Shown here: one piece after another, positions 1-48,123 of the stretch
Layout: each line of letters starts with the position of its first letter
Numbering within the stretch: position 1 is the stretch's first letter
Origin: Acidimicrobiales bacterium
GTDB taxonomy: Bacteria > Actinomycetota > Acidimicrobiia > Acidimicrobiales > JAJPHE01
Direction: 5' to 3'
Length of the DNA: 48,123 nt
Assembly (NCBI GenBank): GCA_035533195.1
Contig: DATLUK010000295.1
Coordinates: forward strand, 1 to 48,123
The notes under the pieces: model-generated
Told to the model about the DNA's origin: nothing
What the model saw: the letters and a program-made list of their open reading frames with translations, nothing else
The model's database searches: none
Program-made: the position numbers and the translations under genes

Positions 1-74
1 ACCAGCACCCGATCAACGAGCCTGACGAGTGGGGCGATCTTGAGTCATTCCGCACCGCAGCCGCCGCCACGTGA
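1..74 (+). CDS. 3' end of an antitoxin gene (partial, runs off the left edge); partner of the downstream MazF-like toxin
   Basis: The frame is open from nt 3 and reads ...QHPINEPDEWGDLESFRTAAAAT*. Its TGA (72-74) overlaps the GTG start (71-73) of the toxin gene in a GTGA junction, the classic antitoxin-then-toxin layout. Only 23 residues are visible, so no family can be assigned. Confidence 0.35.
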   Translation, partial: QHPINEPDEWGDLESFRTAAAAT

Positions 75-400
75 CCGACACGCCTCGTCGAGGGGAACTG
101 TGGTGGTGCGAACTCCCTGACATTGGCCGACGTCCGGTACTCGTCCTGTCCCGAGACGCCGCCATTCCCAGATTGCGCCGCACCCTGATTGCCCCCTGCA
201 CAACCACCATCAGGCACCTTCCTAGCGAGGTCCTCCTCGAACCTGGCGGGGACCCGGTTCCTCGGCTCACGGCAATCAGTCTCGACTCGGTCGAGAGCGT
301 CTCGATCGTTGTGCTCGTCGATCGACTCGGCACCTTGAGCACCGAGCGAATGCGGGAGGTATGCGCCGCCCTTGAGGTGGCGGTCGACTGCCAAGGCTGA
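71..400 (+). CDS. mazF: MazF/PemK-family type II toxin (endoribonuclease)
   Basis: 109 aa. The N-terminus RRGELWWCELPDIGRRPVLVLSRD matches the MazF/PemK signature (RGE/D-hW-h...G.RPhLVLS). Size and the 4-nt overlap with an upstream small ORF also fit. Confidence 0.85.
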   Translation: MTDTPRRGELWWCELPDIGRRPVLVLSRDAAIPRLRRTLIAPCTTTIRHLPSEVLLEPGGDPVPRLTAISLDSVESVSIVVLVDRLGTLSTERMREVCAALEVAVDCQG

Positions 401-416
401 CCTGACCGGCCGCCAA

Positions 417-448
417 GGACCCGGCGAAGGGGATACTTTGCCGGGTCC
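417..448 (+). terminator. Stem-loop downstream of mazF (possible intrinsic terminator or cassette boundary)
   Basis: GGACCCGGC (417-425) and GCCGGGTCC (440-448) form a perfect 9-bp inverted repeat with a 14-nt loop, 17 nt after the mazF stop. There is no U-tract, which weakens a terminator call. Confidence 0.35.
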
Positions 449-565
449 GACCGCCGGCGCTGATCGATCCGGTGCTCAGGACCTCTCAAGGTAGACTCGG
501 GACTCTCGACATTCACCGGGAACGACAACCCTGCGGTAGAGGATCCTGTCGGTTCTGATCCCAAG

Positions 566-814
566 GTGGGTCTTGAGGCCGTCGCCGCACATTACCGGGC
601 GAGCTTCGGTGGTCCGTTCTCAGCTCGACGACTCGGTCCGGTCACGGTGGTGGACAACCGGGCTGCGTTCCAGTTCCGTATCGATGTCCCGACCGGCACG
701 TCGACGCTCAAGCTGACCAATACCGATGTCATGACCTTCGACGAGGACGGCCGGATCAAGACCATGATCGCCTACCCCGACCTGAAGGCGGACCCCGACG
801 AGGCGTTTGGTTAG
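566..814 (+). CDS. NTF2/SnoaL-like (ketosteroid-isomerase-fold) protein, apparently 5'-truncated
   Basis: 82-aa ORF from GTG 566. The tail ...VMTFDEDGRIKTMIAYPD is typical of the SnoaL/NTF2 C-terminal beta-sheet. The same frame stays open back to nt 464 and encodes ...TFTGNDNPAVEDPVGSDPK, which also looks SnoaL-like, but contains no ATG/GTG/TTG. The N-terminal helix of the fold is missing. Confidence 0.45.
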   Translation: MGLEAVAAHYRASFGGPFSARRLGPVTVVDNRAAFQFRIDVPTGTSTLKLTNTDVMTFDEDGRIKTMIAYPDLKADPDEAFG

Positions 815-958
815 ATGGGATCCGGACCCGCCGACGCCGTGCCGGTCCGGCTGGATCCGGGGCTGCGACAGGCGGTCGACGAGCGGGCTGAGGCTGAGAA
901 CGTCACAGTTTCCGAGGTCATCCGGGAGGCGTTGCGCCGCCACCTCAAGACGGGCTGA
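815..958 (+). CDS. Ribbon-helix-helix (CopG/antitoxin-like) small protein, 47 aa; not in the supplied ORF track
   Basis: Hand translation gives MGSGPADAVPVRLDPGLRQAVDERAEAENVTVSEVIREALRRHLKTG*. The pattern is a beta-strand (VPVRLD), helix (LRQAVDERAE), turn and helix (VSEVIREALRRHL), which is the RHH layout. The ATG abuts the upstream stop (TAGATG). Confidence 0.6.
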   Translation: MGSGPADAVPVRLDPGLRQAVDERAEAENVTVSEVIREALRRHLKTG

Positions 959-989
959 CCTGCTCGAGTGTCCGTCTGCCGGCAGAGAG

Positions 990-1580
990 CTATCGCTCTT
1001 CTTCCGATATCCACTTCTCCGTGTAGACCGGCTCTGTTGTGGCCAGTAGCTCCAAGGCGTCGTCGGCGGTCCCAGTCCGCTGAATGATCTCCCGATTCGC
1101 TGGCTTCAACAGCCCGACGCTCACCATCCGGTCGAGTTGGTCGACCAATGGTTGCCAGAACCTGGCGACGTCGAGGAGAACGACCGGCTTCCTGTGCAGC
1201 CCCAGCTGGGACCAGGTCGCGACCTCGGCCAGTTCCTCCAGCGTGCCCAGTCCCCCCGGGAGGGCTATGAAGCCGTCCGCCAGGTCATACATGAGTTGCT
1301 TGCGCTCGTGCATGGAGGTCACCTCGTGCATTTCGCTTAGCCCAGTGTGGCCGACCTCTCGGCTGAACAGGCCGACCGGGATTACCCCGGTGACCCGTCC
1401 ACCCCGGCTCAAGGCGGCGTCGGCGAGTTCTCCCATTAGGCCCACCCTGCCGCCCCCGTAGACCAGCTCGATCCCTCGGTCCGCCACGAGCGCTCCCAGC
1501 TGCGTGGCCGCCTCGCGGTAGGCCGGGTCTGCAGGCGTCGAGGAACCGCAGAAGACGCACACGGCTCGAAGCTCGGCCAC
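990..1580 (-). CDS. LOG-family protein (cytokinin riboside 5'-monophosphate phosphoribohydrolase / TIGR00730-type)
   Basis: 196 aa with VCVFCGSS, LVYGGGRVGLMG and the PGGLGTLEEL (PGGxGTxxE) motif. Confidence 0.9.
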   Translation of the reverse strand: MAELRAVCVFCGSSTPADPAYREAATQLGALVADRGIELVYGGGRVGLMGELADAALSRGGRVTGVIPVGLFSREVGHTGLSEMHEVTSMHERKQLMYDLADGFIALPGGLGTLEELAEVATWSQLGLHRKPVVLLDVARFWQPLVDQLDRMVSVGLLKPANREIIQRTGTADDALELLATTEPVYTEKWISEEER

Positions 1581-1832
1581 GGTCGGAAGCTATCCGAGTG
1601 CCGGGAGGGATCCTGACTTTCTCGGCCACGACCCGGACCGAACGCTTCTTCTTGCTCTGCCCGGGTTGGCGTTCCTGCTGGCCGCCTCCTGGTCACCCAG
1701 TCAGCCGAGAGTCCCGACACTGTCATTCGCTCGTACCCGCCAGGACAACATCCGGGGATAGTCGTCCTCCGCCTGCGCTCCCATGGCACCAACGCAGACT
1801 GAAAGCATCCGCTCTGGACATTCGTAGGTAGC

Positions 1833-2597
1833 GTGGCGCCTATGGACCTGCACGGAGCAGTTGCGGTCGTGACCGGCACGTCTTCGGGACTGGGGCACCA
1901 GCTCGCGCTGGATTTGGCCGACGCTGGCGCCATTGTGGTGGGACTGGCCCGGCGACCTCAACAGCAAGAGGAGCTAGGCGCCGAGTTGGCCCGGCGCTCA
2001 CCCGGGTCCCGGGCCGAGGTGGCCGACGTCTCCGAAGTCGAAGGCTACGTTACTCTTGTGAAGGAGATCGAGGCCCGTCACAGCCGGATCGACGTGCTCG
2101 TCAACAACGCCGCGGCCTTCGAGCCGGAGGGACCGCCCACCCTGGCCGGGTTCCGGGCAGTCATGGAGACCAACTTCTTCGCCACTGTTGGCGGGACGCT
2201 GACCGTCCTGCCCGGAACGCGAGAACGCGGCCGGGGGGCGGTGGTGAACGTCTCTTCGGACATCGCCCGGGCGCCGATCCCCGGAGAGGTTACCTACGGG
2301 GCCTCGAAGGCGGCTATCACAAGCTTCACAGAAGCGCTGTCCTTTGCGGAGGCCCGCCGTGGCGTCACGCTGCACGTGTTGTATCCCGCGTACATCCCGC
2401 GCGATCTCGAGTCGGCACCGTCGCTCGGTGAGCGCCTTGTGGTCCGTACCGATGCCCAGGTCTCGGCCCTGGTGCTGAAGGCGCTCCGACAAGGTCGGCC
2501 GGACATCAACGCGGCCTGGCTGCCTCGCCTGGCGCCGGCGCTCCGCGCCGTGGCCCCGGGCCTCTACCGTCGCTTCCTGCCCCGCGCCACCCCTTGA
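1833..2597 (+). CDS. Short-chain dehydrogenase/reductase (SDR)
   Basis: AVVTGTSSGLG (TGxxxGxG Rossmann motif), NNAA, and YGASKAA (YxxxK catalytic motif). The start may be ATG 1842 rather than GTG 1833. Confidence 0.9.
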   Translation: MAPMDLHGAVAVVTGTSSGLGHQLALDLADAGAIVVGLARRPQQQEELGAELARRSPGSRAEVADVSEVEGYVTLVKEIEARHSRIDVLVNNAAAFEPEGPPTLAGFRAVMETNFFATVGGTLTVLPGTRERGRGAVVNVSSDIARAPIPGEVTYGASKAAITSFTEALSFAEARRGVTLHVLYPAYIPRDLESAPSLGERLVVRTDAQVSALVLKALRQGRPDINAAWLPRLAPALRAVAPGLYRRFLPRATP

Positions 2598-2812
2598 GCA
2601 ACTGGCCCAGGAACGGGACGGTCGGAGTTTGAGACGCGAGCGTTCTGGTCTAGAGCTGTTCCCATGAACTCGGGGGCCGCACCGAAGGATCCCGCTGGAC
2701 TCCCGGACGCTCGTCGCTCTCCCTCTGACCACTCGTCGCTGGATAGGTCCCTTCCAAGGGAGCGGCACGGATCTCTTCCATCCGTCGGTGGCCAGCCACG
2801 GGCATCGAGGGC

Positions 2813-3271
2813 TCAGTAAGTCGAACCCAACTTCCGATGGTCCCAGGACACCATCTCCTCTGGGTTGACAAACACGGCCACACGCTTTCGGCCCGACGCC
2901 TCCACACCCTGCTTGGCGGGCCCGTCCAGCACTCCGAAGTAGCGAGGGTAGAGGGCCTCGCCCACTGACACGACGGTGTCCCGCTCGGACGACACCTCCG
3001 CCCTGCCCGTGATCTGCACCCCCCGCAACTCGCCATATGCCTTGCCGGCCTCTGCCATCACGGTCAGTCGCGGGTCGCGCTCCAGGTTCTTCACCTTCTG
3101 CGACTTTCCGTAGGTCCAGAAGGCCACTCGCCCGCCGATGACGGCGTAGTACATCGCCACCAGGTGCGGAGTGCCGTCTCGATTGATGGTGGCGACCTGA
3201 AGGGTGTGGGGCTCCGCCAGAAAGGCCGCAATCTCCTCCTCGGACATCCCGATCTGGTCGCGTCGCTTCAT
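2813..3271 (-). CDS. Pyridoxamine 5'-phosphate oxidase-family / F420-dependent PPOX-class flavoprotein
   Basis: 152 aa. EEEIAAFLAEPHTLQVATINRDGTPHLVAMYY..., GRVAFWTYGKSQKVKNLERDPR and VMAE...YGELRGVQITGRAEV are typical of the split-barrel PPOX fold. Confidence 0.85.
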   Translation of the reverse strand: MKRRDQIGMSEEEIAAFLAEPHTLQVATINRDGTPHLVAMYYAVIGGRVAFWTYGKSQKVKNLERDPRLTVMAEAGKAYGELRGVQITGRAEVSSERDTVVSVGEALYPRYFGVLDGPAKQGVEASGRKRVAVFVNPEEMVSWDHRKLGSTY

Positions 3272-3310
3272 GATGAGGGTAGGCCTCGCTCCTCGGTGAT
3301 AATGCCGGCT

Positions 3311-4960
3311 TTACTTGAGAATGAAGCCTTCGTAGCCCGCCTCGGCGATCTCAGCGCACTTGGCCCGGTAGGAAGGTAGACCCCCCATGTAGGGCATGAA
3401 CACGCGTATCTTGCCGGGGACGTTGGCACCGAGATACCACGAGCTGCAGCTGTCCGCGGTCCGGATGGAGCCCTCTACGAGGGACGCCGCGTGCTCCACC
3501 CAGGCAGCCTGAGCTTCGGCACCGGCCTCGATGCTTCGGGACCCGCTGTCGCGCAGGTACGTCACGCAGTCAGCGATCCACTCAACGTGCTGCTCGATGG
3601 ACACCACCATGTTACTCAGCACCGAGGGGCTGCCCGGCCCGGTTACCGTGAACAGGTTAGGGAACCCCGCCACCTGTAGTCCCAGATAGGCTACCGGGCC
3701 CTCTGAGGTCCACACATCACGAAGCAACTGACCATCGCGGCCCCGGATTTCGATGCTGTTCAGCCCCCCCGTCATCGCGTCGAATCCGGTGGCGAATACG
3801 ATCACATCGAAGTCGAAGGAGTTTAGCTCTGTCAGTATCCCCGCCGGCGTGATCTCTACGATCGGTTCCTTGCGTAAATCGACCAGAGTCACGTTGTCCC
3901 GGTTGAACATCTCGAAGTAGCCGCTGTCCAGGATCTGGCGTTTACAGCCCATCGGATAGTGCGGCACCAAGGACTCAGCGGTTGCCGGATCCTTGACCGT
4001 CCGCCGGATCAGCTCGGCATACAGCTCCGTGGCCGCCCGGTTTGCTTCAAGGTCCAACATGACGTCGGCCCACGCCATAGGCGCGCCCCACCCCAACTCG
4101 TCCACGATCTGGAGACGCTGCTCGATCGGCGTCTCCAAGATGTTCCTCGCAGGAGGCTCTGCGTCAAAAGACACTGCCCCAAACCTGAGGACACCTCCGA
4201 AGGCCGCCCGCTGTCGAGCGCGCAGGGTCGCGTAGTCAGCTCTGACCTCATCGAGCTCTCCGGGAGCGAGGGACCGGTTGTTGGCTGGTCTCGTATATGC
4301 GGCCGAGCGCTGGAAGACGTGGAGACGATCGGCTTGGGCCGCGATCAGCGGCATCGCCTGTACCGCCGATGATCCTGTCCCCACGACCGCCACATGCTGG
4401 CCGGTGAAGTCGAAACCTTGCCTGGGATAGCGGCTCGTATATAGGGAGATGCCCTCGAAGGAGTGTAAGCCCTTAATATCCGGCTCGAGGGGTACGGTCA
4501 GGCAGCCGGTGGCCGCGACCACGGAGCGGGCCCTGTAGCGGTCACCGGTGTCCGTTTGGACCGTCCAGTTAGCGTTCTGCTCATCGAATGTGAGCGCGGT
4601 CACGCGCGTGCCGAACTGAATGTCTCGACGCAGGTCCAGCCTGTCGGCCACGTAGTTGAGGTAGGCCTCGATCTCGGGTTGGGTGGGCATGAGCTCGGTC
4701 CATTCCCACTCCTGCTCGATCTCCTTCGAGAAGCTATAGGAGTACTCGATGCTCTGGACATCGCAGCGGGCTCCGGGGTAGCGATTCCAGTACCAGGTTC
4801 CCCCAACACCCTCACCCATCTCCAGCACGCGGACGGCAAAGCCCCGCCCCCGGAGGAGGCGCAGCATGTAAAGGCCGGAGAAGCCGGCGCCGATGACGAC
4901 TACGTCGCAATCAGTCAGTGTCTGGCCACTTGTTCCCTCATCCTTGTGCCGACTCGACAT
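3311..4960 (-). CDS. Type I Baeyer-Villiger (flavin) monooxygenase with an atypical fingerprint motif
   Basis: VVVIGAGFSGL (FAD GxGxxG), GGTWYWNRYPGARCD (BVMO motif) and VAVVGTGSSAVQ (NADPH site). I prefer ATG 4960 (MSSRHK...) with GGAGG about 12 nt upstream over the longest ORF start at 5026. The fingerprint reads FEGISLYTSRYP instead of FxGxxxHxxxW(P/D). Confidence 0.9.
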   Translation of the reverse strand: MSSRHKDEGTSGQTLTDCDVVVIGAGFSGLYMLRLLRGRGFAVRVLEMGEGVGGTWYWNRYPGARCDVQSIEYSYSFSKEIEQEWEWTELMPTQPEIEAYLNYVADRLDLRRDIQFGTRVTALTFDEQNANWTVQTDTGDRYRARSVVAATGCLTVPLEPDIKGLHSFEGISLYTSRYPRQGFDFTGQHVAVVGTGSSAVQAMPLIAAQADRLHVFQRSAAYTRPANNRSLAPGELDEVRADYATLRARQRAAFGGVLRFGAVSFDAEPPARNILETPIEQRLQIVDELGWGAPMAWADVMLDLEANRAATELYAELIRRTVKDPATAESLVPHYPMGCKRQILDSGYFEMFNRDNVTLVDLRKEPIVEITPAGILTELNSFDFDVIVFATGFDAMTGGLNSIEIRGRDGQLLRDVWTSEGPVAYLGLQVAGFPNLFTVTGPGSPSVLSNMVVSIEQHVEWIADCVTYLRDSGSRSIEAGAEAQAAWVEHAASLVEGSIRTADSCSSWYLGANVPGKIRVFMPYMGGLPSYRAKCAEIAEAGYEGFILK

Positions 4961-5215
4961 GGGCCCCCTTAACCTCCCCCGGGCCCAACTCTTTGGCTCG
5001 ATGGCCCTCCGTTGCCTTCCCGGCATTCGCTGTCCATGCTCTAGACTTTATGTCTAGCGGAGCCCGGCTGGCAAGCTGATCTTGACCCGACAGCCTGGAA
5101 GCTCTTGGACGACGGGCCTCCGGCAGTGTGGGGGATCTCGGTCCTACCGGGCATTGCCCCGGCTTCCCCAGGGTGGCGATCAGCGGCTTGTCCGGCCGTG
5201 TTCCCCCGTCCGGTA

Positions 5216-5229
5216 TAGAACAGGTTCTG
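5216..5229. promoter_or_regulatory. KstR-type (TnnAACnnGTTnnA) operator-like palindrome in the BVMO/amidohydrolase divergent region
   Basis: TAGAACAGGTTCTG matches TAGAAC-nn-GTTCTA at 13 of 14 positions. It lies 32-59 nt upstream of the amidohydrolase start candidates. Confidence 0.5.
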
Positions 5230-5260
5230 ACTGTATGCGCTACTCTCGCCCGTTCTCGTA

Positions 5261-6469
5261 ATGAGCCGACCCGGGGAGACACACGCGATGGAGCTAGCCG
5301 AGCGCGCCTTCGACTGCGATAACCACTACTACGAGGCCCTCGACGCCTTCACCCGGCACGTCGCTCCTGCACACCATGGGCGATGCGTGCAGTGGGCGGA
5401 AATCAACGGCCGGCAGTACCACGTCGTCGGTGGCCGAGTGAACCACGCCGTGATCAACCCGACCTTCGACCCTGTGGCCATGCCGGGTGCGATGCACGAC
5501 TACTTCCGGGGCAACCCCGACCGCAAGCCACCGACCGAATTCCTCCGCGAGCGCGAACCCATCCGTCCCGAGTACCGCGACCGCGGTGCCCGCTTGGCTC
5601 GCATGGACGAGTTCGGGTTGGACGCGGTCTGGCTGTTCCCCACTCTCGGGATGCTTTACGAGGAAGTGCTAAAGCACGACCCCGAGGCGGTGACGATCAC
5701 CTTCCAGGGCTTCAACCGTTGGGTGGAGGAGGACTGGGGCTTTGCCCACCAGAGCCGCATCTTCGCCGCCCCCTACCTCTCCCTCGCTGACGTTGACTGG
5801 GCGTGCGCCGAGTTGGAGTGGGCGCTCGGGCGCGGTGCAAGGATCGTGGTCATGCGGGCTGCCGCGACGTGGACTGCGTCGGGGCCCCTCCCGCCCACCC
5901 ATCCAAGCTTTGACCCCTTCTGGGCCCGTGTCAACGAGGCGGGCATAACTGTCATCGTGCATGCCGGCGATAGCGGTTATTCGAGCAACGGCTACGCGGA
6001 GGATGGCTTTGGCACCGGGGGGTCCGCGGCGGGGTGGGCTCCTTCGGTAAAGGCCTTCGCCATTGAACGGGCCGCCTACGATTATCTCATAACCCTGGTC
6101 TTCGGCCGACTCTTCGACCGCTTCCCCAACCTGCGCATCGCGTCGGTGGAGAACGGCTCCGGCTACCTCGAGGACCTGTTCCACAAGCTGCGATCTACTT
6201 CCGGCAAGACCCCGGGCTACTTCAAAGAGGACCCGGTGGAGACATTTCGCCGCCACATTTGGATGAACCCCTTCTGGGAGGACGACCCCCACGAGACGGT
6301 CGAGCAGATGGGGGCCGACCGCGTGATCTTCGGCTCCGATTGGCCCCATATCGAGGGAATGCCTCGACCCCTCGACTATGTGGTCGAGCTGAAGGGGTTC
6401 GACGACAACACGCAGCGCAAGATCTTGCGCGAGAACACGACCGCCCTGACGAAGCCGCAGCCCGCCTGA
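5261..6469 (+). CDS. Amidohydrolase-2 family metal-dependent hydrolase
   Basis: The N-terminal FDCDNHYYE metal-binding motif, later VIVHAGDSG and FGSDWPHIEG are typical of actinobacterial amidohydrolase-2 proteins. The start is more likely ATG 5288 (GGGGAGA 9 nt upstream) than ATG 5261. Confidence 0.85.
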   Translation: MSRPGETHAMELAERAFDCDNHYYEALDAFTRHVAPAHHGRCVQWAEINGRQYHVVGGRVNHAVINPTFDPVAMPGAMHDYFRGNPDRKPPTEFLREREPIRPEYRDRGARLARMDEFGLDAVWLFPTLGMLYEEVLKHDPEAVTITFQGFNRWVEEDWGFAHQSRIFAAPYLSLADVDWACAELEWALGRGARIVVMRAAATWTASGPLPPTHPSFDPFWARVNEAGITVIVHAGDSGYSSNGYAEDGFGTGGSAAGWAPSVKAFAIERAAYDYLITLVFGRLFDRFPNLRIASVENGSGYLEDLFHKLRSTSGKTPGYFKEDPVETFRRHIWMNPFWEDDPHETVEQMGADRVIFGSDWPHIEGMPRPLDYVVELKGFDDNTQRKILRENTTALTKPQPA

Positions 6470-6922
6470 CCGGGTTCATCGGCCGGCGGCGACATTGGTG
6501 AGTCGCTCTTCGGAGAGGTAGTTCAGCTGCGCCGCTAGACCACGCCGACAGTCGGCGCCGACCGATACTTACCTTTCGTCCCCTCCGGGATGAGTGAAGG
6601 CACCCACGGAGGTCCCGGGAGAAGCCAACTAATCGACATGCACCCTTGTCGGCCGGCTGGACGTCTAGTACGTTGACTTTCGATGGTCTACCGGTGCGCA
6701 GCAACCAGCAGGGCCCCCTCGCCCTCGAACGGCGTGAGCCGTCTGAGGGAGACAAGGAGTTCTGAGAGCGTCCCCGGAAGCGATCGGCTTTTCCGATCGG
6801 CCCATTGATGGTCACGAAGAACTTCGGGATCATTAGTTAGCAACCGCCGCGTCGGCGACGCGGCCAGAACCAGGGGGAAGTCAATTATTTCGAACGGGTG
6901 GTCCTACGGCTGGCGTCGCATC

Positions 6923-8467
6923 TTGAGCGTCGCCGGTGCGCTGTCTCTGTTGGCTGGATTGATCACCGCTTGCGGCGGGACAAAGCCGGCGGCGACGGCC
7001 ACCTTGAAGCCCACTCACGGCGGTTCGATCACCGTAGATTTGGTGTTCAGCGCCTTCGGCCTCGCCCCGTGGACCATGATCGGTTCGGTCACCGACGGTC
7101 CCATCGGTGATGCCATCTACGACCCGCTGATGCAATACGGCCCGTCGAACCAGCTGGAACCCTGGTTGGCCACCTCCTTGACGACCAAGGATGACCAGGT
7201 CTGGACCATGCAGCTGCACCAAGGAGTGAAGTTCCAGGACGGTACGCCCTTCAACGCCGCCGCCGTCGTTTTCAACATCGATCAGCAGATGAACCCGGCC
7301 AACCACTCCTTTACCGGGCTGCCCGTCGCCGAGAACATAGCGTCGGTGAAAGCCACCGGTCCCGACACCGTCGTGTTCAACCTTAAGTTCCCGTGGTCGG
7401 CCTTCTCCGGTTCGTTCACGGGGCCGTTCGGCTACATGGCGTCCCCGACGGCGGTACAGAAGGAAGGCACCTCCTACAACCAGCACCCGGTCGGGACCGG
7501 GCCGTTCGACTTCGTCCAGTGGGTGCCCGGTGACCACGTCACGGTCAAGAAGAACCCGAACTACTGGGTCAAGGGTGAGCCATACCTGAACCAGATCGTC
7601 TTCAAGACCGACGCCAACTCCCAGACCCGGCTGAGCAGCGTGGAGACCGGGGAGGCCCAGATCGACCAGACGATCGATCCCACCGAATTGGGCCCGGCCA
7701 AAGCGCACGGCCTCAGCTACAGCGTGGCGGCCAACTCCGGCAACAGCGTGGAGATGAACACCCAGGCCGCCCCCTTCAACAACGCCAACATGCGCCTGGC
7801 CCTCCGGTACGCCACCGACCTCAACGCCCTGAACAAGATCGTCTACAACGGCCTGGCCGATCCCGTGTGGGCCGCCTGGATATCCCCGAGCTCGCCCTAC
7901 TACGACAAGAGCATCAAGTGGCCTGGGTATGATCCGGCCAAGGCCAAGGCCAAGGCCAAGGCCATGGTGACGGCCTACACCGCCAAAAACGGGCCGGTGG
8001 ACATCACTTACTCCTGCTACACCGACCCCGCTCACCTCAAGGAGGAGCAGGCTCTCCAGCAGATGTGGAAGGCGGCCGGCTTCAACGTCACCCTGAACAT
8101 CACGGACCAGAACACCCTGGTCATCAACATGCTCGAGGGCCATTTCCAGATCGGGTGCCTGGCCCTGGGCAGCGGCCTAGATCCCGATAGCGCGTACTAC
8201 AGCTCGCTGTACTCCAAGAGCCCCAGCAACTTCACCCACTTCAACAATCCGGCCATGGACGCCGCCCTGACCCAAGGTCGGGAGAGCACGTCGGTGGCCG
8301 TCCGCGAGCAGGCCTACAACGTGGTGCAGCAACTGATCGCCTCGGACATGCCAGCGTTCCAGACCGAGCGGGAGCCGTGGGGTTGGATCTGGGGCCCGAG
8401 GATAGGCGGGGTCGTCAATCTCTACGATGCCGGCCTGGCCCCGGGGGGAATCTACCTCAAGTCGTGA
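6923..8467 (+). CDS. ABC transporter substrate-binding lipoprotein, family 5 (peptide/nickel, DppA/OppA-like)
   Basis: Lipobox LLAGLITAC-GG, then WTMQLHQGVKFQDGTPFNA, VTVKKNPNYW and FQT... blocks typical of SBP family 5. It is first in an operon with two permeases and two ATPases. The TTG 6923 start is uncertain: the frame is open upstream through WRRI, but I see no canonical start codon there. Confidence 0.9.
   Translation: MSVAGALSLLAGLITACGGTKPAATATLKPTHGGSITVDLVFSAFGLAPWTMIGSVTDGPIGDAIYDPLMQYGPSNQLEPWLATSLTTKDDQVWTMQLHQGVKFQDGTPFNAAAVVFNIDQQMNPANHSFTGLPVAENIASVKATGPDTVVFNLKFPWSAFSGSFTGPFGYMASPTAVQKEGTSYNQHPVGTGPFDFVQWVPGDHVTVKKNPNYWVKGEPYLNQIVFKTDANSQTRLSSVETGEAQIDQTIDPTELGPAKAHGLSYSVAANSGNSVEMNTQAAPFNNANMRLALRYATDLNALNKIVYNGLADPVWAAWISPSSPYYDKSIKWPGYDPAKAKAKAKAMVTAYTAKNGPVDITYSCYTDPAHLKEEQALQQMWKAAGFNVTLNITDQNTLVINMLEGHFQIGCLALGSGLDPDSAYYSSLYSKSPSNFTHFNNPAMDAALTQGRESTSVAVREQAYNVVQQLIASDMPAFQTEREPWGWIWGPRIGGVVNLYDAGLAPGGIYLKS
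7937..7960 (+). repeat. (GCCAAG)x4 in-frame hexanucleotide tandem repeat inside the SBP gene (encodes AKAKAKAK)
   Basis: Direct reading gives gccaag gccaag gccaag gccaag followed by a partial gcca. Confidence 0.9.
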
Positions 8468-8596
8468 TCGCCCAGGTCCGCGCCAGCCTCAGAGGACGAC
8501 CCTTGCAGACAGAGCTACCCGAATCTCTCCGTATCGAGTATCCCATCCTCGCCCCAGCCACTGCCGCGACGCGGTGGCTGGGGCGGGCGGGGTCGG

Positions 8597-8639
8597 CCCT
8601 CACCAGGTGACCTCGGGGTTTGAGGTGACCTGGTGAGGG
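8597..8639 (+). promoter_or_regulatory. Large stem-loop in the SBP-permease intergenic gap that contains the permease start codon
   Basis: CCCTCACCAGGTGACCTC (8597-8614) pairs with GAGGTGACCTGGTGAGGG (8622-8639). That is an 18-bp stem with one central G:G mismatch and a 7-nt loop. The GTG start (8633-8635) lies in the 3' arm. Confidence 0.5.
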
Positions 8640-9586
8640 CCAATTTCGGGAGGAGGGCGCTCCGGCTGCTCCTGGTTCTCCTGCTGGTCAGCTTCGCGAC
8701 GTTCGCCATGGTCCGGCTGCTCCCCGGTGACCCGGCGCGAGCCTTCCTGGGGCCGAGCGCGCCCGAGTCGGCCGTCCTGGCGATCCGGCGTCAGTTGGGG
8801 CTGAACCAGGCGCTGCCGGTTGCTTACATCCACTGGTTGGGGCGGGTGTTGTACGGGAATCTCGGAACCTCCTACCAGACAGGTCAGGCCGTCACCCAGG
8901 CGCTGGCCCAGAGGCTGCCTATTTCGGCCGAGCTGGTGATCGGCGCCGAGCTGGTGGCGCTGACACTGGCCATCCCGCTGTCCCTGGTGAGCGCCTACCG
9001 AGCCGACGGTCTGGTGGACCGGTCGGTTTCCGGGATCTCGTTCGCCACCATTGCCGTCCCGGGCTTCGTGCTCGCCCTCGTGTTGATCTTCATCTTCCCG
9101 GTGAGGTTCGGGCTCCTGCAGGTGTCAGGGTTCACCTATCTGAGCCAGAGCATCCCCGGCAACATCCAATCCGTCACCCTGCCCGTGCTCACCTTGGCCC
9201 TTCCGCTAGCGGCGGTGTACACGCGCGTACTACGGGCGGACCTCGTGGAAGTGCTGCGGGAGGATTACATAGCGATGGCCCGGGCCCGCGGCGTGCCGAC
9301 CTGGAGGATCCTGTTGATCCACGCCTTCAAGCCGGCATCTCTATCGCTGCTGACCCTGGCCGGGCTCAACATCGGCCAGCTCTTAAGCGGGGCGGTGATA
9401 GTCGAGCAGATCTTCGCCCTGCCGGGCATCGGGTCGTTGCTCATCGGCGCGATCCTGGCCAAGGACATCTTCGTCCTTCAAGGCGTGGTGCTCGTCATCA
9501 CCGTCACGTTCGTCGTGGCCAATCTCCTGGTCGACCTGCTCTACAGCTTGATAGATCCGAGGATCCGTCGTGTCCTCACGGCCTGA
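8633..9586 (+). CDS. ABC transporter permease (DppB/OppB-like)
   Basis: 317 aa, multi-TM, with the N-terminal F..VRLLPGDPA motif and an EAA-like loop (DYIAMARARGV). Confidence 0.9.
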   Translation: MRANFGRRALRLLLVLLLVSFATFAMVRLLPGDPARAFLGPSAPESAVLAIRRQLGLNQALPVAYIHWLGRVLYGNLGTSYQTGQAVTQALAQRLPISAELVIGAELVALTLAIPLSLVSAYRADGLVDRSVSGISFATIAVPGFVLALVLIFIFPVRFGLLQVSGFTYLSQSIPGNIQSVTLPVLTLALPLAAVYTRVLRADLVEVLREDYIAMARARGVPTWRILLIHAFKPASLSLLTLAGLNIGQLLSGAVIVEQIFALPGIGSLLIGAILAKDIFVLQGVVLVITVTFVVANLLVDLLYSLIDPRIRRVLTA

Positions 9587-10505
9587 GGTGTCCCCCGTCC
9601 TGCTGGTGCAGGTGCCGCCGCCTCCACCGCGGATAGAGGCGGCGGCCGCCCCGGCCGGAGGAGCCGGGCCCGGCCGGATCGTTCCACTCTGGAAGCGACT
9701 CGGCATACCGTTCTGGCTGGCCGTCGGGTGGATCGTCCTGGTCGCCGTCCTGGCCATCACAGCCTCGATCCTCCCGCTGCAGAACCCGGATGTGGGGAAC
9801 TTCAGCGCCTTGTCCCAGGGCCCGAGCGCCGCCCACTGGTTCGGCACCGATGACCTGGGCCGAGACCTTATGTCGCGGGTCATCTTCGGGTCCCGGGTGT
9901 CCCTCATCGTGGGGTTCGCAGCCGCCTTCCTCGGCACGGTCATCGGCGGCGCCCTGGGAATAGCCGCCGGCTACCTGAGGAGCGCCACCGAGGGCGTGAT
10001 CATGCTGATCATGGACGCCATCATCTCCTTTCCTTCCCTGGTGATGCTCATAGCCCTGACCACCTTCCTGGGCAAGAACCTCGTCAACATCACCGGGGCC
10101 ATCGCCCTGGTGACCGTGCCGGTACTGGCCCGTCTGGCCCGGGGCAGCACCCTCAGCGTCGCCAAGCGTCCGTTCATACTGGCGGCCCGCTCGGCCGGCG
10201 CCACCAACTTTCGGGTTATGTGGCGGGAGATCGTGCCCAACGTGCTCCCGCCGCTCATCTCGCTCGGCCTGGTGATCGTGGCGGTGGCGATCGTGGCCGA
10301 GGGGGCGCTCAGCTTTCTCGGCTTCAGCATCCCCCCTCCCACGCCGACGTGGGGCAACATCATCGCCTCGGGCGAGAACGACTTGAGCACGGCACCGCAG
10401 ATCGTGTTCGCCCCAGCCGCGGTCATGTTCGTGACGGTCTTCGCCTTCAGCATCGCTGGAGACCGGCTGCGGCGGATCGGTGAGCTGCAAAGCGGTGGGA
10501 TCTGA
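9570..10505 (+). CDS. ABC transporter permease (DppC/OppC-like)
   Basis: 311 aa with HWFGTDDLGRD, the hallmark of the DppC/OppC N-terminal loop. It is multi-TM and overlaps the upstream permease gene by 17 nt. Confidence 0.9.
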   Translation: MSSRPEVSPVLLVQVPPPPPRIEAAAAPAGGAGPGRIVPLWKRLGIPFWLAVGWIVLVAVLAITASILPLQNPDVGNFSALSQGPSAAHWFGTDDLGRDLMSRVIFGSRVSLIVGFAAAFLGTVIGGALGIAAGYLRSATEGVIMLIMDAIISFPSLVMLIALTTFLGKNLVNITGAIALVTVPVLARLARGSTLSVAKRPFILAARSAGATNFRVMWREIVPNVLPPLISLGLVIVAVAIVAEGALSFLGFSIPPPTPTWGNIIASGENDLSTAPQIVFAPAAVMFVTVFAFSIAGDRLRRIGELQSGGI

Positions 10506-11614
10506 TGTCGACGGCCGGCGCAGAACGCGTCGGAGCCGCGGCTGGGAATGACGGCGCGCCCGGGGACCGGCTGCTGGAGATCCAAAACCTCAGGACCTAC
10601 CTGAAGACCAGCCGCGGCGTGGTCCGGGCGGTCGATGGCGTGAGCCTCGAACTCAGGCCAGGGACGACGCTGGGCCTGGTGGGCGAGTCAGGTTGCGGAA
10701 AGTCGATGCTGCTCCGCTCGATCCTGGGGCTCCTGCCCCGCCGTAGCGTCGAAAGACAGGGTCGGATCCTCTTCGAGGGCCAGGACCTCCTGTCGCTCCC
10801 TCCATCCCGGCTCCGCCGCATCCTGGGCCGAGACATCGGCTATGTGGCCCAGGACCCCATGACCTCCCTCAACCCGGTGCTGAAGGTGGGCCAGCAGGTG
10901 GGCGAGACGCTGCGCTGCCACTACGGCGTCAGCCGCTCGAAGGCCCGGGCCGAGGCTCTGGAGCTGCTGCAGTCGGTGGGCATCCCCGAAGCCGAACGCC
11001 GGCTGGACCAGTACCCGCACCAACTTTCCGGCGGGATGCGCCAGCGGGTGAGCATCGCGGCCGCGCTGGCCTGCCACCCGAAGCTGCTGCTGGCCGACGA
11101 GCCCACCACGGCCCTGGACGTCACGGTCCAGGCGCAGGTCCTGGAACTGCTCAGCCGGCTCGCCCGTGAGCGTTCCATGGCCATGATCCTGGTAACCCAC
11201 GACTTGGGAGTCGTGGCCGGCCGGACCGAGCAGATTGCCGTCATGTACGCCGGGCAGGTGGTCGAGCTCTCCCCCACCTCGGACCTCTTCGGGAACATAC
11301 AGATGCCGTATACGGAGGCCCTGTTCAAGTCGATCCCACGACTGTCGGATGTTCCCCACCACCGCCTGGTGTCGATCCCCGGGCGTCCTCCCGACCTGCG
11401 GATGCAACCGACGGGATGCCGGTTCGCTTCCCGCTGCACCTACACCCAGCCCCAGTGCCTGACCGATGCGCCGGCCTTGACGGAGCCCGGTACCTCTGGT
11501 CATGCCTACGCCTGCTGGTTCCCCCTGGGGCTCCAGCCCGAAGACCCTCCCGCTGACTCGGCCGCCCCAACGGGTGCACCCGTTGGCCCCGCCCGGCCCG
11601 CACGCCGCCAGTGA
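10505..11614 (+). CDS. ABC transporter ATP-binding protein (DppD/OppD-like)
   Basis: Walker A GESGCGKS, signature LSGGMRQR, Walker B LLLADEPT, and an oligopeptide C-terminal domain with CRFASRC. The start shares a TGATG junction with the upstream permease. Confidence 0.95.
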
Positions 11615-12627
11615 CCGACCCGATGGGCGACCTACTGGTGCAGCTGCGGCCAGAGCGGGATCCGCTGCTGCGGGTCGAGCACCTGGTCGTCGAGTTCCCG
11701 GCCGGCCGGGGCCAACGGGTGCACGCGGTGTCCGGCGTCAGCTTCGACATCCTCCGGGGCGAGACCCTGAGCCTCGTAGGCGAGACGGGCTCCGGTAAAT
11801 CGACAACGGCCCTGGCCATCGCCCAGCTGCCGAAGCCGAACTCCGGCTCGGTGATCTTCGATGGGCAGGACCTGACCCAGCTGGGCCGCAAGGAGCTGCG
11901 GGCCGTCCGGCCCAGGTTCCAGCTCATCTTCCAGGACCCGATCTCCTCCCTCAACCCCCGGCGGCGGCTCACAGACTCGGTGGCCGAGCCGTTGCGCCTA
12001 GCCGGTCGAGGGGCGGAAGCGAAGCAGCTGGCCGATGCCATGCTGGAGGCGGTCGGAATGGATGCCGAGCTGGCGGCATCCCGGTGGCCGTCGGACTTCT
12101 CGGGCGGGCAGTGCCAGAGGGCATCCATTGCGCGCGCCCTCGTGCTCGACCCCGATCTCCTCATCTGCGACGAGCCCGTGTCCTCTCTCGACGTGTCCGT
12201 GCAGGCGCAGATACTGAACCTCCTTCACGACCTGCGCGAGCGCTACGGCCTGACCATCCTGTTCATTTCCCACGACCTGGCGGTAGTCAGGAACGTCAGC
12301 GACCGGATAGCCGTGATGTACCTCGGCAAGCTGTGCGAGATCGGTGAGGCTGATGCCCTGTACCGGAGACCGAGGCATCCGTACACCTGCGCTCTCATCG
12401 AGGCCATCCCGGCTCCTGACCCGACGTCCCGGCCCAAGGCTACGTCCATTTTGGGCGTCGAGCCGCCGTCTCCGATCACCCCGCCGAGCGGCTGCCGTTA
12501 CCGGACGCGATGCCCGAGAGCCCAGGAGATCTGCGCCGTGGAGGAACCGACGCTCCAGAGGGTAGAAGACGACCACTACGTGGCGTGCCACTTCCCGGTA
12601 GCCGAACACGCCGCCGGCGTCGCCTGA
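11611..12627 (+). CDS. ABC transporter ATP-binding protein (DppF/OppF-like)
   Basis: Walker A GETGSGKST, signature FSGGQCQR, Walker B LLICDEPV, and a C-terminal CRYRTRCP. GTGA overlap with the upstream ATPase. Confidence 0.95.
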   Translation: MTDPMGDLLVQLRPERDPLLRVEHLVVEFPAGRGQRVHAVSGVSFDILRGETLSLVGETGSGKSTTALAIAQLPKPNSGSVIFDGQDLTQLGRKELRAVRPRFQLIFQDPISSLNPRRRLTDSVAEPLRLAGRGAEAKQLADAMLEAVGMDAELAASRWPSDFSGGQCQRASIARALVLDPDLLICDEPVSSLDVSVQAQILNLLHDLRERYGLTILFISHDLAVVRNVSDRIAVMYLGKLCEIGEADALYRRPRHPYTCALIEAIPAPDPTSRPKATSILGVEPPSPITPPSGCRYRTRCPRAQEICAVEEPTLQRVEDDHYVACHFPVAEHAAGVA

Positions 12628-12808
12628 GCAGCGCTCGATCTCCGGACCGCCAGCTCATCCACCGAGGAGAGGTTGGTCCAGACCAGGGGCGTGTGGCCCA
12701 CCAGGTCGGCGGGGAAGGGGGCGGCCCTTGCTAGACGCACAGGTCAGTATATAGAGTCTCTGTGTAGAGCTTCCTGTGGTGGTTGCCCTGGGATGAACGG
12801 GGGGGGAC

Positions 12809-13954
12809 ATGAGGACCGCATTGTGCGATGAGCTCGGTATCGAGTACCCGATCTTCGCTTTCAGCCATTGCCGTGACGTGGTTGTGGCGGTGAGTAAGGC
12901 CGGGGGCTTCGGAGTGCTGGGCGGACTGAGCTTCACGCCCGAACAGCTCGAGATCGAGCTGCGTTGGATCGACGAGCATGTGGACGGCCGTCCTTACGGC
13001 CTCGACGTGGTCATGCCCGCCCGGGACCCGGGGATGGATGTGGACACCTCCAGTCGCGAGGTGATGGCGTCCAACATCGTGGACCGCATACCCGAGCAGC
13101 ATGCCAAGTTCGTCGAGGACCTCATGCAACGCTTCCAGCTCCCACCCTTGGCCGAGGAGACTGGACCCCGTGGGCTCTTGGGCTGGGCTCACGACTTGGC
13201 CCGCGAGCTGGTTGAGGTGGGTCTCGGCCATCCGATCAAGCTGCTGGCCAACGCACTGGGCTCTCCGCCCAAGGACGTCATTCAGCTCGCTCACGACCAC
13301 GGCGTCAAGGTGGCGGCCCTCTCCGGCAAGGTCCAGCACGCTGAGCGCCATGTCGCCAATGGAGTCGACATCGTCGTAGCCCAGGGATCGGAAGCCGGCG
13401 GCCATACCGGGGAGATTGGAACCATGGTCCTCGTGGCCGACGTCGTCGACGCAGTTAGTCCCACCCCTGTGCTGGCCGCCGGGGGCATCGGCTGCGGACG
13501 GCAGGTCGCCGCGGCTCTCTCGCTCGGTGCTCAGGGTGTCTGGATGGGGTCTTTGTGGCTCACAACTGCTGAGAGCAGCTCTTCCCCCGAGATGGTCGAG
13601 CGGATGCTGCAGGCGAGTTCCAGTGACACAGTGCGTAGTCGGTGCCTCACCGGTAAGCCCGCTCGGCTTCTGCGATCGGCCTGGACCGATGCGTGGGAGA
13701 GCGCAGAGTCCCCGGGTACTCTGCCTGCCCCACTGCAGAACGTCCTCGTCTCCGAGGCCAATGCCCGCATGAACCAGGCCAGGCGCAAGGAACTCATCTA
13801 CGGGCCGGTGGGACAGGTGGTTGGACGCATGAACCAGGTCCAGTCGGTCCGCGATGTGATGTCGGGTCTGGTCGAGGAGTACATCGACACTGTCGAGCGC
13901 CTCGGGAGCGGCCTTACCTCGGCAACGGACGGAGTTGTGGCGGCGCCTCGCTAG
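12809..13954 (+). CDS. NAD(P)H-dependent flavin oxidoreductase, nitronate monooxygenase (2-nitropropane dioxygenase) family
   Basis: N-terminus LCDELGIEYPIFAFSH, then VVAQGSEAGGHTG and PVLAAGGIGCGRQ, which are typical NMO TIM-barrel motifs. Confidence 0.9.
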   Translation: MRTALCDELGIEYPIFAFSHCRDVVVAVSKAGGFGVLGGLSFTPEQLEIELRWIDEHVDGRPYGLDVVMPARDPGMDVDTSSREVMASNIVDRIPEQHAKFVEDLMQRFQLPPLAEETGPRGLLGWAHDLARELVEVGLGHPIKLLANALGSPPKDVIQLAHDHGVKVAALSGKVQHAERHVANGVDIVVAQGSEAGGHTGEIGTMVLVADVVDAVSPTPVLAAGGIGCGRQVAAALSLGAQGVWMGSLWLTTAESSSSPEMVERMLQASSSDTVRSRCLTGKPARLLRSAWTDAWESAESPGTLPAPLQNVLVSEANARMNQARRKELIYGPVGQVVGRMNQVQSVRDVMSGLVEEYIDTVERLGSGLTSATDGVVAAPR

Positions 13955-13968
13955 CGAGGGGAGCGCCG

Positions 13969-14133
13969 GTGACCGAAATAATGCTTATCGAGCACTGCCC
14001 CGTCCATCTGGCGTCGTATAACAAGCCCATGTCGGCTGACTTCCTCGCCCACGTGCCCCGGGTTGGACCAGTCATCGACTACGACGCGCTCGACGCCCGT
14101 CTCGGTGGCGGCGACTACCTCGGAACCGGCTGA
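13969..14133 (+). pseudogene. Probable relic of the C-terminal domain of an acyl-CoA synthetase (AMP-binding enzyme)
   Basis: The 54-codon ORF VTEIMLIEHCPVHLASYNKPMSADFLAHVPRVGPVIDYDAL... aligns by eye with the C-terminus of the intact ligase in this window (ELISFCRERLAHFKCPTSVDFRAALARTATGKLQKFKL). The conserved GK lysine is absent (GPVID). The stop overlaps the next gene's ATG (TGATG). Confidence 0.4.
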
Positions 14134-15305
14134 TGACGACGACAGCCAGCGTAGAGAAGGACGGCGGCCCGCTACGAGGAGTGCGGGTCCTGGAAGTCGC
14201 CAGCCTGGCTCCGGGCCCCTTTGCCGGCGTCATGCTGGCTGACATGGGAGCCGATATTGTCCGGATCGACCGCCTCGAGTCGGTAGGGGCACAGTCCGGC
14301 GCATCGCTCCTAGGGCGGGGACGGCGCTCGATAGCCGCTGACCTGAAGCATCCCGATGCCGCGGAGGTGATGCTTCGGTTAGTCGAACGGGCCGACATCC
14401 TGATAGAGGGATTCCGGCCGGGTGTCATGGAGCGTCTCGGCCTGAGTCCCGACGTGTGCCTGGCCCGCAACCCCGCTCTCGTGTACGGGCGCATGACAGG
14501 GTTTGGGCAGGAGGGACCCTGGGCCCACGCCGCCGGCCATGACATCAACTACATCGCGATAGCCGGGGCGCTCGGCATGATCGGCCGCCGGGACCAACCG
14601 CCCACACCACCACTCAACCTGGTGGGCGACTTCGGCGGGGGTGGCATGCTGTTGGCCTTCGGCTTGCTCTGCGGCCTGCTCGAAGCCCGAGCCAGTGGCC
14701 GAGGTCAAGTGGTGGATGCCGCCATGGTGGACGGCAGTGCCTTGCTCATGTTGCCCTTCTTCGGGACCCGGCCTCGGGATGCCGGAGGGCTGGAGCGATC
14801 GGAGCGGGGTACCAACATGCTCGACTCCGGCGCGCCGTTCTACGACGCTTACGAGACAGCCGACGGCAAGTGGGTGTCGGTCGGAGCCATCGAGCCTCAG
14901 TTCTACGCCGAGCTCCTCCGGGGCCTGGAGCTCGACCCCGCCTCGCTGCCTCCGCAGATGGACGCCGATAGATGGCCACAGACCAAAGCTCGCTTTGCTT
15001 CTATCTTCCGTACACGAACCAGAGACCAGTGGTGCGCGGTCTTCGAGGCCACGGATGCCTGCTTTGCTCCCGTACTGGAATTGGATGAGGTTGCTCGCCA
15101 CCCGCACAACGCGGCCCGCTCCCTGCTGGTCGAAGTGGCCGGCGTTCCCCAGCCGGCGCCGGCGCCGAGGTTATCGGTCTCGCCCGGCAGCATCCGACGG
15201 CCCCCTCCATCTGCGGGGGAGCACACCGACGAGGTGCTAGTCGAATGGGGGGGCTTAGAACCTTTCGAGATACAAGCGCTACGGGCAGCCGGAGCCATCG
15301 GTTGA
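14133..15305 (+). CDS. mcr: Family III (CaiB/BaiF) CoA-transferase, alpha-methylacyl-CoA racemase-like
   Basis: LRGVRVLEVASLAPGPFAGVMLADMGADIVRIDR, GFGQEGPW, GHDINYIAIAGAL and LVGDFGGGGM closely follow the MCR/AMACR pattern as I recall it. Confidence 0.85.
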   Translation: MTTTASVEKDGGPLRGVRVLEVASLAPGPFAGVMLADMGADIVRIDRLESVGAQSGASLLGRGRRSIAADLKHPDAAEVMLRLVERADILIEGFRPGVMERLGLSPDVCLARNPALVYGRMTGFGQEGPWAHAAGHDINYIAIAGALGMIGRRDQPPTPPLNLVGDFGGGGMLLAFGLLCGLLEARASGRGQVVDAAMVDGSALLMLPFFGTRPRDAGGLERSERGTNMLDSGAPFYDAYETADGKWVSVGAIEPQFYAELLRGLELDPASLPPQMDADRWPQTKARFASIFRTRTRDQWCAVFEATDACFAPVLELDEVARHPHNAARSLLVEVAGVPQPAPAPRLSVSPGSIRRPPPSAGEHTDEVLVEWGGLEPFEIQALRAAGAIG

Positions 15306-15357
15306 ACGCGGGCCCATCAGGAGGCTAGAGCCGGCCGGATCGCCGTGGACACCGCGC

Positions 15358-16396
15358 TCAGGCGTCGAGAATGGCCTCAGCGATCGAGCGCATCCCGTCC
15401 AGAGTCCCCGCACCCACCACCAGCATGGTCACACCCGCCTCACGCCACATGGCGAGGTCGTCCCGGATCTTCTCCCGCGGCCCGACCAGAGAGGTGTCGG
15501 CCACCATGGCCGAGGGGACGGCGTCGGCAGCCTGATCCCGCTTGCCTGCCAGGAACAGGTCCTGAATCTCCGCCACCTCCTTCTCGTATCCCATCCGGAC
15601 ATAGACGTTCTTGTGGAAGTTCATCTCCCGGGCCCCCATCCCCCCGATGTAGAAGGCCGTCCGGGGCTTCATGGCATCGAGAGCAGCATCGGGATCGTCG
15701 GTGACGACCACGTTGCAGCTGGCGGCAATCTCGAATCGGTCACGGGTCGTGTGGGCACCAACCCGGGAGAATCCCTCGTCCAGCCAGGCGTTGTACATGT
15801 CCGCGACCCGCGGCGAGTAGTAGATGGGTAGCCACCCGTCCGCGATCTCGGCCGTGAGCGCCACGTTCTTCGGGCCTTCGCTGCCAAGCCAGATCGGAAG
15901 CTCGGCCCGAAGCGGGTGGGTGATGGGTCGGAGCGACTTGCCTAGGTTTAGTGCGTTGGTGCCCTCATAGGGCAGTGGATAATGTGGCCCCGCACTCGTC
16001 ACCGGGGCCTTCCGTCGCAGAACCTGCCGCACGATGTCGACGTACTCCCGGGTGCGGGCCAACGGCTTCCCGAATGGTTGGCCGTACCAGCCCTCGACCA
16101 CCTGGGGACCGGACAGTCCGAGGCCGAGGACGTGCCGCCCGCCCGACAGGTGGTCCATGGTGAGCGAGTGCATCGCCGTGGAGGTCGGGGTACGCGCTGA
16201 CATCTGAACTACCGCCGTTCCTAGCCGTATCCGGCTGGTAGACGCTCCCCACCAGGCCAATGGCGTGAAAGCGTCGGAGCCCCAAGATTCGGCGGTCAAA
16301 ACGGTGTCGAAGCCCAGGCGTTCGGCCTCGAGAATGCGCTCTCTGGCGTCAGGGGGCGGCGCGGCTTGCCAGTATCCAAGTCAGTGCCAGTTTCAC
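15358..16396 (-). pseudogene. LLM-class (luciferase-like, F420-type) oxidoreductase with a 5'-proximal frameshift
   Basis: The 313-aa ORF (15358-16299) is a close paralogue of the intact gene at 42254-43291, but starts at that gene's residue 34. Upstream, GTG AAA CTG GCA CTG (VKLAL, from 16396) matches MKLGL in another frame. Frame continuity is lost at about 16380 (ctgActtgga versus ctgCAActcgga in the paralogue). Confidence 0.6.
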
Positions 16397-16482
16397 CGGG
16401 ATGTCCCCCCTGTAGCGCGATTGCTCTCGACCCTGGGCTCCCTAGCCACCGGCGCCTTCTCCTCCGGACCATCGCTTGTTGG

Positions 16483-18966
16483 TCACCGAGATTCCTCGAG
16501 AATCCCGTCGGCCATGAGCTGGGTCACCTCGCTGGGACTCATCCCCAATAGCTCCTCTGAGATCTCCCGGCTATGCTCGCCGAGCCGAGGAGCCTTACTG
16601 ACGATCGGCTCGGGCAGGCCCGTACCCCGGAAGGCCGGTCCCTCCAAGGTGATCGTCCCCAGCTCCGGCTGATCAACGCTTCGTAGGTAAGTGCGATGGA
16701 GCAGTTGGGGATCATGCGCAGTATCGGTCGGGTACTGCATCATCCCAGCAGGGACACGATGGGACTGCAGAAGCTCCATAACCTGCCGGGGAGTCCGCTG
16801 GCGCGTCCACTTGGTCAACTGAGCGTCGATTTCGGACTGGGCCGCCATCCGCCCGGCGGTACTTGTGTAGGAGGGGTCCGCCGCCCACGCTGGTGCGCCC
16901 AGGGCGAGACGGAGGCCATTCCATTCGTCATCCGAGCGAACCGTCACCACACACCACTGCTCCTCCCCCGAGCACTGGTAGACGCCCCATGGTGCGCCTC
17001 GGAGGCTTCGGTTCCCGAGAGGCTTGACACTTCCTGGTGCCAGCGCCTCGGCCAGGAAGAGATCGGCCAGGAGACCGACAGTGGTCTCGACCTGGGGCAC
17101 CTCCACATGCGCGCCCCGTCCGGATCGCTCCCGCCCTATGAGGGCTGCTAGGGCGCCGAAGGCACCAACCCGGCCGACCAGATGGTCAGGGTAGATGGCC
17201 CCCGAGCCGGCCGGCGCCGGCGAATCGTCGTAGTTCCAGAGGTAGGTGAGCCCCCCCACCGGTCGAGTCGATGGGCCGTAGCCGATCCAACCCGACCACG
17301 GACCATCCGGGCCCATGAGTTGGCTGCTCATCATGACGATGCGCGGGTTTATCTCGCGTACCGTCTCGTAGCCGGCACCCAGTCGCTGCATCACCCCGGT
17401 GGCACTGTTCTCGACGATAACGTCGGCGGTCCGGACCAGGTCGTGCAGGATCTGCTTACCGCGCTCCAGGGAGAGATTGACGCCGAAGCCGCGCTTGCTC
17501 CGGCTGGACGAGGCGAATGAGGCATTCATCAACGTGCCCTGGATCGTCCGCATGAAATCGGGGTACGTTTTACTCTCGATCTTGATGACATCGGCGCCGT
17601 ACTCGGCCAAGAGCCGCCCGGTCTCCACTCCGACGCCGCCGATCCCGAAGTCGAGCACCCGAAGACCCGCCAAGGGCTGGGGGGCCGGCTCCGCTGTTGA
17701 GGACTCATTCACGCCAGGATGGGAGGACTCGGCCTTCAGGGCCGACTCAACCAGCCACCTGTGGTTCTCCTCCCCGGGCCCCGGGGCTCGGAACCGGTAA
17801 CCCTGACGTTGTCCATCGATCTCAATCAGGCTCTGCGCGACCGGGCCAGTGACCCCAGGACAGACCTCTACGCTTCGGAATGTGCCTCGAGCCTGGAAGT
17901 GCTCGCTGGCCAGAACCTCACCGGGAGTAAGTACGGGGGTGAGCGCGAGGCCCCGCCCCTGTGCTTCACGGGCGAGGGCCTCCTTGTCCCACCCGCTGAA
18001 CAACTCCACGATCATCGGCCCGAGAACGTCATTGATCGTCGAGCGCAGTCTGGGCTGGTCCCATTTCGGATCCATAAGCCACTCGGGGTCCCCGAGCCAG
18101 GACCGCAGGGCATGCCACTGCCGGGGGCTCAGGATGATCAGCCGCACATACCCGTCCCGGCACGGGTAGATCGGATAGGCGGCTCCCGATCCCGCCCGGA
18201 TTGTCAGATATGAGTCGAACCCGGCCAGGCTGGCGTTGGGCATAGACCAGTCCGAGTTGTTATGGGCACTCTCCATGACGGAGACATCGACGTGCTGTCC
18301 AGACCCGGTCCGGAGCCGCTGCCAGTAGGCAACCAGCGTGGCGAAGGCCGCCGTTACACCGGCTATGTCATAGGCCATGGCCCCGGGGGGAAGCAGCGGC
18401 GGATGGGGGAGCGGCAGCCCGGAGCGAAAGAGCATGCCACCCAGAGCGACCAAGGTGGGGTCGCTGCCGACGTAGTCCCGATAGGGACCGGTCTGGCCGA
18501 AGTCGGTGACGGAGGTAATCACGAGCTGCGGATACCTCTCCAACAGTTCCGCCGGAGCCAGACCGAGCCTAGCGAGGGCTCCCGGCTCGAAGCTCTCCAA
18601 CATCACGTCGGCATCGTCCAACAGTTCCAGAAACGCCGACCGACCGAGCGGCTCGGCAAGGTCCAAGGTGGCGCCGCGCTTATTGAAGTTCCGGACCGCG
18701 AAGTAAAGGCTCGCACCGGTGTGCGGGTCGAACGGAGGTAGGCGGCGAGAACTTGCCCCACCGGGTGGCTCCACCCGGATGACATCAGCTCCGAGGTCCG
18801 CCAGTAGCCGCCCGCAGAGCTCTCCCCTTTCCTCAGCCAGATCGACGACGCGCATTCCCTCGAGCGCCCGGCCCGTCAGCGGCCGCCCCTCTTCGACGGG
18901 ATCACTCGCGCCCACGGGGGTTTTGCCCGGCTTGGAACGTACCGACACGTCAGAGCCCCCGGTCAA
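16483..18966 (-). CDS. Tandem (two-module) family III CaiB/BaiF CoA-transferase, 827 aa
   Basis: Module 1: [36 protein letters not shown]...DFGQTGPY...AYDIAG. Module 2: [39 protein letters not shown]...YPDHLVG. The TTG start is uncertain. A paralogue lies at 45657-48086. Confidence 0.85.
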   Translation of the reverse strand: MTGGSDVSVRSKPGKTPVGASDPVEEGRPLTGRALEGMRVVDLAEERGELCGRLLADLGADVIRVEPPGGASSRRLPPFDPHTGASLYFAVRNFNKRGATLDLAEPLGRSAFLELLDDADVMLESFEPGALARLGLAPAELLERYPQLVITSVTDFGQTGPYRDYVGSDPTLVALGGMLFRSGLPLPHPPLLPPGAMAYDIAGVTAAFATLVAYWQRLRTGSGQHVDVSVMESAHNNSDWSMPNASLAGFDSYLTIRAGSGAAYPIYPCRDGYVRLIILSPRQWHALRSWLGDPEWLMDPKWDQPRLRSTINDVLGPMIVELFSGWDKEALAREAQGRGLALTPVLTPGEVLASEHFQARGTFRSVEVCPGVTGPVAQSLIEIDGQRQGYRFRAPGPGEENHRWLVESALKAESSHPGVNESSTAEPAPQPLAGLRVLDFGIGGVGVETGRLLAEYGADVIKIESKTYPDFMRTIQGTLMNASFASSSRSKRGFGVNLSLERGKQILHDLVRTADVIVENSATGVMQRLGAGYETVREINPRIVMMSSQLMGPDGPWSGWIGYGPSTRPVGGLTYLWNYDDSPAPAGSGAIYPDHLVGRVGAFGALAALIGRERSGRGAHVEVPQVETTVGLLADLFLAEALAPGSVKPLGNRSLRGAPWGVYQCSGEEQWCVVTVRSDDEWNGLRLALGAPAWAADPSYTSTAGRMAAQSEIDAQLTKWTRQRTPRQVMELLQSHRVPAGMMQYPTDTAHDPQLLHRTYLRSVDQPELGTITLEGPAFRGTGLPEPIVSKAPRLGEHSREISEELLGMSPSEVTQLMADGILEESR

Positions 18967-19158
18967 CGCCCGGTTGGGGCTTGCCTATGCCCGCACGCCG
19001 CTCGACCTCAGCGGACCCGTCCAGCTCAACGGCCGTGGGCGACGCAAGGGGCTCCGACAACGCTCCCTCAACATCTACTGACAAAGACGCCGCCCCCTTC
19101 TCACATCCACACAGCGCCCTGCCGCAGACGTTCCTGCGGCGGGTCCGGGCCTCTCTAT

Positions 19159-19200
19159 ACGTTAGTAGACGGGTGCAATATTGACAATGCGCACCGTCTA
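19159..19200 (-). promoter_or_regulatory. Candidate promoter overlapped by an imperfect inverted repeat, upstream of the tandem CoA-transferase gene
   Basis: On the minus strand: TTGTCA (19187-19182), a 17-nt spacer, then TAACGT (19164-19159). The inverted repeat is TAGACGGGTGC (19166-19176) with GCGCACCGTCTA (19189-19200), 10 paired bases with one bulge. It could instead be the terminator hairpin of the Liv permease gene ending at 19295. Confidence 0.3.
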
Positions 19201-19294
19201 GCGAGACCTCAGGCGGGGGCCCAGTCCAGCAGCGGCCCGTTCATACCTGTTCGCAACGACCTAGGCCCAGCCCACCATGCGGTCGGACCGACCG

Positions 19295-21235
19295 TCAGCC
19301 GGCGGTTCCCGCAGGCACCTGCTCGGGGAGCGCGGCATCGTCCGGCGCCTCAGGACGGGGGGACTGCCCCGGTGGAGCGGGGGCCGCTCTGTCTCTGTAG
19401 CGGTAGGCACGGAGCCGGTCTATGACAGAGCCGAGCTGGCCTATGAATCCGTCCGGATTCCGGCTCAGTGCCACTACGCCCAGCCCCACGCCCAGGAAGG
19501 TCAGCTGACCGAGATGGGGCAGGTAGCGGGACTGGATGAAGGGGAATACGGCGTAGGTGAGGCCAGCCCACAGTGCGCCCGTCACCGCTCCGGCCCCGCC
19601 CAGGGTGACCAGCAGCAGCATGATGAGGCTGTTGAGCATGGCGAACTCGCCACCCTCGGCAGTGCCCTGCAGGGCGCCATACAGAGCCCCGCCAAGCCCC
19701 GCCAGGCCGGCGGCAGCCCCGAAGGTGACAAGGCGTACCCCCGTCAGGCGGAGCCCGAGAGTCGTACAGGCGTCCGGGCTGTCGTTCACGGCGGCCAGCA
19801 ACCGACCGAAAGGACCTCTTCGTACGGCCAGCACTCCGACCGCAGCTATGGAAAAGGCGGCGGCCAAGAAGATGAAATAGCCCCGCAGTCCGGCGGGGAG
19901 GCCCGGAACATGGAACTGGTGGACGATCACAACCCCACCCATCCCGAAGTACTGCACGAAGAACAGCGTGTCCATGGCGTAGGCGAAGGCCAGGGTGGCA
20001 AGGGCCAGGTACAGGCCGCGCAGGCGAAGCACCGGGATGGCCACGACCACGCCCACCGCAGCACCCAGCCCCGCCGCTGTCACCAACCCCAGGAGCGTCG
20101 AGACGTGGCCGAACTTGCTCATGGCGTAGGCGCCGAGCCCGGCGAAGGTGACCTGACAGAGCGACACCTGCCCGCCGTAGCCGGTCAAAAGGACAAGCGA
20201 CAGCATGATGAAGCCGAGTACGAGGCCCTCGCCTCCGGTGATCAGGTTGGCCTGCGAAAGAGCACCGCTGAGCACCCAGGCGATCACCATGAAGAATGCC
20301 GCCGTCACGAGCGAGGTGCGCAGGCTCGGGGGCGAGCGCCGAGCGGTCCGCAACACCGTCGCCTGCTGCAGCCGGCGCTCGGGCAGGGCGACGACGACGG
20401 CGAAGAGCAGCAGGATCGGGATCACCGGATGCAGGGGGGTAAGCAGGCTGGGAGGCATGTAGCCGACCGCCAAGGCGTCGATGATGCCGAGCGCCAGTCC
20501 GCCGGCCACCGTCAGTGGGATGTTCCGGAGCCGTCCCAGCACTGCGGCGGCGTAGCCACTCACCACAATCATGGTCAGGTTGTATTCGTTCAGGAACTCG
20601 AGGGGCGCTATCAGGATCCCAGCCAGCGCCGCCATCCAGGCCCCCATGGCCCAGCTGATCATGGACACCCGGGCAGGGCTGGTGCCCAGGATCGAGGCGA
20701 GCTCAGCGTTGTCGACCACGCCGCGCATGCGGATGCCCAGACGGGTGCGGCGGAAGAACAGCCTCAGGCCCACCGCAAGTCCGATGGCCACCACGACGAT
20801 GGTGAGGTCGTGATCGGAAATTGCCGTGCCGAACAGCCGCACGGAATGGCCCGCGAAGAACTCCGGGATCCTGCGGTCCTCCGTCGGTGGCCAGATCGTG
20901 GCGGACAAACCGAGGAGGAAGACGAGCAGACCGAGCGTCACCACCACCGACAGGCCCAGGGAGGCGTGCCGGATCCGCCGGATGACGACGAACTCCAAGA
21001 GGGCGCCGATGAGGGGGGCGACGATGAAGAGAGCCACGAACAAGGCCACAAGCGTGGGCCAGTGGTAGCCGACTAGCAACTGCCAGTAGACGAAGGCCGC
21101 GACCATGCCCACGGCGCCATGGGCGAAGTTGAAGATTCCGGACGTCGTGTAGGTCAGGACCAGGCCCGACGACGTGATCGCGTATATGCAACCGGTGGCA
21201 AGTCCGGCGACGAGATACCCGAGAAGCTGGCTCAT
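19295..21235 (-). CDS. Branched-chain amino acid ABC transporter permease, fused LivH-LivM
   Basis: 646 aa. The N-terminal half (LLGYLVAGLATGCIYAITSSGLVLTYTTSGIFNFAHGA) is LivH-like. The C-terminal half (LLTGYGGQVSLCQVTFAGLGAY...) is LivM-like. About 18 hydrophobic segments by eye. Confidence 0.9.
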   Translation of the reverse strand: MSQLLGYLVAGLATGCIYAITSSGLVLTYTTSGIFNFAHGAVGMVAAFVYWQLLVGYHWPTLVALFVALFIVAPLIGALLEFVVIRRIRHASLGLSVVVTLGLLVFLLGLSATIWPPTEDRRIPEFFAGHSVRLFGTAISDHDLTIVVVAIGLAVGLRLFFRRTRLGIRMRGVVDNAELASILGTSPARVSMISWAMGAWMAALAGILIAPLEFLNEYNLTMIVVSGYAAAVLGRLRNIPLTVAGGLALGIIDALAVGYMPPSLLTPLHPVIPILLLFAVVVALPERRLQQATVLRTARRSPPSLRTSLVTAAFFMVIAWVLSGALSQANLITGGEGLVLGFIMLSLVLLTGYGGQVSLCQVTFAGLGAYAMSKFGHVSTLLGLVTAAGLGAAVGVVVAIPVLRLRGLYLALATLAFAYAMDTLFFVQYFGMGGVVIVHQFHVPGLPAGLRGYFIFLAAAFSIAAVGVLAVRRGPFGRLLAAVNDSPDACTTLGLRLTGVRLVTFGAAAGLAGLGGALYGALQGTAEGGEFAMLNSLIMLLLVTLGGAGAVTGALWAGLTYAVFPFIQSRYLPHLGQLTFLGVGLGVVALSRNPDGFIGQLGSVIDRLRAYRYRDRAAPAPPGQSPRPEAPDDAALPEQVPAGTAG

Positions 21236-21267
21236 GGTCGGTGTGCCTCCTACGGGGCGTTGGCTGG

Positions 21268-22755
21268 CTAGCTAGGGGGGGTCCAGAAGCCGCCGCAGAG
21301 GAACCCGGCTGGTGGGTCGGCGCGGACAAAGGCTCCGTTGTGCACCTTGATCATGACGTAGCAGTGGGTGGCGATCTTGTCCGCAGGGTCGGCGTTCGGT
21401 ATGAGTCCGTCCGCGTTGAAGCTCTTGATCTGCTTGAGGGCGGCCAGAAGCGCCTTGCGGCTCACTTTGGGGCCGGCGGCCCTCAGGGCCTGGACGAACA
21501 GCATGGCGCTGACCCAACCCCCGAAGGAGAAGCTGTCGGATGAGTAGTTCGGGTAGTCGCGATGCATCCAAGCCAGGTAGGTCTGGATCTCGGGAACCGC
21601 GGCGGCGTCCTCGCCGTTGAACATGACGTTCTGGTTGTAGATGTAGTCCCCCTCCACCGCGCTGGCCCCGGCTTCGCTGATGTAGGAAGAGTCGTAGCAG
21701 TCGGACCCCGCCAGATAGGCCTGGGGATGCCAGTTCTGCTGCTGCATCTCAGCGGCCAGGTTGGCGGCATCAGCGGTGACCGTGATTAGGAAGATGACCA
21801 TCTGAACTCCGTCGGCCCGCATGCGGATCACGTCGGAGGTGAAGTCGTTCTGGACGGGGTTGAAGTCATCCTCGTAGATGATCTTGTAGCCGAGGGAGGC
21901 CATGGCCCCCTTTTCCCAGGTATTGATGGAGTTGGTGGCCTGGGAGACCCCGGCCAGGAGCCCGACTTTGGTGATGGCGGCGGGGTAGTGCTGCTTCAAC
22001 CACAGAAAGGGACCGGTGATGGACCCCGCGTGGAACGCGTTGTACGAGAAGTTGTTCGGGAGCTGGCTGGCTTGCGCCGTGGTGGCGGTATGCACGTCGG
22101 ACACGTCGGGGTGGCTGGCCAGCACCTGAGCCCCACAGTTGTCGAAGAGGGACCCGGAGCCCACCAGGGCGAAGGCGCTACCCACGGCCGAGGACGTCTC
22201 CGCCTCGTTCTGGCTGCAACTGAACTGGTCGTCGACCGATTTTTGGACCAGTTGGCGCCCGTAGACGCCCCCCTGGCTGTTGATGTAGTCGTAGTACGCC
22301 TGTACGCCGTAGGGGGCACCCTGGAACAATCCGGGCACGGGCCCGCTCAGGTCAGAAATGTTCTCGGTCAGGATCTGGGTACCGGTGACGCCCACGTCCG
22401 TGGAGCCACCGTTGCCTCCGGCTGGCACCGGTGATGCGGCGCCCCCGGAGGAGGCACCCGCCGCAGCGGCGCTGGCCCCCGAGAACTGGGCGGTAGACGA
22501 GTTGGCGACCGAAGCGCCGGAGGCCTGGCCGGCCGATCCTGGTCCCGACGCGTTGCCCACCACTCCGGTCGAGCCGCCGGCTACCGGCCCGGAGGCGACA
22601 CCGACACCGCTCAAGCCGGACGTGCCGGCGCCGAAGCTGGCGGCTCGGACCTGCCCTGCGCCCACCCGGGCCCCGCACGCCGACACCAGCAGGCCCAAAG
22701 CGCAGACTAGCGCCAGCAGGCTCCGGCTCCAAAGTAGGCGACCGCCTGAGCACAT
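21268..22755 (-). CDS. ABC transporter substrate-binding lipoprotein (LivJ/K-like, type 1 periplasmic binding fold) with a long Gly/Ser/Ala linker
   Basis: Signal peptide and lipobox LLVSAC-G, about 100 aa of low complexity, then a Liv-type SBP body (YGVQAYYDYINSQGGVYGRQL..., FALVGSGS). I prefer ATG 22755 (MCSGG...) over the longest ORF start at 22827. Confidence 0.85.
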   Translation of the reverse strand: MCSGGRLLWSRSLLALVCALGLLVSACGARVGAGQVRAASFGAGTSGLSGVGVASGPVAGGSTGVVGNASGPGSAGQASGASVANSSTAQFSGASAAAAGASSGGAASPVPAGGNGGSTDVGVTGTQILTENISDLSGPVPGLFQGAPYGVQAYYDYINSQGGVYGRQLVQKSVDDQFSCSQNEAETSSAVGSAFALVGSGSLFDNCGAQVLASHPDVSDVHTATTAQASQLPNNFSYNAFHAGSITGPFLWLKQHYPAAITKVGLLAGVSQATNSINTWEKGAMASLGYKIIYEDDFNPVQNDFTSDVIRMRADGVQMVIFLITVTADAANLAAEMQQQNWHPQAYLAGSDCYDSSYISEAGASAVEGDYIYNQNVMFNGEDAAAVPEIQTYLAWMHRDYPNYSSDSFSFGGWVSAMLFVQALRAAGPKVSRKALLAALKQIKSFNADGLIPNADPADKIATHCYVMIKVHNGAFVRADPPAGFLCGGFWTPPS

Positions 22756-22921
22756 GAAACCAACACCATCCACGCCGACCCCACCCCCATGACGACTCCG
22801 GAGTCCCGCCACCCCTTGACGGGACAACCCCTCGATCTCGGTTAACCATATCCGGGTTGCGCCGGTTCCGCTAGATCGCCTATCTTGTCGCTAGACGGTA
22901 GTCGCGTTGGGGGGGGAGAAG

Positions 22922-23755
22922 ATGGTTCGCCAGGCGCCGATGGCTCAGCAGGCTACGGTCCCCACCGATTCGCCTGTTGTCGGCGGGCCCGAGTCTACGC
23001 TCGACGGTCGCGCCGTCGCCGAAGCGACTGAGCGTGACGCGAACGGCGGGCCACCCGCCTTGCAGCTTCACAACATCCGGGCTGGCTACGGGAACATCGA
23101 GGTCCTACACGGGGTGAGTCTCGTGGTGCCAGCGGCCACGGTGGTGGCGCTCCTTGGTCCCAACGGGGCGGGAAAATCGACGACGTTGAAGGTGGCCGCC
23201 GGTCTCGTAGCCCCAACCGGCGGTTGTGTTCACATGGCGGGAAGCCATGTCAACAACTCCAGTCCCGAGGCGCGCGCCCGGGCTGGTCTGGCCAGCGTGC
23301 CCGAAGGCCGGGGCATATTCCCCAACCTTTCGGTGAGAGAGAACCTGGCCATGGTGCAATTGCGGCGGCGGGTGGAGATCGATGAGCTCGAGGCCGATGT
23401 CTACAAGTGGTTCCCGGTGTTGGGCCAGCGCCGCAGCCAGCTGGCGGGTACCCTCTCGGGCGGGGAGCAGCAGATGCTCTCTCTGGCGCGCGCCATGGCC
23501 ACTAGCCCCGGGCTCCTTCTCCTCGACGAGATCTCGATGGGCCTGGCGCCCCTGATCGTGGGCCAGCTGTACGAGTTGGTCGGTGAAGCCGCCCGAGGGG
23601 GTACCGCCATCTTGCTGGTAGAGCAGTTTGCCCGCGCTGCGTTGCGGGTTGCCGACTATGTGGCCGTCATGGTCCAGGGCCGGATCACCCTCCTCGGGGA
23701 ACCGGCTGAGGTGGGCGACCGCTTGGCCCAGGCCTATCTCGGCACCGCGGCATGA
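22922..23755 (+). CDS. livF: Branched-chain amino acid ABC transporter ATP-binding protein (LivF-like) with a ~50-aa N-terminal extension
   Basis: AGYGNIEVLHGVSL..ALLGPNGAGKSTT (Walker A), VPEGRGIFPNLSVRENL, LSGGEQQMLSLARAM (signature) and LLLLDEIS (Walker B). ATG 22922 follows GGGGGGGGAGAAG. The longest ORF begins at 22907. Confidence 0.9.
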   Translation: MVRQAPMAQQATVPTDSPVVGGPESTLDGRAVAEATERDANGGPPALQLHNIRAGYGNIEVLHGVSLVVPAATVVALLGPNGAGKSTTLKVAAGLVAPTGGCVHMAGSHVNNSSPEARARAGLASVPEGRGIFPNLSVRENLAMVQLRRRVEIDELEADVYKWFPVLGQRRSQLAGTLSGGEQQMLSLARAMATSPGLLLLDEISMGLAPLIVGQLYELVGEAARGGTAILLVEQFARAALRVADYVAVMVQGRITLLGEPAEVGDRLAQAYLGTAA

Positions 23756-25089
23756 GCTGGCGGTGGCCCCTTGCGGGTGTTGGCGCTGTCTTTGTGGCCG
23801 CGGGCGGAACGTGGATCCTCCCCGCCGCGGCCAGCACCCCGGCCACTACCCAGCTGGGAGGCTACGGCTCGTCAGCGCAGGCGTTGGGGTTCCAAGTCGC
23901 CCAGGATGACCCCTCCGCCCTCGTCCATCCCCAAGCAGAGCTCGACGCCGGGAACGCCACCAGCACCCTGAACACCGGGCCCGACGGCTATGCCCTCTCC
24001 ACCGTCGCCTGGCCCGGCCCACTGGTAGGGAATCTAGGGACGACTCTGATCGTGGCCGGGGGGGCTCCCTCGTCGGCGAGCGCCGCCGACGATCCGGTTC
24101 GGGCCGAGGCGCGCACCGGATCGGGTTCGCCCACGGCGCAGAACAACTCGGTTCCAGGGGCCACCATGCTGGCCAAGGCGACCGGCAGCGAGGTCAGCGC
24201 CACCACCTCCTTGGCCGGAGCCGCCGTGCCCGGGGCGGTGAGCGCCGGCAAGGTGGCCACGACCAGTGACACCAAACTCGTGACCACGACGGTCTCGGGG
24301 ACCGCGTCCTCGACTCTGTCGGACATCGCCATCGACGGCGGTCTCATCAAGATCGCCTCGTTTACATCCACTGCCGACGCCAGCGCCAACGGGGCGACCA
24401 GCACCGGGCGAGCCGGCGCCTCCAGCTCGGTGAGTGGTGCCACCGTGGCCGGGGTGCCCGTGACCATCGACCAGTCAGGGGTGCATGCCGCGGGTAGCGG
24501 AGCTCGGACCACGGCAGGAAACGCCGCCGTCAACCAGGCGCTTGCCGGGGCGGGCATGAGTGTGTTCGTGGCAGGACCACGCAAGACGGTGACAGGAGCG
24601 ACCGCCAGCGAGCAGGCCGGTTCAGTGGTGTTCGTCTGGAAGCCCCCCCAGGATCCGTCCTCCGACTCGTTCACCGTCGCCCTAGGTGGTGCCTCGGTGT
24701 CCGTCCAGGCCACGGGGGGCTCTGGCGCGGCACTGCTGGCGGTCGCGCCCCCCGGCGTGTTCGGCGGACAGGCACCCGCGATACCGCTGGCAACCGCGCC
24801 CACCTCTTATGACGCCCTCGGCGCCACCGCGGCGTTGGTCCAGTCGGCCCCGGCGCTCGATCTGACACTGGGACCGGCGGCGCGGGGAACCGGCCCCACC
24901 GAGGGTGCTGTATTCCAGCCCGCCGGGGTGCTGGCATCATTGCCCCTCGGTCTGTCCAGTCGCCCGGCATGGTGGACCGCGCTCTGCCTCATTGGGGCGC
25001 TCTTGGCCGCCATGGGTCTGCGCCGGCTCCCAGCGCTGGTGACGGGTGCGGGCGAAACCTGCGAGCTCAACCGGAGCCTGTCACGATGA
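23752..25089 (+). CDS. Hypothetical secreted, C-terminally membrane-anchored Ala/Ser/Thr/Gly-rich protein
   Basis: 445 aa. N-terminal signal-like segment (WPLAGVGAVFVAAGGTWILPAAAS) and a C-terminal hydrophobic helix followed by basic residues (WWTALCLIGALLAAMGLRRL). ATGA overlap with the livF stop. I recognise no family motif. Confidence 0.6.
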   Translation: MSWRWPLAGVGAVFVAAGGTWILPAAASTPATTQLGGYGSSAQALGFQVAQDDPSALVHPQAELDAGNATSTLNTGPDGYALSTVAWPGPLVGNLGTTLIVAGGAPSSASAADDPVRAEARTGSGSPTAQNNSVPGATMLAKATGSEVSATTSLAGAAVPGAVSAGKVATTSDTKLVTTTVSGTASSTLSDIAIDGGLIKIASFTSTADASANGATSTGRAGASSSVSGATVAGVPVTIDQSGVHAAGSGARTTAGNAAVNQALAGAGMSVFVAGPRKTVTGATASEQAGSVVFVWKPPQDPSSDSFTVALGGASVSVQATGGSGAALLAVAPPGVFGGQAPAIPLATAPTSYDALGATAALVQSAPALDLTLGPAARGTGPTEGAVFQPAGVLASLPLGLSSRPAWWTALCLIGALLAAMGLRRLPALVTGAGETCELNRSLSR

Positions 25090-25724
25090 CTACCTCGACG
25101 TCCTCGAGGGACCCTGCATTCGGCGAGAACGCCGTCTCCCCCCCGAACGGAAGCGGTCCTCTTCCCATGACGTCGGGATTCAGCGCTTTCGCATCGGCTA
25201 CCTCACGCCTGGAGAGAGGAGCCGGCCTCCGCGACCCCGGCCGCTGGCTGCTCGCGGCGGGACCGGCTCTGTTGGCCTTGGGAGTCGCCCTCATCGTCCT
25301 CGGGTGGGCAGGCGCGGCGTACACCACCGATTACTTCTCCCAGGTGCCCTATCTCATCTCCGGCGGGATCTTGGGACTGGCCCTCGTGATATGCGGCGGA
25401 CTCTGCTACATGATTCATTTCATTCTGCTTGCCCAGCGCCACTCCCAGGATGCCAATACCCAAGTCCTCGGCGCTCTCGACCGCCTGGACCAAAGCCTGG
25501 ACCGCGCCGCTACCCTGCTGGCATCTTCCGGCGCCGTGCGGACCGGCAAGGCCAGTTCTCCCGATTTGGTCATGACCGCCAGCGGGGAGATGATCCACAG
25601 ATTGGACTGCCCGGTGGTGACTGGACGCTCCTCGTCTGGACTGCGCCCGGTGACGCGCATCGGACCGGCCGCTTCCTTATGCCGAATATGCCACCCCACG
25701 GTCCCATCGGCGGGGAGGAAGTAG
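25086..25724 (+). CDS. Hypothetical two-TM membrane protein with a C-terminal Cys/His cluster
   Basis: 212 aa from ATG 25086 (ATGA overlap with the upstream stop). Two hydrophobic helices (WLLAAGPALLALGVALIVLGWAG; ISGGILGLALVICGGLCYMIHFILLA) are followed by a helical segment and HRLDCP...(26 aa)...CRICHP. The ORF track shows a longer in-frame 5' extension from 24969. Confidence 0.55.
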   Translation: MTTSTSSRDPAFGENAVSPPNGSGPLPMTSGFSAFASATSRLERGAGLRDPGRWLLAAGPALLALGVALIVLGWAGAAYTTDYFSQVPYLISGGILGLALVICGGLCYMIHFILLAQRHSQDANTQVLGALDRLDQSLDRAATLLASSGAVRTGKASSPDLVMTASGEMIHRLDCPVVTGRSSSGLRPVTRIGPAASLCRICHPTVPSAGRK

Positions 25725-25782
25725 CTATGCGGTCCTGCTGCTCGAGCCGGAGAGACTTCCACTGATCTAAAGGAGGAATGGA

Positions 25783-27021
25783 ATGAGCCTGTTCCCGAGC
25801 ACGCTCGACGAGATCGACTTTTGGGACCTGGAGATGTTCACCGAGGGAGACCCCCATCAGGCCTGGAGCATCCTCCGGGACCAAGCGCCCGTGTACTGGC
25901 ATGAGCGGGAGGGAGGGGAACCGTTCTGGGCGGTGACGCGCTACGAGGACGGACGCGCCGTGCAGGGGGACCCGATCGTGTTCAGCTCTGAGAATCCAGG
26001 AATCCGGCTTCGCTCGGCTGACATGATCAATGCATACGCGGGGGGAATGGGCCGCTCGATGATCGGGACCGATCCGCCGGCGCATCAACCCCGCCGTCGT
26101 GTGATCAGCCACAATTTCACGCCCCGCAGCGTCGCCGACTGGGAGGCGGAAGTACGCCGGATCGCCCAGCAGTGCCTGGCGAGCGCGGCGGAGCTCGGAG
26201 AGTTCGACTTCGTGACCGAGGTGGCGCACAAGGTCCCTGCGGCGGTAGCCCTGCTGCTCATCGGGGTCCCGGAGTCGGACTGGGCTTACATGACTGAGCT
26301 GGAGCATATGCAGATCACCTCCGATGATTCAGAATTCCAAAAGGGGCGTTCTCGGGCAGAGACTGCTCGCCAGGCCCAGATAGAGATCCACACCTACTTC
26401 TCACAGTTGGTCCGTGAACGGATGAAGAAGCCCGGAGACGACCTGCTCAGCCAGCTCCTGGCTGGCACCGCCGACGGGGAGCCCATCCCCTTCGAGGATG
26501 TGGTGGCCGAGGCGGGCCTCCTGCTGGCCGGTGGCCTCGATACCACCCGCGCCGCCGCCTCCGCCGGGGGAATGCTGCCGCTCCTCGAGCACCCTGGTCA
26601 GATGCGCCGGCTGCGCGAGGACCCGTCGTTGCTGGGCCCTGCGGTCGAGGAGTTCGTGCGCTGGGCCAGTCCCATTGTGCACGATGCTCGCACCGTGACA
26701 CGAGATGTCGAATTCCGGGGTCATCGCTTCGAGACCGGCCAGCGGGTGGCCGTCTGGATGCCGTCGTGCAATCGTGATGCCAGCCAGTTCCACGATCCAT
26801 TCGCCTTCGACTCGGCGCGCTCGCCCAATCGACACCTCGGCTTCGCTCATGGGGAGCATTTCTGCCTTGGAGCGCACCTGGCCCGCCTGACCCTACGTGT
26901 CGAGTTTGATGAGTTGCTCAGAACCTTCACTGACATCGAACTTGTCGGCCAGCCCGAGAGGGTACGCTCGAATTTCGTTGGTGGGCTCAAGCGTCTCCCC
27001 GTCCGAGCCAAGGCAGCCTGA
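25783..27021 (+). CDS. Cytochrome P450
   Basis: Heme loop FAHGEHFCLGAHLAR (FxxGxxxCxG), I-helix AGGLDTT and K-helix EEFVRW (ExxR). A strong RBS, AAAGGAGGAATGGA, precedes the ATG. Confidence 0.95.
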   Translation: MSLFPSTLDEIDFWDLEMFTEGDPHQAWSILRDQAPVYWHEREGGEPFWAVTRYEDGRAVQGDPIVFSSENPGIRLRSADMINAYAGGMGRSMIGTDPPAHQPRRRVISHNFTPRSVADWEAEVRRIAQQCLASAAELGEFDFVTEVAHKVPAAVALLLIGVPESDWAYMTELEHMQITSDDSEFQKGRSRAETARQAQIEIHTYFSQLVRERMKKPGDDLLSQLLAGTADGEPIPFEDVVAEAGLLLAGGLDTTRAAASAGGMLPLLEHPGQMRRLREDPSLLGPAVEEFVRWASPIVHDARTVTRDVEFRGHRFETGQRVAVWMPSCNRDASQFHDPFAFDSARSPNRHLGFAHGEHFCLGAHLARLTLRVEFDELLRTFTDIELVGQPERVRSNFVGGLKRLPVRAKAA

Positions 27022-27051
27022 GGCCGGAGGCCAAGGCGAAAGGAGGAAGCG

Positions 27052-28128
27052 ATGAGAGGTGCTGTCCTACGCGGGGTAAGCGAGTTGCTCGAGGTGCGAG
27101 ACGACCTGCAAGTGGTACCTCCGGGTCCTGGTGAGGTAAAGCTGCGGGTCCATGCCAGTGGTGTCTGCCACTCCGACGTCTCGGCTCAGAACGGCACCAT
27201 TCCGGTGCAGATGCCCATCGTGCTCGGCCACGAAGGGGCCGGGGTGGTGACCGAGGTAGGCAAGGGTGTCACGACCCTCGGAGAGGGCGACCACGTCATC
27301 ATCGCCTGGGTGACGCCGTGTGGCCACTGCACGTTCTGTCTGACGGGCCAGGCCAATCTCTGTACCGGGGGCACGAATCCGAGCCCTCGGTTCAGCCTGG
27401 CGGGAGACCCCGTCTATGGCTTCGCCGGAACCGGCACATTCGCGGAGGAACTGGTCGTGCCTGCCGAGGCGGCCATTCGTATCGCGGACGACATTCCGCT
27501 TGACTTGGCTTCTCTCATCGGCTGCGGAGTGATGACTGGGGTCGGCGCCGCCCTCAATACGGCCAAGGTCCGCCCCGGCAGCTCGGTGATCGTATTCGGG
27601 TGCGGAGGAGTCGGGGTCAGCATCATCCAGGGAGCCCGGATCGCGGGAGCCGCCGAGATCGTGGCGGTGGACCGGGTGGCGAACAAGCTAGAGGCCGCCC
27701 GGCGTTTCGGCGCCACCCATGCCGTCGGAGCCGACCAACTGGCCGACGTCAAGATGGAGGTCACCAGTGGCGTCGGTTTCGACTACGCATTCGAGGCCAT
27801 CGGCTCGCCCCAGACGATCCGGGCGGCCTATGACGCCGCCCGTCGGGGGGGTATGGCGGTGATCGTTGGCGTAGGTCGGACTACCGAGCAAGTTCAGTTC
27901 TCCGCCTTCGAGCTGTTCCATGGTGAGAAGGACCTCAAGGGATCGCTCTACGGATCGGGAGATGTACGGACCGACTTCGATCGGCTGATACGTCTTTGGC
28001 GTTCCGGCCGCCTCGATCTGGAGGGCATGATCAGCCGCCGCATCGGCCTGTCCGACGTCAACGAGGCTTTCGAAGCCATCCAGCGAGGGGAAGCGATCCG
28101 CTCGGTAATCGAGTTTTCCCGGGCCTGA
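27052..28128 (+). CDS. Zinc-dependent alcohol dehydrogenase (MDR superfamily)
   Basis: GVCHSDVS, GHEGAGVV, the structural-zinc cluster CGHCTFCLTGQANLC and the Rossmann motif VFGCGGVG. Confidence 0.9.
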   Translation: MRGAVLRGVSELLEVRDDLQVVPPGPGEVKLRVHASGVCHSDVSAQNGTIPVQMPIVLGHEGAGVVTEVGKGVTTLGEGDHVIIAWVTPCGHCTFCLTGQANLCTGGTNPSPRFSLAGDPVYGFAGTGTFAEELVVPAEAAIRIADDIPLDLASLIGCGVMTGVGAALNTAKVRPGSSVIVFGCGGVGVSIIQGARIAGAAEIVAVDRVANKLEAARRFGATHAVGADQLADVKMEVTSGVGFDYAFEAIGSPQTIRAAYDAARRGGMAVIVGVGRTTEQVQFSAFELFHGEKDLKGSLYGSGDVRTDFDRLIRLWRSGRLDLEGMISRRIGLSDVNEAFEAIQRGEAIRSVIEFSRA

Positions 28129-28462
28129 GGCGACACCCGACCGCTCTCGGGGACTTGGTCAGGCGTGGGTAACAAACAGTGGCCCTTTCGTCCCACTCTT
28201 CCGCCTCTCCGGCCTCAACTGCACCACGTTCCGCCAAAGTCGCTAGGCGTGGAATCCGGCTTTGTCTTGTTGCACTACACCGCGCCTAACTGATATACAC
28301 AGCGTATTCTTTCGGGGAGGGAGAGGGCGTGGAGGGAGCGGCTCGGTTTCTACCCGGCAGGTCCGCGACCCAGTCTCACCTCCCATGCGACCGGGGGGCC
28401 GGTCTCATTATCGACGCTCGTCCCTATGAAATGAGTTTCCTTACAGCCGAAGGACAGACGGC

Positions 28463-30013
28463 ATGAAGGTGCCCCTCACAGTTGCGGACTTTCTCTTCCG
28501 TGGCGCCGCGCTCTATCCCGATCGCCTGGCCGTGGTCGACGAGCCCGACACGCCCGGTAGCCTCGGGAGTCTCAGCTACAGGGACCTCGACGCTCGAGCC
28601 CGGGGGTTGGCCCTGGTGCTGGACTCGCTCGGGATCGAAGCAGGAGGTCGTGTCGCCATTGTCAGCCCGAATGCCACCCGCTTCCAGATTGCCTACTTCG
28701 GGGTAAGCGGATGGGGACGGACGCTGGTGCCGATCAATTACCGCCTCAACGCCGCGGAGATCGGCTATATCGTCGAGCACGCCAAGGCGTCGGTCCTGCT
28801 GATCGATCCCGCCTCGGACGAGGAACTCGCTGACGTAAAGGTCGAGCACCGATTCGTCCTCGATGGCGTCCAGGACGCCGAGCTGTTCAATCCGGCGCCT
28901 GAGGGCGCCATGCCGCGAGAGTGGGTGACCGACGAGGACAGCACGGCATCCATCAACTACACGAGCGGAACAACGGCACGGCCGAAGGGCGTCCAGCTGA
29001 CCCACCGGAACATCTGGCTTAACGCCGCCATCTTCGGCTGGCAGGTCGGCGTGTCGGACCGGGACGTCTTCATGCACACGCTGCCGATGTTCCATTGCAA
29101 CGGCTGGGGAATGCCGTATGCCGTTACAGGAATGGGAGTGCCACAGGTCATCGTGCGGAAGATCGTCGGAGAGGACATCCTTCAGCGTATCGAGACGCAT
29201 GGAGTGACGCTGCTCTGCGGTGCCCCGGCCGTCCTGGCGGCCATCCTCGAAGCGGCGACCGCCAGGCGCGAGCGCGGTCTGTCCACCCCGGGCCGGGACT
29301 GTGTCCGCATGGTGGTGGCGGGTGCGCCGCCCCCGTCCAAGACGATAGAGCGACTCGAGACGGATCTGGGCTGGGAGTTCATACAGCTCTACGGGCTCAC
29401 CGAGACGACGCCCCTCCTAACTCTCAACCGGACACGGGCAGAGTGGGACGGGCTCGAGCCGAGCCGCCGGGCTCGTCTGCTCTCGAGAGCCGGACCTCCG
29501 GCCCTCGGCATCCGGGTCCAAGTGGCCGAGGATGGAGAGATACTGGCCCGAGGCAATCACGTCTTCGCCGGGTACCTAGACCAGCCGGACGAGACCGCCA
29601 AGGCTCTGGCCGACGGATGGTTTCACACGGGTGATCAGGGCTACATCGAGGACGGCACCTACGTGGTGATCGCCGACAGAAAGAAAGACGTGATCATCAC
29701 CGGAGGCGAAAACGTCTCATCGGTCGAGGTCGAGGACTGCCTCTATCAGCATCCCGCCGTGAGCGAGGCGGCCGTCATCGGGGTACCGGACGAGCACTGG
29801 GGCGAGACGGTAAAGGCCCTGGTGGTCCTGGCGAACGGCAGCGAGGCGACGGAGGGCGAGCTCATTTCGTTCTGCCGCGAGCGCCTCGCCCACTTCAAGT
29901 GCCCCACCTCTGTCGACTTCCGGGCTGCCCTCGCACGCACGGCCACCGGCAAACTCCAGAAGTTCAAGCTTCGCGAACCTTTCTGGCAGGGATCCGAACG
30001 AAGGGTCAACTGA
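28463..30013 (+). CDS. Acyl-CoA synthetase / AMP-dependent ligase (FadD-like)
   Basis: AMP-binding motif YTSGTTARPKGV, then YGLTET, GWFHTGD and the C-terminal GKLQK lysine motif. Confidence 0.95.
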   Translation: MKVPLTVADFLFRGAALYPDRLAVVDEPDTPGSLGSLSYRDLDARARGLALVLDSLGIEAGGRVAIVSPNATRFQIAYFGVSGWGRTLVPINYRLNAAEIGYIVEHAKASVLLIDPASDEELADVKVEHRFVLDGVQDAELFNPAPEGAMPREWVTDEDSTASINYTSGTTARPKGVQLTHRNIWLNAAIFGWQVGVSDRDVFMHTLPMFHCNGWGMPYAVTGMGVPQVIVRKIVGEDILQRIETHGVTLLCGAPAVLAAILEAATARRERGLSTPGRDCVRMVVAGAPPPSKTIERLETDLGWEFIQLYGLTETTPLLTLNRTRAEWDGLEPSRRARLLSRAGPPALGIRVQVAEDGEILARGNHVFAGYLDQPDETAKALADGWFHTGDQGYIEDGTYVVIADRKKDVIITGGENVSSVEVEDCLYQHPAVSEAAVIGVPDEHWGETVKALVVLANGSEATEGELISFCRERLAHFKCPTSVDFRAALARTATGKLQKFKLREPFWQGSERRVN

Positions 30014-30132
30014 TGCGTCGCCATCCGGGGTCATCTTGCGAGACAGTTTGCCTAGTTGCTAGACCAAGTCTGTTTCGGGGAGGCCGGCCTCCGGTTGGCG
30101 TCCCTATGTTCAGGGAGCTATAGAGGTGAATA

Positions 30133-31089
30133 ATGCCGTTAGATCCTGAGGTGGACGCACTACTTGCCCAGATGGCGGAGGCCCGGACTAGGCGGCTGTG
30201 GGAGTCATCCGTCGACGAAGCCCGGGCCGCGGTCGACTTGGCACCCCGGCGTCCGGGACGCCCCATGGCAGAGGTCACCGACTTGCAGGTAGCCGGCGGA
30301 GACGGCCGCATCCCGGCGCGACTCTACCGCCCGGCCCAAGAGCCCATCCTGCCCGGCCTGGTCTACTTCCACGGTGGCGGCTGGGTGCTGTGCGGACTCG
30401 ACTCGCACGACGGCACGTGCCGAGCGATCGCCGACCAGGCCGGCTGCGTGGTGCTCTCGGTCGACTACCGCCTGGCCCCGGAACACCACTTCCCTGCCGC
30501 CGTGGAGGACGCAGTGGCCTCAGCCAGCTGGTTCGCGGAGCACGCCAAGGATCTCGGTGTAGATCCGCAGCGGATCGCGGTTGGAGGGGACAGCGCCGGC
30601 GCCAACCTGGCCGCCGTGGTGGCCCTCCGGGCGCGGAATGAGGGTCGGCGTCCGTTCCTGCAGCAGCTCCTCATCTACCCGGTTACGGATTACGACTTCG
30701 AGCGGCCGTCCATGCTGGACCCTGGAGACGACCGGGTCCTCACCGCGGAGGACATGCGATGGTTCTGGAGCCACTATCTGGACGACCCACTGGCGGGGCA
30801 CCACGTGGACGCGTCGCCGCTGCGCGCCGACCTATCCGGCCTACCACCCACGATCGTGGTCACTGCTGAATACGATCCTCTGCGGGACGACGGTTCGGCG
30901 TACGCGGCCCGGCTGGCCGAGTACGGCGTCCCGGTGGAGCATCTCACCGCTGACGGCATGCCCCACGGATTCATCGGCATGGCCGACATCGTCCGGTCGG
31001 CCGGAGATCATCTCGAACGCTTCGCGGACCTGCTCGCAGCCGGTTTCCGCACCCCCCTATCCACCATTACCCATGACGGAGGTGCCTGA
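30133..31089 (+). CDS. Alpha/beta hydrolase, hormone-sensitive-lipase-type esterase/lipase
   Basis: Oxyanion motif HGGGW, nucleophile elbow GDSAGANLA and a downstream DPLRDD...H consistent with the Asp/His of the triad. Confidence 0.9.
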
Positions 31090-31891
31090 CGTGCCCGATG
31101 CCATCGTCGAACGTGACGGCCATGTGATGACGATCACCATGAATCGTCCTAAGCGCTTCAACGCGCTTTCGGGCGCCATGCTCATCCGGATGTACGACGC
31201 CATGGTCGAGGCTTCGAATGACCCGGAGATCCGAGCGATAATCCTCACCGGCGCTGGTGGGAACTTCTGCTCGGGGGCCGACCTGCGGGCCATGAGCGGC
31301 GACGCCGAGGACACCGACGGCGAGATCGACGTCGAGGCCAGGAATGCAGCCGAGCCGGGACTCGGGATGAAGGCGCTGCTGCGGGACTGGAGGCCGACCA
31401 AGCCGGTCATCGCCGCGGTCGAGGGCGTCGCTATTGCTGGAGGCACCGAGATTCTCCAGGGCACGGACATCCGGGTAGGCGCCCAGGGCGCCCGATTCGG
31501 GGTAAGCGAGGCCCGCTGGTCGCTGTACCCGATGGCCGGCTCGGCCGTCCGCCTACGCCGGCAGATCCCTTACACAGTGGCGGCCGACATCCTTCTTACG
31601 GCCAAGCACGTAACGGCCGAGGAGGCGTACCGCATCGGCCTGATCGCCTATCTGGTACCCGACGGCCAGGCACTGGCCAAAGCCCGCGAAGTAGCCGAAG
31701 TCATCGCTGGCAACGGCCCGCTGGCCGTGGCTGCGATCCTCAAGACTCTCCACGAGACCGACGGCATGACCGAGAAGGAGGCGCTGGCCTACGAACTCGA
31801 ATACGGCCGGGCGGTCTTCAGCTCGAACGATGCCAAGGAGGGCCCGCTGGCATTCAGCGAGAAACGGCGCCCGGTGTTCACCGGCTCGTGA
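31073..31891 (+). CDS. Enoyl-CoA hydratase/isomerase (crotonase family)
   Basis: [29 protein letters not shown] and [16 protein letters not shown] take the start at ATG 31073 (MTEVPD...), which overlaps the esterase 3' end by 17 nt. The ORF-track entry 30581-31891 is the same frame extended 5'. Confidence 0.9.
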
Positions 31892-31940
31892 GTCTTTCCT
31901 CTCCCCGAGAGTTCCGCTCAGCAAGCGATAGGAGTCACCC

Positions 31941-33026
31941 ATGAAGGCAGCCGTCCTCCACCACAGCCCCGGTGAGCTGTCGATCGAAGACGTATCGCTG
32001 GACAAGCCGGGCCCCAGGGAAGTCCTCGTACGCGTGGCCGCGACCGGACTGTGCCACAGCGACCTCCACTACCTGGAGCGGGCCTACGAGCTGAAGGGCC
32101 CGATGATCCTCGGTCACGAAGGAGCCGGAAGGGTGGAGGCGGTGGGATCCGATGTCACCTATGTCAGGCCCGGTGACCACGTCATCGCGTACCTCGCCGG
32201 ATTCTGCGGGTCCTGCGAGTGGTGCCTGGCTGGTCGCATGACCCTCTGCCCTCGCGTCGGACTGAGCCGCGGCAACGACGAGGCACCGAGAATCCGGCTG
32301 TCGGACGGCCGCCCCTGCCTCCAGTTTGCCGGCCTGTCGACCTTCGCCGAGGAGATGCTCATCCACGAGAACACAGTCGTCAAGATCGATCCGGACATCC
32401 CACTCGATCGGGCGGCCCTGGTCGGCTGCGCCGTGCCGACCGGGGTCGGGGCGGTGATCCGGACGGCCAAGGTCACACCGGGCGCCACTGTCGCGGTGAT
32501 CGGATGCGGAGGCGTCGGGCTCAACTGCATCCAGGGAGCGGTCATCGCCGGCGCCCGGCGCATCGTGGCCATCGACATCAACGACGGCAAGTTGGCTACG
32601 GCCAGGGACTTCGGGGCGACGGACACGATCAACAATTCAGACGGCACCGCGCTCGAGCAGCTGGACGCCTGTCTGCCCGGGGAAGGCGGGGTCGACTACT
32701 CGTTCGAGGCGCTCGGGAGTGCCCAGACCTACGAGCTGGCTTTCTCGATCCTTCGCCCGGGAGGCACGGCCACCGTGATCGGGGTGGCTTCGGGGACCTT
32801 CACGCTTCCCACGGGTCCCTTCCTTGCCGAGCGACGCATCCAGGGCTGCATCATGGGCTCGGTACGGTTCCGCCAGGACCTGCCGTACCTGCTGGATCTG
32901 TACCGCGCCGGACGGTTGAAGCTCGATGAGCTGGTGTCCAAACGGATACCTCTCGAGCAGATCAACGAGGGTTACGCGGCCATCAGTGACGGCTCAGTGG
33001 CCCGCTCCGTGGTCGTCTTCGACTAG
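31941..33026 (+). CDS. Zinc-dependent alcohol dehydrogenase (MDR superfamily)
   Basis: GLCHSDLH, GHEGAGRV, CGSCEWCLAGRMTLC and VIGCGGVGL. It is a paralogue of 27052-28128. Confidence 0.9.
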   Translation: MKAAVLHHSPGELSIEDVSLDKPGPREVLVRVAATGLCHSDLHYLERAYELKGPMILGHEGAGRVEAVGSDVTYVRPGDHVIAYLAGFCGSCEWCLAGRMTLCPRVGLSRGNDEAPRIRLSDGRPCLQFAGLSTFAEEMLIHENTVVKIDPDIPLDRAALVGCAVPTGVGAVIRTAKVTPGATVAVIGCGGVGLNCIQGAVIAGARRIVAIDINDGKLATARDFGATDTINNSDGTALEQLDACLPGEGGVDYSFEALGSAQTYELAFSILRPGGTATVIGVASGTFTLPTGPFLAERRIQGCIMGSVRFRQDLPYLLDLYRAGRLKLDELVSKRIPLEQINEGYAAISDGSVARSVVVFD

Positions 33027-33390
33027 AAGCTTCGAAGCCCGCAGGGGATCGCGGCGGTCCGGTTCGGCTATCCCTAAACCCCGGCGGGGTGACCGGGGCC
33101 CCGAGTTCGGGCTCGGCTACTCTGCATCCGCCGTTGGCCGGTTGGTGGGCGTTCAACCCGTGGGCATCGCCCTTCGGCGACGCTCCACGCTAGCTCTCAG
33201 CTCGCCCCACAGCCTGCCCAGCAGCTCGGCAGACTCAGCGGACGCCAAGGACTCAAGCTCTTCGTGAAGCTCAGCGGCAGCTTGGCGGGCAACAATCAGC
33301 CGGTCCTCGAGGCCAGAGACGGTCAGGGCCTGGGGGTGGCGGGCAGCTACCGCGGTAGCCTCGGTCAGGCGGACTGCAGCCACCGCGTCG

Positions 33391-34887
33391 TCAAGCCAGG
33401 GACTCAAGCATCGCCTGCTCCCGCTGCTCCGAGGAGCGGCCGGCACCGCCGACCCGCCGCTCGACCCGCCAGAGAGCGAAGGCGGGAAGGACGGCGACCA
33501 TCGAGATCAGGATCACCCACAGGTAGGTGCGGTCAAATGCAGTGGCCATCGACCGGGCCCTGGAGCCGGCACGGGTCAGATTGCCCTGCAGGACGACCGC
33601 GACCAAAGCCGTGCCGAGAGATCCACCAATTCTCTGGATCACGTTGAGCTGCGGACTGGCGTCTTCGATCTGGTCCTTCTCCAAGGCCGAGAAGGCCGCG
33701 CTCATAGCCGGCATGATGGCCAGCCCCACGCCCACTCCCCTAGTCGCCATCGCCGCGGAGATGAGTAGGTACGACGTGTGGGTCCCGACGAAGAGGAACG
33801 GGCAGGTGCACAGGGCGACGATTCCCACTCCGAGCAGCGACGTCAGACCGGCCCCGAACCGCTCCGTGGCGACGGCCGAGCGATTCATGCCCAGGGCGGC
33901 CCCGGCTCCCTGGGGGATGAGCAGGAGCCCGGTGCTCATCGCGTCGAGGTGCCTCCCATCCTGGAAGTAGAGCGGGAGCAGGATCATGGCTCCGAACAGC
34001 GCCGCGCCGAGGCAGAACAGCACCACGGTGGCTGCGGTGTAGGCCGGGTTGCCGTACAGCTTCAGGTCGAGCAACGGCCGGGGAACTCGCTGGGCGTGCA
34101 GCACGAAGACGCCCAGCAGGGCGCAACCCGTGAGGACGGGCAGCAGTACCGCCAGTGATGCGATGCTTCCGGCCGTAGCGCTCTGGGACAGCCCGTAGGT
34201 CACTCCGACCGTCCCCGTCCCTGCCAGGAGGAGTCCCACCCAGTCCAGCCGGCCGGCGCCACCGCGTGCCGGCTCGTCCCTCGGGAGCAGGCGGATCGCG
34301 ACCAGACCGGTCGCGACCCCGATCGGCACGTTGATCATGAATATGGCGTGCCAGCTCACGTTCTGCAGAAGGAATCCGCCCAGGGTCGGCCCGAACACGG
34401 GCGCCAGGACCATCGGCGTGCCGATCGCGCTCATGACGTGCGGGATTCTGGCGCGGTCGGTCGCCCGGATCAGGATGGTCATGCCGGTCGGGAGAACCAG
34501 GCCGCCCCCCGCCCCCTGCAATGCCCGGAACGCCACCAGTTCGGGAGCCGAGCTGGCGGCCGCGCAGAGCGCCGAGCCGAGCGTGAAGAGCAAGAGAGCC
34601 CAGAGGTACACCCTGTAGGCGCTGTAGCGCCGGACCGCCCACCCGCCGAGGGGGATCACCGCCGCCAGGGCCAGGAGATAGGCGGACACCACCCACTGGA
34701 TGTCGTTGAGACCGGTGTGGAGGTCACGGGAGAGATCGGCCAGCGCTACGTTGACGATGGTCGTATCCAGCACCGACATGACCGAACCGAGCACGATCAC
34801 CAACGCGATCCGCTTCACCTCTGGCGTCATCCCGGGGGGCGCAGGGCGCTCCGAGGCGCCGCGACGAGGCTTGGGGCCAGTCACCAT
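33391..34887 (-). CDS. MFS transporter, DHA2 (EmrB/QacA, 14-TMS) family
   Basis: LGSVMSVLDTTIVNVALADLSRDL and GGWAVRRYSAYRVY match DHA2 motifs, with about 14 hydrophobic segments. The start is either ATG 34887 or ATG 34830. The ORF-track start at 34992 runs into the upstream relic. Confidence 0.9.
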   Translation of the reverse strand: MVTGPKPRRGASERPAPPGMTPEVKRIALVIVLGSVMSVLDTTIVNVALADLSRDLHTGLNDIQWVVSAYLLALAAVIPLGGWAVRRYSAYRVYLWALLLFTLGSALCAAASSAPELVAFRALQGAGGGLVLPTGMTILIRATDRARIPHVMSAIGTPMVLAPVFGPTLGGFLLQNVSWHAIFMINVPIGVATGLVAIRLLPRDEPARGGAGRLDWVGLLLAGTGTVGVTYGLSQSATAGSIASLAVLLPVLTGCALLGVFVLHAQRVPRPLLDLKLYGNPAYTAATVVLFCLGAALFGAMILLPLYFQDGRHLDAMSTGLLLIPQGAGAALGMNRSAVATERFGAGLTSLLGVGIVALCTCPFLFVGTHTSYLLISAAMATRGVGVGLAIMPAMSAAFSALEKDQIEDASPQLNVIQRIGGSLGTALVAVVLQGNLTRAGSRARSMATAFDRTYLWVILISMVAVLPAFALWRVERRVGGAGRSSEQREQAMLESLA

Positions 34888-35165
34888 CCCAGCAGGAAGC
34901 CCTCGTAGCCGGTGGTGGCCACTTCCGCACACTTGGCCCGGTAGCTCAGCAGGCCACCGAGATAGGGCATCAAGTTGTAGCCACTCGGGCAATGCGGCAC
35001 CAGGTCGATCGCAAACGCGCCGAGCCTGAGGACGCCGCCGAAGGTGTCCGGGCCATTGATGTCCGGCTCAAGTGGGACTGTGAGGCAGCCTGCGGCGCTG
35101 ATCACGAACCGCGCGGTCCACATATGGCCGCTCTCGGCGCCGGCCGCCCAGTCGAACTGCGTCAT
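34881..35165 (-). pseudogene. Deletion relic of a Baeyer-Villiger monooxygenase paralogue
   Basis: The 94-codon ORF keeps three collinear blocks of the BVMO at 3311-4960. AAGCLTVPLEPDINGPDTF matches ATGCLTVPLEPDIKGLHSF. FGGVLRLGAFAID matches FGGVLRFGAVSFD. LMPYLGGLLSYRAKCAEVATTGYEGFLL matches FMPYMGGLPSYRAKCAEIAEAGYEGFIL. Roughly 450 of 549 residues are missing, including the FAD and NADPH motifs. Confidence 0.65.
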
Positions 35166-35363
35166 AATCGATCGCGATAGCGGCCGTGGAAAAGGCAGAC
35201 GACGTGAAAGCAAGAGACATGGCTGGACCCCCTCACCGTCGACACCCGGAACACTCCGAGGAGGGCCCCCACTAGGCACCGCACAACGTCCAACTACTAT
35301 ACGGAGCGTCGATTAGTACGTCAAACCGTCTCGGGACGCTCATCCTGGCGCCGACCACGATTT

Positions 35364-36863
35364 TCAAATCGGTTCGAAACGAGGACCGCCGGCCTCCAGG
35401 CCGATCCGGACCTTGCTCCCGACCAGGTTGATCCCCGAGAGGTCTCTCGCCATCTCCCGGCTGCGGGGCTGTGCGCCAGATCTGGTGCCGTCGCCGAATT
35501 TCACTATCACGGGGGCATTGACGACCCCGGTCCGATTATGGGCGACGGTCATGGCCTCCACTTCGGCCACACCCTCGCGAGCCAGGTCGACGGGCACCCG
35601 CTTCTGATCCAATTCGGCCTCCACCCCGGAGCACCCATCGAAGCGCCACGGCTGAGGTGGCTCGGCGCCCGAGTAGATGCCCGCCGCGAAGTGGGAGATC
35701 AGGCCACCGAGTCCGACCACCATCCCGACACCGTCCGGCCTGGTCCTGCATTCCTCCACCATAGAAACGATCGCGTGGCAGACGTAGGCAGCTCCAGGGC
35801 CGCCGAAATAGGGAAGGCCTCCAGTAACCGTGAGACCCCGGGGATCCAGAGGGTCGAGTCCGATGGCTGCAGCCGACATCTGGACTGCCGAGGGGAAGCA
35901 GGAGTAGAAGTCGAAGAGGTCGATGTCCTCGACGTTGAGGCGGGCCGAGATGAGCGCCCGCTCCAGCGCCGCGCTCAGCCCACCGGAACGGTGGATGAAG
36001 GGTCTCTCCGATGGCGGCGCCGGCTCGTGGCAGGTGGTTCCCACCCACGGATAGACCCACTGCCCTTCGGGGATGCCGCAGGCGCGTGCTACCTCCGTGG
36101 TCGTTACCAGCACCGACGCAGCCAGATCGACGGTCGGAAAGGCGTTCATGACCTTGGTGTACGGCTCGTTGACCAGCCGATTGGCAACCGAGACGGCCGA
36201 GATCTCCTCGGCCTGGCGGGGGTTCGGGAACCAGGCGACGTTGGGCCGTCGAGCCGCAGCCGAGGTGAAGGGCGCCATCAAGCCCCCGAGCCAGATGCGT
36301 TGCTCGTCCAGCGATCGGCCTGCTTCAGCTGCAAAGACGCTTTCGACCATCGCAAAGCTGGTTCCGACGGCACGGATCCCGGCCGCAGTCTCGACTTCCG
36401 GTCCCTGGCGGTTCGGCTGGCGCGGGACGTCGGGGTCGACTTCGGTATTCTGCTCCAGCCCCGTGGACCTCCCCGGCGGCTCGAGCCCCGCCTGCCTGGC
36501 CCTCCGCGCCGAGGCGTCGCCGACTCCGGCTACGAGTACCGCCGCCTCGAGCCGTCCAGCGACGATCTCGCTCACGGCATGGTTGAGACCCTCCTGGGGG
36601 CCGGAGCCGCTCCACCGCATGATCTCTCCGCGACCCTGGTGCAGCCCGGACCGGGTGCGTAGCCGCGCCAGGCTAGTGGGCGCATCGTCGTGGGTCGGCG
36701 GGGTGACATAGAGGCCGTCAATCCGCGAGCGGACATCGTGCCCGGCATCCGCAAGGGCCAGGTCGAGGGCCCCGTGGAGCAAATCGTCGGGGTGCAGGAT
36801 CCGGTCCGGGTCCTTGTTCGCCACCTGACCCACCCCAACGATCACCGCCGTCCGATGCGACAT
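35364..36863 (-). CDS. Thiolase-like protein fused to a C-terminal OB-fold (DUF35-like) domain
   Basis: 499 aa. N-terminus AVIVGVGQVANKD and a later GGLPYFGGPGAAY resemble SCP-x/Ltp-type thiolase folds. The C-terminal ~100 aa (GVAEVEAMTVAHNRTGVVNAPVIVKFGDGTRSGAQ...LVGSKVRI) resembles the DUF35 OB-fold. I find no Cys at the expected nucleophile position (by-eye alignment). Confidence 0.75.
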   Translation of the reverse strand: MSHRTAVIVGVGQVANKDPDRILHPDDLLHGALDLALADAGHDVRSRIDGLYVTPPTHDDAPTSLARLRTRSGLHQGRGEIMRWSGSGPQEGLNHAVSEIVAGRLEAAVLVAGVGDASARRARQAGLEPPGRSTGLEQNTEVDPDVPRQPNRQGPEVETAAGIRAVGTSFAMVESVFAAEAGRSLDEQRIWLGGLMAPFTSAAARRPNVAWFPNPRQAEEISAVSVANRLVNEPYTKVMNAFPTVDLAASVLVTTTEVARACGIPEGQWVYPWVGTTCHEPAPPSERPFIHRSGGLSAALERALISARLNVEDIDLFDFYSCFPSAVQMSAAAIGLDPLDPRGLTVTGGLPYFGGPGAAYVCHAIVSMVEECRTRPDGVGMVVGLGGLISHFAAGIYSGAEPPQPWRFDGCSGVEAELDQKRVPVDLAREGVAEVEAMTVAHNRTGVVNAPVIVKFGDGTRSGAQPRSREMARDLSGINLVGSKVRIGLEAGGPRFEPI

Positions 36864-36912
36864 CCCCAGCTCCCTTCTAGGTCCCTCGGAAGTGATGCGA
36901 TAACGAGTCTAG

Positions 36913-37683
36913 ATGGTAGAGTGTATGTCTACCAACGGCCAGGCAAGTCAGCGTGGGCCTGTTGGCGGGGGACGTCTTGGGGTCGGAGTACACTCTCTTG
37001 ACATGCGATCGAATGAGCATGCGCGCGCTCCGGTGATCAGTCTCAGGGAAGAGCAGAAGCGGCTCACTCGCCGGCGCCTGCTGGATTCCGCCCACGAGGT
37101 CTTTTCTGCCAAGGGATACGTGGCTGCGACGGTCGATGACATCGTGGCGGGTGCCGGCGCCAGCAGGGCCACCTTCTATCTGCACTTCTCGAGCAAGCTC
37201 GAGATCCTGTTCGAGGTGTCAGCGGCCGTCACGGATGAGACCGCCGAGTACTACGCGACGCTCGACGAGGCCCTTGCCGAGGGGTCCCGGGCGTCGCTCG
37301 AGGCGGCCATCGACGGGATCATCGGCTGGTTCGAGGAGCACAGCGGATTGATGCAGGCCTGGGGTGAGGCCGCCATGGTCGAGCCGGAGGTCGCCCGTAA
37401 GGCTCGCCACCGGGTCGAGGAGTTCTTCGACGCCATGCCTTACCTTCGGTCCAGCTGGCCCAAGGCCCGGCAGGAGCAGGCTCGCCTCCGGCTCTCCCTC
37501 TTCCTGATGCAGCTCGAGCGGTTCTTCCAAAGGCTCGCAGTCATGGGAGAGTGGGATGCGCCGCGTAAGGTGCTCGTGGAGGTGCTCGCCGACGTCTGGT
37601 CTGAAGGCTTCCTTCCCGCTTCGTCGTCGGCCGCCCCAGCACGAAAGCGCGCTCTCAGGAGACCTGCCTCCGCTGCCGTATAG
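36913..37683 (+). CDS. TetR-family transcriptional regulator
   Basis: HTH region RRRLLDSAHEVFSAKGYVAATVDDIVAGAGASRATFYLHFSSK. Alternative starts are ATG 36925 and ATG 37003 (MRSNEH...). Confidence 0.9.
   Translation: MVECMSTNGQASQRGPVGGGRLGVGVHSLDMRSNEHARAPVISLREEQKRLTRRRLLDSAHEVFSAKGYVAATVDDIVAGAGASRATFYLHFSSKLEILFEVSAAVTDETAEYYATLDEALAEGSRASLEAAIDGIIGWFEEHSGLMQAWGEAAMVEPEVARKARHRVEEFFDAMPYLRSSWPKARQEQARLRLSLFLMQLERFFQRLAVMGEWDAPRKVLVEVLADVWSEGFLPASSSAAPARKRALRRPASAAV
36914..36934. promoter_or_regulatory. Candidate TetR operator: TGGTAGA-N7-TCTACCA inverted repeat
   Basis: Perfect 7-bp arms (36914-36920 and 36928-36934), preceded by TCTAGA (36908-36913), between the divergent thiolase-like and TetR genes. 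It is intergenic only if the TetR gene starts at ATG 37003. Confidence 0.4.
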
Positions 37684-37712
37684 CTTGTATCCCGCGTAGC
37701 TTTTATTCCGCG
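37681..37712. repeat. Tandem 16-nt direct repeat (2 mismatches) in a convergent intergenic gap
   Basis: TAGCTTGTATCCCGCG (37681-37696) and TAGCTTTTATTCCGCG (37697-37712). The first TAG is the TetR stop codon. Confidence 0.6.
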
Positions 37713-37734
37713 CGACTTATTCTCTACCGGCACC

Positions 37735-38622
37735 TTAGTGGCGGGTGGGGTCATCGAGCTTGAAGACGCGGATGGCGTTTTCGCGCAGGAACTTGGGCCA
37801 TACCCCGGGGTTGAACGGGACGTTCGGCATGTCCCGGAACTGACGCTCAAGGGTCAGTCCTGCGGGGAAGTACCCGCAGTACATGACCTTGTCGGAGCCC
37901 CGAGTATTGGCATAGGTGATGATGTCCTTCGGGTAGTGCTTTGGCGCGAACGCGCTCGTCATGTAGTGCAGGCCGGGCCACTTGAGCATAAGCTTGGTCG
38001 CCAGGAAGGTCCACGGCTCACCCCCGTGCATCATCACGATCGTCAGATCGGGAAAGTCGTAGCAGACCTCGTCGAAGTGCTCGACGTGCTGGGGCGCAAA
38101 GGGCATCCGAGGACCGACCACCCCACCATTGATACAGATGGGGATATCCAACTCGACGCACTTGGAGTAGATCGGGTACATCTTCTTGTCATTGACTGCC
38201 ACCTGGGGGAAGCAGCCACAGGGAAAGCAGGTCACGGCCACGATGTCGTGTTCCCGCTTGGCCGCTTCCATAGCCCGCAGCGAGTCGACGCCCTGGTTGG
38301 GATCCACCGACATCGAGAGGAAGAACCGCCCCGGGTGCTCGTGCTTAGCTCGTAGACCGTTGGGCGACATATGGGTCATCGCCATCTCGATGTTGAACTC
38401 GTCCATCTTGGTTACGACCCAAGCGACGGGATCCACATCCGCGTCCACCAGGTCGGGTACGTCCTTGAACATGTACTGAGCTGGGAACTCGAACTCTTTG
38501 GCGCTCTGGCGATCCTTTAACAAGGGCCGAAAGAAGTCGTAGGCGGCCTTCTTATCCTCGACGCTCTGGTAGGGGAAGCCGATCCCGAGGTCGACGATCC
38601 CGATGTCCGTAGGCATGCTCAC
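37735..38622 (-). CDS. Amidohydrolase-2 family metal-dependent hydrolase
   Basis: 295 aa with IGIVDLGIGFP, TIVMMHGGEPW and a TIM-barrel-like alternation of strands and helices. It is the last gene of the DUF35/thiolase-like operon. A GGAGA RBS lies upstream. Confidence 0.8.
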   Translation of the reverse strand: MSMPTDIGIVDLGIGFPYQSVEDKKAAYDFFRPLLKDRQSAKEFEFPAQYMFKDVPDLVDADVDPVAWVVTKMDEFNIEMAMTHMSPNGLRAKHEHPGRFFLSMSVDPNQGVDSLRAMEAAKREHDIVAVTCFPCGCFPQVAVNDKKMYPIYSKCVELDIPICINGGVVGPRMPFAPQHVEHFDEVCYDFPDLTIVMMHGGEPWTFLATKLMLKWPGLHYMTSAFAPKHYPKDIITYANTRGSDKVMYCGYFPAGLTLERQFRDMPNVPFNPGVWPKFLRENAIRVFKLDDPTRH

Positions 38623-38705
38623 CGCTTGGGTCTCCTGTCAGTCGGCGTCGACGGTGGCGCCCTGAAGGCGCGGCAGCGTGTCAATGTACCTCTCGACCGA
38701 GACGC

Positions 38706-39857
38706 TCAGCTCGGCGGCTCGGAGCGCAGCACTCCCATGGCGAAGTACTGGGCGGCGCCACCATAGGCCTGAGCCAGGGCAGTGCGCACACCCTCGACCT
38801 GGTGCTCACCGGCCAGTCCCCGTACCTGCAGTGCGGCCTCGGCGAAGCGGACCGCCCCCGAGGCCCCTATGGCGTTGGTCGAGAGGACCCCACCGGAGGG
38901 ATTAACGGGGAAGGCGCCGTCGAGGTCGGTCTCGCCCGAGTCCACCATCTTCCACCCCTCACCCGGCCCCGCGATGTCGTGACCCTCGAGCCACATAGGC
39001 TCGTACCAGCTGAACGGAACGTACAACTCGGCCATGTCGATCTCTCGCCGGGGGTCGGTGATGCCGGCCTGGCGATAGACATCGTGGGCGCACTCGACAC
39101 CGGCTTGGGGGCGCACCGGATTTCGCCCCGGGAATTGACCCAACTCGCTGCGGATTGACAAGCCGTGGATCCACGCCGGAGGTCGAGGTGCCCGCTTAGC
39201 CCCGGCCTCGTTAGTGATGATCACCGCGCAGGCTCCGTCCGACGACGGACACGACTCGTGCAGGCGGAGGGGATCCCACAGCATCGGAGACTCCTGCACC
39301 ATCTCTAGGGTGATGTCAGGCATCTTGAGGTGGGCGTAGGGGTTCTTGGCGGCATTACGCCGGTCCTTTACCGCCACCATCCACCCGATGTAGTCAGGTG
39401 CCTTGGACTCCTGGATGTAGGAACGTATCCACGGAGCGAAGGCGCCCCCCGCACCTATACCACCGGAGCGCCCGCCCGCCAGACCCCACTGAGCGTTGCC
39501 CTCGGACTGCTTCTCCCAGGCGACGGCGAGCACCCGTTCGTGAACCCCGGTGATCACGTGATGGGCTCCCACGATAACGGTCGACCCACCCACCGAACCG
39601 GCGGTGTGCACTCGCAGCAGGGGCTTGTTGGTGGCCCCGAGCGCATCGGCTAAGAAGATCTCGGGCATCACGACGCCCTCGAACGCATCGGGCGCCTTGC
39701 CAATCACGACAGCGTCTATGTCCTTGATGCTAAGTTCGGCGTCCTCTAGCGCCCTATCCACCGCCTCGCGGAGCAGGCCTGGTATGGATACGTCGTCTCG
39801 GCGCTTCTTGAAGTTGGTCTGACCGACCCCGATGATGGCGCTGCGCTCGTTCGTCAC
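38706..39857 (-). CDS. Thiolase-like lipid-transfer protein (SCP-x/Ltp3-like), no obvious nucleophile Cys
   Basis: 383 aa with SAIIGVGQTNFKKR, VHTAGSVGGSTV (where thiolases carry C-x-S/T-G) and a C-terminal NPSGGVLSTNAIGASG. The GTG start shares a GTGA overlap with the upstream gene. Confidence 0.85.
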   Translation of the reverse strand: MTNERSAIIGVGQTNFKKRRDDVSIPGLLREAVDRALEDAELSIKDIDAVVIGKAPDAFEGVVMPEIFLADALGATNKPLLRVHTAGSVGGSTVIVGAHHVITGVHERVLAVAWEKQSEGNAQWGLAGGRSGGIGAGGAFAPWIRSYIQESKAPDYIGWMVAVKDRRNAAKNPYAHLKMPDITLEMVQESPMLWDPLRLHESCPSSDGACAVIITNEAGAKRAPRPPAWIHGLSIRSELGQFPGRNPVRPQAGVECAHDVYRQAGITDPRREIDMAELYVPFSWYEPMWLEGHDIAGPGEGWKMVDSGETDLDGAFPVNPSGGVLSTNAIGASGAVRFAEAALQVRGLAGEHQVEGVRTALAQAYGGAAQYFAMGVLRSEPPS

Positions 39858-40912
39858 TCACCCTCCAAAAGACAAATCAGGTTTTGTTGCAGCAACGGAC
39901 CGCTGGTGGCGTGGGCAAGGCCTCGGTTGGCGGAACCGTCCACGATGCGAGAGGCCACCTCCACGATTCGGACCAGGCCCACGGCCATGATCGGGTTTCC
40001 GGCCAGGGGGCCGCCCGAGGGGTTGATGTTGGTGTCCACGCCGAGGCCGAGTGATTCCCGCAGAACGATCTCCTGGGGACTGAACGTGGAGGACAGCTCG
40101 ACGACGTCGAGCGGCCCTCCGTCGTAGCCGGCCTTCCGAGCGGCCAGGGTGGTCGACGACGATGTCGTGATGTCCCTGACACCCGGCTGGTGGGCCTCGA
40201 CACGATGGTCGAATCCCCGGATCCAGGCCGGCCGCGAGCACAACTGCCGTGCCTTGTCCCCGCGAGCGAGGATCACGGCCACGGCCGCGTCCGAGATCGG
40301 CGGAAGGTCGTGCTTGCGCAGGGGTGCCCGGTAGTAGGGCTCGGCCAGCAAGGTGTCGACGTCCACATCACCCGCCTGCTGGGCGTTGGGGTTGGTCTTG
40401 GCCTGGCCCCGACTGCGGGCCACTACGGCGGCGAAGTCCCGCTCGGTAGCCTTGCCGGAGTCGAGAAGCGCCCGGGCCTGGATGCCTGCCAGCGACACGG
40501 GGTCGACGCCCAGAGGGGCCAGGTAATAGGGATCCAGCTGCTGAGCCCACACCTCGCCGGGATCAGATGGGGACGACTTGCCCGACCCAAAGGCCAGGGC
40601 TATGTCGATGTCGCCCTCCTGCAGGCGCAACCATGCCTCATACAGGGCCCAGGCCCCGTCGGCCTCGACGTGGGACTCGGAGATGGGGGGCCATGCCCCG
40701 GCAGCCTCGAGGTTGGATACGAACGCAAAGGGCCCGCCCGTGAGGTAGTCACAGCTCCCGGCGCAGGTGAAGCCAATCTCCCGACGCTCGATGCCGGCGC
40801 TTGCGATGGCCTCGGTCACAGTGGGGACGAGGAGTTGCACCTCGCTCTGGTTGCATTCGCGCCGCGACGGTGTCTGGGCGAAGCCGACAATGGCGATATC
40901 GGTGGCGGGCAT
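39854..40912 (-). CDS. Thiolase-like lipid-transfer protein (Ltp4-like), no obvious nucleophile Cys
   Basis: 352 aa from ATG 40912 (MPATDIAIVGFAQTP...), with a C-terminal NPSGGPLAGNPIMAVG. By eye, the expected nucleophile position reads HVEADGAW. The start overlaps the upstream stop (TGATG). Confidence 0.85.
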   Translation of the reverse strand: MPATDIAIVGFAQTPSRRECNQSEVQLLVPTVTEAIASAGIERREIGFTCAGSCDYLTGGPFAFVSNLEAAGAWPPISESHVEADGAWALYEAWLRLQEGDIDIALAFGSGKSSPSDPGEVWAQQLDPYYLAPLGVDPVSLAGIQARALLDSGKATERDFAAVVARSRGQAKTNPNAQQAGDVDVDTLLAEPYYRAPLRKHDLPPISDAAVAVILARGDKARQLCSRPAWIRGFDHRVEAHQPGVRDITTSSSTTLAARKAGYDGGPLDVVELSSTFSPQEIVLRESLGLGVDTNINPSGGPLAGNPIMAVGLVRIVEVASRIVDGSANRGLAHATSGPLLQQNLICLLEGE

Positions 40913-41463
40913 CAGAAGGTGTGCTCCTTGAATATGTCTTCGGTGGCATCGGGCTCGCCCGTGGCCTCGAAGGCCTCGATGACCGAATCGAGCCCGCCCC
41001 ACCCCCGATTAGAGATGCCTTGGACCGTGCGCTCACCCTTGGGTTTCCAAACGGCCCTGACCCGCAATCCCGCTCGCAGCTGCTCATGCGGGACACCTAC
41101 GATGTCCATGCCGCCCAGCGGCGTGTCGGCCCCATCGAGCAGTACGGAGGCGTACACGAAGGCCTCGGTCTCCTCTTGACCGTAGTAGGCGACGGGAGTG
41201 ACGATGGTGAAGCCAGTGAGGGTACCCGTGTCGGCCACCTCGACCTCGTCCCGCTCCTCGGTCGCCACGACGCATAGCGGGCAGTAGCCCTTCGACGGGA
41301 CATACACCCGCCCACAGGAGGGGCACTTGTGGCCCACGATATTTCCGTCGAGGAGGCAATCCGCGAAGCGGTTGAGGTTCGGCGTCAACCGCTCCCGGTA
41401 GGTGAGGGAGACCAAGTGCTCCATCACCATGTTTTCCTTCTTAACCTCGGTAGTGTCGCTCAT
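40912..41463 (-). CDS. DUF35 OB-fold protein with an N-terminal rubredoxin-like zinc ribbon
   Basis: 183 aa from ATG 41463. The zinc ribbon is CPSCGRVYVPSKGYCPLC (CxxC-x10-CxxC). The OB-fold follows (GTLTGFTIVTP...ASVLLDGADTPLGGMDIVGV...GLRVRAVWKPK). Confidence 0.8.
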   Translation of the reverse strand: MSDTTEVKKENMVMEHLVSLTYRERLTPNLNRFADCLLDGNIVGHKCPSCGRVYVPSKGYCPLCVVATEERDEVEVADTGTLTGFTIVTPVAYYGQEETEAFVYASVLLDGADTPLGGMDIVGVPHEQLRAGLRVRAVWKPKGERTVQGISNRGWGGLDSVIEAFEATGEPDATEDIFKEHTF

Positions 41464-41465
41464 AT

Positions 41466-41903
41466 CTATGCCGGCTCCCAGGCCTCGAGGTCGGTGACCA
41501 GGCCCATCGGCTCCTTGCGGAAGCGAGGGACCACCTTCATGCCGGTCGACATCGCGTCGATGCTCCCGGCGTCCACCGCGTGGACCATGGCCGTGTCGGC
41601 TCCGTCCACCTTGATAAGGGCGAAAGCAAAGGGCCGCTCCAGGGGGTGCTTGGGGGCAGGCTCCGCCACCCAGGTCCACGCCTGAACCGTTGCCTGCGGC
41701 CCGACCGGCACCAGGTCGGTCCCAAGCGACTCACCCGTTTCAGGGTCGTACTCGGGCGGCGGGACGATCACCCGCCCGTCCTTGCCCTTGATGCCCATCA
41801 ACCGCCCCTCACGCAGACCCCCGAGGAATGCACCCACGACAGGACCCGTCGTCCGGCTATAAGGGAACTCAAGTTTCGTCTCGATCACTCTCATCTCGGT
41901 CAC
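41466..41903 (-). CDS. DUF35-like OB-fold protein with a degenerate, Cys-free ribbon
   Basis: 145 aa with no cysteine. The ribbon position reads GIKGKDGRVIVPPPEYDPETGES. The OB-fold follows (ATVQAWTWV...FAFALIKVDGADTAMVHAVD...GMKVVPRF). The start is GTG 41903 or ATG 41894. Confidence 0.7.
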   Translation of the reverse strand: MTEMRVIETKLEFPYSRTTGPVVGAFLGGLREGRLMGIKGKDGRVIVPPPEYDPETGESLGTDLVPVGPQATVQAWTWVAEPAPKHPLERPFAFALIKVDGADTAMVHAVDAGSIDAMSTGMKVVPRFRKEPMGLVTDLEAWEPA

Positions 41904-41912
41904 CCTGGGGAT

Positions 41913-41926
41913 TAGAACACATTCTA
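41913..41926. promoter_or_regulatory. KstR-type operator-like palindrome between the DUF35/Ltp operon and the divergent LLM gene
   Basis: TAGAACACATTCTA matches TAGAAC-nn-GTTCTA at 13 of 14 positions. It lies 10 nt upstream of the GTG 41903 start. Confidence 0.55.
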
Positions 41927-42253
41927 TTTATGACGGCAAGTGGCGTGGCCTAAGGGATGATCGCGGCCCGCATAGCCATAGCCGAGGCGTCCAGGCGGGG
42001 CTTGTCCCTGTCCTGGACGACGGGTGCGCTCAGTACGGCGTCCTTCAGTCGGGAAGGTCCTCTGGAGGCCGGACCACGACCCCCTGAGCGGTGATGTCGT
42101 CCTACATCCCGGGGCCGGCCACCTCCCCGACCAGGCGTCGGACTGGCTCCGCGACACGCTGGTTGCGTGGGTGACAACCGTTCTGTCCGGTGCTCGGCCT
42201 GATCGCCCGCCCTCGGATAGCCTCGCCCGCCAAGATGACCGAAGGAGTCGCCC

Positions 42254-43291
42254 ATGAAACTCGGCCTGCAACTCGGATATTGGCAGGCGCAGCCGCCCGC
42301 TGACGCGCTCGACAAGATCCTTGAGGCGGAGAAGCTCGGCTTCGACATTGTCTTCACCGCCGAGTCTTGGGGCTCCGACGCCTTTAGCCCCCTGGCCTGG
42401 TGGGGGGCGTCCACCAGCCGCATCCGACTGGGCACCGCCATCGTGCAGATGTCGGCCCGGACACCCACGTCGACGGCCATGCACGCGCTGACCATCGACC
42501 ACCTGTCTTCTGGGCGCCTGGTTCTCGGCCTGGGTCTGTCCGGTCCCCAGGTGGTGGAGGGCTGGTACGGCCAGCCCTTTGGCAAGCCTCTCGCCCGGAC
42601 GCGGGAATACCTGGACATTGTGCGCCAAGTGCTGGTTCGCGAGGGTCCCGTCACCAGCCCCGGGCCCCACTTCCCGCTTCCCTACAACGGTCCCAACGCC
42701 GTCGGTCTGGGTAAGGCACTCAGACCGATCACCCATCCGCTCCGGGCCGATCTACCGATATGGCTCGGTTCTGAAGGGCCCAAGAACGTGGCACTCACCG
42801 CGGAGATCGCCGACGGCTGGCTGCCCATCTACTACTCCCCCAAAGTGAGTGACATGTATCAGTCGTGGCTAAACGAGGGCTTCGCCCGACCCAGTGCTCG
42901 GAGCACGCCCGAGAGGTTCGAGATCGCCAGCAATTGTTCAGTTGTGATCACCGACGAGCGCGACAAGGCCCTCGAGTCGATGAGACCGGGGCTGGGCTTC
43001 TATATCGGAGGCATGGGAGCCAAGGACATGAACTTCCACAAGAACGTCTTCTCGCGCATGGGCTACGAGAAGGAGGCAGACCAGATCCAGGACCTCTTCT
43101 TCGAGGGCAAGCGCGACGAGGCGGTGGCGTCCGTCCCTCTCGACATGGTGGCCGACATCTCCCTGGTAGGAAGCCGCCAACAGATCCGGGCCGAGCTGCC
43201 GATGTGGGAGGAGGCCGGCGTCACCATGCTCGTCATCGGTGCCCGTAGCCTGGACGAGATGCGCGACGTGGCCGAGGTGATCCTGGGTTAG
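42254..43291 (+). CDS. LLM-class (luciferase-like) F420-dependent oxidoreductase, intact
   Basis: 345 aa with MKLGLQLGYW, FTAESWGSDAF, GLGLSGPQVVEGWYG and a C-terminal TIM-barrel pattern. An AAGGAG RBS lies upstream. Confidence 0.9.
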   Translation: MKLGLQLGYWQAQPPADALDKILEAEKLGFDIVFTAESWGSDAFSPLAWWGASTSRIRLGTAIVQMSARTPTSTAMHALTIDHLSSGRLVLGLGLSGPQVVEGWYGQPFGKPLARTREYLDIVRQVLVREGPVTSPGPHFPLPYNGPNAVGLGKALRPITHPLRADLPIWLGSEGPKNVALTAEIADGWLPIYYSPKVSDMYQSWLNEGFARPSARSTPERFEIASNCSVVITDERDKALESMRPGLGFYIGGMGAKDMNFHKNVFSRMGYEKEADQIQDLFFEGKRDEAVASVPLDMVADISLVGSRQQIRAELPMWEEAGVTMLVIGARSLDEMRDVAEVILG

Positions 43292-43446
43292 CCCTAGGGC
43301 ACCACGGGTGCAGCGAACGGCAGGGTAACTACGACCGCTGGCCGATGTGACCGCCAGGTGCGCGTCAGTAGCTAACCCTAGCGAAAACACCAGTAGTGAC
43401 GACGCGCTGCGCCCGTTGTTGGAACTTCAGCAGAGCTGGGTCGAGT

Positions 43447-44250
43447 TCAGTCAAGGAACCGTGGGCTACGATGTTCCTTACGGGCGCGAATGGCCTCCTC
43501 GAAATTCTCCGTTGTCATTCGCACATACAGTTGGGTGGTGCCTTCTGCCTCCATGTGGGACGCCAGGCTCCCAGCGTCCAGGCTGGCCCAGAGCATCCGC
43601 TTGGTCAGCTCCACACCGATTCGGCTGTAGCCGATCATCTTCTCGGCCAAGTCGAGGCAGGCGGGGATTAGCTCTTCACCTACGGTCAGACGCGAAACCA
43701 AACCAATGCGCTCGGCCTCGACAGCCTGAACGTCACGCCCGGACAACATGATCTCGAAGGCCCTGGAGGATCCAATGGCCCGAGGTAGGAGGTAGCTGAT
43801 CCCCAGCTCGGCGGCCGTTAGCCCGTTGTTGATTCCCGCAGCCCTGAAGTAAGCAGTATCTGAGCAAAGCCGGATATCAGTGGCTACCGCAAGACAAAAG
43901 CCTCCACCAATCGCTGGGCCGTTGATGGCCCCGATTATCGGCTGATGCATGCGACGCATAGCGCGTACGACATCATCGAGGATCTCCAACGCCCGTTGGG
44001 AGATGGTTGTCCGAGTCAGACCTTCGATACCCGGGATCGTCCCCCCATCCTCCAGGTCGGCGCCGGAACAGAACCCGGCGCCGGCGCCGGTTATGACTAC
44101 CACGCGTGTGTCGTTGTCCCGACTGACCGCTTCCAGCGACTCTCGAAAAGGGATCATCACATCGAAAGCCATAGCGTTCATGCGCTCAGGTCGGTTGAGG
44201 GTGATCTGCGTGACGTGGGGCCTCGGCTTGTCGATTATTACGAAGGCCAT
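43447..44250 (-). CDS. Enoyl-CoA hydratase/isomerase (crotonase family)
   Basis: 267 aa with ITLNRPERMNAM, VITGAGAGFCSGADL and AINGPAIGGGFCLA. Confidence 0.9.
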   Translation of the reverse strand: MAFVIIDKPRPHVTQITLNRPERMNAMAFDVMIPFRESLEAVSRDNDTRVVVITGAGAGFCSGADLEDGGTIPGIEGLTRTTISQRALEILDDVVRAMRRMHQPIIGAINGPAIGGGFCLAVATDIRLCSDTAYFRAAGINNGLTAAELGISYLLPRAIGSSRAFEIMLSGRDVQAVEAERIGLVSRLTVGEELIPACLDLAEKMIGYSRIGVELTKRMLWASLDAGSLASHMEAEGTTQLYVRMTTENFEEAIRARKEHRSPRFLD

Positions 44251-44308
44251 GAATGCTCTTCTCCTTTAGGGGAACGCCTCAAGCATCGTAGGTGAACGCC
44301 CGCCCGGC

Positions 44309-44965
44309 TCACCGAGCCATCCCCGCAGGCGCGGTGTCGCGGGGGCGGATAAAGACGCCCTCGGCTTCGGCCGTGATTTGCCCGCCGACGGTGATCGCCC
44401 CCCAGACCTTGACCCGGCGTCCCTCTACGGACAGGAGCCGGGCCTCGAGGCCGAGCTCGGTGGCGATCGGAGTGCCCTGCCGGTACCGGATGGTGAGCGT
44501 ACCCGTGAAGCCGGGGCTTCCGGCCACCACCGCGCCCATGCCCAGCACCTGATCAAGGATGGCTGACACCACCCCCCCGTGGACCAACCCTGGAGGGCCC
44601 ATATAGGCGGGCCCGCAATAGACCCGGCCCACTACAGCTTCACCGTCGGTCCGCAAGTGAAGGTCGGGCGCCAGGGGGTTGTAGGTGCCGACGACGGGGT
44701 TGACCGGCATCAAACGGCCCAGGTCATTGCCGAAGTCGGCGGCCACCATGCCACCAGTGCGCCCATTAGCCATCCGCGCTCCCCAGGGGTCGGCGTCGGT
44801 GGCCGCCTCCAATCGTTCGGCCAGGCGGCCGGCCTCGGCCACCGCTGTCGTTAGTTCCTCCCCGTCGATACCCGTCACGACCACAGCGTCGGCCACCCGG
44901 TTGAGGGCTCGGGCTAGTGCCTCGAGGGCCTCCAGGCGCAGGACGTGGGCCCGGTCACCCATCAT
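44309..44965 (-). CDS. PaaI-family (hotdog-fold) thioesterase with a helical N-terminal extension
   Basis: 218 aa with [17 protein letters not shown] and a C-terminal beta-rich hotdog pattern. ATGA overlap with the upstream gene. Confidence 0.8.
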
Positions 44966-45510
44966 CGGCCCTTGAACACGGAAGTGCGCTTCTCCATGAA
45001 GGCCTGCGGTCTCTCCTTGGCATCCTCGGTCATGAACACCTCCCTGCCGATACGGTTCTCGATGCGCATCGCTTCGTCCTCGGACACCCCGAACCGGGCA
45101 CTCTCCCCCGGCACCCGGATGTCGGTGGCCTGGAGGATCTCGGTGCCACCGGCTACGGCCGGGCCCTCCACGGCAGCTATAAGGGGCTTGGTGAGCCGGA
45201 ATCCCTTGAGCAGGGACTTGATCACCCCATCGGCCAGGCCGCCGTCCGACGAGGTATCCGATTGCTCAGCCCTGAACGAGTCACCGGGGTGTTGTCGGGT
45301 CATGGCCTTCAGATCGGCGCCGGCGCAAAAGCGGCTTCCCGCGCCGGTGAGAATGCCGACGCGGATATCGGGATTGGAGTTGATCTCGTCCCACGCCTCC
45401 CCGAGGAGCTGGGTCATTTCTGGCGACAGGGCGTTGCGCGCCTCGGGTCGGTTAATGGTCAGCACCAGGGTGTGGCCGACCATCTCGGTCAACCGGTGAG
45501 ATGCGCTCAT
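44962..45510 (-). CDS. Crotonase-family protein carrying a ~85-aa in-frame internal deletion (possibly non-functional)
   Basis: 182 aa from ATG 45510 (AGGAG RBS). It is collinear with the 31073-31891 paralogue through ...[33 protein letters not shown]. It then jumps directly to the last ~38 residues ([31 protein letters not shown]). Confidence 0.7.
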
Positions 45511-45656
45511 TTCTCTTCTCCTCGTGAATTCGAGCCCTTCTGGGCCCGGTCGTGGACCCCGGGGCGAGGTGTACGAGACAGCCCACCGCGCAGGACCGGA
45601 CACCAGCTCGGGTCGCTCTTGGCCGGGAAACCTTCCCCGCAAGAACGCGGCACCTC

Positions 45657-48086
45657 CTACTCGGCCGGCTCGGTGACCTCGAGGACACCCGCCTTGACCA
45701 GCTCCTCAATATGATCGTCGTCAAGGCCGAGGAGGTCCCGGGCGATCTCCCGGCTGTGCTCGCCCAGCCAGGGTGCAGGCCCAATGAAGGGGTCGCCCAT
45801 GCCGCTGGCGTGGAAGGCCGGCCCCTCGAAGGTCATTCTGCCGACCCCGGGCTGCACCCGCTCGACCAGGTAGCCGCGCGCCTGCAGGTGGGGGTCGCCC
45901 GGCTCGTCACTGGAGTAGGTCATCATGGCCGCCGGCACACCGTGGGCCTGCAGATGCTCCATGACCACCCGGTCGGGCCGGTCGGAGGTCCACTCCTCTA
46001 TGCGCCGGTCGACCTCGTCATGACGGGCCCGGCGGCCTTCGATCGTCTGGAGGCCGGCGTCAGCGGCCCAGTCGGGATCACCGAGGGCGTGGCGCAAGCA
46101 GGCCCAGTCCTCGTCGTCCCGGCAGGTGATCACGCACCAGCGCTCCTCTCCCTGACAGCGGTAGACCCCCCATGGCGCTCCTCGCTCGCTTCGGTTGCCC
46201 TGGGGCTTCACTGAGCCGGGTTCCAGACCCTCCTGCAGGAAGTAGTGCGACATCATGCCTAGCACCGTCTCCACCTGGGCCACCTCTACGTGAGCACCCC
46301 CTCCGGTCCCGACCCCACGCTGTCGTCCGATGAGGGCGGCCAGGGCCCCGACCGCACACAAACGGCCAGCCACGTGATCTGGGAAGATGACCATGGCACC
46401 AGGGGGCATACCTCCACCCGGGAAGTTCCACAGCCAGGTCATGCCTCCCGCCGGACGGGTGCTGGGGCCGTAACCGAGCCAATCCGCCCAGGGACCGCTC
46501 GAACCCATCAGCTGGCTACTCACCATGACCAGACCCCGGTTGATCTGCGCAAGGGTCTCGTAACCCAACCCCATGTCGTCCATGGTCCCAGTCGAGTTGT
46601 TCTCGATCACCACATCGACCTGAGCCGCTAGGCGGTGGACGAGCTCGAGACCCTCGGGCGTCTTGAGATTGACACCGAGGCTGCGCTTGGAGCGGCTGGA
46701 GGAGGCAAAGGAAGCGCTGGTCTCACCACCGGACACCAAGCGGATGAAGTCGGGGTAGGTGCGGCTTTCCACTTTGATGACGTCAGCACCGTATTCGGCG
46801 AAGAGACGTCCCGCCTCCACCCCCACGCCGCCATGGCCGAAGTCGAGGACGAGCAGGCCCCGGAAGGGCAGATGGTGATCGCCTTGGCGAACCCCATCGG
46901 GGGCGACGTCGCTTCCAGCCGGGTCCCGCACGCCGGCCGCCTCGGTCCATGAGGACTCGACCTCGGCGTCGTGCTCCCCCAGGGCTGGTGCCCGGTGACG
47001 GAACCCGGCCCGCTGTCCATCCAGCTCGAAGAAGCTGGAGGCCAGCGGCCCCCGGACGCCGGGGGCAACCTCGGCGGCGACGAAGGACCCCCGGGCAGCG
47101 AAGTGCTCGGCGCCGAGCACGGCTCCGGGATCCAGCACAGGGGTCATCACGATCCCTCGCTTCTGGGCCTCGGCGGACAACTCGGCCATGTTGCGGCCCG
47201 CGAAGAGCTCGCGAAACATCGGATCGAGGATGTCATCTTGGATGCTCACCCGTCCCATCAGGCTGTCCCAGTGCTCGTCCTGCAGAATCTCCGGCTCACC
47301 CAGCCAGGCTCGCATGGCGTGCCACTGGCGAGGGCTGAGGATCACCAGGCGGACGTACCCGTCGGCGCAAGGGTACAGTGGGTACACGAGACCGGACCCG
47401 GCCCGCACCTCGGCGTAGGCGCCACCGGCATTGCTGATGGAGCTGAAGTTGGGAAGGGCCCAGTCCGAGACCTGGGCCGTGGCTTCCAGGATCGACAGGT
47501 CGAGGTGCTGACCAGCGCCGGTGCGAAGCCGTTGCCAGTAGGCAGTCAGGCTGGCGAAAGCCCCCATGATCCCGGCAACGTCGTAGGCGAGAACGCCGGG
47601 GACAAGGAGGGGTGGCATATCGGGCACGCCTGAGCGGAATAGCTCACCGGCCAGGGCCACTAGCACCGGATCGGTCGCCTGCCAATCCTCGTATGGCCCG
47701 GTATGGCCGTAGTCGCTGATAGAAGTCACCACCAGGTGTCCGACACGCCGCGCCACCTCGGCAGGGTCGAAACCCACTTGGGCCAGCTGACCGGGGCGGG
47801 AGGTCTCCACCCAAACATCGGCCCGCTCAAGGAGACGGAGCAGGCGCCGACGGCCCCCCTCGGATTCGAGGTCGACCACCCCGCCCCGCTTGTTGAAGTT
47901 CCTCACCGCGTAATAGAGGCTGTGCTCCCCGTGGAACGGCGGCACGCGCCGAGACACAGAGCCCCCGGCCGGCTCCAGGCGCACCACATCGGCCCCCAGG
48001 TCGGCCAGGAGGCGGCCACACAGCTCGCCCTTCTCATCGGCCATGTCCACGACCCGCAGGCCGTGCAGGGGCAACTCATCGATCAC
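45657..48086 (-). CDS. Tandem (two-module) family III CaiB/BaiF CoA-transferase, 809 aa (paralogue of 16483-18966)
   Basis: Module 1: [36 protein letters not shown]...AYDVAG. Module 2: [39 protein letters not shown]...FPDHVAG. The GTG start has GGAGG 11 nt upstream. Confidence 0.88.
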
Positions 48087-48123
48087 AGGTGGAAACCTCC
48101 AGAAGTTTGGCGTGTGGCTCGAC

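Follow-up and report, generated by a model that had tools for sequence, protein, structure and literature searches.

A putative heteromeric lyase locus of the Ltp3/Ltp4 type, with two separate DUF35 genes, in an Acidimicrobiales metagenome-assembled genome

The window, meaning the entire stretch of 48,123 nucleotides that was analysed, derives from an Acidimicrobiales metagenome-assembled genome. Open reading frames on its minus strand encode, in this order, DUF35-A (41466-41903; 145 aa, no cysteine), DUF35-B (40912-41463; 183 aa), an Ltp4-like thiolase-fold protein (39854-40912; 352 aa), an Ltp3-like thiolase-fold protein (38706-39857; 383 aa), and an Amidohydro_2 protein (37735-38622; 295 aa). 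A luciferase-like (F420-type) oxidoreductase of the Rv3520c family, referred to below as the LLM oxidoreductase, is encoded divergently on the plus strand (42254-43291). Direct reading of the sequence gave a 2-nt gap between DUF35-A and DUF35-B (TAG-AT-ATG), a 1-nt overlap between DUF35-B and the Ltp4-like gene (TGATG), and a 4-nt overlap between the Ltp4-like and Ltp3-like genes (GTGA), while the Ltp3-like gene and the amidohydrolase gene are separated by 83 nt containing a GGAGA Shine-Dalgarno-like sequence. All five minus-strand genes, the four junctions and the divergent oxidoreductase were present as described in the initial annotation. The gene caller placed the start of DUF35-A at an ATG three codons downstream, which shortens the protein to 142 aa.

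Domain and family assignments were made with Pfam and NCBIfam, supplemented by an AlphaFold2 fold for the 352-aa protein, and those proposed earlier held. The Ltp4-like protein scored 478 bits with NF005924 (PRK07937, lipid-transfer protein; cut-off 419), its Pfam thiolase matches all being below threshold; its model (pLDDT 88) best matched DUF35-bound thiolase-fold proteins, with a TM score of 0.91 to one of them, 6ET9. The Ltp3-like protein matched NF006180 (PRK08313) with 598 bits (cut-off 514) as well as Thiolase_N and Thiolase_C_1 of Pfam. The LLM oxidoreductase, which carries the Pfam domain Bac_luciferase, scored 486 bits against TIGR03559 (F420_Rv3520c; cut-off 335). Cysteines occur in both thiolase-fold proteins (3 and 5), none of them at a catalytic position.

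The locus was compared with 80 related loci from genome bins of Actinomycetota, Myxococcota and Spirochaetota, and with loci of Nocardia and Tsukamurella. The order and strand of DUF35A-DUF35B-Ltp4-Ltp3 were kept in approximately 78 of the 80 loci, and an LLM oxidoreductase more than 50% identical to the present one was rarely found beside this core (approximately 3 of 80). In Nocardia farcinica, a divergent LLM gene is followed by a fused DUF35 gene, ltp4 and ltp3, with identities of 63, 50, 48 and 61%, respectively. A steroid cluster of Tsukamurella encodes an Ltp4 and an Ltp3 that fall into the same families (NF005924, 593 bits; NF006180, 734 bits), together with EchA19, a P450 and a 'steroid 3-ketoacyl-CoA thiolase'. 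The Ltp4-like protein is 48% identical to the Ltp4 proteins of both Nocardia and Tsukamurella, and the Ltp3-like protein is 59-61% identical to Mycobacteriales Ltp3. The fused DUF35 proteins of these two genera are single polypeptides of roughly 300 aa, similar to Rv3521, which we take to be two fused DUF35 domains in 303 aa.

The proposed synteny with the Rv3520c / Rv3521-ltp4-ltp3 segment of Mycobacterium tuberculosis is thus upheld by NCBIfam scores above curated cut-offs, by the Nocardia and Tsukamurella comparison, and by a conserved KstR operator, and on these sequence comparisons the four-gene unit is identified as an Acidimicrobiales orthologue of the actinobacterial Rv3521-ltp4-ltp3 genes. 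The segment shares with its counterparts in M. tuberculosis and Rhodococcus rhodochrous DSM 43269 (ltp3/ltp4) the Ltp4, Ltp3 and LLM subfamilies, the gene order, the divergent LLM gene, the two upstream DUF35 domains and the position of the KstR-type box. It differs in that the host belongs to the Acidimicrobiales rather than the Mycobacteriales, identity is only 48-63%, DUF35 is encoded by two genes, an amidohydrolase gene follows ltp3, and the contig is without genes for steroid ring degradation. The biochemical function of the mycobacterial locus had been regarded as unassigned in the initial annotation; however, passages of PMC6678751 and PMC7807495 that cite Wilbrink 2012 report ltp3 and ltp4 to be essential for the degradation of C24-branched sterol side chains, and by the same account Ltp3-Ltp4 has already been called a heteromeric aldol-lyase. 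The Ltp3/Ltp4 locus is widespread, is genetically linked to branch removal from plant-sterol side chains, and probably encodes an enzyme of four parts that cleaves C-C bonds.

In the intergenic region between DUF35-A and the divergent LLM gene lies the palindrome TAGAACACATTCTA (41913-41926, no strand assigned), 10 nt upstream of the GTG that starts DUF35-A and differing at one position from the KstR-type operator TAGAACNNGTTCTA, in agreement with the KstR-like box noted earlier at the 5' end of the operon. Three matches with no more than two mismatches to the operator were found in the window against 0.22 expected. Among the related loci, 20 of 79 have such a box upstream of DUF35-A, and boxes were enriched about 10-fold within 400 nt upstream of that gene (23 in 33 kb compared with 72 in 1051 kb). 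The same intergenic region holds the box AAGAACCTGTTCTA in N. farcinica and, between Rv3520c and Rv3521 of M. tuberculosis, where the region is EMSA-positive, the sequence GTTAGAACCTGTTCTACTCG (PMC1995591). The DUF35-A/DUF35-B/Ltp4/Ltp3 unit is probably under the control of a KstR-type repressor. The TetR gene adjacent on the 48-kb contig is not KstR-like.

DUF35-B carries zf-ChsH2 and OB_ChsH2_C (Pfam); its zinc ribbon, CPSC-x10-CPLC, is of the canonical C4 type, and the protein can be aligned with 3IRB and with 6ESQ_E, the DUF35 subunit of the archaeal thiolase/HMG-CoA synthase complex, with matching cysteine ligands. DUF35-A is a paralogue of DUF35-B in which OB_ChsH2_C is the sole Pfam domain (34.9 bits); the ribbons of the two proteins align, and the cysteine ligands are substituted (KG-KDGRVIVPPPEYDP versus KCPSCGRVYVPSKGYCPLC). 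The top PDB matches of its AlphaFold2 model (pLDDT 84) were 6OK1_B, the ChsH2-DUF35 of the Ltp2 aldolase, and 9MYR_B, the Shy-DUF35 of the Sal aldolase. DUF35-A consists of a degenerate ribbon plus an OB fold and, having no cysteine, lacks a zinc site, as had been proposed for one of the two subunits, and a CxxC...CxxC ribbon was found in none of 79 DUF35-A orthologues. The ligands of DUF35-B orthologues vary, with C4 in approximately 30, C3 plus Asp in approximately 27, and all lost in approximately 17. Nor is the separation of the two domains special: of 78 loci, 43 have them as two genes and 35 as a fusion, which makes the split a common variant.

Alignment to solved thiolases placed Gly87 of the Ltp3-like protein (HTAGSVGG) and Glu83 of the Ltp4-like protein (HVEADGAW) at the position of the nucleophilic cysteine, so that the loss read by eye in both proteins is borne out, and a canonical Cys/His/Cys triad was found in neither. 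The sequence ELYVPFS of the Ltp3-like protein aligned with ELHDCFS of the SCP2-thiolase 6HSJ, which places Tyr279 at the first residue of the HDCF motif, and the His of the GHP motif is replaced by Asn in both proteins (Asn328 in the Ltp3-like protein). RVHTAGSVG and YVPFSW were invariant in 75-78 of 78 Ltp3-like orthologues, and N328 was invariant or nearly so. In the Ltp4-like protein the HDCF equivalent is SSTF, which varies within the family, and the aldolase tyrosine is absent; the family's conserved motif ESHVEMDGAW includes the Glu at the cysteine position. The aldolases TcLtp2 and CtSal both have Gly at the cysteine position, and their HDCF counterparts are Y294DHF and Y302DCY, of which the Tyr is the catalytic base (PMC12329534). 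Only the Ltp3-like protein has the aldolase-type Tyr, which makes it unlikely that the two thiolase-fold subunits are equivalent; judged by these residues, catalysis probably resides in the Ltp3-like protein, with the Ltp4-like protein as a probable auxiliary or non-catalytic partner. The highly conserved, acidic ESHVEMDGAW loop counts against catalysis by Ltp3 only, since Ltp4 could then house the active site or share in it.

By analogy with the solved aldolases, DUF35-A, DUF35-B and the Ltp4-like and Ltp3-like proteins seem on balance to form a heteromeric retro-aldol lyase acting on a CoA thioester; an aldolase or lyase had also been proposed initially, and the Gly and Tyr pattern together with the DUF35 partners makes this the best reading here. 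From the Ltp2-ChsH2(DUF35) and Sal-Shy(DUF35) structures we infer an assembly arranged as alpha-beta-beta-alpha, with a core Ltp3/Ltp4 heterodimer in which each thiolase-fold subunit would carry a DUF35 domain of its own as a cap. Cleavage of a C-C bond in a 3-hydroxyacyl-CoA would proceed by a retro-aldol reaction and not by thiolysis, with Tyr279 of YVPF acting as base on the beta-hydroxyl and Gly87, in place of the thiolase nucleophile, touching the hydroxyl through its backbone. The Ltp4-like protein and zinc-less DUF35-A would be structural or substrate-shaping partners. The substrate, produced by an EchA19-type hydratase, would be an acyl-CoA, beta-branched or bulky, that cannot undergo normal beta-oxidation because its beta-carbon is tertiary.

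The proposed lyase resembles Ltp2-ChsH2(DUF35) of Thermomonospora curvata (6OK1), a steroid side-chain aldolase, and Sal-Shy(DUF35) of Comamonas testosteroni (9MYR), a bile-acid aldolase (PMC12329534), in its SCP-x-type fold, Gly for Cys, Tyr at the first former HDCF position, and a DUF35 partner consisting of zinc ribbon and OB fold. The E values against 6OK1 (1.8e-20 for the Ltp3-like and 2.6e-4 for the Ltp4-like protein) reflect low sequence similarity, and Tyr and Phe are the sole residues that YVPF has in common with YDHF and YDCY. The general acids Tyr344 (Ltp2) and Cys304 (Sal) are absent, their positions being occupied by Asn328 and Pro281 in the Ltp3-like protein. Whereas the known aldolases are homodimers with two identical DUF35 subunits, two different thiolase-fold and two different DUF35 proteins occur here, one DUF35 never has zinc ligands, and DUF35 is not fused to a MaoC hydratase. 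The closest folds are those of DUF35-bound thiolases (TM 0.85-0.91 for the Ltp4-like model), whose C4-ribbon DUF35 aligns to DUF35-B; however, in these enzymes the catalytic Cys, His and Cys are intact and the chemistry is thiolysis or of the Claisen type, and no HMG-CoA synthase gene was found here.

The amidohydrolase (Amidohydro_2, 68 bits) had been grouped with the operon of the complex. Among solved structures it is closest to 3IRS (BB4693, of unknown function), and it also gave a weak match to the 4-oxalomesaconate hydratase 2GWG. Amidohydro_2 proteins include reversible decarboxylases and hydratases, and the gene could encode an integral fifth component, for example a decarboxylase, carboxylase or hydratase acting before or after the lyase. 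It lies on the same strand with its own Shine-Dalgarno sequence, no terminator-like hairpin was found in the 83-nt gap, and in approximately 8 of 80 loci, some of them in Myxococcota bins, a homologue is no further than 3.4 kb from the core. However, such a role is rather unlikely, given that about 90% of related loci, as well as those of Nocardia and Tsukamurella, lack the gene. A homologue in Acidimicrobiia EGI L10123 (75% identical) follows a TLP1-type gene with no Ltp3/4 nearby, another stands alone in a further genome, and a TLP1-type thiolase-like gene (35364-36863) adjoins the amidohydrolase here too. The amidohydrolase gene is outside the conserved unit and is possibly co-transcribed with it.

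The four core proteins could instead be a non-catalytic scaffold or lipid-binding module for neighbouring beta-oxidation enzymes (hydratase, dehydrogenase), with both thiolase-fold proteins as pseudoenzymes, much as DUF35 serves as a scaffold in the archaeal thiolase/HMG-CoA synthase complex. The canonical catalytic residues are all gone in both subunits, DUF35 domains are known scaffolds (PMC12329534, PMC10398937), and the zinc ligands are dispensable in many orthologues. We consider this quite unlikely, because the Ltp3 loops at the former active site are invariant across three phyla, which favours chemistry over mere binding, and because ltp3 and ltp4 mutants were, according to a passage of PMC6678751, blocked specifically on C24-branched sterols. 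It is very unlikely that Ser88 of HTAGSVGG serves as a non-cysteine nucleophile for acyl transfer, hydrolysis or a thiolase-like reaction. This residue adjoins the cysteine position and is invariant in 78 of 78 Ltp3-like orthologues, a Ser aligns at the cysteine position in 4YZO (ST0096), the closest solved relative, and serine nucleophiles are found in some thiolase-fold enzymes such as DpsC. The His and Asn/His partners for nucleophile activation and the oxyanion hole are replaced (Tyr279, Asn328), however, Gly plus Tyr is the pattern of two proven aldolases (PMC12329534), and the published genetic model, as cited in the passages named above, is an aldol-lyase. Ordinary thiolases (acetyl-CoA C-acyltransferases) with DUF35 accessory subunits, as suggested by the fold and DUF35 partnership of BbsAB and archaeal thiolases and by the JGI name 'acetyl-CoA C-acetyltransferase' of homologues, are scarcely tenable and already contradicted by the alignments, in which the nucleophilic Cys, HDCF His/Cys and GHP His are absent from both proteins and all orthologues examined.

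In the Acidimicrobiales host, the proposed retro-aldol lyase may act on a sterol side chain or on some other branched acyl-CoA (isoprenoid-like). A sterol substrate is unproven here because no steroid ring-degradation genes were found on the 48-kb contig and the TetR is not KstR-like. A carboxylase, which the textbook version of the C24-branch route requires, was not among the genes close to the core in any of the 80 loci. Recurrent neighbours of the core are a FadD19-type ligase (PRK07798), acyl-CoA dehydrogenases, a PRK07791 SDR and EchA19-like hydratases, and the PRK07798 domain is present in FadD18/FadD19 (PMC11201411). An intact EchA19-like enoyl-CoA hydratase of 266 aa (31091-31891, plus strand) matched NF005864 (PRK07799) with 381 bits (cut-off 316) and the EchA19 model with 352 bits, below its cut-off of 400. 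It is 69% identical to hydratases adjoining the core in other loci, and is a candidate supplier of the 3-hydroxyacyl-CoA substrate. A similar hydratase gene lies directly downstream of Ltp3 in approximately 12-13 related loci. An EchA19-like remnant of 182 aa (44962-45510, minus strand) can be aligned in a single frame with two parts of a 279-aa relative, residues 18-153 and 238-279, corresponding to an internal deletion of about 85 aa, and is possibly a former hydratase partner. A second LLM gene of the Rv3520c family is located at 15358-16299.

The window corresponds to contig k141_569535 of ENA sample ERZ27256801, and its proteins match identically those listed by NCBI for an Acidimicrobiales metagenome-assembled genome. 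Five genes on the minus strand were found where the initial annotation had placed them. These encode an OB-only DUF35 protein with no cysteine at all (DUF35-A; 145 aa, 41466-41903), a DUF35 protein with a canonical CPSC-x10-CPLC ribbon (DUF35-B; 183 aa, 40912-41463), a divergent thiolase-fold protein (Ltp4-like; 352 aa, 39854-40912), a clear thiolase-fold protein (Ltp3-like; 383 aa, 38706-39857), and an amidohydrolase of the Pfam Amidohydro_2 family (295 aa, 37735-38622). A luciferase-like F420-type oxidoreductase (LLM) is encoded on the plus strand at 42254-43291, divergent to the operon. The junctions that had been claimed, when read from the sequence, were exact (TAG-AT-ATG, a TGATG overlap, a GTGA overlap, and an 83-nt gap), and the domain assignments were confirmed by Pfam HMM search, in which the 352-aa protein remained under the thresholds. 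The thiolase fold of Ltp3-like was assigned from sequence and that of Ltp4-like from predicted structure, using an AlphaFold2 model (pLDDT 88, pTM 0.90) that gave TM-scores of up to 0.91 against DUF35-bound thiolases. Simple scans of the 83-nt gap before the amidohydrolase gene showed neither a terminator nor a promoter, a result that is uninformative in a high-GC actinobacterium.

Judged by its sequence, the locus belongs to the kind represented by Rv3520c / Rv3521-ltp4-ltp3, a part of the M. tuberculosis cholesterol regulon, and is not a new kind of system. The genes and domains that define this kind, among them an Ltp4-type protein of about 353 aa and an Ltp3-type protein of about 390 aa, were all found in the window, and the operator has a candidate counterpart. 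Ltp4-like matched the NCBIfam lipid-transfer protein model NF005924 over its full length (478 bits, cut-off 419), Ltp3-like matched NF006180 (598 bits, cut-off 514), and the LLM matched TIGR03559, F420_Rv3520c (486 bits, cut-off 335). Comparison with the Mycobacteriales was made using records of a plasmid collection, from Nocardia farcinica (unannotated) and Tsukamurella tyrosinosolvens, in place of M. tuberculosis. In N. farcinica, the LLM gene (63% identity) is transcribed away from a gene for a fused double DUF35, which is accompanied by Ltp4 (48%) and Ltp3 (61%). Tsukamurella carries a 309-aa OB-fold protein followed by two thiolase-domain genes matching NF005924 (593 bits) and NF006180 (734 bits), in a cluster that also holds EchA19 (428 bits against a cut-off of 400), an Rv3520c-family LLM, a P450, and a 'steroid 3-ketoacyl-CoA thiolase'. 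Overall, identity to the Mycobacteriales proteins was 48% for Ltp4-like and 59-61% for Ltp3-like, the gene of which lies immediately 3' of the Ltp4-like gene with the GTGA overlap. The two DUF35 domains form one protein in the Mycobacteriales locus, whereas in the window they are encoded by two genes, likewise directly upstream of ltp4; DUF35-A and DUF35-B match the N- and C-terminal halves, respectively, of the fusion proteins found in Nocardia and Tsukamurella. The synteny with the mycobacterial locus that the initial annotation had put forward is therefore upheld by the agreement of orthology, gene order, and operator position. A second Rv3520c-family LLM is present at 15358-16299 on the minus strand (TIGR03559, 463 bits), and since this type is multi-copy in the window, the presence of one copy beside the DUF35 operon is less telling than it looks at first sight.

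Conservation was assessed by searching the species genomes of GTDB with an alignment of Ltp4-like proteins, which yielded at least 597 loci. The comparison set consisted of the best 80 of these, all with at least 55% identity and none from Mycobacterium; most were from Acidimicrobiia, and the rest were from Streptomycetaceae, Frankia, Embleya, Blastococcus, and bins of Myxococcota and Spirochaetaceae. The order DUF35-A, DUF35-B, Ltp4, Ltp3 on one strand was found in approximately 78 of the 80, and proteins of the Rv3521 type are thus an integral, conserved component of the unit. The split of the DUF35 pair noted in the initial annotation is real and typical of the lineage, because all close relatives of the window DUF35-A have 138-186 aa (mostly 146-153 aa), but it is not unusual: the pair is separate in 43 of 78 loci and in one reading frame in 35. 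The soluble-looking, naturally split version in the window could make it easier to co-express the four proteins. An Rv3520c-type LLM with more than 50% identity was near the core in only about 3 of the 80 loci. The recurrent neighbors were a PRK07798-type acyl-CoA synthetase (32 loci), an acyl-CoA dehydrogenase (30), a PRK07791 SDR (27), an EchA19-like hydratase (13), a nitronate-monooxygenase-like protein (11), and a P450 (9); PRK07798 is the domain of FadD18/FadD19 (PMC11201411). Among the recurrent neighbor clusters of the 80 loci, the carboxylase genes predicted by the textbook C24-branch route were absent. A Rieske-type oxygenase with a weak match (62 bits) to 4beta-methylsterol monooxygenase was located near the core in five loci (L037, 13931-14911, and four others), one of which is in a deltaproteobacterial bin.

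Catalytic residues were aligned with those of the solved thiolases of P. furiosus (7YVY), archaeal 6ESQ, BbsB (7PXP), and zebrafish SCP2-thiolase (6HSJ). An HMG-CoA-synthase-type complex was rejected on residues and gene content. A canonical thiolase, including the DUF35-partnered BbsB and archaeal types, is excluded for both proteins because all of the thiolase catalytic residues are replaced, and neither they nor their orthologs have the Cys/His/Cys triad. The nucleophilic Cys, reported earlier as missing by eye, is Gly87 in Ltp3-like (RVHTAGSVGG) and Glu83 in Ltp4-like (HVEADGAW); the GHP His is Asn328 and Asn, respectively; and the HDCF motif, which like the CxG Cys is lost, reads Y279-V-P-F in Ltp3-like and S-S-T-F in Ltp4-like. 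In the thiolase-fold retro-aldolases, which also have a DUF35 partner, the HDCF of SCP-2 thiolase corresponds to Y294DHF in T. curvata Ltp2 and Y302DCY in C. testosteroni Sal, where the Tyr is the catalytic base and a Gly in place of the Cys makes a backbone contact with the hydroxyl of the substrate (PMC12329534). Tyr279 was equated with this Tyr through the SCP2-thiolase HDCF alignment and the published motif correspondence, not through direct alignment with 6OK1 or 9MYR.

Ltp3-like has the Gly at the Cys position in common with Ltp2 and Sal, and its Tyr279 aligns with the head of their motif. Compared with their Y-D-(H/C)-(F/Y), YVPF keeps the Tyr and the aromatic residue but not the Asp or the His/Cys. 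The position of the Sal general acid Cys304 (and of His296) is Pro281 in Ltp3-like, while that of the Ltp2 general acid Tyr344 (Gln352) is likely to be Asn328 by spacing, as Asn328 lies 49 residues after Tyr279 and the equivalent spacing is 50 in both Ltp2 and Sal. By alignment and spacing, the general acids Tyr344 and Cys304 have no counterpart in Ltp3-like. Since the motif and the general acid differ, the locus falls outside the Ltp2 and Sal subfamilies, yet by analogy it would be akin to these aldolases in mechanism. Across 78 sequences, RVHTAGSVG, YVPFSW, and Asn328 of Ltp3-like were invariant or nearly so. Among Ltp4-like orthologs the HDCF-equivalent loop was variable and the loop ESHVEMDGAW was strongly conserved. 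From these residue patterns we infer that the active site is in Ltp3, with Ltp4 as an auxiliary partner; an active site that is shared or based in Ltp4 is a possible alternative.

DUF35-A and DUF35-B are paralogs with 31% identity over 109 residues, and their ribbon regions align. As had been predicted, one of them has lost its zinc site: all four Cys ligands are substituted in DUF35-A, and the C4 ribbon was found in 0 of 79 of its orthologs. The structures that best matched the DUF35-A model (pLDDT 84) were 6OK1_B and 9MYR_B, the DUF35 chains of the aldolases Ltp2 and Sal. In alignments of DUF35-B, the Cys ligands coincided with those of 3IRB and of the DUF35 subunit in the archaeal thiolase/HMG-CoA synthase complex. 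In 78 related loci, the DUF35-B ribbon ligands were C4 in about 30, Cys3+Asp in about 27, and absent in about 17, so that the family does not depend on zinc. In approximately one fifth of the genomes, the usual zinc binding is possible for neither DUF35 domain. In the Ltp2/Sal type, a DUF35 domain in stable complex with the aldolase shapes the substrate cleft. A similar complex may form in the window, where the genes adjoin one another and are translationally coupled, with the DUF35 pair fused in relatives and the folds matching. The presence of two distinct subunits of each type suggests, by analogy with the solved alpha-beta-beta-alpha complexes, a one-to-one pairing.

Between the LLM and DUF35 genes, a KstR-type box, TAGAACACATTCTA, is located at 41913-41926 and ends 10 nt before the first start codon. 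It differs from the KstR core TnnAACnnGTTnnA at one position (A for G), has a single mismatch to the KstR palindrome TAGAAC-NN-GTTCTA, and is a candidate operator by its sequence. The N. farcinica region between the LLM and double-DUF35 genes holds the box AAGAACCTGTTCTA, and that between Rv3520c and Rv3521 of M. tuberculosis holds GTTAGAACCTGTTCTACTCG, for which KstR binding was reported in gel-shift assays (PMC1995591). KstR-type boxes were enriched approximately 10-fold within 400 nt upstream of DUF35-A and occurred in 20 of 79 loci, including those from Myxococcota and Spirochaetaceae bins. In the window, 3 KstR-like near-matches were observed and 0.22 were expected. A second box with one mismatch, TAGAACAGGTTCTG, lies at 5216-5229 between a Baeyer-Villiger-type flavin monooxygenase (3311-5026, minus strand) and a 402-aa Amidohydro_2 protein (5261-6469, plus strand), and suggests a wider KstR-type regulon on the contig. 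No KstR gene was found on the 48-kb contig. The adjacent TetR (36913-37683) was rejected as KstR, its best matches being of the FasR and ScbR types, and it had no homologs near the core in the best 80 of the at least 597 loci. It is unrelated to the TetR found approximately 2-2.2 kb upstream of the core in 14 related loci (for example L018, 3916-4569), for which KstR was the best NCBIfam match at 82 bits, far under the cut-off of 280.

The amidohydrolase, which had been counted as an operon member of the system, is peripheral to the unit: no more than about 8 of the 80 loci have it close to the core. The family is highly conserved, and its closest solved relative is 3IRS, the function of which is not known. 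In Acidimicrobiia bacterium EGI L10123, a 75%-identical homolog directly follows a TLP1-type thiolase-like gene (the pair at L085, 6392-8876), in a cluster with CoA-transferase, hydratase, ligase, and dehydrogenase genes from which Ltp3/4 is absent; in one more genome the homolog is isolated. The window has a TLP1-type thiolase-like gene at 35364-36863 (minus strand; 499 aa, non-canonical, below all NCBIfam cut-offs), just past the neighboring TetR. The amidohydrolase is probably co-transcribed with the core in the window, and is more likely tied to this TLP1-type module than to the core.

To the observed orthology, synteny, residue patterns, and folds is added the proposal that the four polypeptides would assemble into one heteromeric enzyme, that Tyr279 would be the base in a retro-aldol cleavage of a 3-hydroxyacyl-CoA, and that the substrate would be a beta-branched or bulky acyl-CoA. 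In the published model, Ltp3-Ltp4 catalyzes an aldol cleavage where the side chains of sitosterol and campesterol branch at C24, once the substrate has been activated with CoA by FadD19, desaturated, carboxylated, and hydrated (PMC6678751); reviews describe ltp3/ltp4 as required for growth on these C24-branched sterols (PMC6678751, PMC7807495). The kind is thus already known, but without enzymology: the literature searched contained no biochemical or structural study of Ltp3/Ltp4, and a single paper in it names both ltp4 and DUF35, without linking them. This step of sterol side-chain degradation is relevant to industrial phytosterol-to-steroid conversion. What is added here is a family-wide picture, in which the double DUF35 is integral, the pattern of catalytic residues is asymmetric, and the distribution, with a KstR-type operator, covers three phyla. 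Also added is a testable architecture in which the thiolase-fold subunits are of two kinds, as are the DUF35 domains, and a single Tyr is the candidate for catalysis. The unit, often with the operator, is distributed far outside the known steroid degraders. A tentative and rather doubtful extension pictures a pseudo-symmetric lyase of four domains whose only active site is in Ltp3 (Tyr279), with Ltp4 catalytically dead and one DUF35 obligately zinc-less. Outside the classical steroid degraders (Acidimicrobiia, Myxococcota, and Spirochaetota; at least 597 species-level genomes), this lyase would be a general 'beta-branch remover' acting on branched or isoprenoid-type acyl-CoAs, beyond plant sterols. 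If true, this would be a widespread and so far unrecognized bypass of blocked beta-oxidation.

Further lipid-catabolic genes in the window encode a P450, a Baeyer-Villiger-type monooxygenase, a LipP1-type esterase, two alcohol dehydrogenases, an acyl-CoA ligase, an intact EchA19-like hydratase, two fused family-III CoA-transferases, and the second Rv3520c-type LLM. By its gene content, the 48-kb window is a branched-lipid catabolic island in which no steroid ring-degradation genes were found; a sterol side chain may be the substrate here. The EchA19-like hydratase upstream of the LLM (44962-45510, minus strand) is probably degenerate because of an in-frame internal deletion of approximately 85 residues; the intact copy (31091-31891, plus strand) lies 13 kb away, beside the esterase, an alcohol dehydrogenase, and the acyl-CoA ligase. 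The double-domain CoA-transferases are both on the minus strand, at 45657-48086 (809 aa) and at 16483-18966 (827 aa), the latter adjoining the second LLM. The BVMO-like monooxygenase, the P450, the two Zn-dependent alcohol dehydrogenases, and the LipP1-type esterase are encoded at 3311-5026, 25783-27021, 27052-28128, 30133-31089, and 31941-33026; speculatively, this set would fit a ketone to ester to alcohol route for a retro-aldol ketone product.
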